The notes: generated from the sequence alone by a model not told the origin. Counted from the stretch's first letter, positions 1 through 64,000 are shown. The stretch: DNA of 64,000 nucleotides from Prorocentrum cordatum (GCA_963575745.1 CAUYUJ010000236.1:1-64000); one strand, 5' to 3'. Translations and numbers: made by a program.

Positions 1-151
1 CCTGTCACCCTACAGGGGGGATTTTTGGCGGAAAAATAGACATATCCCAAAAGTGCCCCAAACATGCTGAAAAATAGCCAGGAAATCCTCCCCCTACTAT
101 TTTTTGACCATTTTTGAACATTCCCCCTGTAGAGGGACAAGCCCGACTTAA
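1..151. mobile_element. MITE copy 1 (left end cut by window edge)
   Basis: Right end CCTGTAGAGGGACAAGCCCGACTTAA; partial left arm CCTGTCACCCTACAGG; AT-rich interior similar to copies at 2161 and 19061. Confidence 0.7.
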
Positions 152-1149
152 GGCCAGTGCAGGGCCCGCGCTGGGCGGCCGCGCGCGCTTGCGCGACGGC
201 GCGCGGCCGGCCGGCGCCCGGGGCGGCGCCTTCCGCTGGGCGATGCCGGCAGGGTCGCCGCGGGGCGGGGCGACGAAGGCCGCCTGGAGTGCGCGCAGGC
301 TGAGCTCCGCGGCGAGGGGCGCCGGGCAAGGAAAGTCGGGGGTCTGCTAACCTGACTACTTACCAGACCACCCCAACCCAACCCGAAGACCCGAACTTCG
401 GGTCGAGGGGGGTACGTGCTTCATGTGTGTTTTTTGAATGTTCCACGACCCCTCTCACTGGAAATGGATGGCAAATCGGGGCCTTCGGGTTAGACGGGGG
501 TCTTCGCAGGATCCTGCAGGATCCGGAGCCCTGGCTCACCCCCGTTTGCATTGACCCCCGAAGCTCCGAGGAAGGCGGAGACCCAACTCTCCGGCGGCGT
601 GCATTCTTCAATCCATGGCGCGTTTCTTTGATTTGTCGTTCCAGTCCCGCCGCTGCGTGACCGCCGTTTGACGCCCTCACGGCCGCCGATCGACAAAAGA
701 TCCTTGATCTCGGCCTCGGGGGCCCGGTATCGGGCCCCAGGGGCCAGTCAAAGCGGATCAGGGGCGCAAAAAAACTACCCCCCTTGGAACTGCCGATATT
801 GGTGTTGATGTCAACCTCTGGGCTTCTGTTGCTCCCATCGTACTTAAGGACCACATCCCAGAAATCATTTCCAGCACCCGGAATTGTATCGACAGAGTGT
901 CGAAACAGTGTCGGACGAGTGTCTCCCAGGGCCAGACACGCGAAAACCCTCGAGTTCCGGTTTTTGCTTGGGTGCTCGAAATTCTTTCTGGTGATCACGG
1001 CTTTCTGGTGATCAGGTGCCAACCTCTGGGTTCCGAGGCTTCAAAAATCACATCGGAGGATGTCTGGGCATTGGGAGGTTGCCGAGAAGCGGCTGCGGTT
1101 GGGGCGGGACGGCGAACGTGACTCCGGCGCCCGCGCAGTGCACCCGTCA

Positions 1150-1765
1150 AGAGGAGGGGGGCGGGCAGGCGGGGGGAGGGAGGGAGAAGATGAGGAGGAG
1201 AGGGGTGGGAGGAGGCGAGGGGGAGGAGGAGGAGGAGGAGGAGGAGGAGGAGGAGGAGGAGGAGGAGGAGGAGGAGGAGGAGGAGGAGGAGGAGGAGGAG
1301 GCGGAGGGAGGAAAAGGAGGAGGATGGGGAAGGAGGAGGAGGGGAGGAGGAGGAGGAGGAGAGAAGGCGAGGCGGTAGGAGGAGGAGGAAAAGGAGGAGG
1401 ATGGGGAGGGAGAGGAAGGGAGGGGAGGAAAGGGATGGGGAGGGAGGAGGAAGAAAAAGGAGGAGGGGGAGGAGGGGGGAGCGAGGAGAGGAGGAGGAGG
1501 AGGAGGAGGAGAGGAGGAGGATGAGGAGGAGGAGGAGGAGGAGGAGGAGGAGGCAGGGGAGGAGGAGGACGAGGAGAAGGGAGGAGGAGGGAGGAAGGGC
1601 GCGAGGGGAGAGGGGAGGATAGGAAGGAGACAAGGAGGAGGAGGAGGAGAAGGAGGAGGAGGTGGATGAGGAGGAGGATGGTGAGGAGGAGGACGAGGAG
1701 GAGGAGGAGGCGGAGGAGGAGGAGGCGGAGGAGGCGGAGGAGGCGGAGGAGGAGGAGGAGGAAGA
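1150..1765. repeat. (GGA)n microsatellite / purine tract
   Basis: Direct reading of sequence. Confidence 0.95.
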
Positions 1766-2160
1766 GGCGGGGCGGGCTGCTCCGGCCCCACTCGGGAGGG
1801 GGGGCTGAGGTGTCTTGGCCCAGGTCTCGGATGCTGCCCGAAAGGTCCCTGGTCCAGGGTGTCCCCAGGATTTCCAAGGAGGCCTCCCCTGAGAAGGCCC
1901 TCGTCCAGGGCAATAGCCGCGTACGCAGTTTCCAATGCCTCGTTTTGCCGCCCATATGAACTGTGTTTGGCCGATGTATGTTGCGTTCTGGCTGTGTATT
2001 CTGTTTCGGGACCGCGTCCGAGGGTCCCCAGGGCGAGCCCTGAGCGAGCCTGGGCGGGGGCGACGCCCAAGGAAAACTGCGGTCGTCGCCCACGGGTCTT
2101 CCGGCCACGCTGCACCCCCTGGAGCGCGGGCGGAAGACCCGCTGCACGGGCGGAGTAGAG

Positions 2161-2312
2161 CTAAGTCGGGCCTGTCCCTCTACAGGGGGAATATTCCAAA
2201 ATAGTCACAGAATTGTCGGGGGACTATGTTTGAGCAGTTCTTCGATTATATATACACATCATGTTTAATTGTTCGCCCAATATCTTCCTGTAGGGGGACC
2301 GGCCCGACCTAA
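2161..2312. mobile_element. MITE copy 2, 152 bp, imperfect ~26-bp TIRs, 8-bp TSD; inverted relative to copies 1 and 3
   Basis: CTAAGTCGGGCCTGTCCCTCTACAGG ... CCTGTAGGGGGACCGGCCCGACCTAA; GAGTAGAG at both 2153-2160 and 2313-2320. Confidence 0.85.
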
Positions 2313-2759
2313 GAGTAGAGGGCCATGCTAAAGGCAGGCGAAACGAAACAGGGGGGGCAGGGCGAATCTCCCACCCCCTAAGTTTCCCGTTGCTCTTTTT
2401 GTCTTGTCCTCAGGAAAGCTGGGAGCACCTTGGGCCAGGGACACCTTCAGCAACCCCCGAAAAATGCCCCCAGGCTCTGGCGCCGTTTTGGAGTCCCTGG
2501 GGCCCTCGGGCCCTCGTGAAGGGGTGGTCTGTAGACCATTTGGACCTGACTGGAAGACTCGGGCCAGGGCCACCTTGGCCGACGTCCGACCCCAGGCGAA
2601 GACGAATGCCGCTCGCCACTATCGGCATCCGAAGGCCGCTTCTCGGGCTCCAAGAACGTCGGAAAAACGACTCGGGATGGAATGCCGGCCCCGGGGGATG
2701 CGTCAAGAACTCCAGGGCCCGCGCATGAAAACAATCAGGGCATCGCCGCCGTTGCCTCC

Positions 2760-3166
2760 GGACGACGGACGACGACGACGACGACGACCACGACGACGAC
2801 GACATCGAGGACGACGAACACGACAACGACGCCGACGCCGCTGGCGACACCGACGCCGACGCCGACGCCATCGACGATGCCGATGACGATAACGACGAAG
2901 ACGAAGACGACGACGACGACATCGAGGACGGACGACGGACGACAACGACGACGACGCTGACGACATCGACGACGATGACGACGACGATGACGACATCGAC
3001 GCTATCGACGACGACGACGACATCGACGACGACGACAACATCGAGGACGACGAACATGACCACGACGCCGACGCCGCCGACGACACCGACGCCGACGCTG
3101 ACGCCGACGCAATCGACAATGACGATGGCCATGACGGCGACGACGAAGACATCGACGAAGACGTCT

Positions 3167-3205
<39 letters not shown>

Positions 3206-3765
3206 ACGACGACAGACGACCGACGACGACGACAACGACGACGCCGCCGCCGACGACGACGACGACGACGACGGCATCGAGGACGCCGAACAAGACAACG
3301 ACGCCAACGCCGCCGACGACACCGACGCCGACGCAATCGACAATGCCGAAGACGACGACGAGGACGACGACAACGACGACAACGACGCCGAAGCCAACGC
3401 CGAGGACGCCGACACCGACCCGGGCAAGCGGCCCTCGGCGCGCGCGCGCACGGCCCCTGGGCGACGCGGCGCGCGGCGGCGTCCCGCCGCAGGAGCTGCC
3501 AGGCAGAGACCGAGCGCGAGGGCGAAGCGGGCCATGGCTGCGGCGCGCCTGGCGGGAGGTCAATCTTCAAGGTCGTCGTCGGTAATGTTCTCGCCGTCGT
3601 CGTGCTCGCCGTCGTCGTGGTCATTGCGGTTGCCGTCGGCATCGACGCCGCCGTCGTCGTCGTTCTCTTTGACGTCGTCGTCGTGGTCGTGGTCGTGGTC
3701 TTTTCGTCGTCGCTGCCGTGGTCGTGGTCGTGATCGTAGTCGTGGTCGTCGTCGTCGTCGTCGCC
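2760..3765. repeat. Degenerate (GAC)n tract (2760-3420) followed by opposite-orientation (GTC)n tract (3570-3765)
   Basis: Direct reading of sequence. Confidence 0.9.
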
Positions 3766-4139
3766 CTCCTCCTGCCTCTTACATGGAGGAAGGGCGGCGG
3801 GGAGAAGCGGGGGAGGGACGGCGGAGGAGGGGCGGGGAGGGGCAGCGGCAGGGAGAGGGGGAGGGAGGAGGACCACTCTACCTTTCCACTGATGGGCTCC
3901 CAGAATGCTGGCTCAGACCCACCTCACAGTCAAGAGACAAGGGAACTCCATACCACATCTAGGCGGCAACCCCTTGGTAACCCTGTTCAAATTTCCCTTC
4001 CATGTGACCGAAATGTGAGGGCAGGGCTCGACAAATGAGGCGGGGAGGGAGGATAGAGCTATCAGAGTGAGGGGGCCGAACGGTCATTTATTGTCCCTGG
4101 GCGCGTGGCTGAAGTGAGAATCCGTGGTGAGGATTCTGC

Positions 4140-4695
4140 TTGTTGCGTTGTTGTTGGTGGTGGTGGTGTTGCTGGTGATGGTGTTGGTGGCGGTGTTGGT
4201 GTTGATGATGATTTTGTTGTTGTTGGTATTGCTGTTGTTGGTGTTGTTGTTGCTGCTGCTGTTATTGTTGATGTTGTTGTTGGTGTTGTTGTTGTTGGTG
4301 GTGTTGGTGTTGTTGTTGTGGTTGTTGTGTGTGTGTTGTTTGTGTTGTTTGTGGTGTTGGTGTTGTTGATGTTGTTGTTGTTGTTGCTGTTGTTGTTGGT
4401 GTTGCTGTTGCTGTTTGTTGTCGTCGTCCCCCCCCGCGACCCACCCGCGACCCACCCCGCGACCCACCCCGTGACCCTCCCCGCGAGCCACCCCGCGACC
4501 CATCCCGCGACCCACCCACGACCCAACCCGCGACCCACCCGCGACCCACCCGCGACCCGACCGCGACCCACCCCGCGACCCACCCCGCGACCCACCCTGC
4601 GACCCTTCCGCGACCCACCCGCGACCCACCCGCGACCCACCCGCGACCCACCGGCGACACATCCCGCGACCGGCCCGCGACCCACCCGCGACCCA
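4140..4695. repeat. (GTT/GGT)n microsatellite then 11-12-bp minisatellite CGACCCACCC(C)G
   Basis: Direct reading of sequence. Confidence 0.9.
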
Positions 4696-6749
4696 TCAGC
4701 GACCGATCCACAGAAGAAAAAATCTGCGCCTGCGGCGGGCTCGTTCTATAATTTGTGAAACTGTGGTTCCTGCGGCGGGTTTCCTAGAGTCTCGCAGACT
4801 GCCGACGTCCCAACCACCCCCTCACTCTTATCCGCATCTGCGGGGTTCTACGTGAAGCAAGCGAGGAAAGGAAGCGGGAGAAGTGCTCGACCGAAATGGA
4901 CTTCACTTCTGATACCTGCGTGGATACGGGGGCTGGCCGCCGTCACCCTCCAAGTCCACAAACCTGCGGTCCCTGCGTCAGGTCTTTGACGACTCTGCGT
5001 CGATCGACTTGGGAGGGTCATCGAGAGCAGATGAACAGCTGCAAGTCGGCATAATTCGATGCACACCTAAGAGCCCGTGCTTCTGCGATTTGCGATGACG
5101 CCCGTGAGCGGCCCTTCCCAACCTGGTCACGCCCGTGATTGCCAGGTGATCATAAAACGGGCTCGGATCTGACATGCGGAGCTGTCCGAGCAAGTCTGGC
5201 AGCGGCAGTCGAAGAACAGCAGGCGACACCCGTCAGTCCACCGCCGACCGCCGCTCCGTCGTGCACGGGCTGACCCGGGCCTGCGCTGATCCAAATCGGC
5301 CAGGACCATGTCGGGATCCTGGGTCGGCCACGTGGTATAAGGAGCCCACAAACAAAGGACGTACGCGCCCAAATATGTACATGAACACGACCCATCGATC
5401 CGCGAGACCCGCCGTGTGATACGAACATTCGCGCAAAACGCACTCTCGAAACCAGCATGGATTCATGAACGTGCACGTCCTTCTTTCGCTCCTGATAGTA
5501 GCTCCCAAACCCGGATGAGCGGAAAGAGGGGTCTGTTCGTGACCACCTCCGCCCAACCTACGGCGGGCGTCTAGACCACCACCGTGAGCCCAATTGGCGC
5601 AGTGTGGCACGATCCACGGGGGAGGGCGCTTGGGAGACGCAGCCCATTGAAAGCACACCAGGGCTCGAAAGCTGCCAAGAATCAAAAAGAGCATCCAGAC
5701 ACCTCATCATCCTCCTCCCTACATCCTTCCCTTCCTCTCTCCTCTCCATCTCCTCCTCCTCCTCCGCCTTCCTCCTTGCCTCTTCCTCCCTCGCTCCCCC
5801 TTCTCCCTCTCCACTCCCTCCTCCTCCTCCTCCTCCTTCTCCACTTCCTCCTGCTCCTCCTCCTGAGCCTCCTCCGCCACCCCAGGGTGGGGGCCGGCGC
5901 GCTGGTGCGGCACGCACGCGGCGCCCTGGAGCAGTAAAGCCCGCACGTGCTCGTCGTCACGTGGCTCACCTGGGTCCCCGGCTGGGCTCGGGACGGTGTC
6001 GCGGGTCCCCTGCGGGAGGGCCCAGGGGATTCTCACCCAGTATTCCCACAATTACGGTCCCCCGCCGTGGCGTGCGTGGGGGAGGGAAGTCGCCCGATGG
6101 AGTGGTGTCCCTCGGGTGGCTAATCGGGGCGGCACTCGGGAGGGTGTCTTTATCAGAGGCGCGGCTCGAGTTTCGGGCATGAGGCGTGTAGCGTGTGCTT
6201 GTAGGTTTCCTGCGTCCCTCACCTTACGCGGTTTTCAGGACCTGAGCATTGCGCAATCACGGTTTTGCAAAATGCAAAAATATGTATGCTTACGCATGCT
6301 TCCCTCCTGCAGACAGGAGTGCGCATCGCCCGGGTCGTTCTTGCAGGCTGCTGCCTGCGTTCGCGGTCGAAGCACCTGTAGCTCTATTCGTGAGTAGATG
6401 CGAGGTACCGCAATCTGCAGGACCCCCGCGCCACCTGCTGATGAGCGAGGTCCCAGCGGGCCATTCACTGGTGAGTCGAGCGTGGCAGCCATCAGTCACG
6501 GTCAAAGTAAAAACTTGCTCCTCCTCCTCCTCCTCCTCCTCCTCCTCCTCCTCCTACTACTCACTCTCCTCGTCCTCCTCCTCCTTCTCCTGCTCCTCTT
6601 CCTCCTCCTCCACTCCTCCGCCTTATAAACAATACCTCCCTGTCTCACCCCGAGGCCGGGCCAAAGAGCGGGCTGGGCGTTTCGCCTGATACTTCCTTAC
6701 CATATGTGATCCTGAAACGCAGAAACAAGCATCGGATGGAGGGGAGTGC

Positions 6750-7140
6750 TTTCAAAATGTGGTTCTCGCCTTAGCGCCGCGCGCACTCGGTCGAGACAGT
6801 GCAAGAACTGTACTGGTTGAGAACGTGTCGTTTTCAAAAGGTGGCTCTCGCATTAGCGCCGCGGGCTGTCGTCTCAAACAATTGCAAGAGCTCCACGGGT
6901 GGAGGGCGGGTGCTTGTCGAAATGCGGCTCTCGCCTCAGCGCGGGGAACGCTCGTATTAAACATTTGCAAAGGGTTTCACGCATTGAGGGCGGGTAGTGT
7001 TCAACATGTGGCTCTCGCCTTAGCGCCGCGCACACCCGTCTTAAACGCCTGCAAGAGCTTCACGGATGGAGGGCGGTCCTTTTTCCGAAATGTGGCTCTC
7101 AACCTAGCGACTCGCACACTCGTCTTACACATTTGCAGGC
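6750..7140. repeat. ~82-bp tandem repeat, about 5 units
   Basis: Recurrent AATGTGGCTCTCGCCTTAGCGCCGCG-like core at ~6757, 6838, 6920, 7005, 7088. Confidence 0.8.
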
Positions 7141-8799
7141 CTTTCACCAGTCCCGGTGGTCGACATACCAGAAGCGGCCTTCTGGAACGACTCAGGATTG
7201 CCAGGGCGCAACAAGTACCCTGATTCGTGACGTCGAAAATCCAGGAATAGTGTTTTGGAGCGATTCAGCATACCACAGGACAACAGTCAGAATGTTGTTT
7301 TGACTTGCCTCAGGGTCTTCACGTGGTTGTATCCCACGCGGGCACTTCCATTTGATGGGAACGAACCGTTGTAGGGGCCAATGAAAAGGGAGCTTGGGAG
7401 AGGGTTTCTTCCACCATGGTTGATGCGTTGTGGATTTAAAATACTGGGAGTAATCCTCCTCTTCCTCCTCCTTCTCCTCCTCTTCCTCCCCGTCCTCGTC
7501 CTCCTCCTCGTCCTCCTCCTCCCCATCCTCCTCGTCCTCCTCCTCACCTTCCTCCTCCTCCTCCTCCTCCGCCTCCTCCGCCACCTGTTCCTCCGTCCCG
7601 CGATCGTTCGCTCCTGGATTGGTCGCTCACTCGGTCGTTTGCTCGCTCGCCTCCAATCCACGTCTTCCTTGTCTCAGGCGGACGGGAAAACAACATCGGC
7701 GTAGGTAGACAAGGAGGAACGACAGGGGTACAGCGAAAACCCTCTTCAGTCCTTCCTGTCCCCTCTCCCATCGTTCCTTCCACCCTCCTCCGCTCTTCTC
7801 CACCCTCCTCCGTCCCCGTTCCTCCCTCCTCCACCCTCCTCGGTCTGGCGAATGCCTCCCCGACCCTCCCCCATCTGCCTCCTCGGCGGCGGCGGCGGCG
7901 GCGACGACGGCGACGGCGGCTGCGGCGGCCGCGGCCGACGGCGACGGCCAACGGACGGCCGCGAGGGACGACCGACGGACGACCGACGATCGCTGCAGGC
8001 CTCGGCGGCGCCCGACGGCGGCGCGCCGAGGAGCAGGGTGGCGCGGCGCGGCACTGGGCGGCGCGAGCGGCCCACGAGCAGATGGGGTCCCAGCTGGTGG
8101 AGCGCCGTGGGATCCACCGGGACCCACTCCGACGGGACTTCGCGTAGCCGAATAAAGGGCCGAGCCAAGAAGGAGGCTCACAAGATGGAGGCCCTCTAGG
8201 TTCCAGTTGGACTTGCGCCACCTGGACTTGGCGCCGGCCGAAGACCCCCAATACCCCGCCACGGCAACAAATCCTCGAAGCCTGGGGGATCGATGTTGAG
8301 TGGTTCTCGCTGCGGGGCCTTTGGGGTGGTCGTTTGGGAGCGCCGACGACGACGAAAAAGACCGAAATCGACTCAAAACGAGTAATTCCCGGAGGCCTCC
8401 CCGGGTCCACGCCGCGCAACCATTCCAGAGGATGGAGAACTGCAAATAAAAAGTCATGACATCCGCGCTAGTTGTTTGGATTTGCGCTGAAACTCCCTCC
8501 CTGACGTTCGGAGCGCGCTACGGGCGGCACTGGACGCGCCGCCAAAGGGTTCCAGGTCAGACACAGAATTCCACGCGCAGCTCTGAAATCTGAATTATGA
8601 ATGCGCAGGTCGATATTCTACGACTCTCGAACCGCGACCAGCCGTGACGACGAGAACCACCAGACCCGCCTCAAGCTTGGAAGCGGCTGGGAGGACTGGA
8701 CTGGATGGACCTGGGGAGAATCGATGAAGAAAAAGTGTCGTGGGTCGAAGGTCGGCGAGTACGTGCTGCGTGGGGCCTGCGCGGCAGCATGGCCTTGGG

Positions 8800-9400
8800 G
8801 CTCAGCGCTAAGCGTCGAACTTGTCAGCCCAGTGCGCGGCGGGGCGGCCTCTGCTCTGGAACCCATCCAGCTCCCAGCCAAACGCCTGTGTTGCCCACCA
8901 GTCGTTGCACATCAATGCCACGTGCAGGCCCCGGTGGTGTTGCTGGGTCTTCTGCTCGACGTCCCAATGCGGCACGCCATGCTCGTGCATCGCGCGTCTC
9001 GGCTCTGGAATAACCCGCTACAGCCCAACAGTTCGACCCACGTCTCCACTTTTCCGCCCAGCTCCTTCTTGATTTGGTTCAGCACCCGTAACAAACAAAC
9101 CATCTTCATTCGAGTGGATCGTAGCAGTGGTGTCCTTGACTCTGTCACAACCCAAGATGCAAGGTCACATGACATCGTCGGTCCAGGGGTTCAATGTCCA
9201 TGTCTGCCATTGTCGTTTTCGTACCAAATATCATTGTGTTCGAGGTTCGTTTTTGCCGGGTGCAGCTCGAGCCCAACTCGCGCGCCTTTCGTGACAACGT
9301 CTGCCAGCATCTGCATCACTTGGACACAAAACGGCCGACGATCAAAAAATCACCAGCAACAAACATATTGGTGACAATCGCATCCCAACCATACCTCAGT
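8800..9400 (-). mobile_element. Degenerate RTE-like LINE fragment (RT C-terminal half and tail)
   Basis: Minus-strand translations TNMFVAGDFLIV (decayed xADD region), GLELHPAKT, and WWATQAFGWELDGFQSRGRPAAHWADK resembling the RTE-clade W...RxRGRPxxRWxD tail; stops and frameshifts present. Confidence 0.6.
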
Positions 9401-9679
9401 TGAGCACCATGCTTCGCGAAGCTCTCTTAGCCTTACACCGGACTCACTTCTATAGCGCTCACTTCTATAGTGCTCACTTTGAAATTGTGGTCCGGAAGGG
9501 GCCGCACATGCAGGCACATGCCGCACAGTCGCATGCACATGCCCATGTAAATATACAAAAGCCTCAACAGCATTGCCGCACATGCGCGCACATGCCACAC
9601 CGTCCGACGCACAGTCGAATGCACGGTCAAGCAAAACTCTGAAATCATAGACGCACATGCCCGCACATGCCGCAGAGAT

Positions 9680-10595
9680 GTCGCAGGCGATGGTGGCCTG
9701 ACCACCTGAGCTCGGGGCATTTCGCAACCCAGAGTTCCGAGGATGTCTCAGGCAAGCGTGGCCGGATCACCATGGGGCAGGGCATCTTGGAAACCAGAGT
9801 GGCGAGGATGTCGCTGGTCAAGGTGACCAGACGACCATGGGGCAGGACACCTCCGAGGTCTGAGTTGTGAGGATGTCTCAAGCGAAAGTGGCCTGACCAC
9901 CATGGGGCAAGAGATCTCTGAGGTCAGAGTTGCGAGGATGTCTCTGGGGAGAGTGGTCTGACCACCTCAGCCCAGGGCATCTCGGAGCCCAGAGTTGCGA
10001 GGATGTCTCAGGCAGGACTGGCCTGACCACCTGCTCAGGGCATCTCAGAACCCAGAGTTGCGAGGGTCTCAGGCGAAAAAGGCCGAGACACTATGGAGCA
10101 GGGCATCATTGAGGTCAGAGTTGCGAGGATGTCTCAGGCAAAAGTGGCCTGAACAGCTCAACTCAGGGCATCTCGGGCGAGGATGTCTAAAGCGAAAGTG
10201 GTCTAACCACCTCAACTCAGGGCGTCTCGGAACCCAGAGTTCCGAGGATGTCTCAGGCGAAAGGGGCCGAGACACTATCGAGCAGGGCATCATTGAGATC
10301 AGGGTTGCGAGGATGTCTCAGGCGACAGTGGCTGACCACCTCAGCTCGGGGCATATCGGAATCGAGACTTGCGAGGATGTCTCAGGCGACCGTGGCCTGA
10401 CCAGCATGGGGCAGGAGATCTCTGAGGTCAGAGTTGCGAGGATGTCTCATGCGAAAGTGGTCTAACCACCTCAGCTCAGGGCGTCTCGAAACCCAGAGTC
10501 CCGAGGATGTCTCAAGCGAAAGTGGCCGGGCCACCATGGGGCAGGGCATCTCCGAGACCAGAGTTGCGAGGATGTCTCAGGCGAAGGTGGCCAGA
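9680..10595 (+). repeat. ~65-bp satellite, about 14 units, plus one inverted unit at ~10800-10850
   Basis: Core CAGAGTTGCGAGGATGTCTCAGGCGAAAGTGG recurring every ~65 bp (e.g. 9739, 9804, 9869). Confidence 0.9.
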
Positions 10596-11219
10596 TCACT
10601 TCATGTCAAAGCACGTCGGCCTCCAAATTGCCGACGACGTCTCACGCGGAACTGGCCGGACGCGAACGCGCCGGCGTCCGGAGACGAACGCCGGCCCCGG
10701 CATTCTTGCACGTCCCGCACATGCACTGCACAGGTACGCACAGTATTCGCACAGGCCGAGCTCGCCGGTGGCCGAGCCAGGCCAGCGATTCCGAGATTCC
10801 CTGAGCTCGGGCCGTCAAGCCACTTTCGCCTGAGACAGCCTCGCAACTCTCACCTCCTCCTCCTCTTCCTCCTCCTCCTCCTCCTCCTCCTCCTTCTCCT
10901 CTGGCCGAGCCGAACAGGCAGGCTGGCCAGTGGCCGGGGGCGCCCGCCTCCTCCGCCCCCCCCTCCTCCCCCCCCCCTCCACCTCCCCCCCCCCCATCCC
11001 TGCTTCTCCGGCCGAGCTGAGAAGGCGCGCGGGAGAGTATTTTATTAGGCGGGCGCGCCACCGCCAGCTCACGAACCGGGCGAATAACCGCCCCCGCCAG
11101 CAGCGGGCGAGTCTAAACGCACAACAAACTCTTTCAGGAAACCCTGGCACGCCCCAGGTTAGCTCTGCGAAGGCCAGGAGGCATTGGAGGCACAGGGGTC
11201 CCAGACAGCTCCTAGGGCA

Positions 11220-11595
11220 TGAGCGTGCATGTGCATTGGGATGTGCACGCATGTGCGCCCGCGCGCTTCACCGCATGTGCGTGCATGTGCGGGCCCGCGC
11301 GGCCTCCCGAAGAGAGGTTGCACAGGCATGTGCGTGCATGTGCCGATTACAGATCTACGATTCTCGAACACCTCCCGCATGTGCATGCATGTGCGCGCAT
11401 GTGCGTCGGGCTTTGCGTGCATGTGCGTATGATGGGTACATCAAAACACAGCGCACACGCCCCCGCACATGCCCGGGCACGACGTGCACAGTAGGAAGTC
11501 CATCCAAGAAGGACCGCACAGGCCTGGCACATGACTGGCACATGCCGCGCACATGCGCGCACATGACAGCGCAAAAACGGCCGCACATACACCCA
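11220..11595. repeat. GCACATG/CATGTGC short-period repeat (related tract at 9500-9670)
   Basis: Direct reading; orientation switches near 11440. Confidence 0.75.
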
Positions 11596-14500
11596 CCCAG
11601 GGGTATAGATGTGAGTGCGGTGTAACCTTGCGCGTGACCTCTTCCGAAACAGATTTGAAAAAATGATGGGACTGGTTGGACCTTCTTGTTTGGCCGATTT
11701 CGCGAATGTCGAACTCGCGGCTGCTATCGGCATTCCTGACGCGGCCTCGTCGTCCCTGGTACAATCTGGGAACGACGTCGACGTACACCGGCGGGACACC
11801 GTGTGAAACCAGTGAGTCCCAGAAACGGCGGGGTCGATCGAGTCGAAGGCGTACAGAAAAAATCGAGCGTGGCAACCCAAAATGGCGGCCTAACCCTGAG
11901 CTGGGGCCTCTGGCTCTTGGAGCCATAACCAGGATGCATAAAACTAACGGATACACAGTTGACAAATGCATGCGAATATTGAAGCAACGTCGAAAAGTTG
12001 GCAACATGCGCAAGAAAACGATGATACAACACATTAAATTGGCCCCGGGCCCGCAAAGCAGAGCCAACGGCGGCAACGCGAGGACAAGGGTCACCAGCAG
12101 CAGGACAAGTAGCAACAGAAGCAGCTGCGCAGCAGGATTATCAGTAGGACGGCGACGATGGAGAAAGGGTCAAAAAAAAGGAGGAACAGCAACATCAGCA
12201 GCATGGCCAGGCGGAGGAAGGGGGGGGGATGACGACGACGAACACAACAATAATGAGGGATACGAAAAGTCACCAGATTCGGCGGGCCACCAAGAGCAAC
12301 AGGAACAGGACGATGACCTTCTCAAAGGCCTGATCAAGCCCATGGATGTGGGCGCCTCCAGCCTCATCGCCCTCGCGTGGTCCGCGTCGAAGCTCTAGAG
12401 CCACACCGCATCCTCGCAGGACCTGCCCAAACCTCCAAAGAAAAACGGGCGGTCCCGGCTCAGCTCCCAGATCTTCGCCTCCGCGTGGCGGATCTTCCCC
12501 AGCAGTCGCTGGAGACTGCAGATCAACCCGATCGGCCTCCAAGTCCTCCTCCTCCTCCCCCCCCTCCTCCCTCGTCCGCCTTCTCCACCCTCCCTCTTCC
12601 CCCCCACTCCTCCTCCGCCTCCTCCGTCTCCTACCGCAACCCCGCTCATTTTCATTTTCGTCGTCTTCAGGGTCGGCGGCACCGGCAAAAAGGCCTTCGC
12701 AACAAGATGCGTAGTAGGTGGTGGCACGTTGGGGACGTGCGCGCGCAGGTAAAATGTTCTATCGCCGCCAGCAAAGATCGAGTTCACCAAATACCTGATC
12801 GAAGCGCGCACTGAGCATGCGACGTCGCCAAGCTTTGGTCGGTCAAGAATGGCGTTTGGGTTGCGCCCGGGGGCTAAAAGTTCACGTTCCAGCCCGCTCG
12901 GGATTGGGGGGCCCAGAATTGTTGATATGAGGGTGCGAGGGGGAGTGTTTTGACATCAGCTGCTGTTGAAGCACAGGCGTTTTGGCGGGGGGCTGCGGCA
13001 TAATGTTCAACGCCGCACAATTCTGCAATTGGTGTATGAGGTTGGGGCGTGGCGGCCATGGGGGCATAGGGCAAACTGATGCATATAGGGCGGCATTAAG
13101 CATACATGCGTGTACGATCACGCGTTGTATCACTAGTTACTAGTTATCACAATTCTGCGTTTCCAATCGGGCAGTACTGGGACATAGCATTGAACGCATC
13201 ATCTAAATGGTTCAAGAATTGAATGTAACATTGCGCGCGACGCAGCGTCCGATGCTGAAGGGCGCGCAAAAAAAAACGATGACCAAGCATTCGTGCTACT
13301 TACTGCTAAGCCCAGGGCTGACGGTAGCGCAGGACGACCAGTTGCCCAATTGTAGAATCCAGACCTAAGCTGAAGGCAACGCGATAACACAACTGCCCAA
13401 TTGTTGCGTCCAGCCCTCCTCCTCCCCGTCCTCCCTTCCCCGTCCCTCCCGTCCTCCAGAAACCCTCAGGGTTGAATTCAACAAACCATGGGCACAATGT
13501 CCGAAATCCCTCAAGTGGCCCAGCCAGGCCCTGATGCAGGCATACGGCTCCTGCTCGAACATCGCGCGTTCCAAACATGTTCGCCGAAACGCACCACCAT
13601 ACGAAATACTTGGGGGTGTCTTTAACGAAACGAACATCAGGGGGAAAAAACACGGGTCAACGATGCAATCAACTCTTCAAAATTTCGTCAACGATGAGTC
13701 AAATCTCGCAACAAAAAACAAAACACATCAGCTTGTCATTCAACGTTTTCAGAACAACCCAATAATTGTATCAAGCTTTCCGCCAACCAAAAAAGTAAGT
13801 GATTTTATACACGTTTTACCTCACGCTGGTTAAGCCGAATACCACGCCCAGGGCTATACTCGTTGCACTTCTCTGCGATAAGGGTCAACGCGAAGAAGTG
13901 GTCATCGCAAGAATAGCCTGACCAGAAACCCACTTGATCGCATGTCTGTCCTGCAATGAGCATTCCGGATATGGACCCGCAAAATACACGACTAAATAAT
14001 TCATATCATACTGGGATGATGCATATTTGTCGATTGTCCTCTGCCAGCCTCGAATCGCCCTTCTCGAACAAAACTCGCGATGAAGACGCCTTCCAGAACT
14101 CGGGGATCTCGGACCCCGGCCCCGTGACAGCGGTGAGAATATCTGCAATCAAACTGAAGAAGAAGGGATAATGATGAACCCCAAAAAGGACCCCTAATCA
14201 TCTGGGAGGGGACCTAAGTTAGGAGGGTCACTAACATTAGGGTTACTGGGTCGTTGTTGTGCTGCTGATGGGCCCAACTTAACAGCCCAGAATATTCCTA
14301 ATGCAAGGAAGGGGGTCTAAATGACGCCACGTCTTCACTATGCTATTAGGGTGAGGGGTTCTTTTATCTTCGATGAGATAAGGGTAAATCCGCACCAAAG
14401 CGGTCCCCCGACCCTCCCAAATCCATCTGGTGCAGTTTTTCACCCTGAATCCGTTTTTGTCACGGCCCCAGGGCCCGAACGCGGCCCCTGGAGGCCGAAG

Positions 14501-15263
14501 AAGGCAACAATAACAAACAAGCCCCGAGCCCAGAACCAGTGCTGGACCACATCTGGCACAGCAGCCGGCTCCGACCTCGAGAGACGCCTAAAAACCACCT
14601 CGCTGCTCGACCCTCCGACCTCGATCCCGAGGCCCCCTGACCCCCTACGCGCTGCCGCCGGCAATGCGGGGGCGGGCGGCGGCGGGAGGGCGGCCCGCCC
14701 CGCCCGGCCGCTGGAGGGGAGAGGAGCAGGAGGGCAGAGGGAGGGCACCCAGGCAGACGACGACGACGAAGACGCCCATGGCGGCGGCGACGACAGCGAC
14801 GAAGACGACGACGACGACGCCGTCGCTGTCGCCGTCGCCGTGGCCGTCGCCGCCGTCGTGGGCAGCAGGTCTTGCCCCTCTCATACGCGCCAGCGGCGGC
14901 GCCGCTGCGGGGTCGCTGCGCAGGCTACCGCGTCCCGCCGCGGCGGGGTGCCGACGGCCGGAGCTCAGCCCTCCAGCGCCGCGTGAGGGTCCGCGTCCTG
15001 CGGTTGCGCGGGGGGGCACGATGCTACCAGAGAGCTCTCGGGCTGCGGTTGCGCAATTCTTCCGCCTGGCTCCAGGACGCGTCTTGCGACCTCTAGACTC
15101 GAGCCTCGGCGGTCACGGCTCGCAACACATCCGCGCAGTGATGTCTGCGTGCATGCCTGCCTGCACACCTGCAGCAACTCATGCAGATCATGTGCAATCA
15201 CGAGCTGCAGTGGCAACGATGCTCGGCTCAAGTGTTCTACGTATATATATACACAAAAAGCCA

Positions 15264-16500
<1,237 letters not shown>

Positions 16501-18579
16501 AAAACAAAATGACAAATCAACAACAAAAAAACGCCCGCCCGCGCCTGGAGGACGATAATTACTCAGACGCCAGCAGCGCCTGGAAAAGTCAGGGCGGAGG
16601 CTGTGCTCCATGTTCGGCCGCGGGGGGCCCCTGCCGGGGCCCTGGGGCCGTCCAGGAACGGCTCGGGCAGAAGAGCTGGCCCCGGGGAAAGGGTCGGGAC
16701 TCCCGGAGAGGAGGAGGAGGAGGAGGAAAAGAGGACATGTCTGGGAGGCCTCTCCAAACCATCGTTGGGCCGAAGGTGGCCCTCGCCAGGCACTGTGGTG
16801 TATAGAAATCCTTTGCAGATCTGGCGTCACGAGAAAAAAAAAGCGGCCAGTTTTCACCAACCAAACCCTTCGGCTTTGGGCCCTGGGGCTTCGTCAAGCC
16901 ACGACCTGGAGAAAGAGAAGTAAAGTCTGGAGGTCTACGTCACGGGCAAACATGTGACTAGAAACTTGGAGCTAGACGAGAGGAGAAGTGAGGGGGCGAT
17001 TCGGTTCGCCTGCCAACGAATCCCTCACACGGACCACAACGATGCCACTCGTGGGTCATCCGTGGGCCATTCGAGAGCCAGCAGCTGGGTATACGTCATT
17101 TGTGGGCCTCTGGCCTGGTGGGTCATAACCATCCGCGGGCCACTACTGGGCCAGAGCCATTCATGTGGCATGTGGGTGGACGAGTATACTAGGTCATCAG
17201 CGGGGCAGAGTAGTGGGCCGGGGAGATTCGTGGCCCAGTACTGGGCCAGTTGTGTAGAGCGCACTGGAACATGAGCGGGAGGGCCATTGGCGTGGGCGAG
17301 GGTAATATATGGAGCGTTCGGGAACTCTTGGAGGCTCTCGGGGGCCATCCGAGGCTCGCAGAGGTCTCTGTCTGCAAGATCCGAAGCATTCGGCGGTCTT
17401 GGGAGGCTCTCAGAAGCATCTCTTGGCTGAACTTTTCCCTGGCGGGCATTCTTCTCCGAAGCGGGTCCCGCTGGAAGGATCCCGCGAATGTTCCACACGC
17501 TCTCTCCCAGGGGAGGCCATCGGAGGAATCAAGGCGTTGCATTATGATGTGCTCCCGAAGCTTCCAGACGGGACGCAGTCCAAGGTGGAGAAGGGGAAAG
17601 GCTTGTAATCCACCTTCTCCGAGAATTCCTCGGCGACTCAGTCGAACAGCTTGACCACTTTCAATTGACTTCAATTGAAAGCCGGGCATGCTCGCTCGAT
17701 ATCCTGAGTCAAAACGCACACTCGACCATGCTCCCGAACGCTGGGGATCGCGCCGCGCCCGGCTGCCGCGCCGGCAACTCTGCACAGAGCCGAGCGGCCC
17801 CACTCCAGGGCGCTCTCAATCGTGTTCGCAACGCGTCTGCGGAGGCCGCCCGAATGGGGCCAGAGCGAGCTGGGTCAGAAGGCCGCACCGCATCGCCGAT
17901 GCATCGGAGGCGCACCGGCGACGCCGGGGCGGGAGATCGAAGTAGCATCGCCAACGCATCGCCGCTGGTGCATCGGCGACGGGGCGCGGAGGCCCAGCAA
18001 CACTTGGATCGGCGCGGAACCCCGCCCCGCCAAGGCGCGCGGAGCGCGCCGATCAGGGGGACTCGGGCAAGCCTGAAGGGCCCATCATTAAAAATGACGA
18101 GACACGGTCTGAAATTTGACGCGAGCTCCCGCTGCAGACGCCAACCAAAAAAACTAGATCGTCAAAATCCAGGACTCGCTCGTCAAAAAGCCTGGGTCAA
18201 TCAGGCCTTGCAGAATCCTGCAAGACCCTGCAAGCTCCTGCACAGAAAACGGGGTCAAGACGAAGGATCCTGCAAGATCCTGCAGGATTCAGGATCCTGC
18301 ACCCAAGCCCGGGTCAATGCAACCCTGGCCCTGCAGGATCCTGCAAGACCCGGCGCTCTGGCTGACCCCCGTTTGCATTGACCTTCGTCTCTGGAGCTCC
18401 GAAAACGTCGGTAAACCAGAGTTCTGTCGTAGTCGAGCCTTGCGTTTCCCCGAGCCGAGGGTGGCGCCGGAGGCGCCGCCAGGGGCGTTCGAGCGCGGAC
18501 CCAAGAAGTCCGCGCGGAGCTCCGAGAACGGCGTGAGTAAGGCCTCTGACCCTCGACCCCGGAGACGAGGCGGGGCGTA

Positions 18580-18776
18580 AGGGAGGAGGACGAAGGAGGA
18601 GGGAGGAGGAGGAGGAGGAGGAGGAGGGGGAGGAGAAAGATGAGCAAGACAAAGGAGGGGGAGGGACGAGGAGGAGGAGGAGGAGGAGGAGGGGAGGGAA
18701 AAGGGAGGAGGAGAAGGAGGAGGAGGAGGGATGATGATTATCACTGCTGCTGCTGATGATGATGCTGATGATGATA

Positions 18777-18821
<45 letters not shown>

Positions 18822-18905
18822 TTGATGATGATGATGATGCTGCTGATGCTGATGATGCTGATGATGATGATGGGAGGAGGAGGAGGAGGAGGAGGAGGAG
18901 GGGGA
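18580..18905. repeat. (GGA)n/(GAT)n compound microsatellite
   Basis: Direct reading of sequence. Confidence 0.95.
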
Positions 18906-19060
18906 GGCAGTGGCTCTGGACCCAATCGGGGCGGCCTGAACCCTCGCGGCGGCGAGCGACCGGGAGGGCGCCCCGCGGCCGGCGCTGCCCGCGCCGCTGG
19001 GGAGAGAGAGAGGGAGAGAGAGAGATCGCCGCTCGGGCGCGCGCCTCCACGGGTCGAGCA

Positions 19061-19220
19061 TCAGGTCGGGCATGTCCCCCTACGGGCGGATTTTGGACGA
19101 CAAATCAAAAAATATTAAAAAATACCCCAACAATAATCAAATATGGTAAAAAAATCCTCCCTGTACAATGTTTTAACTATTTTTGAGAACTCCTCCTGTA
19201 GAGGGACATGCCCGACTCAA
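19061..19220. mobile_element. MITE copy 3, 160 bp, 8-bp TSD with one mismatch
   Basis: TCAGGTCGGGCATGTCCCCCTACGGG ... CCTGTAGAGGGACATGCCCGACTCAA; GTCGAGCA (19053-19060) and GTCGGGCA (19221-19228). Confidence 0.85.
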
Positions 19221-19553
19221 GTCGGGCAGCAGCAGCAGCAGCTCACTCGCCGGCAGCGGCCTCGGGCGGCAAAGACTGACGGCGGGCCCGGAGCTGCAGG
19301 GGCACGTCGTCGGAGGTCCACTTCGCCAGGTCCTCCCGCCACCGCGCGAGGCGCACGGGCACGCCGGGTCGGCCCGGCACGTGGCCCTCTGTATCGTCCA
19401 GCGCCACGACGAGCGACTCCGCGTGCCAGTCCTTCGGCGGTCGATAACTGCAAAACGCGCGCACACACACGCACACACAAGCACGGGCGCAACAACGAGC
19501 CCAGCCATGGGCAGCTGCGCGAAATGTAAGGGGGGCTTTTCTTCACACACACA

Positions 19554-19598
<45 letters not shown>

Positions 19599-19919
19599 AC
19601 AACATACCACAAAGGCCAACCTCCAGGAGGAAGAAATTTTTGCGAAGGGCAATGTTCGGTTTCCGATCGGCATCCAATCGGATTCGCGATATACCTATCC
19701 ATAGAATGAGCCGATACGTCGATCTGAATAGCTGTCAGACCCTTTATCAAGCTGAAAATCGATACATCGATTTGCACAATTCACAATCAACACACATATA
19801 CATATATGTGTGTATGTGTATATGTGTAAATCTGTATATCCACATGAATATATACTGCATTCACATACGTATGTATGTATACCGACCGAACGCTGAATAA
19901 AGAAACTACAACGCAACCT

Positions 19920-20375
19920 CAATCGGGATAACGATCGGAACAACCATCGGGACTAACATCGGATAACACCCGGGACAACCATCGGGGCAAGCATCGCAAA
20001 CACCATTGGTAGAACTTGCGGGAAATCCATCGGTACAACGATCGAGTCAAGCATCCGGACAACCGTCAGACCAGCCATCGCCGAGACAACCATCGTGACA
20101 ATCATCGGAACAACCATGGGAACAATCATCGACACAACTGTCGGGACCACTATCAGGACAGCCATCGGGACAGCCATCAGGGTAACCACCGGGACAACCA
20201 TCAGGACAACCGTCGGACGGCCATCAGGAAAACAATCGGAACAACCATCGGAACAACCATGGGGACAGCCATCGGGGCAACCATTTGGACAACGGGGACA
20301 CCTAACTGGACAACCGACGGGACAACCATCGCGCCAACCACAAGGACAGCCATCGGGACACCCATCGGGGCAATC
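19920..20375. repeat. 12-bp minisatellite ACAACCATCGGG
   Basis: Direct reading of sequence. Confidence 0.9.
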
Positions 20376-21091
20376 ATAGTGCCTGATCACTCCTCCCACC
20401 CTCGCCCTATCCTCCGCCGCCTCCCCCTTTTTCTCCTCCGCCTCATCTACCTTGCCCTCCCCCACGTCTCCCCATGATCCTCCCGCCCGCTGGAGGGGCG
20501 CACTGGAATCATCGCCTCTCGTCGTTCTCATGGGGGCAAGGTGCCAAAATACTCCGCGCCATCACAGAGCTGCACGGTTCCCCCCGGGACCGTAGGCGAC
20601 CCGAGGACCGGATCGGATCGGAAGCTCGTGGACCACTGCCGAAGGCATCGCGCCGACTGGCCTCGCACCAGAGCAGCACTCAACACATAGGAATCTGAGG
20701 TGGATCGCTACGTACCCCACTGAGACAACGAGTTGGCCTGCTGCGCTCCGCGGGAGCGGCGCAGGCGCGGCTGGGGGCCCAAGCGCGGCGCGCGACCGCC
20801 TGCTGGGACCCAGCACTCAGGCAAGAGGATCACTTCCCTTCCCACGACCCCCGCTCCCACGACCAGACGACCTCCCCCCCCGTGGTCGTCCTCGGCCTGA
20901 GGCAGGCGGCGCGAAAACCACTGGGGTACTAGGCAGGTCAGCACTGGCATAGATCGGGGCCGAAAAAGCGGGCAAAACTTCGCGGTCCTGCAACTCACGG
21001 CAGCGCTGGCTACTGGAAACGGCCTTCGGGACCGCCCGAGACAAACGAGTTTCAACGATGGCCTTCCTTCTTCTCCTCTCATCCTGGGTTC

Positions 21092-21979
21092 CTACTGCTC
21101 GCACTGCTTCGAGCCGATCATGGCCGCTATCTCCCGCGCCAGCGGGCCGCGGGAAGCTGCTCCTGCCGGGAACGCGCCGCCCTCCGCCTGGGTCAATCTC
21201 TCCAGGAGCGGGGCGATCGTTCGCCCGATGTCCGTGGCGGTATCGATGTGCATGTACAGCGTGCGAGTGCGCTTGCCGCCGCCCGTCGGCTGCTTGTGAG
21301 TTTTCGCCCTGAAGCACAGCGCGGCCCTCTGCATCTCCGCCGCCGTCGCGTGCGACAGCTTGTCTGTGAGAAAGCCTTTGAAGGCGACCTGGAGCTTCCT
21401 CAGCTGCTCTTGATTGGGGCCTGCTTCTGGAGTCATCTCGGCGCCGTAGACCAGCGCCCCCGTGCAAACATGAATGCGAGGTGGCCCGCGGGCCTTCCAG
21501 TCGATCTTCTCGCCCTTCTTGGCGCGGGCGTTGTAGTCCCGGCTGGGCTCGTCGCACTGCTGCCCCGCCTTCTGGCGCGCGGCGGCCAAACCCGCGTCGA
21601 TGCACAGCTGGTAGCGGGCGCAGGCGTTGGCGGACAGGTCTGCCGTCTCGCGGGCCACCGCGAAGAGCGGGCGCCCCATCGCCGTCGTCAGCTCCCCGTG
21701 ATCGCCGCCGCCCTTGCCCCCGTGGCGCCCCTGCTTCGGGTCGCTGCCGCCGCTGCCCATGCCTGGCGCGGCCCCCTCCTCCTCGCCTTTCTTGCGCTTG
21801 CTCACGTGCGCGATGCGGCTGCTGAACCGCTCGGGAAGAAGCCCCCCCGTGCCTGGTGCCGCTCCGTTGCCGTGGTCTACCTCCATCGCGGCTGCCGCTG
21901 CGCCCTCCCCTGGCATCTTCTGGTACGTAGGGGGCAACTCTAACTGGAAGGCGCGCGCAAAGATGGCGGCGCAGGTCAA
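21092..21979 (-). CDS. ~295-aa ORF of unknown function immediately 3' of the LINE-B zinc fingers
   Basis: Open, non-repetitive frame with basic/Gly-rich N-part (KRKK, GGKGG), helical-looking middle and a GPP motif; same strand as and abutting LINE-B; true start probably the ATG at MPGEG or MEVD. Confidence 0.5.
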   Translation of the reverse strand: MTCAAIFARAFQLELPPTYQKMPGEGAAAAAMEVDHGNGAAPGTGGLLPERFSSRIAHVSKRKKGEEEGAAPGMGSGGSDPKQGRHGGKGGGDHGELTTAMGRPLFAVARETADLSANACARYQLCIDAGLAAARQKAGQQCDEPSRDYNARAKKGEKIDWKARGPPRIHVCTGALVYGAEMTPEAGPNQEQLRKLQVAFKGFLTDKLSHATAAEMQRAALCFRAKTHKQPTGGGKRTRTLYMHIDTATDIGRTIAPLLERLTQAEGGAFPAGAASRGPLAREIAAMIGSKQCEQ

Positions 21980-24900
21980 TCAGGCTAGAGCCTTCAAGAG
22001 GGCAGCTGAGACATGTTAGCTTTGCGAGCGCGATCAGCTTCCCGAGGGCGCGGGGCCCCGCGGCGATGCAATGTTCCCGTGGTAATGACCCCTGCAAATG
22101 AAGTGAGGCTTTCGCCACGGTCGCGAACGTCTGGTGGCAGCTGATGCACAGGATACTGGGGTAAGGATGCTAAATAGATTTCCGAGATGATGCACTTGCC
22201 GTAGGTGGTTCATGAGGCTACGCCGTGTAGTGAATTTCGCCCCGCATGGTGTGTCCGATCCCTCTACTGTCAGCCGGCAACGAAGCGCCGCATCTTCCTC
22301 CAAAGGAGCAGTGTCCGAGACCGGTACCTTCTGCATGCGATGCCGACTGGGAAACCCAGTGCCAAGTAACGCCTGTCCACCTGTCCAGCTCCACGCCAGC
22401 TCCACGCCAGGTGAGTGACCACAGAGGTCCCTTCTGGCCCACCCTGGGGGTGCCACATGAAGCGAGAATTGACGAGCACGAATCTCCGTGAAATCTATGG
22501 ACTGCAGGTCAGCAGCCCTCTCACGACCCCCCAGTATAACCAAGTCTCCTACTATATCATCTAGGGCACCTGCCTCCAGAATGTCAGCAGCCCACGAGAA
22601 GTCATTGTGCAGTTGCGCAACCCGCAGCGACGAGAGAGGGGCAGGTTGTCCGCGATCCAGCAGGGGTCGGCCCCGCTCAAACTGAGCAGCACCGAGCAGG
22701 GAACATAGCACCTGCCAGTGATATGGTGGATCAAGAGCCCACGCCGGGCACATTCGCAACCAACGTATCTCCATTTCCTCGTCGCCCCCAAGAACTCTCC
22801 AATGTCCCAAGACCTACAGGTTAGTCATGCTAAGGGCGTGGCCCCGTCCAGGTAGTAGCCTCGCCCATCATCGCGATTCTCCCAAGAGACGCCATCGCAT
22901 TATCTAGTCTTGCGCAGTCCGTCGGGGACAGGACGAAGCTCTCGAGGCCGCTGAGGAAGGCCCCCTGGCCGAAACCCGGCAGCAACGCACGCTTCCCCGT
23001 GAGCGGGAACGGAATGCTCCATGCTGCGCCCAAGCTGTGGAACAAGACACGACCGGCCGGAATCCCCCTCGCAGCCCCACTCCTAGCAGAGGACGACATA
23101 GATAAGTATGGTCCGAAGTACCCATCCCCCTCCTTCGGGGCCCCCTCAATCACCAACCCAGTCCCTTCATCATCTCGACGACGCACCAATCGGCGGAGCT
23201 CGCGACGGAAGGCCTGGCTGTTAAAGGCGAAGCGAAACAATCATTCCTGCGTTGACCGATTCTGCCCGTGCCCGATCCCCTGCAAACGCTCGTCTAGTAG
23301 GCTATAGTTCAGGCTCAGCTCGTCTAGGAATTTCTCGAAGGTGGACTCGGGGCTCGCCAAGCAAAACTTCTTAAGGTCGCCGGCGCACTTAAAGTAAACT
23401 TAAATCGCATCGACCCCCCCCCCAAAAAAAAAAATCACGATCACGCCCTTAGCGCAAGGGCCCTCAAGGTCGGAGCCCCAGCGCGGGAACGATGCAACAG
23501 CGAACGGGCCCCCCATAAAACTCCCCTGGTGGGTCTTCAGGTGCGCCGTCTCCCCCCCCCCCATCCAGCTGCGCCGCGGCCTGTCGGCGCCTCTGCTTGC
23601 GCGGCGCCAGGTCCTGGGGCCGGGCGGCGGCGGTCACGACGTTATCGAGGGCCTCCCAGCTGGCACTCCCGAACGCATTAGACATATCCTTGAAACACAT
23701 GGCGCGCGGCCAGCAGCGCGGAGTCTCCACGAAGACACGTTCGCGACCAACGCGGCACTCTCTCGACGTCGGCCCCGTACAAACCCGCGGACGGCACGAG
23801 ACGGGCAGGGCAATGCGACGCGCGCGCCGCGCCTCACCGATAACAGGCAACAGGCGAGTGATTAATTTTCCCGCGGGGCCAACCTTCAAGGATTCACGCA
23901 GTCCTACCCCCGCGCCCCTGTGCCAGCACCAGGGCGAAGTCTCCGCCAATCTCATTTGTTGCCAAGCGAGCCGAAAGCAAACACCAGAACCACGGATCTC
24001 TGGGGCCTTGTCCGAAGTACCGAGACCCCCCCGACGTCGCACTCGCCAGTTGGGATGCAGGGCCATGTGCCGCAGCTCCATGGGGGGGCGTGTCTGGGGG
24101 GAATGGCGCCTTTTGGGGGCCCTGCGCATGCGCCGTCTAATGATCTGCACATCCCCCTTGACAAGGGCGTTGACCTCCTCGCCCGCGCCGTCGCGCGGAA
24201 AGAGCTCAACATCACGATCGCCCTCCAGCTATCCCAATCCTGCTCACTGCACAGCGTGCCACCCTGGGCGCCAGGAAGAGACCAGACCGATAGCCACTCA
24301 ACAACAATGGGTTGGCGAGGGGCGCAGAGTCGACCGTCTCGTTTCTTAGGTCCTACCCGTGCGCGTGCAGCTAGTCGCGAAATCCTCGTCGCCTCCGCCG
24401 TCCTCCTGCGTTCCCTATGCTCCGTAGCCTCCTCGCATAATCGCGCGCGGCGCCGGCGTGGCGCCCTCCGTCGCGCCGCGAAGATCACGATCGATCCGTT
24501 CCGCCTCCTCTCCTGTCGCCCCCTCCTTCCCCGAAGGAATAAGCGCGTTGTCGTGACAGCTCACGTCGACGCTTGCAGTCCAGGGGGTAGGTAGGACAAG
24601 GGGGGGGATGAGGCTGAAAGTGTCTACGACCAGCTTCCAGGATAACAGCCTCTAGAGTTGCGAGGATAGCGCCAGGGCGCCCATGATCACGAAGCCACGC
24701 GAAAAGGCACCGCACGCAGCCCCTCCTGCACCGATTGTAGGAACTCCCAACGTAGGTTGCCTCGCCGAAGTCCGTCCATGAGCAGATCTAAAAATCCAAC
24801 GGTCTCCTGGCGCCAACTTTGACCACCTGTGCCTCCATTGCCCTCGGTAGAAAGTGCATGGCTTTCATGTGGTTCAATTCCATGAGCTCGCGAACACGAT

Positions 24901-25500
24901 GGCCCGCTCCTCGAATGATCCGTTCCTCTGTACAAGTGCCCACTACTGACGTGGGGAGGTCGACCCAACGCTCGCGCTGGCAAGCCCTCCCGACGCCGTC
25001 ATTAAGATCGGCGAAGAACACAAAAGTACACCGCTGGGGTACTTCGTGCAAGACGGAGGCCCACTAGTCGCGCAAGAGAGACACGGCCTTTTTGTTCACG
25101 CTTCTTAGATAGAGGGGGAAAGTAAGCCACCAGCGCGCAAACACCCAAGGGACCTCGTTTAAGTCGCACTGCAAGCCCTTGCCCTGCTGCGCCAACAGGC
25201 GCCCCCCCCCCCCCCCCACCCCCCACGTCTGATACACATCCGACGATCCGAAAAGACCTCCCAAGACGATAGCACACCCACAGCTAGAATTACTATACGG
25301 CAGCAGTCCGCGAGCATGAGGGGCCTCCAACACAAGATTCCCAAAGACGCGTCGCTGTAATGCGGCTGCGCTGCCTAATCGATCCCCCGCTTTGGTTCCG
25401 CACAACATGATGAGATCAAAGTTCCTCCCCTCCAGCGCGATTTCCTCTAATCTCTCACCCGTCGCCCGGGAAGGGGTTGAATCCCAGACATCGCAGCACG
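21950..25500 (-). mobile_element. LINE-B: degenerate non-LTR retrotransposon pol (APE endonuclease, RT, C2H2 fingers)
   Basis: APE-like EEIALEGRNFDLIMLCGT, SNSSCGCAIVL, VAYFPP, FFADLNDG (25.5-25.0 kb); RT-like FKDMSNAFGS, QGSFMGGP, CAGDL (23.7-23.4 kb); fingers CGAKFTTRRSLMNHLRQVH, CISC...LHL, CLSC...RRHL (22.25-21.95 kb); many frameshifts; outer ends not defined. Confidence 0.8.
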
Positions 25501-25693
25501 AGCAGGTGGGGAGGTGATGCGCGGGGACTGCGGGGAGAGAAGGAGCCTCGCCAGCCAGGCCGATTCACGGCGTGGTGGGTCGCCCCCTGCAGGAAACAAA
25601 GAGACCGCGCGACCGCCCGACACATCGCGCCTGAGCCGCGGGGGCTGGCGACCCGACGGGGGGGGGGAGGAGGAGGAGGAGGAGGGGGAGGAG

Positions 25694-25725
<32 letters not shown>

Positions 25726-26099
25726 CGACGACGAGGGGGGGGGGGGGGGGGAGAGGCGAAGGCGAGGAGGAGGAGGGGGAGGGGGGGGGGGAAAAAGAGG
25801 GAGGGGGTGGGGAGATGGAGGGGATGAGGAGGATAAGAAGGAGGGAGGGGAGGGGGATGGAGGAGGAGAAGGGGGAGGAGGAAAAGGGGGAGGGAACAAG
25901 GGAACAAGCCAGGAGGCGCCAGCTAGTCTCCCGCAGGCGCCTCGAAATGACAGGTGGCCCCGTCACCTCGCCCAAGGCGCGTCGGCGCCTAGTCCTCCGG
26001 CGCCAACCACGCGCTGAACTAGTAGACGCATGCAGCGGGGGAAGGGCGACGCGACAGGGGCAGGGGGGGCGGGGGCCAAACAAAATCACTCAACAGGGG

Positions 26100-29000
26100 G
26101 GCCCCTTTGAGCTTGGAGCCAGTCTTCGGGCGCAAACCGTCCCGAGTGTGAGCCAGAGACCCCCTCGCACTGACAGGGGGGGGGGGGGGGCCCGAGCTCG
26201 GGGGCCGGCAAATCGCTCTGAGCTTGGGCCCCAGCCTGTGGGCACAGTATGAGCCACAGGCCGTGCAGAAGATGTAGGGCCCTACCTGCTCCATCACATG
26301 GCCGAGTGCAGTGAAGCACTCAAACGGACTCTCCTCCTCCCCTTTCCCTAGGCCTGGGCACTGAGGCAAGTCCAACCTCAGGCAGAGGCGAGCCCCCATG
26401 GGGCCCCACACACGGACCCCCAGACCCCAGGAACACAGAAGCACCAGAAATCGCAGTCTGGACAGCCTCAGGCCTGGCCAGGGGGACGGCGGCAGCGCGC
26501 AGCCCGTCACTGGAAAAAAACGAGTCGAGCACGCTCTCGCACAAGATGGGAGGGGTTACACTCGCGCCCAGAACCTTGGGTAAGCCACCTTATGGAAGCC
26601 TCCGTTTTGGCTCTGGCCAGACAGGAACGACAAACAACGAATTCACCAGATTTCCAGAAATCATGCCCCTGGAATCGAAGAAGTGGCAGGGCGAGGTGTC
26701 GCGCCACAGCAACGTCAGCCTCACGAAGGGCCTGCATCCCCCCCCCCCCCCCTCCACACACCACCTCCTCGCGCGCGGCGTGCCGGGCAGCTGCCCAGCC
26801 AAAACAACCTAGCATTGTTCCGATCAGTCGCCAACTGGCCAGCCCAATACCCGACAAAAGAGTCAGCGACCTTAGGAGACCTGGCTCCTACCTTGGCGAA
26901 GAAATCCGCCCACATGTTACCAAACCACCAGGACACAGGCCACTGATCACGCTCGAGGAACTCATCCAACGCGAGGTGGGCGGGCACCCAAGCGAAAGAG
27001 GGCATCCTGGGATTAGAACGGCCATGGGCAGCGCTAAATGTTTTCCTCCAGATGTCAGCGCGGGCCGCCGAGGCAGAGGCATGCTCCTCCGACCATTCGA
27101 CCCCCTCACGCACCGCCCCCAGGAGATCCGAGACAGAGAGCACTAAACGCGGCAGCAACTGAACCCCCCCCAGAAGCGCATATCGTTCAGATCGGCCGAC
27201 AGTTTGGATGGGTCCAGGCAGAGGGCCATACGCCGCCCTAGCTGGGAAACCAAAGTCTCCCATCTGCACCGGGGACCACCCACAGCGTCGAAATTCAAGC
27301 CAAGAGCTGAGCATGCCTGACCCGTCAAAAAACGCCATTGGACCCCAGCTCTCAGGCTTCGACCCCCAGTCCCCCCAGAAGAAGGCGGGAGGCTCGGAGG
27401 ACGGAGAGGGGGGCACGGGGGGGGCCTGGGGGAGCCCAATGCAACATTTAAGCAAATGAAAAACTATCCTGCCCCAGGGAATTGACTCCTTCCTCAGACA
27501 GACGATCACGTGTTTGTTCCAACTCATCAGTCCAGGCTGGCAGGCCGCCAGCATCATTCTGTTCGACCACATTCGGGCACGCACACCGAAGATGACCAAG
27601 ATCTCCAACGGCCCCTCGCTGGCGGCAGTCAGGATGCGGGCAATGCGGCGTCCTCAACCATCCACGTTGGCGCCTTTTCTGCACAGACATGAATCCACCA
27701 GCCCATGAGCACCGCAGGGCACCCGCGACTTGGGCATTTTGAATGGTAGCCGCCTTGCCTCCCACCGTTAGGTTGACTGCCCGCATCCACACCGTCCCAT
27801 TACCTTCAAGATGCTCCGCATGGTGCTCAAGGACCCATCGTCCTTGCCAACGCTGCACGCCGAGCCGTAGTAGCTTTCTAACATCCTTGGGATGCATTCT
27901 CAACAGCGAGCTGACCATACCAGTGTCGCTGACGATGGAGGTGCTTTTGGCCAGGTCCCACACCACACGTCGTAGAGATAGCCACGTGGCCGCGATGGGA
28001 CCTCGAACACCCTGCCATCCTGGATCCCGTCCAAACCAACGAGACTGCAACACGCGCCAGGACCGCTCAAGCCTGCCCATATCCAACCGCACGTCGAACA
28101 CGAAGCAAGCGTACATGTACACCATGTTGAGCGTCGCGCCAAACATGAGATCCATGAACTTGTCCCTCTGCGTGGCCAGATAAGCCGTGACACTGACTCC
28201 CTTAGCATGGACACCAGCTATCACCCCCGCCGTCTGCCGTAACTGCTTCAAACCGCAACCAGGCACTCCTGATACCGAGCTTCCATGTGCGGCCCCAGCA
28301 AGCAAACCAGACCTCCAAATGGCCCCCACTTTGGAGCCTGCACTCGCTTGGACCACCTTGATGCGACCCATCCTCTTCTGTAGTTTACCCAAGCGACCCT
28401 TGGCCACCGTGCGGATCAACTTGCCTCCGGCCATGTCATGCCCAAGATTGCGCATCTGCTTCCTTCGCGCGAGCCTCAACATCTTAGCCCATGGAAGAAA
28501 TCTCTTGATAACTGCACGAGTTGTGCCCACGTAGCCTGCCTTCACAGGTTGAACAAGTAATCCCAGACTTCGCATGCCACTCTTAAAGATCCTGGTGGCC
28601 TTGATCAGCTCGGTCATTCCATCAAGGTCCTGGCCAACCCATTGCAAGGTGAAATCATCAACCAAAGCCCGAGGGTGCACGGTAGGACAAATCTCCTGTA
28701 CACTGATCAGCGTGCGAATCATGAGCACTGCGAGCAGAGTAGTCGCAGATGTGCAGCCAGGAAGAATGCCTTGCTCCACCTCGCGCATGTAAGAGGTCGG
28801 GCCAAAAGCATTCACCGCCCTCGGCATCTTGTATGAGGTAACCAGCTGCCACAGCAAGCGCAACGGGAATCCAACTTCACGCGCTTCACGAAATAGACTG
28901 GATACCTTCACCGTGCCAAAACACTTCCACCTATCCATCATAACCTTCAGCCACTGCCGCGAAAGGGGACGCCGTACTCTGGCCCACACTCGCACAGTGT

Positions 29001-31350
29001 GGATCAGCGCCACCAGTCGAGCACCTCCACCATCCTTTGGAATTCGAGCCATCTCTGAATGGATGCGTCCCACTGGCCATGCAAGTAGGCGCCCGCGCTC
29101 CATAAAGAACGAAGCCATCGCGTCCAACCCTTGCATTGACAGGAAGCACAGCGATCTAGGCTGCATCCTCGAAGGTCTTCCACTTGAACGTCAAGATGGC
29201 CTCTAGCCTCTAGCATCATGTCCGTGGCGATATACGGTAACACTTCCCATGCACCACAATCAGACGGCAAAGAGATGTCACTATCATCGTGAACTGACCA
29301 CACTTTCATCCACTTGCTCATCTCACGATCAGCTAGCTCGTGAGGGGACTGCTCAGAACCAGCATCGATGATCTCCTGTGTCGCCTGCAACCGAGTGAAT
29401 CGATGCGCTTCACTTGCTCCCCTCTCAAACGCAGAGTCGACGAACCTTTTTCCGACGTGGGCGATCGACCGTCTGATGAGCATCAAGCAACCTAGCATGC
29501 TCCTTCTCGATATGGGCGTAGACCTGTTCAAACTCCGCACATGCAAGAATCGAGAACACTGGGGTGGCCATGAAGAACTCCGACACCCATGCAGGAAGCA
29601 ACCTGAGCGTGCGTTCAAACGCACGAACGCCATGCATAAACCTCATGTCTTCCACCAGCACTTTAGCCAACGCAGAACAATCAGCCCGGCCGTGAACGAT
29701 CCTGTTCCCATTCTGCAAGATCAATTTGTGTCCAACCAGCTTCGCGACATGCTCCTTGGCCCTCCGACGCTGAACAATCCAGCGAAGAGCCGCCATCCAG
29801 GCACGTAGCTCAGGTCCATGTTGCAACCTTGCCAATGGAGGTCGCCATCTGGACTGAACCACCTGGGTGGCCAGAGGGCACCCGCGTCCCGACGCCGATG
29901 CAGCCTTTGGCCCATCCACGCAGTCAGAGACGCCCTGCAACTCAAATTCAATGCCAGCCAATAACGCATCCCAAGCCAGACTCAGGTCATCCTCGGACTG
30001 GGCATAGAACACCTGTCTCTCCACGTCCCCCCAGTCATAAGGAAACCTCTCGCATCCGATCGGCGGCGCCTTGGGAAAGGGGATAGGACCCACGACCCGA
30101 CGTACCCAAGCAGGCCTGTCCTCCGCTAGTATGGGAGACACCACAGGTAGATGCACCTTCGTGTTGCTGTCGTCCACGACGTAGGGCCTGCGAATACGAG
30201 TTCCCAAATTGGCGCACACAATGGCGTAGTCACACACGCTGCCAGGCTGTACCAGAAGGCAAGTGGGCCTCGATGGCGCCGCTACGAAGCCCCGAACGCC
30301 CTCCAGCCAACCAGAAGAAAGCACACCTGGAGTGAGATTCCATTCGCCCATAACAATCCAGTCACGTCCCAAGGCATTCAACATCGAAAGAAACCGAGCC
30401 GTCTTGACGAAGAGTGCCTCGCTGGCCGCACTCATACCTTCTCCTGAAATAAAATAAACGGCAACGATAACAACTCCACCTGGCACAATCCAAGAGACAC
30501 CAGCTGCAGCGATGCGACCTGGCTCAATTACATGATCAGGCAGTGCGGGCGGGGCCTTGGCCACTAGATGAGCGGGAGCCAAGATTGCCACCCCGCCTGA
30601 CTTGCCGTCCGCCCCTGTCTGCACTGCACCTCCACAGAACCCATGATACCCAGGGTAGCGCACGCGCGCCTGCAGAGCAGGTAGATGCTGCGTTAACGTG
30701 CGATGCTCCTGCACCACGCAAACCTGGGACCTGCACGTCTCCATAAATATCTTGAATGGTCCAGACCCCTCCACATTTACAGAAGTGATGTTGCCCTTCA
30801 ACTTGAGGTCATACTTGGGCCGTTCCTCGCACTCCATCTGTGCGCTGGCGGCGCGATGGGCAACGTTGCTGTTCATCCCGCCCTGCTCATAAAGAATAAC
30901 GCCAGACGCATCAGCCGCCTCAACATCTGAAACAACACTGCTTTCAGTCGATCCTCGAGCCACACCAGGAACTCGTTCGTCGACAATAATATTACGAACA
31001 GGGGGCCCAACTGTACCCCTGCCGCGTCTTGGCACTTTTTTGTTCTCAGTAGCTGCGTTCAGCTCATGGTTTGGAAGAGAATAAGCGGCCCCTGAGCCGC
31101 CAATGCCAGCATCGCCCACAGCAACACCAGTCGAAGCCACCGACCTCGTGGTAGCAGTAGCCAAACGCGTGCCGTAGCCCGCCTGGATGCCAAAGAACTC
31201 GTCCTGATCGAACCCAATGTCGTCGACGCAGTCAAAGCCATGTGCAATCCTTGCAGCACTATCATCGACGCCAGTGCGCCCATCATACGCAGGGCGCCGC
31301 GCAGCACCATCGGGCTGCGGATGAAAAAGTGGAACCCCATTCCTCGGCAT
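26100..31350 (-). pseudogene. LINE-A1 ORF2 (pol), frameshifted
   Basis: APE: ITSVNV, VVQEHR, SGGVAI, VAVY, MGEWN, CDYAIV, HLPV (30.8-30.1 kb); RT: QGILPGC, LVDDF (28.8-28.6 kb); RNase H: FFDGSG, QTVGRSE, SD, WVPAH, GNMWADFFAK (27.35-26.9 kb); GH-x-CxxC fingers GHDFWKSGEFVVCRSC and GHVMEQVGPYIFCTAC; split over track ORFs 29425..32631, 29004..29633, 27448..29166, 26721..27608, 26507..26857, 26019..26510. Confidence 0.88.
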
Positions 31351-31351
31351 C

Positions 31352-32555
31352 TCAATAGGGTGCATGCGCGACTGCGAGTCGCTGTCGACCTTGATTGAAC
31401 AGAGGCATCTGAACCACACGACCAGCAGCAACCCTACGGCCTTCCAAGTCATTGGGTATGTGCTCAGCGAGGTCCGCGGGGTACAACGCCTCGAGAGACG
31501 CCCTGAGCTCCTCCTCCTCGGCATCGGCAATGATGTCGGCCAGCGGCTTGGGCGACTCAGCGGGCGGAAGGTCCTCCACGCCGAGCTCTCCTGCAACGCC
31601 GCCCCCGTCAGCGGCAGCGCCCGAGCCTGCGTCAGCAGCCATCTCTTGCGCGGGGGGCGCTCGACCGCGCCGACAGCCCGCTCCTCTTCCAGGGAGACCT
31701 TCCCCACCAATATCTGGCCCATGCTGGCCGACAAAGCCTGCGCCAGGCCACCGGCTTGCTCGGCTGCAAGCCCCAGCGCCTCGAGCATCTTGCCCAAGGC
31801 GCCCACGTCGACACGCATGCCCTTGCCCTTCTCCTGCAACGCGGCCTCCTCTGGAGCAAGCGGGGCCCGCTTCGTGAGTTCCTGCACCTGCGCACTGAGG
31901 GCAACCACTTCCTTCTCCTGCTCCTCGAGGTCCTGCTGGGTCAGCACCAGGCTCTCTTGGACGTCCTTATGCTGCTGCTGTCTTGCCGCCACGAATTCGC
32001 GAGAAGCATCGGCCCTTTTCTCCGCCGACATGAGCCGACTCGACATCGTCTGCAGCTTGGCACACATGGGACGCGACTCATGCAACTTGGCATGCAGCCG
32101 CTCCTTCTCCTCCCGCAAAGTTCCCACATGCGCACTCGCCTTCGAATCCCAGCTGTACTTGGACACGAACGCCAGCTGCTCCTCAATCTCCTCGAGCCTT
32201 TTGCGCATGTCCGCCCCGTCGTCCTTTCCGTCATCGACCAGCATGGCGCCCCCAGTCTGTGGAGCGCTCCTTCCGACCCCTGCCTGCAACACTCGGATCC
32301 GCGCTTCCAGCTCCCGAATCTTGCTTTGCCCAGCGGCGTCAGCCTGCTGAGCCTGGATCCCCCAAGGGGCCTCAGGTGGCTTGGCACGGAATGAAGGCTC
32401 CAGCGGCTGAACATTCCCGCCGAACGTGACTCCTTTCGCCAGGCCGCACAGCACGCACTTCTTCGCGTGCGCCATGTTCCACCACTGCTTGCCCGTACGT
32501 TCGTTTGTGCAACTCTTGCAGAACCACTTGCTCGCATTCTGCTCCCGAGGCCCCA
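31352..32555 (-). pseudogene. LINE-A1 ORF1 (gag-like), RanBP2-like zinc finger plus coiled coil; one apparent frameshift near 31650
   Basis: WFCKSC...WWN...KCVLCG followed by heptad-rich E/Q/L/R stretch; continues in track ORF 31352..31642 ending ...HAPY*. Confidence 0.7.
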
Positions 32556-32717
32556 TCGATGCGTCGTCTTGAGAGAGAATCTGCTCACCTGCGGGGCCGC
32601 AGGAGGCAGCTGAACAGCTGGTGTGGACCAACTGTCAGAAAGTGAAAAGGTTGAAAGCTGCCGCGGACTAGCGGTATCCAGTCTTGCCAAGCTGGCTTAG
32701 CCCGCCAACTCATCAGT

Positions 32718-32739
32718 CTTGAGCCAAAATGGCTACGGA
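32718..32739 (-). other. Perfect 22-nt dinoflagellate spliced-leader (DinoSL) sequence
   Basis: Plus strand CTTGAGCCAAAATGGCTACGGA = reverse complement of TCCGTAGCCATTTTGGCTCAAG, matching consensus DCCGTAGCCATTTTGGCTCAAG; not followed by a GT/GC SL-RNA donor, so a retroposed relic rather than an SL RNA gene. Confidence 0.97.
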
Positions 32740-32881
32740 GGAGGAAAAGGGGGAAGAGGAGGAGGAGGAGGAAGAGGAGGAGGATATGGGGGAGGAGGAT
32801 GGGAGGAGGAGAGGAGGACGGGTCGCCGAAGCCCTTCGGAGAAACCTTCCACCCAGAGCAAACTGGACCACGCCTGGCCAG

Positions 32882-32913
<32 letters not shown>

Positions 32914-34089
32914 GAACACGGACCCGACCAGACGACGACGCGAGAACGGGCCAGACCAAACAAAATTGATCCAGAACAGAAACGACTGGCCCGGCCAGGC
33001 CAAAGGAAACCGCACCGGGCCAGACGACCCACGCCGCTGCACGGCTAGAATTGTAGGGGCATAGATCGGAAGAGGAAAATGAATGAAAAATGAAAATAAA
33101 GGAGGACGAAGAGGGGGAAGGCAAAACGCCCAAACGTTCAATTGATGCTCCAAATAACAAAATGAGCTGAGAGCCCCGCTCACGGGAGCTATGGAGATAG
33201 TGCCCCAAGCAAACATTAAATTATCGGAAGCACTCGTGAACGCGTTGCCAAACAACGTCGGACCACATTCAACACCCCTCATTCACGCACCCACTCTCGC
33301 AATTTCGGCCGAACAATAAATGACAGCGACGAACGCACCCCCGAGAGCCAAGAGGTTGACTCTGGGTCCACGTATACATCCGCTCAGCTGGGCCTCCCAG
33401 AAGCCCACGAAACGGGTGACAGTTGCGCAGGTAGCGAATCCCCATAATTAGAGCCACGGGATCGACGCTGGACGTGCGTAAGACGCCACCCCGCTGGGAC
33501 CTCGGTGGGCCCACGAAGGTGCAAGTGGCAGCACCTCCAGAGAGCCGCGAGGTCGACACTGGACGCGCAAATGCCGACAACTGCGAATGTGGAGGCACCC
33601 CCATGGGGGCTCCAGACCTCGTTTGGGCGCGCTGAAGACGCCACTCCTCTGGGTCCCCGGAGCACACGAAAGTGGCACCAGTACGGCGAGGTCACGTCTG
33701 CGTGTGAAGGCACCGCTCCGCCGCGCCCGCGGCCGTGCGCCGCCCACGACGCGTTGCCGGCGCTCTGGGCGGCGGACTCCAGCAGCGCGAAGTGGACTGC
33801 GCTGCCGCGCAATCTGGCGCTGCAGGCCCCTCTCCCGGGGCACGCGATTGAAGGAGCCCTGGGACACACAAGTAAATCCGCCGGCCCCCTTGTGGGGCCA
33901 CCAGGCTGTAGGCCTAAGGTTCGCAATTTCCTGTACCACTTGCAGCTTCCAATTTCCGCTTCCTGTTCCTTGTTGACTTTTGGCTGCTTACTGTTCCTTG
34001 TTGATGGACCGCGCAAGGGGGGGAAGCCCAAAACACGCATTTTCACCGAGGAGAAATCGTATTGTCTGAATTGCTTGGGTGGATGAAAA

Positions 34090-34460
34090 TTGACACCCCT
34101 CACGCAGATCGGCGGGGTCAGGGTTCAAAAAACACAAGGGATTTGCCGCATTTCTGACATTCGGTGGCACCCCTCACGCAGATCGGCGCGGTCAGGGTCC
34201 AAAAACACATGGGATTTGCCACATTCCTGAAATCGAGTGGCACCCCTCACGCAGATCGGAGGGGTCAGGGTCCATAAACACAAGTGATGTGCCACATTTC
34301 TGAAATTATCGGCGGGGTCATGGTCCAGAACATACAAAGGATTTGCAACATTTCTGACATTCGGTGGCTGCCCTAACGCAGATCGGCGGGGTCAGGGTCC
34401 AAAAACATGCTACATTTCTGACATTCGGTGGCACCCCTCACTCAGATCGGCGGGGTCAGG
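34090..34460 (+). repeat. 73-bp satellite, array 1
   Basis: Unit ...ATTTCTGACATTCGGTGGCACCCCTCACGCAGATCGGCGGGGTCAGGGTCCAAAAACAC... Confidence 0.9.
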
Positions 34461-35058
34461 GCGCAAAAAAAATTCACTGCGTGGAGTTCCCCATATGTGC
34501 ATCTATTCGCATGGACCTGTCCGCCGTGAATGCCTAGGCGCACGAGGTTTCGAATATAAACGGGCTTCAGTTGTGACGGTCTGGTCATGAATCTAATTGC
34601 GAACGACTTGGAGTGTGAATAAGCCTCAGTAGTACGAGCGCGTCTCTGCGCATGAGCTTGGGGCCTCCTGGGGCCTCCTAGTACCCACTGGGGTTTCCTG
34701 GGGCCTCCAGGAGCCTCTGGGGGCCTCCTGAAACATCCTAGGGAGGATTCGTGCCCCAGGGGAGGCCCAACATATAGCCACAGACGTACATACAACATTG
34801 CGGATTGGAGCCACAGGAGAAGGGCAATATACAGGAACACACGTAAAACACCCAGGACTCGTGCCACAGGAGAGGCCCAATATATAGGAACACAAATAAA
34901 ACAGTTAGGATTGTGTACACACGAGAAGGACAATACATATATATATATAGATATATATATATACATACACATACATACATATAACATCAAGGATTCGTGC
35001 TCCAAGTGAGGCCGAATCTATACGAGCATACGTAAAACACATGGGATTGGAACCACTC

Positions 35059-35356
35059 TTTTTTTTCTTTCAATGCAGAAACGTATGATACCGAAAGACA
35101 ATTCGCATGCTGCATGCCTGTAAGCCAAATAAAATAAATAATACATATACAAGTGCTACCTCTTCTTCTACCGTCCTCGCCGTCCTCTGGAGCTCCAGAG
35201 GGTGTCAGAAACCGCCGAAGCCGCCCTTGCCGAATCCGCCCTTGCCCTTGCCCTTGCCGCCTCCTTTGCCGCCCTTCCCCTTGCCCCGCGGGAACGCGAA
35301 GTCCTCGTCGTCGCTGTCGTCCCGGAAGCCGCCAGACTTGCCTTTTGAGCCCTTGT
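35059..35356 (-). pseudogene. 5'-truncated processed retrocopy: C-terminus of a Gly/Lys-rich protein, 3' UTR and A-tail
   Basis: Minus translation KGSKGKSGGFRDDSDDEDFAFPRGKGKGGKGGGKGKGKGGFGKGGFGGF* (stop 35205-35207); AT-rich UTR; AAAGAAAAAAAA at 35059-35070; flanking ATGGGATTGGA(A/G)CCACTC at 35041-35058 and 35357-35374. Confidence 0.72.
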
Positions 35357-35719
35357 ATGGGATTGGAGCCACTCCTGTTGCACTCTGAGGCCTCCTGCTC
35401 CTGGGGCCTCTCGGGCCTCTCGGGGCCTCCTGTTGCCTTCCGAGGCCTCCTGGCGCTTCCTATGGCCTCCTGCGGCCTCCTGTGGCTGCCCGATGCCTCC
35501 TGGAGCTTCCTGGGGCCTCCTGGAGCCTCTTAGGACATCCTCTGGCCTCTCGAGTCTTTATGTTGCCTCCTGATGCCTCCTGGGACCTCATGTGGTCTCC
35601 TGGGGCCTCCTGGAGCCTGTTGGAGCCTCCTGTGACATCCTGAAGAGACTCTGTGCCCACGAGTCTGGCCACCCAAACAAGCAAACCGATCGAGACATCT
35701 TCAAACTCTGGCCCACCTG

Positions 35720-36290
35720 GGGGGTGAACATGAGCGCCTCGCTTGAGACATCCTCCAAATCTGCTCCGAAAGCGAAGGAAGTTGGGACAGAAAACAAGCA
35801 AACCGCTTGAGACATCCCCACACCACGGCCGCGAACGGGACCGTGCAACACCCCTCGGCGGCACCCCTTAGGGACGTGAAAATGAGCGCCTCGCTCGAGA
35901 CATCCTCCAAATCTGCTCGGACAGCGAAGGATATTGGGACAGAAAACAAGCAAACCGCTTGGGACATCCAGCAAAACGGCCGCGAACGGGACCGTGCAAC
36001 ACCCCTCGGCGGCTCCCCTCAAGGACGTGAACATGAGCGCCTCGCTCGAGACATCCTCCGAATCGCCTCCGAAAACGTAGGATGCTGTGACAGAAAACAA
36101 GCAAACCGCTTGAGACATGCCCACACAACGGCCGCGAACGGGACCGTGCAACACCCCTCGGCGGCACCCCTTAGGGACGTGAAAATGAGCGCCTCGCTGG
36201 AGACATCCTCCAAATCTGCTCGGACAGCGAAGGATATTGGGACAGAAAACAGGCAAACCGCTTGAGACATCCCCACATGACGTCCGCGAA
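35720..36290 (+). repeat. ~152-bp tandem repeat, about 3.7 units
   Basis: GACAGAAAACAAGCAAACCGCTTG recurs at ~35785, 35938, 36089, 36241. Confidence 0.92.
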
Positions 36291-36304
36291 CGGGGCGTGC
36301 GTGA

Positions 36305-36690
36305 CTCTCAGCATGAGTAAGTCTGAGTAGGAGGAGGTCTGAGTATGAGTAGGTCTGAGTTCGTGTAAATTTGTGTGTGAGTAAGCCTGGATATGAGTAA
36401 GTCTGAGTGTGAGTCAGTCTGTGTATGAGTAAATCTGAGTATGAATAGGAGGGGGGAGGAGAAGGAGAAGAAGGAGGAGAAGTCGGCGGCGTCCAAGGAA
36501 TAAGAAGAAACCCATCTTAGGATATGGGGGACAAGTCTGAGTATTAGTTAGTCTGGGCATGAGTGAGTCTCAGCATGAGTAACTCTGAGTAGGAGTAGGT
36601 CTGAGTAGGAGTAGGTCTGAGTATGAGTAAGTTTGTGTCTGAGTAACTTTGGGTATGAGTACATCTGAGTGTGAGTAAGTCTGGGTATGA
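36305..36690. repeat. Short-period TGAGT-rich repeat (GTCTGAGTATGAGTAA)
   Basis: Direct reading of sequence. Confidence 0.85.
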
Positions 36691-36769
36691 GGAGGAGAAG
36701 GAGAAGAGGGAGAAGAAGTAGGAGGCGTCCAAGTAATAACAAGAATTCCATCTTAGGATATAGGGAACA

Positions 36770-37230
36770 CATGGGATTTGGCACATTTCTGACATTCGCT
36801 GGCACCCCTCACGTAGATCGGCGGGGTCCGGGTGCAAAAACACATGTGATTTGCATCATTTCTGACATCCGGTGGCGCCCTTCACGCAGATCGGAGGGGT
36901 CAGGGTCCAAAACACACAGAGGACTTGCCATCTTTTGACATTTGGTGGCACCCCTCACGCAGATCAGAGGGGTCAGGGTCCAAAAACACACGGGATTTGC
37001 CATATTTCTGACATTCGGTGGCACCCCTCACGCAGATCAACGGGGTCCGGGTGCAAAAACAAATAGGATTTGCAACATTTCTGAAATTCGGTGGCACCCC
37101 TCACGCAGATCGGCGGGGTCCGGGTGCAAAAACACATGTGATTTGCCACATTTCTGAAATCTGGTGGCACCCCTCACGCAGATCGGCAGGGTGGTCAAAA
37201 AACACAAGGGATTTGCCACATTTCTGAAAA
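36770..37230 (+). repeat. 73-bp satellite, array 2 (about 6 units)
   Basis: Same unit and orientation as 34090-34460. Confidence 0.92.
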
Positions 37231-37914
37231 TCATACAACAGCGAGTACAACAATAGACTCGCAATCTCCATTCGTCTTGCCAATTACCCATCGTCTTCGC
37301 ATGAAGTTCCGACGCTGCTTCACGGTGAAGACGAAGCCTCATGACTTCGCTCTTCCATGGCCCATTATGCGAGAGAGGGGACCGGCGGCAGGGGGCGACG
37401 CCCTTACGGAGAGACACGAATAACAGGATTCCCCATATTTCTAATATGTTTTGGGTTTTTCTCCTCCCCCCCATTTCCAATGTTTTGCTACATTTTCCTT
37501 GGGATCGACGGTTAATTATGTCTGTGTGTTTTTTCTCTTCCTTAAAGGAAGAGCGCGCCGAATCGGAGCGGAACCAGGAGCAGTGAGCGGCGAGGCGGCG
37601 AAGGCCCAGACGCCAAGGCCAACCACCAGAGCAAACTGCACCTCTGGACCCGCGGAGGTGGCACGCTGGACGCGGGCGGGGGGCCGCTGGGCGCCTATGG
37701 GATTCTTCTGGGCGCCTCGGGAGTTCCCCGGGCGAAGTCTGTTTTGGGCCAAATTCTGATTCAAGTCTTTCGGGGTCTGTTTAAAATATGTTTGAAGTAT
37801 GTTTGAGGTCTGGCCGAAACTCTGAGGTCTGGTTGAGGTCTGGCCGAAACTCTGTTTCAAGTCTGAATTCCCCGGGCGGCCCTTGGGTTCCCCGGGGGGC
37901 CTTCGGGCGGCCCT

Positions 37915-38200
37915 GGAACGAGGGCGAGAACGAGGGCAGAAATATGGGCGGGAACGAGGGCGGGAGCGAGGGCGAGAACGAGGGCGGGAACGAAGGCGGG
38001 AACGGGGGCGGGAACGAGAGCGAGGGCGAGAGGCGAGAACGAAGAAACTACGAGAAACGAGGGCGGGAACGAGGGCGGGAACGCGGGCGGAGGGCGAGCG
38101 ACGGCGGGACGGGAAGGCGGGAGCGAGGGGGAACGTGGGCGGGAACGACGGTTGGAACGAGGACGGGCACGAGGGCGGGAGCGAGGGCCGGAGCGAGAAG
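37915..38200. repeat. 12-bp minisatellite GAGGGCGGGAAC
   Basis: Direct reading of sequence. Confidence 0.85.
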
Positions 38201-38559
38201 GTAAGGTGGAGGGATAAGGGAGGGGATCAAGGGAGGAGGGAGAGGAGGAACGAGAGGGGAGGGAAGGTGGAGGATAAGGGAGGGCCGGGAAGAAGAGGCG
38301 GGGGGACGGTGGGGGAGAAGGGAGGGGAAAAGGGGCCAAGGAAGGAGACAAACTGAGGACGAGGGGGGGAGGGGGGGGGGGGAAGAGGGGCGCGAACGGG
38401 GGAGGAGGGAAAGGGAAGTAGAGGGAAGCGGAGGAATGGGGGGAGGGGATGGACGAGGTAGGAAAGAGAGCGACGGGAGGAGGGGGGATGGACAAGGAGA
38501 GAGGAATCGGAAGATGACGGGGGGGGGGCTGTCCCTCCAGAACAGATGCTCCAGGCCTA

Positions 38560-38770
38560 AGACGACATGCTCTCAGAACAGAATAATGGCCGAAAAACAA
38601 GAACACGTTCTTAGAACGTCAACAACCGATGCCGATGCGAGAAACGAACGCGGTACAAGCCAGACCTGCGGGCAAGCCAGGGCGCCCGGCCACTGCGCGA
38701 AGAACAGGGTGAGGCCCGCAGCGCGAGGCCGAAGCGAAAACGGCCCACGGCGTCGCCAAGACGCCGCTCA
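38560..38770 (+). repeat. Dispersed repeat, copy 1 (copy 2 at ~52580-52780)
   Basis: Shared CAGAACAGAATA.TGGCC.AAAAACAAGAACA.GTTCTTAGAAC...GGTACAAGCCAGAC.TG.GGGCAAGCCAGGGCG. Confidence 0.85.
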
Positions 38771-39649
38771 GGCCGGGCCCTGCCTGGGGCCCCGCGCACG
38801 AATGCGCGGCTGCCAGTCTGCGCGGGCGGCCTGCGCAGACCCCGCAGCGCGGCGCGCCGCGCGGAGAAAAAGGGGCGCACGCGCAAAACCACTGCGGCGA
38901 GGGCATTGGACAAGGAACCCTTGGATAAGGACTCCAAAAGGGCGCCGCCAGCGCGGCGCGCTACATCGGAAATGAGAGTGCTCGCGGCTTGCGTGCCAAC
39001 GTCGGTAACGACGATCCCGTTATCTTCCCTCGCTCAAAGTCGGGAACCGAGGAACAGAACACGGCGTACGCATTATGCTTTTGGAACCGCAGGGAGGAGG
39101 GCCCAGCGCCGATCCAAGAAATCCGCGCGGAGCTCCGAACGGTGATGCCCACGCGGTGCTCTATCTCTCGATGGAGGCCCGTGGGGCCCCAGTCGCCGGA
39201 TGGCCATGGACGCCGCCGCCGCCCTCATCAGATCAGGAACCCTCCAGGGGCTGGGACCTCCTGGGCAAGTTCCTCAAACAATGCCCCCACTGTTCCCCAC
39301 AGGTCCAACGCACCAGCGGGGCAATCGCGCAACAGACCCGGCGGGGTCGAGAAGCGCGCGAGGATTGCGCCGAATTGCGCCCGGCGTCTGGGGGAGGAAG
39401 AAGAGAGGAGGAATAATGGAGAGGAAAGAGAAGCGCGGTGGTACATTTTGTTGGGGGGAGGGGCATGGGGTGCAATTTCTTGCTCTTACCCCTCCTCCTC
39501 CTCCTCCTCCTCCTCCTCCTCCTCCTCCTCCTCCTCCGCGTCCCCCTCCTCCTCCTCCTCCTCCTCCTCCTCCTCCTCCTCGTCCTCGTCCTCCTCCTCC
39601 TCCTCCTCCTCCTCCTCCTCCTCCTCCTCCTCCTCCTCCTCCCTCCTCC

Positions 39650-39749
39650 NNNNNNNNNNNNNNNNNNNNNNNNNNNNNNNNNNNNNNNNNNNNNNNNNNN
39701 NNNNNNNNNNNNNNNNNNNNNNNNNNNNNNNNNNNNNNNNNNNNNNNNN
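39650..39749. other. Assembly gap (100 N) inside a (CCT)n tract
   Basis: N run. Confidence 1.
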
Positions 39750-39878
39750 CCTCCTCCTCCTTCCTCCTCCTCCTCCCCCAGATTCCTCTTCCTCCTCCTC
39801 CTCCTTTTATTATTATTCGTCGTCGTCTTCTTCTGCTTCCTCCTCCTCTTCCTCCTCCTCCTCCTCCTCCTCCTCCTC

Positions 39879-42410
39879 AAACGGCATAGTGGTGATGTCT
39901 GCATGTTTAGTGGTCGACGCTGGCGTTAAGGGGGGGGAACATCTGTATCCTCGATGCCGTGGCGAAGTACCTGCACCAGCTCAACACCTTGAATGGGCAT
40001 TGGATCATCGGATGGGGGCTGGCACACCGATTGCGAAGACCTGGACGCGTGGTTCCATGCCGTCAATGGGACCAGGATCGCCGCCGACCTGCCGACGTGC
40101 ATCCAGGCCATGCCAGGTACCAGCAGGGATTTCTTCTACGTGTCGGAGAGCATGGTGCCGATGCTCTTGGAGGTCGACGACCATGCGAGTACCGACCTGT
40201 TCCCGCACCGTCCTGTCGAACTGGGAAGTGCCACCCAGCCTAGGAGCATGTGCTGCAGAGTTCCAGTCGAGCCTCGTGCACTTCCTGACACGCCCAAGAT
40301 CGGGCGTGGGCGCTTCCCTCCAGTTGCGGAATGGCACATGATCAACAACATGTGTGTGAACGCCCAGTCCCCTGATGACCTCGCGGTGTGCTGGGACCCT
40401 GTTCTCACAAGCCTTGAAGCCGAAGTTATGGATCGCCATGATACTTTGGAGAGTTCGGCGCGAAAGGTTGATCTTGGAAGGGCTGGTTCACCTCAGTACG
40501 CTTGGAAGGAAGCCAAGGCGGCGAAGCCAAACAAACCGTCTGAACTCAAAGCCTGGAAGACCTTGGCGAGATGGCTTCGGTACCTGAGATCGGCTCGAGT
40601 CAAGTTGCTGTCGCAAGTGGCCAGCCTCCACGACGGCGGTTTCGAGCTCAACCTCATGTCCATGTCCGAGCAGATGCATGTCCTGCACGGCTTCGCGCGC
40701 AGAGTGGCCAAGACCCAGTGGGTGCTCGAGCGCGTGACGCCTGAGGCCAAGGCTTTCATGTCTGACGTGCCGTGTAGCATCGTCGACCCCAACTTCGACC
40801 AAGTTGTACAATCCTTGATCGACTTCGCTGGGGCAAAGATTCAGGAGTGGCTAACAGTCTCAAGTGACGAGTGGTCGGACTGGGCGGAGAAGTCTTCCAA
40901 GTGCGGGGCAGGAGCTGCCCATAGGTTATCCAGGCTAAAGGAGATACAGGAACTCGCAGCTGCTGACACCAGGCCTCAGCCTTTCCAGCGCGCAGATGAT
41001 TGCATTGGTGAATGGGGCAAGATCTGGAGCATGCACGAGTGCACCGCAGCCCCGCTGCCCCAAGGTGCTGACACGTGGGACAACTTACCGATAATTACTG
41101 CCGCCGGCATGTGTCTTGCTGCTGCGTCGTTCCCGACGCGCGCGGCGTTGGGACATCTGGCGTTCAGCCCGAAGGCGCTGTGCCAGGTGCCCGACAAAGG
41201 CCTGGAGGTCCTCGCGTCTCTCTTCATGGCATGTGAGAGGTTGAGATCATGGCCTACAGAGCGCATTCACGCACGCTTGATTCGGCTAGGCAAGCCAACA
41301 GGCGGACACCGCCTCACTGCTCTGCTCAATTCGCTGCTGCGTTTGCGGGGCAAGATTAGGAAGCCAGTCTCGCAAGAGTTGGAACGTCCCCACCGACACC
41401 CATCGTTCTGGGGCCACGGTCCCAGAGCCAGCTCTACGGACGCGGCATTCGATCATAATGTGGAGGCGGAGGTGGCTACGGCGGCGGGGGAGTACTCTGT
41501 GAGCGTGTTTCTTAATGTATAAATGCTATGAATGCATTATAGTCCCTCGGCTTTTAACCGAGGCGTGCGAGCTAGCGTATCCCTTGAGAATGATGTGGAT
41601 GTTCCTCTCCCTGTATCGGTGTCCTCGTCTCGTGCAGGCGTTCGGGTCTGTGTCGCGTTGTGTGGTTACGCGTCAAGGGATACTAGCTGGCTGCAGCCAC
41701 GCAAACACGATGATGCATCTGCTCCTTCACCGCGTGAGCTGCAAGATGCGCAGAATCTATTTCACTATGCAGCCGCGAATCCTCATGGATGACTCTAGCT
41801 TCCAGTGGGCTGGCAGGCGGCTGTGCGAGTGCAATGTGCTGCTGGCCGCGGTGCGGTGGCATTGCCATCAAGTTTTCATTCGGCCTGATCCTGCAGGTTC
41901 TCAAGAGTGGGTTTGTAGCTACCGCAGCTAAAGCGTCGTCCAGAGTGTCGTCGTCGGCGCGGAGCTACACCCACATGCGCAATCTGGGCCATGAAGTCTT
42001 CTCTGGAAGACCTCAAAGGGCCCAGGAGAGTGCTCGGCTCAGGAAAGTATTTCGCCGCCGTCCCAAGCTTGCTGCGCTGCGTCGCGGAGCTCCAGGGAAG
42101 GCACAGATGCTCTGGAGGACTGGCTTGATGCCAGCAGCAGGCCACGGCGCAGGAGTCAGCGGATTCACAGACCCTTCCTTGAAGGCGCTGCGCACTTTGG
42201 CTGGCTCTCTAGTAGGTGCCAGACGCCCTGGGTCTCTCACAGCTTGGCTGGCCACGCAGGTAGATCCGTTCTATGACCCCAATTTTGATGCGACGGACAG
42301 CGATACGCCGGCATGATATGGGACGCCAGATTTTCGTTCGGGCGTCTGCAGAGAGCGTGGATGCAGATACGTGACCAGATTTTCAACAGGCCCACCTGGA
42401 ATTCGTGTCG
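39879..42410 (+). mobile_element. LINE-A2 5' part: 5'-truncated relative of LINE-A1 (APE C-half, RT)
   Basis: GIVVMSAC, WIIG, DFFYVS, PHRPV, GAGAAHRLSRL, GKPTGGHRL, NVYKCYE, QGILAGC, LMDDS, MRNLGH, WRTGLMPAAGHGAGVSG, all collinear with LINE-A1 motifs. Confidence 0.87.
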
Positions 42411-42929
42411 GATGTTTGATAAAACTGATGGATCTCCCCGTTTCCAGAACTGGCGCGGGCTTCCACTTCCGGTTCCCTTGCTCCTGCCCTTGCCTCCTTG
42501 CTTGCCCTCTCCCGCTTCTTCCCTACTCTCCGCCGCCTGGCGGCTCAAGCCTTTTCAAAGGCCAAGCTGGGGGTCGGCCTCAGTTGGCCTAAGGCCGGGC
42601 CCCGGGACCGGGGCCAGAAGACTTTCGGGATCCGGGACCGGGCCCGAAAGGGGGAGCGCCCGCGGCCGCAAGGCGCCGCGCCTGGCGCCGCGCGGCTGGG
42701 GGGAGGGCCCGGGCACCGAGCGGCGCCGGCTCACGCCAGCCGCGGAGCACTCGATGGCGAGGAGGCGGCTGCCGTGGCGTGGCCGCCGCCGGCCACCGCC
42801 GAGCGGGCGGCCAGGCGCGTGCCAGCGCCGGCGCCAGCTCGACGCCAGGCGAGGGCGGCAGAGCGCGCGTGCGCGCCAGGGCCCGCCTGGAGGAGCTGCC
42901 CCGGGGCCCTGGCGCCGCCGCCCTCAGGC

Positions 42930-45460
42930 GGACGTCGCGGCCGCGCCGCAGCCCTGCTCATGATCCTCGTGATGGCGATGGAGACCGCAGACGCCGGGCC
43001 CAGGCTCTGGCGGACGGCTCCAGACTACGAGGCCGAGTACACGTACCCGTCGTACTACTACGACGACGCGCTGGACGTGGACATGAAGCCAGTTTGGCTC
43101 GACGGCACCGTGGTCCCCTTCCTGCGCAGGGACACGCTGCCGATCGGGGCGTGCCCCGAGGGCGAGCACGACGCTCCCGCGGGAGGTGCCGGGAGGGGTC
43201 CGCCGCGCGAGCGCTCCGCGCCGCCGGCCGATCCCCCTCCCCGGGACCCGACCCATGCCCCCCCCCCAACTCCTCCGACTCGAACTCTTCGTCCTGGATC
43301 GGGGGTTGGGGTCTTTTCGGCGTCAGTTGGAAAGACATCGGCGACCGCGCGCATTGGTTCGCCGAGGGGATGGGCGGGGGCACCTTCAGGGTTTTCGGCA
43401 GCTTCAGGTCCGCCTTTTCGACCCGTGAGGCAGGAGGCTGGCTGGGCTCGGACGGCGGCTGGGTGCTCTACATGGCCGACCAGATGGGCCTCTACCTGTT
43501 CGGCTCCGCGTGGCCGCTGGTCGCCGGGCTCGTGGCGATCCTCGCCAGCACCGGCGTGGTCGCACTCTTGGCCCACAGCCTGAGAACGCTCTTCGCTCCC
43601 TGCAGCTGGGCGGCATGGGCGGGCGGCCTGGTGTTGGCATGCTGCCCTTGCCCGCGACGCAAGGCGCCTGGCGAGGCCAAGCTTGACAAGCTGGTCCCGC
43701 CGGCGGCCCCGCCCCTCACCGACGTGGCATGGCATGGTCCAGCCGTGGGTGCAGATCCGACCACAGATTGGTGCCGCAAGAGCGTCAAGGAGGGCAGGGG
43801 CTCCAAGCGTGGCCAGAACGACCTCCTGATCAGGGTCGACTATCGGGTCGCGCGGCTCAATCTCAACATGAAGTCCCCGGAGCGCATCAACCGCCAAAGC
43901 CTGTGGGTCGAGTACGACTCCGTGAAGGGCGCGAGCGACAAGGGCTTCCGACGCGAGCTCGAGCAGCGCGACCCGCGCTGGCTCCACCTGTGCCGCTCAG
44001 CCAGCTGCACTGGGTGACGAGCTGCATTGTAAGGAGTACGCAGCCATCGACAACGAAGCCATCGTCGACCTCGGAGACTACTCGAAGTTCTCGCCGTGCC
44101 GGATCTTTGTCTGGCTCTGGCGGTGGCTGGGCCTGACCTACAAGCTGCTGCTGTACGTCATCTCGTGGATTTCGTGCTGCGGGGCGTGCCTCTGCCGCTG
44201 GCGACGCCGCCGTGCGACGCGGAGCCTGGTGTGCAGGGGTCCGTGGCGAGGCTGCTTGACCAGGAGTCCGAGTCCGAGGTGGACGTTGAGGATAACCCCT
44301 GCGAGGCGGTGAAAGTGGGGCTCATGATCCAAGGCAAGATGCGCCCACTAGCGCCTGAAGGCTGTCGCGACGCCGCGCGCGGTGAGCCGACCGTGCTGTT
44401 GGTGGAGGACGGCCGAGCTTCGGACCTCAAGCCTCCGAGTGAAGGGAATGCAACGGCCTGCCTATGCGAACATCACAAGCAGATCTACAAGGTCTTACGC
44501 TATAGCGAGAAGTGCTCCCAGGTGACGTGCTTCCGCGAGGCGGTGGGCATGGCCTCAGGGGTTCCACTCTGCCTGCAGCACCTCGGTGGCGACGCCGCCA
44601 AGGCGATCAACGACGCCCCCACAGGTGGCGGGTTCTTCGCGGGGTTGCGGCGTCGAACCCGGAGGAGCCCAGCTCCGCGGAGCCGCGCGCCGGAGCGTGC
44701 CATTGCCGCTCCAGCCCGGAGCCGCGCCCCAGAGCGCTCCACCCCGGCTGTCTCTGCCACGGAGGCGCCCACCAGCCCAGGCGATCCTGTTCCCGCACCT
44801 GCGGGGCCACCGAGCGTGCGGTTCGAGGCGCCGCCGGTCCCGGAGTTCCCCAAGCCGCCTACGCCGCCGCCCATGCCGCTCGGGCAGCATTTCGTCGTTC
44901 GGGCGAGGGTGCAGTGGCCGGAAGGGGCGCAGTGGATGATCTTCCGGGGAAAGGCAGCCAACGCCACCGCAGCCAGCGCGGTCGCCGAGTACCTTGACGG
45001 CGCGATGGCCCTCGAGGTGGAGGATCCGACAGGCACCATCATCCGCTTCCTGGTGAAGCCTGACGGCGTCATCCGTGCGCCTGCCCCGGGGCCCTCAGGG
45101 CGCCTGCCCGCAGGGTTCATCGAGGAGATGCTCCACCACGCGCCCCCGGGCTGTGAGGAGCTCGGCATCAGCGTCTCGGCGACTAACGTACCTGAGAAGG
45201 TCTGGCACAAGTTGGCTGCGTGGCACGGGCTCCCCGTGGGCGGCCGCGCTGGGCCGCTCAGCGAGGCCCGCTGGCAGCTGCTCCGCGAGTGGGCGGCCAG
45301 CTTAGTCCGGTGGCACCCTGAGGGGGGCGTGGCACCCAGCCCGAGCTTCGAGGCGAGAGCCGCTGGGGCCGACGCCAAGTTGCGCCGCCACTGGCAACGG
45401 CTAGACCGCAGCAGCTCGCCCAAGCCGCTCCCCGTCAGCCGAGGGCGGGCGCGCAGCTAG
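42930..45460 (+). pseudogene. Polyprotein N-part: signal-like peptide, hydrophobic membrane segments, Cys/His-rich domain
   Basis: AAALLMILVMAMETADA; WPLVAGLVAILASTGVVALLA; WAAWAGGLVLACC; LHLCR..C...LHCKEYA; IFVWLWRWLGLTYKLLLYVISWISCC (frame absent from track, ~44105-44185); CLCEHH, CSQVTC, CLQH; frameshifts near 43265, 44010 and 44230. Confidence 0.6.
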
Positions 45461-45512
45461 CTCCGAAGCACCTGCCTCGGGGGAGAGCCAGCAGGAGGAC
45501 GACGGCGGGGAC

Positions 45513-48500
45513 ATGATGGCATGCTACCTGGAAGAGAAGGCCCGAAGGTCGGGCGACGCAGCAGCGGTGCAGAGCGTGGCCGCCGGCTTCGGCGAAGAGG
45601 CTCATCAGGTGCTCACCAACCTCATTCGTTACGCCCAGCACCTCAGGCAGCAGACAACCGAGCCCGAGGAGCTCGCACGGCTCGACGGGCACATCGGCAG
45701 CTGGGAGGAACTGCAGCAGGTACCTTCGCGGCCCCAGACCCCGGAGGCGGCGCCGAGCAGCCTGCAGGGTCTGCTCAAGCTCCCGCCCGAGCGCCACCGC
45801 TCGCAAGGGCCGCCGGCCACCCAGGCCGAGAGCGCGCCCTCGATAGAGATGAGGCCGCCCCGCCAGCCGGCAGCGCCCACACCCGCGCTCACACTCGGGC
45901 TGCGGGACGCCGGCCCCCTGTCGACCACGGCTGGGCTCGCCCCGGTCGCTCGCCCGCAAGCTCCAAACATTGGTGCTGTATTCCGCTACGACCATCACGT
46001 CAGCAACTTGGGATTACCCCCAGGTCTGACAGCAACCCCGGCACGCTACGCCGCGGGAGCCCCAGAGGAAGGCGGAGGAGGTGGCCCGTTCGGCCCCATG
46101 CAGCCCGGAGCGCCCTTGGATGCGAATACTGCGCGGATGCTGCATGCCCTGGAGGGCGTCGCCAGCGCACGCCAAGGCGACAAGGCGGCCCAGCGCGGGA
46201 CGGTGGCGGCGTTGGGAAGGGCGGAGGAGTTGGACGTCTACCTGGCGCGCGGGCGCGGCCAGCTGACGGTGGAGATCTGCGACGAGGTCCTTGGGCGCGA
46301 GCTGTTCTATGCTCTGCGCCGGACCTGCGATCAGAACAAGGCCCTGATGCTGGCGGTCGAGGCGCCCACGACGGTGTCCAACAGGATCGCGATGGCCTGC
46401 GCCTCGCTCAGCTTCGGCGGCAGCAGCCTGGACAACCTGGCCCCGTGGTCGGCCTCAGCGGCGGACTTCCCGACATGCAAGACGGTCGCGTTCGACAAGT
46501 ACAGCGCGCATGACACCAAGCTGGGGCCCAGGCCCAGGGCGCCGGTGGTCTTTGACCAGCGCAAGCGACAGGCCCAGAACATGACCAAGTTCTTCGGACT
46601 CGTCTTCGGACGGGAGCACGTCAAGGAGCGTCTGGACTGCCTGGAGACCCTCGCGCGGGAGTGCGAAAAGGACGACCGCGCCTTCCCGCCCAAGTTCGTC
46701 TATGAGCTCGGGGAGGAGCTGTGGTCCACCTGGTGTGAACGCCTCCGGGAGAAGAAGCGAAGCCTGCTGCGGGTGCTGCAGACGGACAACCCACGGAAGG
46801 AGGACCTCAAGATGGTGGCCTTCGCCCCCAAGGCAGATGGTCGTCCGGCGTTCGTCTTCCCCAATGTCTTCGACCTGGAGTCCCCCACGGGCAACTGCCA
46901 GGAGGTCGTGCGCCCTCGCCAGCAGCGCTACCTTCAGACCGTCCTCAACGACTCGATGCACGGGGCGCGCCGCGCCCCGGGCAAAGCAGGAGAGGTCGGA
47001 GGGGGGGCTGACGAACAGGGCGTTGAGCTGCAAGATCAGCGAGCAGGAGCAGCGCCCAAGAGAAAGCCCAAGGCCAAGGCTCAGCCGAAGGCCACCGCAG
47101 CGCGCGATGCCTACCCTGCGGGCAAGCGGCTGAACGCACAGGAGATCAAGCCCTCCGTCCGGCATGCACCTTGCGACAAGCAGGGCAAGCCGCTCTGCCG
47201 GGACAACTCGACCTGGATCGGCTGCAAGAAGGGCACTCAAGGGTGCTCGCATTCACGCGAGCTCATCAAGGGCCTGAAGGACGTGCACTGGACCGCGCAG
47301 TACCAGCTGCTCAGGCGGGGCGGGCTCCGCAACGCCGCCAAGATCGACCCAGCTTCGGCCAACGGGCGGATCGTGCAGCTGCGGGCCCAAGCCAAGACTG
47401 AAGCGGACAGCAAGCGGGCGGCAGGCGCGGGGGCAACGGAGAACCAGTCGACCAGGACGGGCTGGGCCCCACCCGACGAGTACGCCGAGGTTCAGTGCAC
47501 CGAGCTGGAGTCCGAGCTCCGCGAGGCTGCCCAAGGACCCGACGCCACCTGGCTGGAGGACCCGCGCGCTGACAGCCCCGCCCTGACAGGGACGGGCGTC
47601 TGCACGGACGAAGGGGCCCTGGTCCAGCAGAAGCTGCTCGCGGCCGTCCAGGAGAGCGGAGCGCTCGACCCCGTGAGCCACGCCAGTGACTACCTCAGGT
47701 CACACGTCTTGGCCCGCCTCGCCTGCGCTCGCGGGCGCGAAGAAGAGCTCTCGGTCGAGCAGGTACTCCTTGAAGCAACGCGCCACGGGGGCCCCACTTT
47801 GGCTGTTGAAGCCAGCGAGCTCCTGGACCGCATCGGGGCGAAAGCCGGCAACCTGGGGGCCGACCCAGACGTTATCATCACCCCAGTGCGGTGGAACGCT
47901 GAGAAGTCGGTGGGCCAAGGCTCCGTCACCGTGCAGGGCCAGACCTGGCATTACCTTGACTACCAGGACCAGCTGCCCCTCGACGGGTGCATCGCGAAGC
48001 GCCTGCGCGTGCCCGCCGGAGTTTCGGAAGAACGCCAATGTCTCCCGCTCCACCTGGCGGCAGCCAAGCTCTGGGTGCAGCTTGAGGCACCACCCGACGC
48101 CCAGCAGGTCAAGGACCTGGCCCTCGAGATCCGCAGGGACCTCCTGGAGAAGGCGACCGACGCTGCTGCCGGCCTCGCTGACGCTCCACCCTGGATATCT
48201 CCCAGGGAGGCCGAGGTCCGGATGCACATTCACGACGCGGTGCGCCGCGACCACGACAAGGATTTCAGGTGTGTGGCTCTCTTCCCATGCGAGGCGTTGG
48301 ACGAAGTGGTGCTCAGAGTCTGGCGGGCGGATCACTGGGGTCATCTGGATATTGACACGGCCCTTCCAGCGGGGGAACCCAAGCAGGAGTGCCACGTGAT
48401 CATCCACCGCGGGCACATGCGCGTCCTCCACCCCCCGTCCGGCGCCGAAGGCCGACGGGAGGCCGACGAGCTGATCCGCACCTGGGCCACCAGCGGGAAG

Positions 48501-48690
48501 GACCTCAAGGAGCTTCCCACCATGGGCTGGGAGACATACCTCGCTTCCGAGGAAGAGGGCAGCCCGGCGGTGTCCAGCAAGCCTCAGCCGTGCCAGCATT
48601 GCAGGGCACTTGCAGCACAGCAGCGGCAGCGTGGGAGAGCCGCCGGCGGTTCGCCCGCCGTGGTCGAGCTCCCCACCGGGCCTGCCCAGA
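45513..48690 (+). CDS. Polyprotein middle part (~1050 aa): gag-like helical region, CCCH-like finger, possible cysteine-protease-like domain
   Basis: Long open non-repetitive frame; CRDNSTWIGCKKGTQGCSHS; RQCLPLH ... HVIIHRGHM. Confidence 0.65.
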
Positions 48691-49920
48691 CCTTAAGGAC
48701 CTGGCACCGTTGCGCTCCCGACCCGCCTTCGCCTGGGGGCTCAGGACGCGGGAGATCTTCGCAGGCGCAGGGCGCTGGACGCAGGCCATGAAGAACGCTG
48801 GCATCACCACCAGCGAGTCCGTCGAGTACTACGGGCAGCCGCTGCTCAGCAAGGACCCCAGGCCGCAGTTCGACATCCGCGACCCGCTAGTGCGCGAGCG
48901 CCTGTACCAAGAGCTCAGTGCGCCTCCAGGCCCAGACGAAGCCAATGTGCTACAGTTCGCTCCTCCCTGCGTGAGTCACTGCCCCTGGCAGTTGGCAGCG
49001 GGAAGGACGAGGACCTTCGAGTGCCCAGACGGAACTGGCGAAGGTCAGGTTGAGATCGACGGCAATGTGTTCGGGGAGTTCGCGTGCACAGGGGCGAAGC
49101 GGCGCTACGAGGCAGGACGAGAATTCCTCATCGAGTCCTCGGCGCGGGACGGCAGGTACCCCAAGCTCTGGGATCGACCCTGTATGAGAGCTCTGGTGCA
49201 CGCGACTGGGGCACGGGCCCTCGCCATAGACACGTGCGAGTGGGGGCTCGCACCCCCGGACGAGCCCCAGTGCCGGAATCAGAAGCGAACCTGGTGGCTG
49301 GTATCACTCGGGCTCGACCCCTACGCTCTGATCTTGGCCAGGCGGTGCTCGGGCAAGCACGCGCACCGCACGCTGGAGGGCGGTCTGCCGTACGACCTGA
49401 CGGGTGCCCAGGTGGAAGCCTACAACCTCGACACACGCACGCGGCTCAGCAAGGCCGGGGCGAGCGAGCTGATCAACCTCAGCACCAAGTTGGGCGAGGC
49501 CAGCGGGCGCCACGGCCTCGACGAGGACGGCGTCACGGTCAGGCTGCCCCCGGACGACAAGCTGCTCCGCGTGAACCAGCTCATCGCCCGGGCCGCCCCA
49601 GACAACTTCCACTGGGCGCGGGTGGACTTCCGCACCAAGCGGCACTACCCCGCTCTGCCCGAAAACCAGTGGGCCCTCTACTTCGGAAGGACCCACGAGG
49701 GCGAGCTCCGCTTCATCATCAGCAAGCAAGCTCCGCCCAACCTGGAGGGTGGAGGGCGCGTCCCCAGCGGCCCCCCCCAGCTCAGCGCTGCAGTGAAGGG
49801 GGGGCTGGGAAGCGCCGGCTTCGGGCTGGGGCTGCGGGGCGTGCGGAGGACCCAGCACGCGGGGCAGTACGCGCCGCGGCTGTGCGCTGCCTGGGCAGCC
49901 GCGCTGAAAGCAGCGGCTGC
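48690..49920 (+). CDS. C5 cytosine DNA methyltransferase domain with internal insert
   Basis: Motif I EIFAGAG (~48752), FDI, motif IV FAPPC with catalytic Cys (~48959-48970), motif VI FLIES (~49125), motif VIII QKRT (~49280), CxxxHxH, terminal RTxxAxxYxPxLC (~49850-49885), all in one frame of ORF 48389..50956. Confidence 0.8.
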
Positions 49921-50224
49921 AGGCGCCGCTCCCGAGAAGCTGGAACAGCAGATTGCGGCGATGGACGCCGAGGCGCGGGCTTTGGAGGATAAGTTGGAAA
50001 GCAAGATGGCGCGGGCCGGGCATTTTGACGCCCTGGAACAAGACTCCCCTCCTTCATCAAGCCCGTCGGCCTGTGCGGCAGAGGGCGCCGTGACCGAGGG
50101 CGGGACCGTCGGCGAGCATGGCGAGAAGTGCGGCAGCTTGGAGCGGAGCGCCATCGCTGGTAAAGCGGAGGAGGATCAGTACGAGTGCAGCTGCAGCCAC
50201 GACGACAGCTGGCTTGAGGCCCCC

Positions 50225-51101
50225 CTCAGCACACCAAACTCACTTTTGATTTTCTGGCTAGAACGTCGGAGGCGATCGCGGGGCTGGCCCGGGAGCTCTC
50301 GGCCCCGTCTGCGCCCGCGGCTGCGCGGCCGACCCCAAGCAGGAGAAGTAAGGACCCCCTGGCTCTGTCTGAGCACACGTTGTTCCACTTTCCTGCGCTG
50401 GGCGAGTGGCGGTGTAGCGTGTGCAACCTGTATGCTAAAACGCCCGCTTCCCTGGCCCAGCTCCAGACTGGCAACAGGCGGGTCTGCGGGCCCTCCACTT
50501 TCCAGCGTTGGAAAGCGACGGCGGTCTTCGCGGATCGATCGGAGGAGCGTTTCCCCCTCTCTTCGAAGGCGGTGCCTGTGGCCCTGGAGGCTGCGGATGT
50601 GGTCCTGGGGCCCGAGTCGGAGGTTGGCCAGGCTCCGCCTTCGATGGTGCTGCAGGAGCGTTTCGGGGCCCTCGGCCATGAAATGGAGCAGGTCGGGAGA
50701 GTTCTCTTCTGCTCACGTTGCTCTGTTTTCACGATTTTGCCAAACGGGAATCTGCGGGGTCTGGGTAATAGGTGTATGGGACGCTCGGACCACCCGTCGA
50801 CCCGCAGCTCACAAGCCACCAACATTAAATATGCGGCTCGTGGGCTCCATCCGAAGTCAGGCAAGTCTCTCGACCCGATCTGACCTTTCGGGGGGGGGGC
50901 CATGTCGTGTTCGGCGGTGCTCGAGGTGTACTCGCGCTGCTGAACGAAAAATATGATTGGCCCCCCTCCGTCCATATATTATAATGCGTGAGTAGCTTTA
51001 TGCCGCACGAGAGCGTCGACCGCGATCTGCGGCGTGCTTTACTGTATTCCCTTCTCCTTTCAAGCTCTCGGTCGCGGACACGCTTCCGATCAGCGGTGGC
51101 G
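50225..51101 (+). mobile_element. LINE-A2 3' part (C-terminal Cys/His fingers and 3' UTR)
   Basis: EHTLFHF...WRCSVC and GHEMEQVGRVLFCSRC match LINE-A1 GHVMEQVGPYIFCTAC; stop at 50883; ends TGGCG then (CCT)n. Confidence 0.8.
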
Positions 51102-51516
51102 CCTCCTCCTCCTCCTCCTCCTCCTCCTCCTCCCTCCTCCTCCTCCTCCTCCTCCTCCTCCTCCTCCTCCTCCTCCTCCTTCCTCCTCCTCGTCCTCCTC
51201 CTCCTCCTCCTCCTGCCTCCTCCTCCGCCACCTCCACCTCCACCTCCTACTCCTCCTCCTCCTCCCACCTCCTCCTCCTCCTCCTCCTCCTCCTCCTCCT
51301 CCTCCTCCTCCTCCTCCTCCTCCTCCTCCTCCCCCCTCCTCCTCCTCCTCCTCCTCCTCCTCCTCGTCCTCCCTCCTTTTCCTCTCCTGTTCCTCTCCCT
51401 TGTTCCTCCTCCTCCTCCTCCTCCTCCGCCTCCTCCTCCTCATCAGCATCATCATCATCTCATCATCATCATCATCATCATCATCATCACATCATCATCA
51501 TTCATCATCATCATCA

Positions 51517-51549
<33 letters not shown>

Positions 51550-52170
51550 ATCATCATCAATCATCATCATCATCATCATCCATCAATCATCCTCATCATC
51601 CTCATCCTCCTCCTCTCCCTCCTCCTCCTCCTCCCCTTCCTCACCCCCCCCCTCCTCTCCTCCTCCTCCTCCTCCTCCTCCTCCTCCTCCCTCTCCTGCC
51701 CGCCTCCTCCTCCTGCATCCTGCTCCTGGCTCCTGCTCCTGCTTCCTGCTCCTGCTCCTTTTCCTTATCTGTTTTTCTTCTCCTGTTCCTCCTCCTCCTC
51801 CTCCTCCTCCTCTGCCTCCTCCTCCTTCCCCCCCCCCCGCCCTCCTCCTCCTCCTCCTCCTTCCTCCTCCGCCTCCTCACTCCTCGCTCCTCCTCCTCCT
51901 CCTCCTCCTCCTCCTCCTCCTACTCCTCTCTCCTCCTCCTCCTCCTCCTCCTCCTCCTCCTCCTCCTCCGCCTCCTCCTCCTCCTCCTCCTCCTCCTCCT
52001 CTCGAACATAGCATGTCCTCTCCTCATCCTCATCCTCATCCTCCATCCTCGATTCATCATCATCAATCATCAGCATATCATCATCATCATCGCATCATCA
52101 TCATCATCATCATCACATCTCATCATCATCATCAGCATGCATCATCAGCATCAGCATCAGCATCATCATC

Positions 52171-52236
<66 letters not shown>

Positions 52237-52237
52237 G

Positions 52238-52277
<40 letters not shown>

Positions 52278-52285
52278 TCATCATC

Positions 52286-52365
<80 letters not shown>
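51102..52365. repeat. (CCT)n/(CAT)n compound microsatellite
   Basis: Direct reading of sequence. Confidence 0.97.
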
Positions 52366-52366
<1 letters not shown>

Positions 52367-53044
52367 TCCTCCCCCTCCCGGGGCGAGCATGATGTCTTAT
52401 GTTCACCATTTGCGGGCCTTTGTCGGGCCCTGGGGCCGTGCAAAAACGATGAGGGACAGAAAACCAATCACGGGGCAAGGGCCCTGACCTCCGGGGCCCG
52501 GCGTTGCGAGAAAAACAAAAAAACGACGTCGGGGGTCTGGGAAATGAGCAGGGACCAACCGCCAAGGCACTCGCACAGGCAATCGACGACATGCTCCCAG
52601 AACAGAATAGTGGCCCAAAAACAAGAACATGTTCTTAGAACACAAAAAATGCGCTACGCAAACGAAAACGGTACAAGCCAGACTTGTGGGCAAGCCAGGG
52701 CGTCTGGCCACTGCGTGAGGAAAAATGGATGAGGACCGCAGCACGAGGCCGAAGCGAAGAGGATGACAACGTCGCTCGAAATGACGACAGTTATGACATT
52801 GTCTCTCAAACAGGCCCCAGAAAGGCCGCCACAAAGCAATTCGCAAACCGCACTCGGGCGTAACCGCACCGATTGCAGCCGCTGGTAATTATAAATTCTC
52901 AGAAAGAAATCCGATGGATTGCCTAAGGAATCCAATGGACTTCCAGGGGAGTCCCATTCCTCTCGCGCCCCATTTATTTGCAGGAAGACAAGCGCGCTTG
53001 CGCAGCGCGCCCCACGCCCTCCGCCTTGGACTGCCAGAACTCCG

Positions 53045-53335
53045 ATGGTACTCTGATGCAGCTCTGTTTGGGATCTGGCCTGAAACTCTGATTCATATCC
53101 TGTTTAGCAGAAGCTCTGACTTGGCTCTGGCCTGAAACTCTGATTCGTCTCTCTGGTTTACCTGAAGCTCTGATTCCGCTCTGGTCTGGAACTCGGATTT
53201 CACTCTGAATTAGATCTGGTTGGGGGCAGAATCGAATCAGAGTTCAATCAGAGTTCAGACCAGGAGTCAAATCAAGGTTTCGAACAATCACAGATGAAAC
53301 AGAGTTTTGGGCCAGAGCTTAATCAGAGTATTGTT
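53045..53335. repeat. Foldback-like imperfect palindrome built of ACTCTGATT / AATCAGAGT subunits
   Basis: Subunit orientation flips at ~53222; arms are imperfectly complementary. Confidence 0.65.
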
Positions 53336-54489
53336 AGAGCTTTTCGAGTTTAATGTTTGGGGCTAGCTTGCCTCCACAACACACACTCAACGCAAGTGGG
53401 GCTTACAACCGTACACATGCAAATGCGACGCGCGTGCATGACGCGCGCGAGACCGGACGGATGCGGCATGACTCGACCCTGCAATCCCAACTATGACCTC
53501 GCGAAGGCGGGAAGGAGGAGACAGGGATACACGCATGTCCGCTGGCAACGTGTATATACAGCAGCGCTGACAGTGCGAGAGCGTAGGCAAAGACAAGCGG
53601 GCAATGGCAGCCCAGCGCGCGCGATTCGAAGCACAAGAGGCACGGGTCACAAGCGCGAGCATGAGTTCATCACGCGTGGCTGAATGGCGCCACCCCATAG
53701 AAGAATCCCACAGCAACTTGCAGAGCGCGCGAGCCGAACTTGGAGCACCATGGCATCGCCACGGTGATCGACCCTCCATGTCGAAGCCAGCTGCACAAGC
53801 GACGTTCTCCGCATCGCCGCCACTTCTTCGCGGGCAAAATAAGAAGACAAGGGGCCAGCGCGGCGGACTTTCGCCGCGGCACCCTGGCAACAAAGCGCGA
53901 ATGTGATTCCAATATCGCCGCCATTCCCCAGGGCCTCTTTCGAAGCCGTCAGAACGTCGCATTCGATGCAGGAGCTGCCGAATGACAACCGACGAGAAAG
54001 CATGCGTTCATTGCGCGCGTGAAGTTGCGTTTGCCCCACAGCGGGGGCCTTCAGTCGGAGAGCACAGGCAGGGATGGGAGGAGGGAGGAGGAGGAGAAGA
54101 GGAGTCGGAGTCGGATGCCTGGGCAGCTGTCCGCTTTCGTCCGTTGAAGGCCTGGGCTGCTGGCTCGCTACAAAGGCGTTACGAAAGGGGTCCCCTACGG
54201 GACCCGCGGCTTTTTGGCTTTTGGCCCGCTACAGCGCAGGGCCAAGGAAACGCGGGCTAATGTCTCATCAAAATAAAGACCCAACACCACAGGATGGTTG
54301 GTAAAAATATCCGGAAAGACTCCTGAGGGCATCCAACAGTCCTCCGGCCATGCTGTTCGTCGTCGTCCTCCTCGTCCTCGGTAGAACGGTATGAGCGATG
54401 ACTGTGGCCGATCCCGAAGGAAACCAAGCCAACGAGGAAGCTCAGAATGAATCTCATCTTCAGTCCTTGCCAAAACGTAGCTGGATGAG

Positions 54490-55430
54490 GCGCAGGAGGC
54501 CCGAAGAGGCGCAGGAGGCCCGAAGATGCGGCGGAGGCCCACGAGGATGTGCCAAAAACGAAGCGGCGCAGGAGGCCCGAAGAGGCCAAAATCAGTGATG
54601 TTCCAATTGTTTTCGCAGGACTTTGGCATTTGCTTCTTTTCGGCCTTCCGACGGCCCGAAACGGCCCAAGAGCCCCCAAAGATCGCCCCAAGATCGTCCA
54701 AGAGGCCTCCAAGATAGCCCCAGAACGGTCCAAGAGACCCCCGCGACGGCCCCAAGAGGGCTCTAGAGGCCTCCAAGACGCCCAAGATGGCCTCCAAGAT
54801 GGCCCTGGAGCACCCCAAGAGGGCTCTAGGGCGGCCCAAGGGAGCCCCCAAGACGGCTTCCGACGGGGTCAGACGGGCCAGGATCCCATCAAGACGGCCC
54901 CAAGACGGCTCTAAGATGACCCCAGAACGGCCCAAGAGACCCTCAAGAGGTCGCCAAGACGGCCCAAGAGGCCTCCAAGAGGGCCTCCAGGAAGGCCCGA
55001 AGAGGCGAAAATCAGTGATTTCCCGTAGGTTTTCGCAGGACTTTGGCATTTGCCTCTTTTCGGCCCTCCTACTTCCCAAGACGGCAGAGAGCCCCCAAAG
55101 ATCGCCACGAGATCGCCCAAGAGGGCTCCACGATAGCCCCAGAACGGCCCAAGAGACCCCCTAGACGGACCCAAGAGGGCCCCAAGACGGCCCAAGGGGC
55201 CTCCAAGATGCCCAAGATGGCCTCCAGGGTGGCCCTGGAGCACCCCAAGAGGGCCCCAAGTCAGCCCAGAGAGGTCCCAAGGACGGCGTGTGACGGCATC
55301 TGACGAGCCAGGAATACCCTAAGATTGCCGAAGAGGCCCCCGAGAAGCCCTCAAGGGCCCCTTAGAAGCCCAACGAGGCTCCCAAGATGCCTCCCAGGAA
55401 GCTCCCAGGAGGCTCCCAAGATGCCCATTC
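54490..55430 (+). repeat. CCCAAGA-rich repeat with a ~420-bp internal duplication
   Basis: AAAATCAGTGAT...TTTTCGCAGGACTTTGGCATTTGC at ~54588 and ~55008. Confidence 0.85.
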
Positions 55431-57060
55431 CTCCTCCTCCTCCTCCTCCTCCTCCTCCTCCTCCTGGTTTTCTCCATCCTCCCCCAAAGGTTCCCCGAAG
55501 GTGTCCACACCGGCTGGGGGAACACATGGTCCAGTAGCTTGGGAGAGCTCTTGCCACAACGCTCTGCCACATGGGCGATTCCAAAAGGTAGGGGGCGGCG
55601 GTGATTCGCAGTAAGCGTCTTCGATATCGAAACCGACCGAGTGTGCTTCTAGCCGGGCTGAGTCGAACCTTGGTGCGTTCGTTTGCGCTTGTTTGAAAAA
55701 CGACAGACGTGCACGACTGACGTCACTTGTCGCTCGTCCCCTACAGACTCAGAGCGGGTGCAGAGTAAGAACCTGATCTACGTGACGGGGTCAGAAGGTG
55801 ATGACGACGCGTGGGGGTCGCATGGCGATGTGTCGGGCCGTGCCCCCTCACGCCAGCCTGTAGTGCAGCGGCTTGCTATTGCGGGGTCATGCAAACACTT
55901 ATGACATGTAGCCACGCATGATATTCCCGAAAACAATGTCTGAACGGTATATTGCTCCGAGCAGATCTAAATTGTCACCTGGTGCTTGCGTCGTCCTTGA
56001 ATATCTGCATGTAGCCGATGGCTGCTCCGAAAGCGAACCATACGGACACAACAGAGAGAAAATATAACCGCACCAGGAAAAGCGGTGCGATGCTTAATTA
56101 TGGTGCACATGTTAAGCGATGTGTACTGCTTGGGGGCCTGGTGTCGGCCTCCACTCAGATTGGTCTATTTCCAAGCAGCATGTTCCCAAGCGTGCAGGTC
56201 GTGGAATCATTTCTGTTGTTCGAATGCAGATCATAATGTTTCAATGTGTACATGTACGTTTATATATAAATATCCATATTCATATATGTATCAATATATG
56301 CCAGGCTGGCATTCGCTCGTTGCTACGCTGTCGGCTTTCGTGGCCAGCCGCACGTAGCTCTCTTCTGGAACCTCGAATGTTTGGCCAATCGCCACACAAA
56401 GAACATGGTCTCGGAGTGGCGGCGCACGGTTAGCAGAGCCGGTAACACATCGTTTTCCGCCGCGCAGTAGAATCAAGAGCAGGAACTAGCCTGATTCGGC
56501 CAGCCCCGCTACCAAGTCAAAGATGCCGTCCTGGGTTATCACATGTAAGTCTAAAGGCTGGTAAGGATGAGGGCAGATAAGCCTTTTCGCGCAAGCAAGA
56601 TATAGTATCGTAGCTCGGATAATCGGGCGCGGGTGCACTGATGGACGTGTTCCCAAAAGGCAACAGCATGACTCTCCCCCGTAACCTCAGTTAGCTTCCC
56701 GTCGAGTTAAGCAGCGCTCCATTCTTAACGATAACCCAACAACAGCAGGTCATGAATAGTAATGAATGAAGCAGGACGCAAAAAGAGGGAGGAGGCAGGA
56801 GGGAGGCGGAATGAAGGAGGCGCGCGAGCAGCGCTCTATGAAAACCGATAGCCCAACACAGGAAAGTTGATAATACACAGATGCTGCACTGAACAACTCC
56901 TAGTCGTCATCGCGACTCGAAAATATGTGGGTGCTGTATATATTTGCGCTTTTGCTTCTGCAAGGGTTGCTTGCTTCGTTTGAGCGGATTGTAATGTACG
57001 TGTGTCTGCGTCCCCCCTGGGATCTACGGCACACGTGGTCCGAACACCCCAGGGCCGATC

Positions 57061-57231
57061 CTCCGCAAACCACATCACGAAGGAACTCTGGTCGAACTCA
57101 GGCGACCCCTCCACCTTGCTGACCTCGAGCGGCTCGAAGTCTATCTGGTACAGGTCGTGTTTGAGCTCCTCCTCGCTGCAGTCTCTAAGATTCCAGGCCA
57201 CCACCAGAGTCCTTGGCTTGGGCTTGGGCGC
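57061..57231 (-). CDS. Candidate isolated host exon (57 codons), RRM-like fragment
   Basis: APKPKPRTLVVAWNLRDCSEEELKHDLYQIDFEPLEVSKVEGSPEFDQSSFVMWFAE; GC3-rich codons; pyrimidine-rich tract plus AG|G acceptor; AG|GA donor; boundaries inferred. Confidence 0.45.
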
Positions 57232-57684
57232 CTTGGCGGCGCGCAGAAGGCGGTGTTGCGAGAGCGGCGGCGGTCAGAGAAGGCGGGGGGGCTTCCTCAG
57301 AAGGACCCGGCTGTGAGATGCAACGTGACCTTTGGGGCCGCGACATGGAAAATAAAAACATCGTGTCATACCGTCGGGCCCGGGACTGCTAAAGCACGAC
57401 TCGGGATAATCAAACGGCCCTGGGAAACGAGATGGGACTTTTGGGGGTCCCGTCCTGAACAAGTTAGGACTCCAAATGTCTGGGAAGGGGGGGCGGGGCG
57501 GGGAGGGAGGATACAGGCGACCGCAACCACATACCAGACAGAGGGTTGTGACACGATCGACCAGGGGGACAAGCACGGTCGACCAGGAGGGAAAATGAGC
57601 ATCCAACCTCATATCCCTCTTCATCATTTCCCATCCCCCTCTTCCTTCTATGACCTTCCTCCTCAGTGTCATCACCCTCTGCAG

Positions 57685-58250
57685 TTTTCGGGAGTCCTGG
57701 TCGCCTGGGCTGCGGACTGCAGAGCCCCTGGAAGTTTTAAAATGTCAATCTGAAGCATTTCAACAAATGTAACAATTTCGCGGGAGATGCCAATTTTGAA
57801 AATTCTCGAATCGTCACATCCTGGAGGGTCCAGGGCCCCTGGAATTTTCAGGAATGAACCAATTCTTTCGACGTTGGGGATTCAAGCTTTGGGGCTTTGA
57901 CTTTTGACGTTCAGAGGAAAAATATATGAAGAGCTTGGCTTGTGACATGTAAAACCTGGTGACTAATTAAAATGATTGGAGTTATAAGAGGTGTAAGAAT
58001 CTAAATGTTTTACATTCGGGAAGCTCTGGGGTCTTCGGGATTCCTGGTCGCCTGGACCGCGCACTCCACGGCCCCTGGAAATCGTACAATCGATACCTCT
58101 GTCGGTATCCTTGAACATGTAAAACAACTAAGAATATCCAACAAGTTCAACCGCTTATGAAACAGGAATAATGTTTCCAGAATGGAGGTCCAGGGTTCTC
58201 GGGATCCCTGGTCGCCTGGAGTGTGGACTCCAGGGCCCCTGGGAATTCCA
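57685..58250 (+). repeat. Spaced ~45-bp repeat CCTGGTCGCCTGG...GGCCCCTGGAA, 3-4 copies
   Basis: Copies at ~57690, 57820 (partial), 58035, 58200. Confidence 0.7.
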
Positions 58251-58252
58251 AT

Positions 58253-58303
<51 letters not shown>

Positions 58304-58624
58304 ATATATGCACACATGTACACATTAAACAAACAAGCTTGGGATTTGTTGTAAAACAAATATAACGAATGCTTTGGGGAATATCGATATACTGGGCGGC
58401 ATGGAGTTTTCGGGATTCCTAAAAGCCTGGGCTGAAGGACCCCGACGCCTCATCCAATAGTCCCCCTCTCGCCTTTGGTATCCTTGTTATCCCACGCATT
58501 TGTGCCTTTCCTCCTCCCACGCTCAAGAGGAGGGAAAGGATCAGGAGGAGGCGCAGGAAACCGGCGGCACGAGGAATACGGAGGAGGAGGCGGGAAGAGA
58601 TGGACGAGGTGGAAGAGAGGAAGC

Positions 58625-58935
58625 GTGGGATGACGATGACGATGATGATGAGGCAAATGACGACGACGACGGTGGTGGTAGTGGTGATGATGTTGGTGAT
58701 GATGGAACTGCGAATGATGACGATGATTGAAAAGATGCGGGTTGTGATTGTGATGGTGGTGACGAGGATCATGGTGGTGGTGGTGGTGGTCATGATGATG
58801 TTGATGATGATGGTGCATGTGGTGATGATGAGGAAGACGACGATTACGCAGATGCCAATGACCACCACGACGACAAAGATGATGATGGTGATGGTGATGG
58901 TGATGGTGGTGGTGATGCTGATGATGTTGATGGTA
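58625..58935. repeat. (GAT/GGT)n degenerate microsatellite
   Basis: Direct reading of sequence. Confidence 0.9.
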
Positions 58936-59957
58936 TGGGCGTCGACTTTGTTGGGACCCGTCCCCATAAAACGGTGGTGCCTTTATGGAGACAGCCCATC
59001 AACTGGATGGGTATGTTCTGGGGACCTGTAGAACTAATTCGGTGGAAAAACAAACAAAAACATGTTAAGGGGACGGAAAGAACGGGAGGCATTTAATAGG
59101 GGCTGGTCCCCCTAAAACTGATGGACACTTCAGGGGGACTGGTCCCCGTAAAACGAAGAGGTACTTCAGGGGGACTGGTCCTCATGAAAATGGCGCCCAT
59201 TTTACCGTTCCCTGCAATAGTGACGTCAAGATCGAGGACTTGGAACATTTCTGAGGTCGTCGATGAAGAAGGTTCGGGGATCGAGGATTGAAGAGACTGG
59301 TCCGAATTGCTTGGGCTGTGGACTGGAAGCTTACTAGTGACGTTCTGGGCTTTATTTGGAATGCCACTTAGGACCTGTCGGGGGCCTCCTCAGCCTCTCT
59401 TGGATGCCTCTTGGGGCCCACTGGAGGCCACCTGGGTGCTTCTCGGTGACCTGACAACGACATTGGAAACTTCTTGCGCGGGAGAGCCCGGAACATCACT
59501 GTTATATGTTGGTCCCTCTTGGGTGCTCTTGGGGCCGCTAGTGTTACAATTCACACGACTTCCATTCTATACATTCATACATCAGAGATCACGGGGCTAA
59601 ATATATTAACATAAGTGTGTAAATAAACCTGACATGAATATGCATGCGTCACTACGACCTAGATAAATGTGAGCATTCGAGAGAGCGCGTTTCACGGGCG
59701 TTCGCCTTGGGAACATTCGGCGGCGCGTTTCGAACCGGAGAGTGAGCCCCCCCAGCATTCGGCGCCGTCGATCAAAACCAGGGGGACTCCTTTCCCCCCC
59801 GGACCCCCCCCCCCAACCACCCCCCCGCGGGGACGCAACGACGATGACCAGACCCTACGGAGGGGGGGGGGGGGCCAAACCCCTCCCCCCTCCCACCCCC
59901 TGGCACTGGCGCTGGCGCCGTCGCCAGCGCCAGCGCCGGGGGGACGCAGCGACGATT

Positions 59958-60525
59958 ACCACCACAACCACCACCACCACCACCACTACCACCACCATCA
60001 TCGCCTCAACCCGCCACCACCACCACCAACCCTCCACACAACCACCACCACCCCCGCCACAGCCACCACCACCACCACTACAACCTCCACCACCACAACT
60101 CACCATCACCACCACCACAGAAATCCACGACCACTACCACCACCACCACCACAAACCACCACACCACCACCACCACCACCGCCACAACCACCACCACTAC
60201 CAGCACCCAACCCACCACAACCACCACAAACCACCACACCACCACCACAACCACCACCACAAACCACCGCCACCTCCATAACACACCACCACCGCCACCA
60301 CCACCACAAACCACCACACCACCACCAAACATCCACCACCACCACCACAACCACCACCACCACAACCACCACCACAAACTACCACCACACCACCACCAAA
60401 CCACCACAACCACCACCCACCACAACAACCACCACAACCACAACAACCCACCACACCACCACCACAACAGCCACCTCCGCCGCCACCGCCACCACCACAA
60501 CCCACCACCACCACCACCACCACCG
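59958..60525. repeat. (CAC)n degenerate microsatellite
   Basis: Direct reading of sequence. Confidence 0.95.
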
Positions 60526-61663
60526 TCGTCTTCGTCGACGCTCCCCGCCACCGTTGCCCGCCGCCGCAGGCGCTGGCGCGTCCCCGCCGCCACCGCCAGC
60601 CGCCGCCGACGCAGGCGACGGCCTGAGGATAGGGAGTGAGGAAAAGTAGCGGCGGGGTTCGAACCCCCCCCCCCCTTCCTCCGTCACTGGGAAGGGGGGG
60701 TCGAAATCCCCGTCGAAACCATCCCCCGCCCTCCATCCAGGGGGGGGGTCGGTTCCAAACCTCCAAGCGACCATAGAACACGCACTTTCAAACATATGTA
60801 AACATTTACGCACACATGAGGTGTATGAATATATGAGTATATATGTGTAAATATGCGTGTATATATAGTATCACCTGTTAAAGTATCGATACCATTCTTA
60901 ATACTCATATCTCAAAGAAACCAGGGCCGAGGCACCACCGAGCTAGCCCTGGCCTTCATGGGGAGCGCCCGAACGGCCCGGAGTGACACTGACATGCTGC
61001 CCAGACTACGTATATACACATATTCATATGCTTATGTATGTGTGAATATGGTTTATCGATGTGTAGAAACAGCTGATGTCTGTACATGTACATGAAGCAC
61101 GTTCGGCATTTCTGTATGTATACCTTTTTACAAATTAGAATCGTACCCGTATTTGCATTTATTTGAGGCTCTGAGACTACATGTGTGTACACGTTTATTT
61201 GACACCAGTAATACGTGCATACAATTTCGTACAGGATGTTATAATTCATAATGGCGTAAAACGTTTATACGAATACACATATAGCAATACGCGCGCACAT
61301 GTAAACATGCAAATGTTGAAAATGACATTACCATGACGGCCGTGCCAAACGCGTATATAAGCACTATGTGCAGGGAACACATCGCGGGACATGTACGCAT
61401 GTGTGAATAATGATCGTACACGTAGTGCTGTATATACACACGTATCAATGTAAACGTGCATCGCAATATCATTATATCACATACATATATATATATATAT
61501 ACACATACATCTACGTCTACACACATACGTATGCATATATACGTTGGCATGTGTCCGTATGTACACATACACATTTTCGTACCCATAGTAAGTATATACA
61601 GACTTGTGGCCGCGTATACGTGCATACCCAAATATAGGTGAAAAGGGGAAAGAGTTTAAAAAG

Positions 61664-61694
<31 letters not shown>

Positions 61695-62104
61695 TCAGAA
61701 AACATTCGCCTGATTCGTGGAATCGTGCTTGGAAACAAACACCCTGACACGTTGGAACCGGGGGCGGGGCCCAGCACAGTGGGGGGCCAATAACATTGAA
61801 CGCCTCTGGGGAATTGGACACCCCCGCAGGACACCGGTTTTCCTAACCGGGGGGGGGCTCCAAGGGAAGGGACCGAACTCCGACAGGACCCCCCCCCCCC
61901 CGGGGAGAGGACCCCGCTGCCAAAAGGGGGGGAGAAGTTCGAACCGGGGTGCCCCCCCATTAGTGCTAAGAGGGGGGAGTTCGCAATGGGGCGGGGGGGG
62001 GGCACCCATGTCTTGGGGGGCGGCGTTCGAACCTGGGGGGGGGGGCGAGCCCCCCCCCCACCCAAAGGGGGGCCAAAGGGGGGTCCCGAACTGGAGGAGG
62101 AGGG

Positions 62105-62159
<55 letters not shown>

Positions 62160-62680
62160 GGTGGCCGTCGTTGCCCGACGGCGCTGGCGCCAGCGCCAGG
62201 TGGGGGGGGGGCCTCCCAGTGGAACCCCCCGTCCTGCAACCCAGGGGGGGCCGTTGTGCGCGTCGTCGTCGCCGTCCTCCTCCTCCTCCTCCTCCTCCTC
62301 CTCCTCCTCCCCTCCTCCTCCTCCTCCTCCTCCTCCTCCTCCTCCTCCTCCTCTTTATCCTCCTCCTCCTCCTCCTCCGCCTCCGCCTCCGCCTCCTCCT
62401 CCTCCTCCCCCTCCTCCGCCACCTCCTCCTCCTCCTCGTTATCCCCCCCCTCCCCTTCTCCTCCTCTTCCTCCTCTTCCTCCTCCTCCTCCGTATGTTCC
62501 TCCTCTTCCTCCTCCTCGCCTCCTCCTCCTCCTCTCCCCCTCCTCCCCCTCCTCCTCCTCCCTCCTCCTCCTCCTCCTCCTCCTCCTCCCCCCTCCTCCC
62601 TCCTCCTCCTCCTCTCTTCCTCCTCCTCCTCCTTTTCCTCCTCCTCCTCCTCCTCCTCTATCTCCTTCTTCTTCTTCCTT
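62105..62680. repeat. (GTC)n and (CCT)n microsatellites
   Basis: Direct reading of sequence. Confidence 0.95.
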
Positions 62681-62799
62681 CGCCGATTGAAACCTGAAGC
62701 TGCGCTGGTGATACATGCATGACAAGAGCAAGCAAGCAAGCAGGGGCGAGCGGCCTGTCCTCACCCAGCTTGCTGAACATCGGGGGCGACATTGCCCCT

Positions 62800-62830
<31 letters not shown>

Positions 62831-62849
62831 CCCAGCGAGCACTGCGGCG

Positions 62850-64000
62850 CGGACCAAACGGCGCCTGAAATTTACGCACAACATCGTCTATTCCCAAGAG
62901 GGCCTTCTTTTCTGGAAGCTTCCAAATCGAGAGCGCATGGGCACATTCGGGCTCGGCGGGGCGCACAGCAATAGAGGCCGCCCCCACCGCGCAACAAATG
63001 CAAGACGCCTGCAACATTGTCTGTAACAAGCGCTTGCCTAACATCACCTCCCTCCACTTCGGGGGGCCTACGCGCAGCGCCTCCTAGATGCTGCGCAGAA
63101 CGCATAACGCGGGGCTTAGAACTTCTGCGCGGGGGGGGGGGGGGGGATAGGCGCGGGCTTCGCTCCACGTTTGTCACGGCGGCCCTCCAATCCCCCCCAA
63201 AACCTGTCTAGTCCAGAGCACGAAAAAGGAACGCACTAACATAACTCTGCTTCGTTAGGTCCCCAGCCTCTGGATCATTGGCGAAGTCGACTGACAACAT
63301 CACGACTTGCCAGGATGTGCTCCTCTGGAGCGCCTCGAAATACATGTGCACGTCACCTTCGCGCCTCTGCCCGCGAAACAAATGCAGAAACTATTTGGTG
63401 GCTGTAGGAGTTCGAGGGGAGCTGGCTGCGCCAGCATTGCCGCCAGGCGCCAACTCCTGCGAAGAGTTCCTAGAGATGGTACTTGCCGGTTTGGAAACAT
63501 GTTGCAGTTCCCGCGGGGCGCAGGCATTAGACGATTCGAACTCGCTTCTCGGTCTCTCGACCTAGGTCTGATCTAAGTCTGGCGACCGTGCCTGAGCTTC
63601 TCATGAAATGTGAACCGCTCCGCTCGCGGCCCTCAAACAGGTCGTTGGCCCGGCTAGTCGCGGGAACAGCATCCACCCCAGGGCCATCATGTCTCTCAAT
63701 TCCTACAACCGACGCTCGTACAACTGCCTGTGGCATCACCCCACCAAGAGTCGGACCCACAATTCGTTCGGGTGGTGCATATGCAGACACCTGCGCGCCA
63801 TCTCGAGAGCGCGCGCTCGTGGCAACTTTGGAAACTTCCTCGCGCAGCGCCACAATATCAGGCACGCTGAGGGGCTGCAAACAGTGCGTGAGCAAGGGTA
63901 GACACTTGCGATATCCAAACCTCAAGTGCCTCAGCAAACGCCCTCGCGTGCGCCAGTTGTACCCGCAAGCTTGGCAGCACGAGCCGACGGCAACTGATCC
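62850..64000 (-). mobile_element. Decayed 3' end of a LINE carrying a C5 DNA methyltransferase domain (continues beyond window)
   Basis: Finger CQACGYNWRTRGRLLRHL...C (63980-63900); then FLHLFRGQRREGD (63390-63352), LSVD...GDL, GGPP*QTWSEAR (~63189-63155), PRVMRS, WREVMLGKRLL, VRPAEP...SIWKLP; stops and frameshifts. Confidence 0.72.

What the first reader, a model, noticed from the sequence alone, without database searches (positions are those of the whole stretch)
25877..32754. Full-length LINE whose 5' end is a perfect spliced leader: a possible trans-splicing-dependent retrotransposon cycle
Seen: the element begins exactly with TCCGTAGCCATTTTGGCTCAAG (32739-32718), about 160 nt before ORF1. 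The base next to the SL is the first base of a 15-bp duplication (GGAGGAAAAGGGGGA; 18 bp if the SL's own TCC is counted) that also occurs at the 3' end. Established: dinoflagellate mRNAs are SL trans-spliced, and SL relics mark retroposed genes; SL-associated LINEs elsewhere (NeSL, SLACS/CRE) insert into SL RNA genes. Inference: here the element's own RNA was SL-capped and copied to the very 5' end. The relic ends in AG and sits just downstream of a pyrimidine (TCC)n tract, so it could act as the next trans-splice acceptor. That would regenerate an exact 5' end from read-through transcription without an internal promoter or ribozyme.
Basis: partly seen in the sequence, partly recalled or inferred. 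Interest (0 to 1): 0.85.

Follow-up and report, generated by a model that had tools for sequence, protein, structure and literature searches.

The report
Retrotransposon copy starting with spliced leader
A jumping-gene copy in a dinoflagellate genome begins exactly with the 22-letter leader that these algae splice onto their messenger RNAs, so it was copied from a fully processed messenger; two unrelated elements from other sources start the same way.

Summary
On the minus strand a perfect 22-nt dinoflagellate spliced leader (SL, 32739-32718) lies directly between a 15-bp target-site duplication (exact only at 32754-32740 and 25891-25877) and a 6.85-kb non-LTR retrotransposon. The element has an N-terminal CxxC/coiled-coil region, an APE-type endonuclease, a reverse transcriptase and an RNase H-like domain. 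It has no poly(A) and no LTRs. It is full-length but not intact: relatives align only across three frame changes. No SL-RNA intron follows the SL, and the flanks are (TCC)n. It is therefore a copy of a trans-spliced element mRNA, not an SL gene and not an SL-gene-targeting LINE. An exact-SL scan of other collections found two further LINEs that start with one SL. One is an apparently intact 8.9-kb element inside an (AG)n tract. None of the three carries a truncated relic. The proposed self-renewing cycle, in which the relic's last AG serves as the next acceptor, was not tested: no RNA run was listed and no other 5' junction of this family could be read. The (TCC)n tract looks incidental. I found no paper stating that dinoflagellate LINEs begin with the SL. 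SL relics on retrogenes, and the SL's two AG acceptors, are already published.

The parts
32740..32754 (-). 5' copy of the target-site duplication (TCCCCCTTTTCCTCC); with the following TCC it is up to 18 bp
   Evidence: one of only two exact copies in the window; abuts the first base of the SL
32718..32739 (-). DNA-encoded dinoflagellate spliced leader, 22 of 22 nt (first base T), forming the 5' end of the element
   Evidence: single match in the window, 0 of 100 shuffles; followed by ACTGATGAG rather than the GTAC intron start of SL RNA genes
32557..32717 (-). 161-nt 5' UTR. Holds a 42-codon upstream ORF (ATG at 32713-32711, stop at 32587-32585). The leader folds more stably than shuffles.
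   Evidence: (z = -2.65, 1 of 200 shuffles as stable); highest depth of the element in run X1
29428..32556 (-). Long ORF, 1043 aa from the ATG. Contains an N-terminal CxxC...CxxC motif, a coiled-coil-like region, and the APE-type endonuclease (about 29728-30822).
   Evidence: endonuclease: Exo_endo_phos E = 0.011, below cut-off; homologues align here, among them P0023, which passes the Pfam cut-off
29205..29477 (-). Linker between endonuclease and RT that homologues match only in the +1 frame (first frame change). The return to frame 0 falls at a 7-bp tandem duplication, GCTAGAG twice, at 29199-29214.
27451..29190 (-). Reverse-transcriptase ORF (RVT_1 region about 28528-28965)
   Evidence: RVT_1 E = 0.0078, below cut-off; 1156 relatives at E <= 0.001; 9 of 18 aligned members hit RVT_1; family profile hits the R2 RT structure 8gh6 at E = 1.7e-6
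26724..27380 (-). RNase H-like C-terminal domain, in the +1 frame relative to the RT (third frame change near 27372, beside C runs)
   Evidence: invariant D19, E65, D85, H135, D159 in 4 sequences; core pLDDT 68-96, mean 62.8; every listed fold match is an RNase H or an RNase H-bearing RT chain, best E = 0.015, weak
25892..26723 (-). 3' UTR ending in two copies of an 8-mer (CTTGTTCC, 25908-25893); no poly(A)
25877..25891 (-). 3' copy of the target-site duplication
25654..25876 (-). (TCC)n-rich tract 3' of the element. Together with 32755-32818 on the 5' side it forms the interrupted target tract.

Best explanation
This is a full-length but now defective copy of a dinoflagellate non-LTR retrotransposon with the order CxxC/coiled-coil N-terminus, APE endonuclease, RT, RNase H-like domain. 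It was made by target-primed reverse transcription of the element's own mature, SL trans-spliced mRNA. Inferred steps: a source copy was transcribed, and the 22-nt capped SL was spliced to the AG acceptor just 5' of ACTGATGAG. The element's endonuclease nicked the purine strand of a (GGA)n.(TCC)n tract. The RT copied from the non-polyadenylated 3' end, which ends in two CTTGTTCC units, to or within 3 nt of the RNA's 5' end. Shown in the DNA: a 15-18 bp target-site duplication and a 3-nt TCC overlap at the 5' joint. The SL at the 5' end is therefore a mark of ordinary dinoflagellate mRNA processing carried into DNA, as in SL-tagged retrogenes. It is not peculiar to this copy: at least two other, unrelated dinoflagellate LINEs also start with one SL.
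For: The SL is perfect and unique in the window. An exact 15-mer sits at both element ends and nowhere else. The element has no internal or terminal long repeat, only its self-hit. The endonuclease-RT-RNase H order is supported by alignment to relatives across the element, the RT profile match to R2 RT, RVT_1 in 9 of 18 aligned family members, and Exo_endo_phos in relative P0023. RNase H is supported by motifs and fold. Only the SL exon is present: ACTG follows it, whereas SL RNA genes continue with GTAC (6 sites; gene sequence quoted in PMC12584245). The family is multi-copy in run X1: 292 contigs were laid, 26 at 99% or more, 40 at 95-99%, 110 at 90-95% and 116 below 90%. Independent cases: L029 reads (AG)n, then the SL, a 93-nt UTR, ORF1 with a RanBP zinc finger, a 2536-aa open ORF2 with Exo_endo_phos (5e-9), RVT_1 (5.4e-11) and RNase_H (1.3e-5), then GGGTAAAAAA and (GA)n. 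L020 reads flank, A plus SL, 96 nt, ORF1, then ORF2 with endonuclease motifs. Published dinoflagellate LINEs likewise have duplications, conserved UTRs and no poly(A) (PMC5890265, passages).
Against: No RNA was seen. No second 5' junction of this same family could be read. The only hint is a diverged 5' UTR variant in X1 whose 30-letter consensus ends two letters into where the SL would begin. L029 and L020 were found by searching for the SL, so they show that such elements exist, not how common they are. The flanks are low-complexity, so the duplication length is ambiguous (15-18 bp) and chance similarity is higher than shuffles suggest. The endonuclease and RT hits of the copy itself are below Pfam cut-offs. 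The copy carries three frame changes, which may be inherited, acquired or assembly errors. The junction could not be checked against reads because the tool masked 32742-32950.
Confidence: 0.85

Rival explanations
1. Extension proposed by the first reader: a self-renewing cycle. SL-first copies have no internal promoter and are transcribed from upstream. The new SL is spliced to the terminal AG of the DNA-encoded SL, so every generation regains exactly the same 5' end.
For: A LINE lineage must pass through full-length retrotransposed copies, and these start with an SL (window, L029, L020). 0 of these 3 LINE 5' ends carries a truncated 15-nt relic after the SL, whereas a relic array is present at 1 of the 20 sites read in the same scan (L015). 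The diverged X1 variant of the 5' UTR seems to begin at the same base, preceded by AG, on 2 letters of evidence. The SL holds two AG acceptors, noted for retrogenes in PMC3229502. The 5' UTR is the deepest part of the element in X1: depth 239 at 32690, against about 4-45 in the body bins.
Against: Nothing here shows transcription or splicing. In transcripts of retroposed genes the published relics are cut at the internal AG, which would add 15 nt per generation. Among published retrogenes about 87% carry a single relict anyway (7,452 of 8,564 in one species, PMC5585692), so 3 of 3 single SLs discriminates little. Upstream flanks differ between copies ((TCC)n, (AG)n, non-repeat), so no common acceptor context exists. 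A long-lived master copy with a native acceptor would give the same picture. This copy is itself defective.
Confidence: 0.35
2. The DNA-encoded SL serves as a portable core promoter element (the TTT(T/G) motif) rather than as an acceptor, as proposed for SL-relict retrogenes.
For: PMC5585692 (passages) proposes this for retrogenes. It also reports the GO term 'RNA-dependent DNA replication' enriched among genes with SL relicts, so RT genes with upstream relicts were already in those sets. In AT-rich contigs of the viral collection, 127 DNA-encoded SLs lie a median of 47 nt before a first ATG. This fits a DNA-encoded SL sitting at or near a transcript start, though no transcript was examined.
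Against: A start site downstream of the motif would lose the SL from the RNA and could not reproduce the SL|ACTGATGAG joint without renewed trans-splicing at that same AG.
Confidence: 0.12
3. Chimera made by template switching: the RT jumped from the 5' end of an uncapped LINE RNA onto an SL RNA, as in U6/L1 chimeras (recalled from memory).
For: SL RNA is an abundant small nuclear RNA.
Against: Only the 22-nt exon is present, joined exactly at the exon's 3' end. A switch onto the SL RNA would first copy its 3' intron part, so the intron would sit between the exon and the LINE. The same exact exon-UTR joint is seen in three unrelated LINEs.
Confidence: 0.03
4. A site-specific LINE inserted into an SL RNA gene (as NeSL, SLACS, CRE do), or an assembly misjoin that placed an SL next to a LINE.
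For: SL-associated LINEs exist in other trans-splicing organisms (recalled). The window holds a 100-N gap, but at 39650-39749, 6.9 kb away.
Against: The target duplication lies outside the SL and is (TCC)n-type sequence. No SL intron follows the SL or the 3' duplication. The endonuclease is APE-like, not restriction-like. Matching 15-mers at both ends are not expected from a misjoin.
Confidence: 0.03

Closest known systems
Dinoflagellate LINEs of the SymbioLINE type (de Mendoza et al. 2018, PMC5890265; passages read)
   Same: Exo_endo_phos - RVT_1 - RNase_H order, flanking target-site duplications, conserved 5' and 3' UTRs, no poly(A) tail. L029 shows all three Pfam domains above cut-off. The window copy shows them weakly or through relatives.
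   Different: No DNA methyltransferase ORF1: no Pfam hit in the N-terminal 560 aa. The main text of that paper does not mention a spliced leader ('spliced leader' occurs 0 times); its supplements were not seen. RT identity to named dinoflagellate proteins is only about 40%.
SL-relict retrogenes / mRNA recycling (Slamovits and Keeling 2008, read only as cited in PMC3229502; Song et al. 2017, PMC5585692)
   Same: A DNA-encoded SL at the 5' end marks reverse transcription of a trans-spliced mRNA. The relic's AG dinucleotides can accept a new SL.
   Different: Here the retroposed RNA is the retrotransposon's own, with both ends and the duplication visible. The SL is complete and single, with no truncated relic. 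The element brings its own endonuclease and RT.
SL-gene-specific LINEs: NeSL-1, SLACS, CRE, CZAR (recalled from memory, not checked in a paper here)
   Same: A LINE physically adjacent to spliced-leader sequence in a trans-splicing organism.
   Different: Those insert into SL RNA genes at a fixed site and use a restriction-like endonuclease. Here the target is a microsatellite, the SL lies inside the duplication as part of the element, there is no SL intron, and the endonuclease is APE-like.
Other LINE solutions to the 5'-end problem: the Pr77 internal promoter of L1Tc/ingi, which gives unspliced transcripts (PMC1874656, PMC8190864; titles and abstract starts in the listing only), and HDV-like ribozymes of R2 and others (recalled)
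   Same: All are ways for an element without an external promoter to obtain a defined 5' end.
   Different: No ribozyme family was found in 25700-33100 at E <= 1. In the trypanosomatid case the element avoids trans-splicing. Here the 5' end is the trans-spliced leader itself.

Membership tests
Non-LTR (LINE) retrotransposon with APE endonuclease | Reverse transcriptase of the non-LTR type | tested here: met
   RVT_1 E = 0.0078 in the copy, below cut-off. 1156 relatives, 9 of 18 aligned members hit RVT_1. The family profile hits R2 RT 8gh6 at E = 1.7e-6.
Non-LTR (LINE) retrotransposon with APE endonuclease | AP-endonuclease-like (EEP) domain N-terminal to the RT | tested here: inconclusive
   Exo_endo_phos E = 0.011, 16 bits against a cut-off of 24.5. 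PDB sequence hits are only weak EEP-fold CdtB chains, E about 0.3. Relatives align to 30822-29728, among them P0023, which passes the cut-off at 24.8 bits. L029's endonuclease (36.7 bits) matches this region at 31% over 130 aa, E = 8e-4.
Non-LTR (LINE) retrotransposon with APE endonuclease | Target-site duplication, no LTRs, and a 3' end with poly(A) or a short tandem repeat | tested here: met
   15-18 bp duplication. No repeat within the element other than the self-hit. No poly(A); two copies of an 8-mer at the 3' end.
SymbioLINE-type dinoflagellate LINE | RNase H domain after the RT | tested here: inconclusive
   No Pfam or PDB sequence hit. D-E-D-H-D residues are invariant in 4 sequences. 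The model core is confident but the mean pLDDT is 62.8. All listed Foldseek matches are RNase H chains or RNase H-bearing RT chains, with best E only 0.015.
SymbioLINE-type dinoflagellate LINE | DNA methyltransferase in ORF1 (for the Dnmt subtype) | tested here: not met
   No Pfam family at E <= 0.01 in the 1043-aa ORF. Only weak coiled-coil hits at E <= 5 in the N-terminal 352 aa.
SL RNA gene | SL exon followed by a GT... intron (GTAC in the genes seen) with downstream Sm/terminator-like T run, often in tandem arrays | tested here: not met
   The SL is followed by ACTGATGAG. It is a single copy in the window. For comparison, 6 GTAC sites and the gene sequence quoted in PMC12584245.
SL-gene-specific LINE (NeSL/SLACS/CRE) | Insertion at a fixed site inside SL RNA genes | tested here: not met
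   The flanks are (TCC)n-type and the duplication lies outside the SL.
SL-gene-specific LINE (NeSL/SLACS/CRE) | Restriction-enzyme-like endonuclease C-terminal to the RT (recalled definition) | tested here: not met
   The domain after the RT is RNase H-like. The endonuclease homology lies N-terminal to the RT and is EEP-type.
SL-tagged retrocopy (mRNA recycling) | DNA-encoded SL directly 5' of a retroposed transcript | tested here: met
   A 22 of 22 nt SL lies between the duplication and the 5' UTR.
SL-tagged retrocopy (mRNA recycling) | Transcript of the copy carries a new SL, with or without a truncated relic | not testable with these tools
   No RNA holder was listed. The one read-laying run returned only DNA contigs.

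The most novel reading that the evidence does not exclude
Dinoflagellate LINEs as a group may define their 5' end by SL trans-splicing instead of an internal promoter or ribozyme. On this reading every full-length copy is born with a DNA-encoded SL, and that SL's terminal AG serves as the next acceptor, so read-through transcripts regenerate exactly the same RNA generation after generation. The same machinery, which demonstrably copies SL-capped RNA to its very 5' end and leaves a target duplication, would then be the long-sought agent that makes the SL-tagged retrogenes filling these genomes.
Probability: 0.3. Interest if true: 0.8.

Novelty: new variant of a known kind. Interest (0 to 1): 0.55.

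Why it matters
Which reverse transcriptase makes the very numerous SL-tagged retrogenes of dinoflagellates is stated to be unknown, and LTR elements have been favoured (PMC6050394 and PMC5585692, passages). A LINE copy with both ends, a target duplication and a complete SL shows that LINE-type target-primed reverse transcription can yield an SL-tagged, full-length copy of a processed mRNA, the kind of product retrogenes represent. This makes the question testable: compare the duplications, target motifs and 3' ends of retrogenes with those of LINE insertions. It also raises a new possible answer to how a LINE keeps a defined 5' end, namely through the host's trans-splicing. Practically, exact SLs flush with duplications give base-precise 5' ends for annotating LINE families in these hard genomes. 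RT genes counted among 'retrogenes' in earlier surveys may simply be LINEs.

Tried and rejected
- RNA: no RNA holder was listed among 3 runs. This is no evidence on expression.
- Read laying: contigs only. The tool masked 25800-25894 and 32742-32950, so neither junction could be bridged. I first took the depth of 15.1 in the last bin as contigs running through the SL. I rejected that because 31-nt contigs of another organism (X3) also lie there, so SL-bearing contigs from anywhere can be laid on it.
- Metagenome scan with a degenerate 5' UTR pattern: 3 hits, all chance matches in bacterial-looking coding sequence.
- Viral collection: the RT protein and the SL-junction pattern found nothing.
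- Protein word search: RT at near lengths gave none. A peptide read through the 5' UTR, meant to catch other copies with their upstream sequence, gave none at longer or near lengths.
- Earlier findings of this scan: nothing by words, place or sequence.
- Ribozyme at the 5' end: the CTGATGAG just after the SL recalled a hammerhead core, but Rfam at E <= 1 gave only two irrelevant weak hits.
- PDB by sequence: no usable hit for the RT ORF, the C-terminal domain, its 4-sequence profile, or the L020 ORF2.
- Atlas look-ups of the L004 and L019 ORFs: no usable hit. These microsatellite|SL contigs stay unclassified.
- LINE search in 1.13 Mb of SL-bearing viral-collection loci: 0 tblastn hits.
- Six literature searches and passages from 15 papers: none says that a dinoflagellate LINE starts with the SL.

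Full report
**What is in the sequence**

Read on the minus strand, the region runs as follows:
- a (TCC)n-like tract;
- TCCCCCTTTTCCTCC (32754-32740);
- TCCGTAGCCATTTTGGCTCAAG (32739-32718);
- ACTGATGAG... and about 6.8 kb of element, ending ...GGCTTGTTCCCTTGTTCCC;
- TCCCCCTTTTCCTCC again (25891-25877);
- TCC and a further (TCC)n-like tract.

The 22-mer is the published dinoflagellate spliced leader, DCCGTAGCCATTTTGGCTCAAG (quoted in PMC7245778 and PMC5585692). Its 21-nt core occurs once in the window even with 3 mismatches allowed, and in none of 100 shuffles. The 15-mer is exact only at these two places; five further sites have one mismatch. Because TCC follows both copies, the duplication is 15 to 18 bp, and the joint between SL and target shows a 3-nt overlap. 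The first ATG of the long ORF is at 32556, so the leader is 161 nt.

**What the element is**

- A self-comparison finds no internal or terminal repeat, so there are no LTRs.
- The RT ORF has 1156 relatives at E <= 0.001 in 1.84 billion representatives. The best long ones are about 40% identical. Their sources name them as proteins of a dinoflagellate.
- Pfam sees RVT_1 only weakly in the copy (E = 0.0078), but in 9 of 18 aligned family members. A profile of that alignment matches the solved R2 reverse transcriptase (8gh6, E = 1.7e-6).
- Upstream of the RT, relatives align to 30822-29728. There the copy gives a sub-threshold Exo_endo_phos hit (E = 0.011), and relative P0023 passes the cut-off.
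- Downstream of the RT lies a domain about 40% identical in relatives, with invariant D, E, D, H and D residues. Its model has a confident core but a mean pLDDT of 62.8. It matches only RNase H structures, weakly: best E = 0.015, every listed row an RNase H or an HIV-1 RT chain.
- The order is therefore N-terminal CxxC/coiled-coil region, APE-type endonuclease, RT, RNase H-like domain. There is no poly(A), and the 3' end carries two copies of an 8-mer. This agrees with what de Mendoza et al. describe for Symbiodinium LINEs: Exo_endo_phos, RVT_1, RNase_H, target duplications, conserved UTRs, no poly(A) (PMC5890265, passages).

The copy is not intact as assembled. Relatives follow frame 0, then +1 (29477-29205), then 0 (29166-27370), then +1 (27380-26802).
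- The second change coincides with a 7-bp tandem duplication.
- The third lies beside C runs.
- Whether these are real lesions, inherited defects or assembly errors cannot be told here.

**What the SL means**

Four readings were weighed.
1. SL RNA gene: excluded. The exon is followed by ACTG, not by the GTAC... intron seen at 6 SL-gene sites and quoted in PMC12584245. There is also only one SL in the window.
2. A LINE that targets SL genes, as NeSL/SLACS/CRE do (recalled): excluded. The duplication lies outside the SL, the target is a microsatellite, and the endonuclease homology is EEP-type.
3. Template switch onto SL RNA: unlikely. Only the exon is present and it is joined exactly at its 3' end.
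4. A copy of a trans-spliced element mRNA, reverse-transcribed to or within 3 nt of its 5' end: this fits everything seen, and it is the published explanation for SL relics in front of retrogenes (PMC3229502; PMC12014239).

**Is it general?**

No genome is held for the window, so I could not collect the family's copies.

Run X1, a DNA run kept as contigs, holds the family at many divergence levels. Of 292 contigs laid, 26 were at 99% or more, 40 at 95-99%, 110 at 90-95% and 116 below 90%. The tool masked both junctions. The only glimpse of another 5' end is a diverged UTR variant whose 30-letter consensus stops two letters into the SL position. Those two letters (CT on the plus strand, AG on the element strand) agree with an SL but prove nothing.

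A scan of the prokaryote genome collection for the exact 21-mer gave 20 loci, meaning 21 sites on 18 contigs of bacterial MAGs. I take these to be eukaryotic contamination. Twenty of the 21 sites were read:
- 6 sites are SL genes (GTAC follows the SL).
- 1 site is a classical SL plus two truncated relics (L015).
- 2 sites are LINE 5' ends (L029 and L020, below).
- 3 more contigs begin with a microsatellite that abuts an SL (L004, L007, L019). I could not classify them.
- The remaining 8 are unclassified.

L029 is the whole 9096-nt contig, with 71% G+C in its first 4137 nt. It reads:
- (AGAGAGAC/AG)n;
- CCGTAGCCATTTTGGCTCAAG;
- a 93-nt UTR;
- ORF1 with a RanBP zinc finger (E = 1.4e-7);
- an uninterrupted 2536-aa frame with Exo_endo_phos (5e-9), RVT_1 (5.4e-11) and RNase_H (1.3e-5);
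- ...GGGTAAAAAA followed by (GA)n.

It is an apparently intact full-length LINE inside a microsatellite. It is only distantly related to the window element: 31% over 130 aa in the endonuclease, E = 8e-4, and 30% to family member P0105.

L020 (43% G+C) reads flank, A plus SL, 96 nt, a 266-aa ORF1, then an ORF2 with a weak endonuclease-RT Pfam hit (E = 6e-4, below cut-off). By eye the ORF2 also shows typical endonuclease motifs.

Both were found because they contain the SL, so they show that SL-first LINEs exist in other dinoflagellates, not how frequent they are. Their G+C contents (60, 71 and 43%) and ORF plans differ, so they are independent cases.

**The proposed cycle**

Nothing I could run tests transcription or splicing. 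No RNA holder was listed, which says nothing about expression.

In favour:
- A LINE lineage has to pass through full-length retrotransposed copies, and these begin with an SL.
- None of the three LINE 5' ends has the 15-nt relic that splicing at the SL's internal AG would leave.
- The 5' UTR is the most deeply covered part of the element in X1: depth 239 at 32690, against about 4-45 in the body bins.
- The leader folds more stably than shuffles (z = -2.65), so it may be under constraint.

Against:
- In transcripts of retroposed genes the published relics are cut at the internal AG.
- Most published retrogenes carry a single relict anyway (7,452 of 8,564 in one species), so three single SLs discriminate little.
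- A long-lived master copy with a native acceptor gives the same picture.
- The upstream tracts of the three elements differ ((TCC)n, (AG)n, non-repeat), so the polypyrimidine tract here is best read as the insertion target. Such tracts are very common in the window.

A competing idea from the literature is that the relic's TTT(T/G) acts as a core promoter (PMC5585692). On its own it cannot reproduce the exact joint.

I put the cycle at about one in three.

**Novelty**

Six searches and passages from 15 papers gave no statement that a dinoflagellate LINE begins with the SL.

Three things are already in print:
- SL relics on retrogenes.
- The remark, attributed to Slamovits and Keeling, that the SL's two AGs favour its own renewal (PMC3229502).
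- Enrichment of 'RNA-dependent DNA replication' among relict-bearing genes (PMC5585692). This probably means that LINE and other RT genes with upstream relicts were already counted without being recognised as such.

Reviews state that the enzyme behind retroposition is unknown and lean towards LTR elements (PMC6050394). The trypanosomatid LINE L1Tc does the opposite of what is proposed here: an internal promoter and unspliced transcripts (listing only).

Supplements of PMC5890265 and PMC5585692 were not seen and could hold relevant detail.

**Verdict**

This is a real, cleanly delimited, SL-first LINE copy, and the phenomenon recurs in unrelated dinoflagellate LINEs. A specialist would find the mere presence of the SL unsurprising, since essentially all nuclear mRNAs are reported to receive it. 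The base-precise anatomy is useful, and the trans-splicing-dependent 5'-end idea is a testable new variant on known LINE biology.

Noticed in passing
L036-L154 (viral contigs; mostly contigs filed as giant-virus MAGs, G+C 15-30%): 127 distinct DNA-encoded full SLs; the base before CCGTAG is A in 97%. Each is preceded by a conserved AT-rich stretch (two recurrent versions) and followed by a first ATG at a median of 47 nt; 96 of 127 first-ATG ORFs have 100 aa or more. Of 23 ORFs scanned, 7 are DUF4116 repeat proteins, 2 CCCH zinc fingers and 1 an ABC ATPase. Either giant viruses of dinoflagellates encode the host leader in front of their genes (leader mimicry), or an AT-rich SL-using protist has been binned as a virus. 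No LINE homology in 1.13 Mb.
   Followed up: partly
L004-L023 (genome contigs): 18 contigs in representative bacterial MAGs carry the exact dinoflagellate SL. They include SL RNA genes, an intact 8.9-kb LINE and SL-tagged ORFs, so these MAGs probably hold dinoflagellate contamination.
   Followed up: partly
L012:4001-4021 and flanks: A lone 21-nt SL inside a 209-kb MAG contig is flanked on both sides by the same 19-nt sequence (TTTTGCTTGCAGGCGTGAG). It looks like an insertion of the bare leader with a duplication. Unexplained.
   Followed up: no
window 40047-42411 (+): A second, diverged (27-38% aa) and 5'-truncated LINE of the same broad group. It begins about 300 nt after the 100-N gap (39650-39749) and after (CCT)n tracts; no SL.
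   Followed up: partly
window 12341-12541 (-): A short RT fragment of another LINE, next to a (TCC)n tract.
   Followed up: no
window 45405-50953 (+): Two very long open frames (1128 and 866 aa) in a 68-69% G+C stretch with no Pfam hit and no similarity to the LINE family.
   Followed up: no
window 32492-32730: In run X1 the 5' UTR and ORF start have a mean depth of 107 (239 at 32690) against about 4-45 in the body bins, the reverse of the usual 5' depletion of LINEs. The last 240 nt of the 3' end are almost uncovered (0.73; 95 of those positions were masked by the tool). Possible reasons are a conserved UTR shared by subfamilies, non-autonomous derivatives, or assembly effects.
   Followed up: no
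proteins P0013, P0014, P0019, P0071: Short peptides 75-87% identical to the RT come from a transcriptome set labelled as a green alga. This suggests transcripts of a close LINE relative and probable cross-contamination of that set by a dinoflagellate.
   Followed up: no
window, whole: (GGA)n/(TCC)n-type tracts of 40-230 nt are very frequent: about 50 tract segments in 64 kb on either strand. In the other collection, 4 contigs show an SL abutting a microsatellite (L004, L007, L017, L019). SL-tagged retrocopies may prefer simple repeats as targets.
   Followed up: partly
L082, L084, L102, L119 (viral contigs): Contigs with 48-59% G+C and an SL near one end or preceded by a G run (three are 3.8-5.3 kb; only 565 nt of L119 are held). 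Possibly SL-bearing RNA-virus-like sequences of the kind mentioned in PMC10235124; not examined.
   Followed up: no

What the first reader, a model, noticed from the sequence alone, without database searches (positions are those of the whole stretch)
42411..50220. Large nested element encoding a membrane/zinc/gag-like polyprotein fused to a cytosine methyltransferase
Seen: about 7.3 kb of near-continuous same-strand coding sequence (around 5 apparent frameshifts, roughly 2400 aa when joined) ends in an ordered set of C5-MTase motifs with the PC catalytic dipeptide intact. Established: Symbiodiniaceae LINE and DIRS retrotransposons are known to have captured C5-MTases. Inference: this is the 5' portion of such an element, but the long cargo upstream of the MTase is unusual. 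No RT, RNase H or tyrosine recombinase is visible, so the class assignment is unproven.
Basis: partly seen in the sequence, partly recalled or inferred. Interest (0 to 1): 0.72.

Follow-up and report, generated by a model that had tools for sequence, protein, structure and literature searches.

The report
Broken giant dinoflagellate DIRS-like retrotransposon
This is the dead front half of a very large dinoflagellate jumping gene whose single giant protein carries a membrane anchor, an OTU-type protease and a DNA-methylase-like domain that standard profiles miss; this copy is junk, but its family is unusual.

Summary
Window 42411-50220 is a GC-rich (about 69%) block of same-strand coding sequence. 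It gives 2,399 aa when joined across three frame changes and two in-frame stops.

It is a degraded, 3'-truncated copy of a high-copy repeat. Intact relatives on metagenome contigs are 11-15.5 kb elements with the DIRS-type repeat layout A-coding-B-A-B. Each has one giant ORF (3,603 or 4,809 aa) in this order:
- signal/TM N-terminus
- Cys-rich region
- conserved central region with a CCCH-like pattern
- OTU-fold cysteine protease
- methyltransferase-like domain
- RT-like motifs and an RNase H region
- C-terminal tyrosine recombinase (PF00589, always below Pfam's cut-off)

The window keeps the true 5' end, homologous to the relative's A repeat, and stops just after the methylase-like domain.

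"Gag-like" is unproven, and the OTU protease is new information.

The parts
42411..42959 (+). 5' terminal region of the element: the counterpart of the relative's 'A' terminal repeat, plus the 5' UTR.
   Evidence: In run X1, contigs of other copies fit from 42411 on and carry unlike letters before it (loose end at 42410, 2 contigs). The upstream LINE-like RT alignment ends at 42411. Window 42543-42598 matches L001 114-168 at 87.7%, E 4e-11. A local alignment scores 119 against a shuffle maximum of 51. TGTTTGATAAAAC at 42413 resembles the start of L001's A repeat, by eye.
42960..43259 (+). Probable start of the polyprotein (ATG at 42960, frame 3). The frame changes before 43295.
   Evidence: The translation MILVMAMET...YPSYYYDDAL resembles the L001 N-terminus ...YPAGASYYDDAP, which follows a signal-peptide-like stretch. 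This rests on similarity seen by eye only; it is an inference.
43295..45424 (+). N-terminal membrane and Cys-rich region (frame 2). It is broken by stops TGA 44015 and TAA 44030. Hydrophobic TM-like segments lie at 43490-43546 and 44078-44134. Cys/His-rich patterns lie at 44264-44584.
   Evidence: tblastn of L001 ORF residues 121-831 gives 42% identity. P0157 residues 113-672 and Polarella P0066 residues 87-715 also match. Stops. Kyte-Doolittle segments, also present in P0157, P0066 and L010. Motif coordinates.
45432..47855 (+). Central conserved region of unknown fold (frame 3). It holds a CCCH-like Cys/His pattern at 47196-47252.
   Evidence: L001 ORF residues 860-946 and 1100-1971 align at 40-48%. 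P0157 residues 879-1737 align at 35%. No Pfam family was found. The protein Atlas returned only unnamed clusters, with zf-CCCH as a 0.82 lead. The CCCH reading is by eye.
47856..48491 (+). OTU-fold cysteine protease domain. The candidate catalytic Cys is at 48039-48041 and the candidate His at 48414-48416.
48728..49915 (+). C5-methyltransferase-fold domain (frame 2). Motif I is at 48752-48781, the PC motif at 48959-48982, the ENV-like Glu at 49133-49135 and the motif X-like helix at 49868-49906. A low-confidence insert of about 150 aa lies at about 49400-49850.
49916..50220 (+). Low-complexity continuation of the ORF, then the truncation point. Homology to relatives ends by 50044.
   Evidence: The L001 ORF aligns to 49981 (residue 2412 of 4809). 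No stored protein matches past 50044. Run X1 summed depth is 219 at 49808-50174 and 12 at 50175-50541, and one contig ends at 50221. Window 49950-51100 has no blastn match to the 16 metagenome loci L001-L016.
41163..42410 (+). Not part of the element. This is a degraded LINE-like RT fragment that the element's 5' end abuts.
   Evidence: It aligns to residues 9-396 of the in-window paralogue ORF 27451-29190(-), which has a weak RVT_1 hit (E 0.008). The alignment stops at 42411. The rest of that ORF is not found after 50220.

Best explanation
Window 42411-50220 is a dead, 3'-truncated copy of a giant DIRS-like (tyrosine-recombinase) retrotransposon family of dinoflagellates.

What intact members look like: 11-15.5 kb, bounded by split direct repeats (A-coding-B-A-B), with one ORF of 3,600-4,800 aa. 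The ORF encodes, in order:
- a signal/TM N-terminal module
- a Cys-rich region
- a conserved central region with a CCCH-like pattern
- an OTU-fold Cys-His protease
- a compact C5-methyltransferase-fold domain lacking a normal target-recognition domain
- RT
- RNase H
- a C-terminal tyrosine recombinase

Inferred life cycle:
1. Transcription starts from the 5' repeat.
2. The polyprotein is translated.
3. The OTU domain processes it (and/or removes ubiquitin).
4. RT and RNase H make cDNA.
5. The split repeats allow a closed intermediate.
6. The recombinase integrates it.
7. The methylase-like domain uses SAM and its conserved PC cysteine to methylate a pyrimidine C5 in the element's cDNA (or RNA), so that new copies look like the host's heavily CG-methylated DNA. 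This is the hypothesis made for SymbioDIRS-Dnmt3.

Shown here: the domain order, the folds, the motif conservation, the repeats, the multi-copy status and the decay of this copy.

Inferred: RT identity (motifs only), every enzymatic activity, the substrate of the methylase and the role of the protease.

The window copy keeps its true 5' end, which lies against a LINE-like RT fragment. It has three frame changes and two stops. It has lost everything after the methylase domain, probably by a later deletion.
For: 1. Repeat status. In run X1, 1,510 contig pieces lie on 41000-52000: 151 at >=99%, 466 at 95-99%, 707 at 90-95% and 186 at <90%. Summed depth is 87-454 across 42101-50174, except one bin of 15 at 42835-43201. 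It is 4 at 41000-41366 and 4-12 after 50175. Differences between copies are mostly transitions.

2. Same architecture in relatives.
- P0157 (3,362 aa) and Polarella glacialis P0066/P0173 align to the window over the N-terminal, central and methylase parts. They then continue for 1,200-1,400 aa.
- That continuation is shared by P0081, P0013, P0065, P0056 and others.
- Of the 16 metagenome loci, L001, L002, L005, L008, L009 and L010 show full synteny.

3. Intact giant ORFs. L001 247-14676 encodes 4,809 aa and L010 5462-16273 encodes 3,603 aa. The window's frame changes are therefore damage, not introns.

4. Repeats A-coding-B-A-B at 95-100% identity occur in L001, L005 and L010. That is 3 of 5 loci examined; none was found in L002 or L009, and the L009 locus ends just after its ORF. 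This matches the DIRS layout quoted in PMC5890265.

5. Recombinase. PF00589 hits lie C-terminal in P0081 (E 1.9e-5), the L001 ORF (2.2e-4), the L010 ORF (9e-5), P0183 (1.1e-5) and P0179 (8.7e-3).

6. RT-like motifs appear in canonical order and spacing. In P0157 they start at residues 2331, 2380, 2416 and 2456, and they are conserved in alignment A2. The protein Atlas lead was RVT_1 clusters at 0.89. A Durusdinium relative is named as an RNase H type-1 domain protein by UniRef.

7. Methylase fold and motifs.

8. OTU fold and invariant Cys and His.

9. The 5' end is homologous to L001's 5' repeat region.
Against: - No Pfam RT family hits any member. A whole-polyprotein profile finds no solved RT, RNase H or recombinase at E<=1.
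- All PF00589 hits are under Pfam's 27.1-bit cut-off.
- PF00145 does not hit: 0 of 40 members at E<=10, and none in the 5 window ORF translations. hhalign of the family core against E. coli Dcm, and against Dcm plus 3 phage C5-MTases, gives probabilities of only 0.75 and 3.4 (E 0.075 and 0.013). Motifs are in register only for the first.
- The motif VIII arginines are not conserved; the window has QKRTW. Most members have no target-recognition domain. DNA cytosine methylation is therefore unproven.
- The remainder of the interrupted LINE is not found downstream, so insertion into it is shown at one junction only.
- Summed contig depth is not a copy number, by the tool's own warning.
Confidence: 0.82

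Rival explanations
1. The 7.8-kb unit is a non-autonomous deletion derivative: 5' repeat to methylase domain only. It has itself been amplified in this genome, using RT and recombinase supplied in trans by full-length elements. On this view it is not a one-off truncated copy.
For: Summed depth in run X1 stays high (219) up to 50174 and falls to 12 in the next bin. One contig ends at 50221. Many copies could therefore share this 3' end.
Against: The same pattern arises if other copies simply continue into RT sequence that the window lacks. The short contigs cannot tell the two apart, and no loose end at about 50220 was among the rows shown. No 3' A or B repeat follows 50220, so this copy lacks the ends that DIRS replication is thought to need.
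Confidence: 0.12
2. The methylase-like domain is not a DNA cytosine methyltransferase. It may act on RNA (for example the element's own transcript), or it may be a SAM-binding or structural module with another or no catalytic role.
For: No PF00145 hit. The motif VIII arginines that hold the flipped cytosine in M.HhaI (role recalled) are not conserved. Most members go straight from the RxCxGxHxH segment to the motif X-like helix, with no target-recognition domain. PMC5890265 itself reports a SymbioLINE-Dnmt that failed to methylate DNA in yeast and suggests RNA as a substrate (passage read).
Confidence: 0.3
3. The family is a Crypton-like DNA transposon or other recombinase element without reverse transcription. 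On this view the RT motifs are a misreading.
For: No RT profile or solved RT structure is matched. The recombinase is the only mobility enzyme that any profile detects.
Against: Four RT-like motifs occur in the right order and spacing and are conserved. Atlas features are nearest to RVT_1 clusters and DIRS-type RVT_1/RT_RNaseH/Dam clusters (this is a lead only). A relative is named as an RNase H type-1 protein. The A-coding-B-A-B repeats are the DIRS/PAT layout. PMC5890265 states that Symbiodinium DIRS RTs escape Pfam.
Confidence: 0.05
4. The block is an intron-containing or decaying host gene, or a fragment of an endogenous large DNA virus, rather than a retrotransposon.
For: A signal/TM module, an OTU protease and a methylase are also a virus-like mix. 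The block's GC (0.69) differs from its surroundings.
Against: The block is multi-copy with copies 88-99% alike. Relatives are bounded by near-identical repeats and end in a recombinase. Intact relatives are single uninterrupted ORFs. A scan of viral contigs for close relatives of the methylase core found none; that scan reaches close relatives only.
Confidence: 0.03

Closest known systems
SymbioDIRS-Dnmt3 retrotransposons of Symbiodinium (de Mendoza et al. 2018, PMC5890265; passages read)
   Same: Both have a dinoflagellate host, a DIRS-type A-coding-B-A-B repeat layout (against the paper's figure legend) and an RT too divergent for Pfam. Both place a C5-methyltransferase-type domain upstream of or beside the RT in the polyprotein and have a tyrosine recombinase. 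The RT region's nearest named Atlas clusters include ones where 45-64% of members carry PF00145 (a lead only).
   Different: - Here the methylase is invisible to PF00145, the profile used to find the published elements.
- The recombinase lies in the same giant ORF (L001, L010), not in a separate ORF.
- About 2,000 aa of extra N-terminal cargo precedes the methylase: a signal/TM module, a Cys-rich region, a central region and an OTU protease.
- No direct sequence comparison with the published elements was possible.
DIRS1 / PAT-like tyrosine-recombinase retrotransposons (Goodwin and Poulter; recalled, and cited in PMC5890265)
   Same: Both have RT, RNase H and a tyrosine recombinase, split or unusual terminal repeats, and often an accessory methyltransferase domain.
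   Different: The classical accessory domain is a Dam-like N6-adenine methylase placed after RNase H (passage). Here it is a C5-MTase-fold domain placed before the RT. Classical elements are about 4-6 kb with separate gag and pol ORFs (recalled). Here one ORF reaches 4,809 aa.
Catalytic domains of M.HhaI and DNMT3A/3B (solved structures 1fjx, 8te4, 6kdt)
   Different: Identity is 10-15%. The Q-x-R-x-R arginines are not conserved. Most family members have no target-recognition domain, while the window and L001 carry a poorly predicted insert of about 150 aa instead. There are extra conserved GRYPKxWDLP and RxCxGxHxH segments.
OTU-family proteases/deubiquitinases, including viral polyprotein OTUs (nairovirus vOTU, TYMV proteinase) and the OTU domains reported in Ginger1 DNA transposons (PMC2836005; search listing only)

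Membership tests
C5 cytosine methyltransferase (DNMT / PF00145) | Match to the family sequence profile PF00145 | tested here: not met
   No Pfam family was found for the window ORFs at E<=0.1. PF00145 matched 0 of 40 family members at E<=10. It was also absent in 32, 7, 13 and 4 longer relatives. hhalign against Dcm and against a 4-sequence C5-MTase alignment gave probabilities 0.75 and 3.4.
C5 cytosine methyltransferase (DNMT / PF00145) | Class I SAM-MTase fold with the C5-MTase arrangement, in which a C-terminal motif X helix packs back on the core | tested here: met
C5 cytosine methyltransferase (DNMT / PF00145) | Motif I (FxGxG), acidic SAM-binding residues, motif IV Pro-Cys nucleophile and motif VI Glu | tested here: met
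   Over 162 family rows: G13 81/81, E9 80/81, E33 90/99, D49 106/113, P80 97/120, C81 114/120, E136 120/123. The window keeps all of them. Their assignment to motif numbers is by position in the predicted strands and from recalled motif definitions.
C5 cytosine methyltransferase (DNMT / PF00145) | Motif VIII Q-x-R-x-R arginines and a target-recognition domain between motifs VIII and IX/X | tested here: not met
   No residue at window positions 185-188 reaches 60% conservation, and the window reads QKRTW. Most members pass from RxCxGxHxH directly to the motif X-like helix. The window's insert of about 150 aa is predicted with pLDDT below 60.
C5 cytosine methyltransferase (DNMT / PF00145) | SAM-dependent transfer of a methyl group to cytosine C5 | not testable with these tools
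   This needs a biochemical or in vivo assay.
DIRS-like tyrosine-recombinase retrotransposon | Tyrosine recombinase instead of a DDE integrase | tested here: inconclusive
   It is absent from the window copy. In relatives, PF00589 lies at the C-terminal side in 5 proteins at E 1.1e-5 to 8.7e-3. All score under the 27.1-bit cut-off, at 16.3-25.7 bits.
DIRS-like tyrosine-recombinase retrotransposon | Reverse transcriptase and RNase H | tested here: inconclusive
   These are absent from the window copy. Relatives give no RVT Pfam hit and no solved-structure hit. Conserved RT-like motifs lie in order at P0157 residues 2331, 2380, 2416 and 2456. The Atlas lead was RVT_1 at 0.89. UniRef gives an RNase H type-1 name to one relative.
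DIRS-like tyrosine-recombinase retrotransposon | Split or unusual terminal repeats (A-coding-B-A-B) | tested here: met
   - L001: A 45-139 = 15540-15634 (100%); B 15327-15445 = 15701-15819 (95%).
- L010: A 98%, B 100%.
- L005: A 100%, B 100%.
- None was found in L002 or L009.
The window keeps only the 5' A-like end.
DIRS-like tyrosine-recombinase retrotransposon | Multi-copy, dispersed in the host genome | tested here: met
   In run X1, 1,510 contig pieces at 88-100% identity lie on 41000-52000. Summed depth over the block is 87-454 (one bin of 15 at 42835-43201), against 4 on the left flank. Summed depth is not a copy number. Dispersal itself was not tested.
SymbioDIRS-Dnmt3 (PMC5890265) | DNMT domain found with PF00145 that groups with Dnmt3 | tested here: not met
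   PF00145 does not hit. A phylogeny was not possible. DNMT3A/3B are among the best fold matches but tie with M.HhaI.
SymbioDIRS-Dnmt3 (PMC5890265) | Recombinase in an ORF separate from the Pol polyprotein | tested here: not met
   L001 and L010 each carry everything, including the PF00589 stretch, in one ORF.
OTU cysteine protease / deubiquitinase | OTU fold with the Cys at a helix N-terminus and the His in a beta-strand | tested here: met
OTU cysteine protease / deubiquitinase | Match to an OTU sequence profile | tested here: not met
   No Pfam family was found for P0001, which contains the domain, at E<=0.1. None was found for relatives either.

The most novel reading that the evidence does not exclude
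The family may be a distinct, undescribed lineage of giant tyrosine-recombinase retroelements in dinoflagellates. On this reading it has assembled a virus-like toolkit in one ORF of up to 4,809 aa.
- A signal-peptide/TM glycoprotein-like module could act as an envelope or membrane-targeting device.
- An OTU protease could process the polyprotein or strip host ubiquitin.
- The methylase-like domain could be a new clade of C5-methyltransferase, without a target-recognition domain and possibly zinc-bound, that profile searches miss.
If so, published counts of transposon-borne DNMTs in dinoflagellates, which were found with PF00145, underestimate them. The methylase could mark cDNA or RNA in a way not yet described.
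Probability: 0.2. Interest if true: 0.8.

Novelty: new variant of a known kind. Interest (0 to 1): 0.55.

Why it matters
Retrotransposons that carry their own cytosine methyltransferase are known from Symbiodinium. They are thought to disguise new copies as host DNA. This finding points to a second, larger set of such elements that the standard profile (PF00145) cannot see: a search of 1.84 billion representative proteins found 272 with the domain. If the domain is active, estimates of transposon-encoded methylases in dinoflagellates are too low, and the minimal requirements for a C5-methyltransferase (no target-recognition domain, no motif VIII arginines) would need revisiting. The OTU protease and the membrane module show that DIRS-like elements can grow virus-like polyproteins. 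Relatives carry DnaJ, Tpt1/KptA and NADAR domains, which suggests this lineage readily captures host domains. The window copy itself is an ordinary dead fragment.

Tried and rejected
- Whole-genome search: no genome is held for this window. Copy number and the 3' ends of other copies could only be approached through public runs.
- No RNA holder was listed among the 5 runs returned. This says nothing about expression.
- Sequence searches of the methylase ORF and of family profiles against solved structures found nothing: one spurious hit at E 1.6, 0 hits and 0 hits.
- Profile comparison with true C5-MTases (E. coli Dcm, and Dcm plus 3 phage enzymes) was weak.
- Word-based homologue searches gave one hit each for the central ORF and for the methylase region. 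The exhaustive search was needed.
- Viral contigs: one pattern match, no relative. This scan reaches close relatives only.
- The first metagenome scan with the single window protein found nothing. A scan with an 8-sequence core alignment worked.
- Resumption of the interrupted LINE after 50220: no significant match.
- A second copy of the 5' repeat, or of L001's 3' repeats, after 50220: none.
- CpG depletion as a sign of methylation decay: CpG o/e is 0.92 in the block against 0.82-0.95 elsewhere, so there is no signal.
- The Atlas search of the central region gave only unnamed clusters.
- Earlier findings of this scan: nothing by place or by sequence.
- Supplements of PMC5890265, which may hold the published element sequences, were not opened. 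A direct comparison with SymbioDIRS-Dnmt3 is therefore missing.

Full report
**What is in the window**

From about 42400 to 50400 the GC content rises to 0.64-0.75 per 400-nt bin, against 0.40-0.62 on either side. Long + strand frames follow one another: 42429-43583, 42593-44017, 44033-45460, 45405-48791 and 48356-50956. None of the five translations matches a Pfam family at E<=0.1. The last ORF finds nothing real among solved structures by sequence.

**The block is conserved coding sequence**

The central ORF found one cluster in the word-based search: P0006, 1,806 aa, E 2.6e-134, 37% identity. A longer member of the same 90% cluster, P0157 (3,362 aa), aligns to the window in three collinear pieces:
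- residues 113-672 on 43409-45229
- residues 879-1737 on 46071-48647
- residues 1711-2013 on 48575-49915

Nothing in the window matches its last 1,350 residues.

The closest intact relative is the 4,809-aa ORF of metagenome locus L001. It fixes the path as follows:
- residues 121-831 on 43295-45424 (frame 2)
- residues 860-946 and 1100-1971 on 45432-48668 (frame 3)
- residues 1975-2412 on 48689-49981 (frame 2)

An N-terminal piece is placed by eye at 42960-43259. With it, the joined length is 2,399 aa. The copy carries two in-frame stops, TGA 44015 and TAA 44030, and three frame changes. L001 and L010 have single uninterrupted ORFs of 4,809 and 3,603 aa, so these are lesions and not introns.

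**It is a repeat with defined ends**

Run X1 holds the left flank without a difference at low depth. In that run, 1,510 short contig pieces lie on 41000-52000: 151 at >=99%, 466 at 95-99%, 707 at 90-95% and 186 below 90%. Summed depth by position:
- 4 at 41000-41366
- 87-454 over 42101-50174, with one bin of 15 at 42835-43201
- 12 at 50175-50541
- 4 at 50542-50908
- 0 beyond

The tool warns that summed depth is not a copy number, so I take from it only "many diverged copies". Two metagenome runs hold further relatives (359 and 207 pieces). Differences between copies are mostly transitions.

Other copies diverge from the window just before 42411 (loose end, 2 contigs). Independently, a LINE-like RT fragment upstream (41163-42410) aligns to residues 9-396 of a paralogous ORF elsewhere in the window (27451-29190, minus strand) and stops at 42411. 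Window 42543-42598 is 87.7% identical to L001 114-168, which spans the end of that element's 5' repeat. The window therefore keeps the true 5' end.

After 50220 there is no match to any relative, and no second copy of the terminal repeats. The interrupted LINE does not resume either.

**What the family is**

An exhaustive search with the methylase-like region found 272 representative proteins at E<=1e-3, of which 28 are at <=1e-30. Many also share the domain just upstream of it. Many continue into a region of 1,200-1,400 aa shared with P0157: P0066 and P0173 of Polarella glacialis, P0081, P0013, P0065, P0056 and others.

A metagenome scan gave 16 loci. L001, L002, L005, L008, L009 and L010 show the whole order: N-terminal part, central part, methylase, RT region and recombinase.

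Three of the five long loci examined have direct repeats in the order A-coding-B-A-B at 95-100% identity (L001, L005, L010). L002 and L009 showed none. This is the layout that PMC5890265 describes for DIRS elements and for SymbioDIRS-Dnmt3 (passages read).

PF00589 (phage integrase) is found at the C-terminal side of five proteins, at E 1.1e-5 to 8.7e-3. All are below Pfam's cut-off.

No RT profile hits, and a polyprotein profile finds no solved RT. Three things still point to an RT:
- The paper states that Symbiodinium DIRS RTs escape Pfam.
- Four conserved motifs lie in RT order and spacing: R-x-I-x-D..R..N, K-x-D...AF, FG..G.PGE and L-M/V-D-D.
- The Atlas's nearest named clusters are RVT_1 and PF00145-bearing clusters at 0.88-0.89, a lead only. 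One relative bears a UniRef RNase H type-1 name.

An exact 21-nt dinoflagellate spliced-leader relic sits elsewhere in the window. Relatives come from Polarella, Symbiodinium and Durusdinium. The host is therefore a dinoflagellate.

**The methylase-like domain**

An AlphaFold2 model from a 40-sequence alignment has pLDDT above 90 for residues 1-220 and 378-430 of window:48728-50035, and below 60 for most of 222-371.
- Foldseek gave 114 hits at E<=1e-3. All listed rows are C5 DNA methyltransferases: DNMT1, DIM-2, M.HhaI, DNMT3A/B, MET1 and a prophage enzyme.

Across 162 family rows, the key residues are kept:
- motif I glycine, 81/81
- two acidic SAM-site residues, 90/99 and 106/113
- Pro-Cys, 97/120 and 114/120
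- ENV-type Glu, 120/123

Family-specific GRYPKxWDLP and RxCxGxHxH segments are also conserved. The window copy retains all the key residues.

Against membership:
- PF00145 hits 0 of 40 members at E<=10.
- hhalign to Dcm, or to four true C5-MTases, is weak (probability 0.75 and 3.4).
- The motif VIII arginines are not conserved.
- Most members lack a target-recognition domain.

I conclude that the domain works like a C5-methyltransferase and probably descends from one. It is not a member by profile, and its substrate is open.

**The rest of the cargo**

The N-terminal part has one or two strongly hydrophobic segments conserved among relatives, and L001 has a signal-peptide-like start. The region 45432-47855 is conserved but has no assignable fold. 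It contains a CCCH-like Cys/His pattern, seen by eye. The "gag-like" label remains a guess.

**Comparison and novelty**

The nearest described things are the SymbioDIRS-Dnmt3 elements. A 2026 preprint still lists only those and SymbioLINE-Dnmt as dinoflagellate transposon DNMTs (10.64898/2026.05.21.726589, passages read). This family shares the host group, the repeat layout and the idea of an element-borne C5-methylase. It differs in four ways:
- The methylase is hidden from PF00145.
- The recombinase is in the same ORF.
- There are about 2,000 aa of extra cargo.
- It has an OTU protease. One literature search (OTU, DIRS, retrotransposon, cysteine protease) returned only the Ginger transposon paper.

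I rate it a new variant of a known kind. The window copy itself is a dead fragment of no functional consequence. The interest lies in the family.

Noticed in passing
window 32718-32738 (-): An exact 21-nt dinoflagellate spliced-leader sequence lies here (0 mismatches; 0 of 100 shuffles had any match). It sits just 5' of the 1,069-aa ORF 29428-32634(-) of a LINE-like element. It looks like a spliced-leader relic carried in by retrotransposition of a trans-spliced RNA.
   Followed up: partly
window 26724-32634 (-) and 38929-42410 (+): Two paralogous LINE-like elements. ORF 27451-29190(-) has a weak RVT_1 hit (E 0.008). Residues 9-396 of it align to 41163-42411(+) in shifted frames. The + strand copy is cut by the DIRS-like block, and its remainder is not in the window.
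   Followed up: partly
window 38561-38738 and 52585-52758: A direct repeat of about 178 nt (84% identical) lies 14 kb apart. It brackets the LINE fragment, the DIRS-like block and the microsatellites. Its meaning is unknown.
   Followed up: no
window 39436-39890 and 51060-52400: Long (CTC)n and (ATC)n-type microsatellite tracts. A run of 100 N (an assembly gap) begins at about 39650.
   Followed up: no
window 50218-50883 (+): A 221-aa open frame directly after the truncation point, with two CxxC pairs (WRCSVCN..., LFCSRCS...). It has no Pfam family and no match to the element's relatives. Run X1 holds it at low depth (4-12).
   Followed up: partly
window 49550-49627, inside the methylase insert: A short stretch (PDDKLLRVNQLIARAAPDNFHWARVD) resembles a motif of the N-terminal module of P0157 (residues 240-265; 46% over 26 aa, E 0.45). 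The insert may be a duplicated piece of the N-terminal region. L001 has the same insert.
   Followed up: no
relatives P0183, P0179, P0190, P0124: Related dinoflagellate polyproteins carry other accessory domains above Pfam cut-offs:
- DnaJ after the recombinase (52.3 and 41.2 bits)
- Tpt1/KptA RNA 2'-phosphotransferase (86.6 bits)
- NADAR (53.6 bits)
This lineage seems to capture host domains often.
   Followed up: partly
protein P0024 (76 aa): A fragment 89% identical to the window's methylase core is labelled Pyramimonas sp. CCMP1952 in a transcriptome collection. This may be cross-contamination of that data set, or the family may occur outside dinoflagellates.
   Followed up: no
window 34091-34470 and 35724-37230: Arrays of tandem repeats with about 73-nt and about 150-nt units, 77-92% alike, are shared between the two places.
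   Followed up: no
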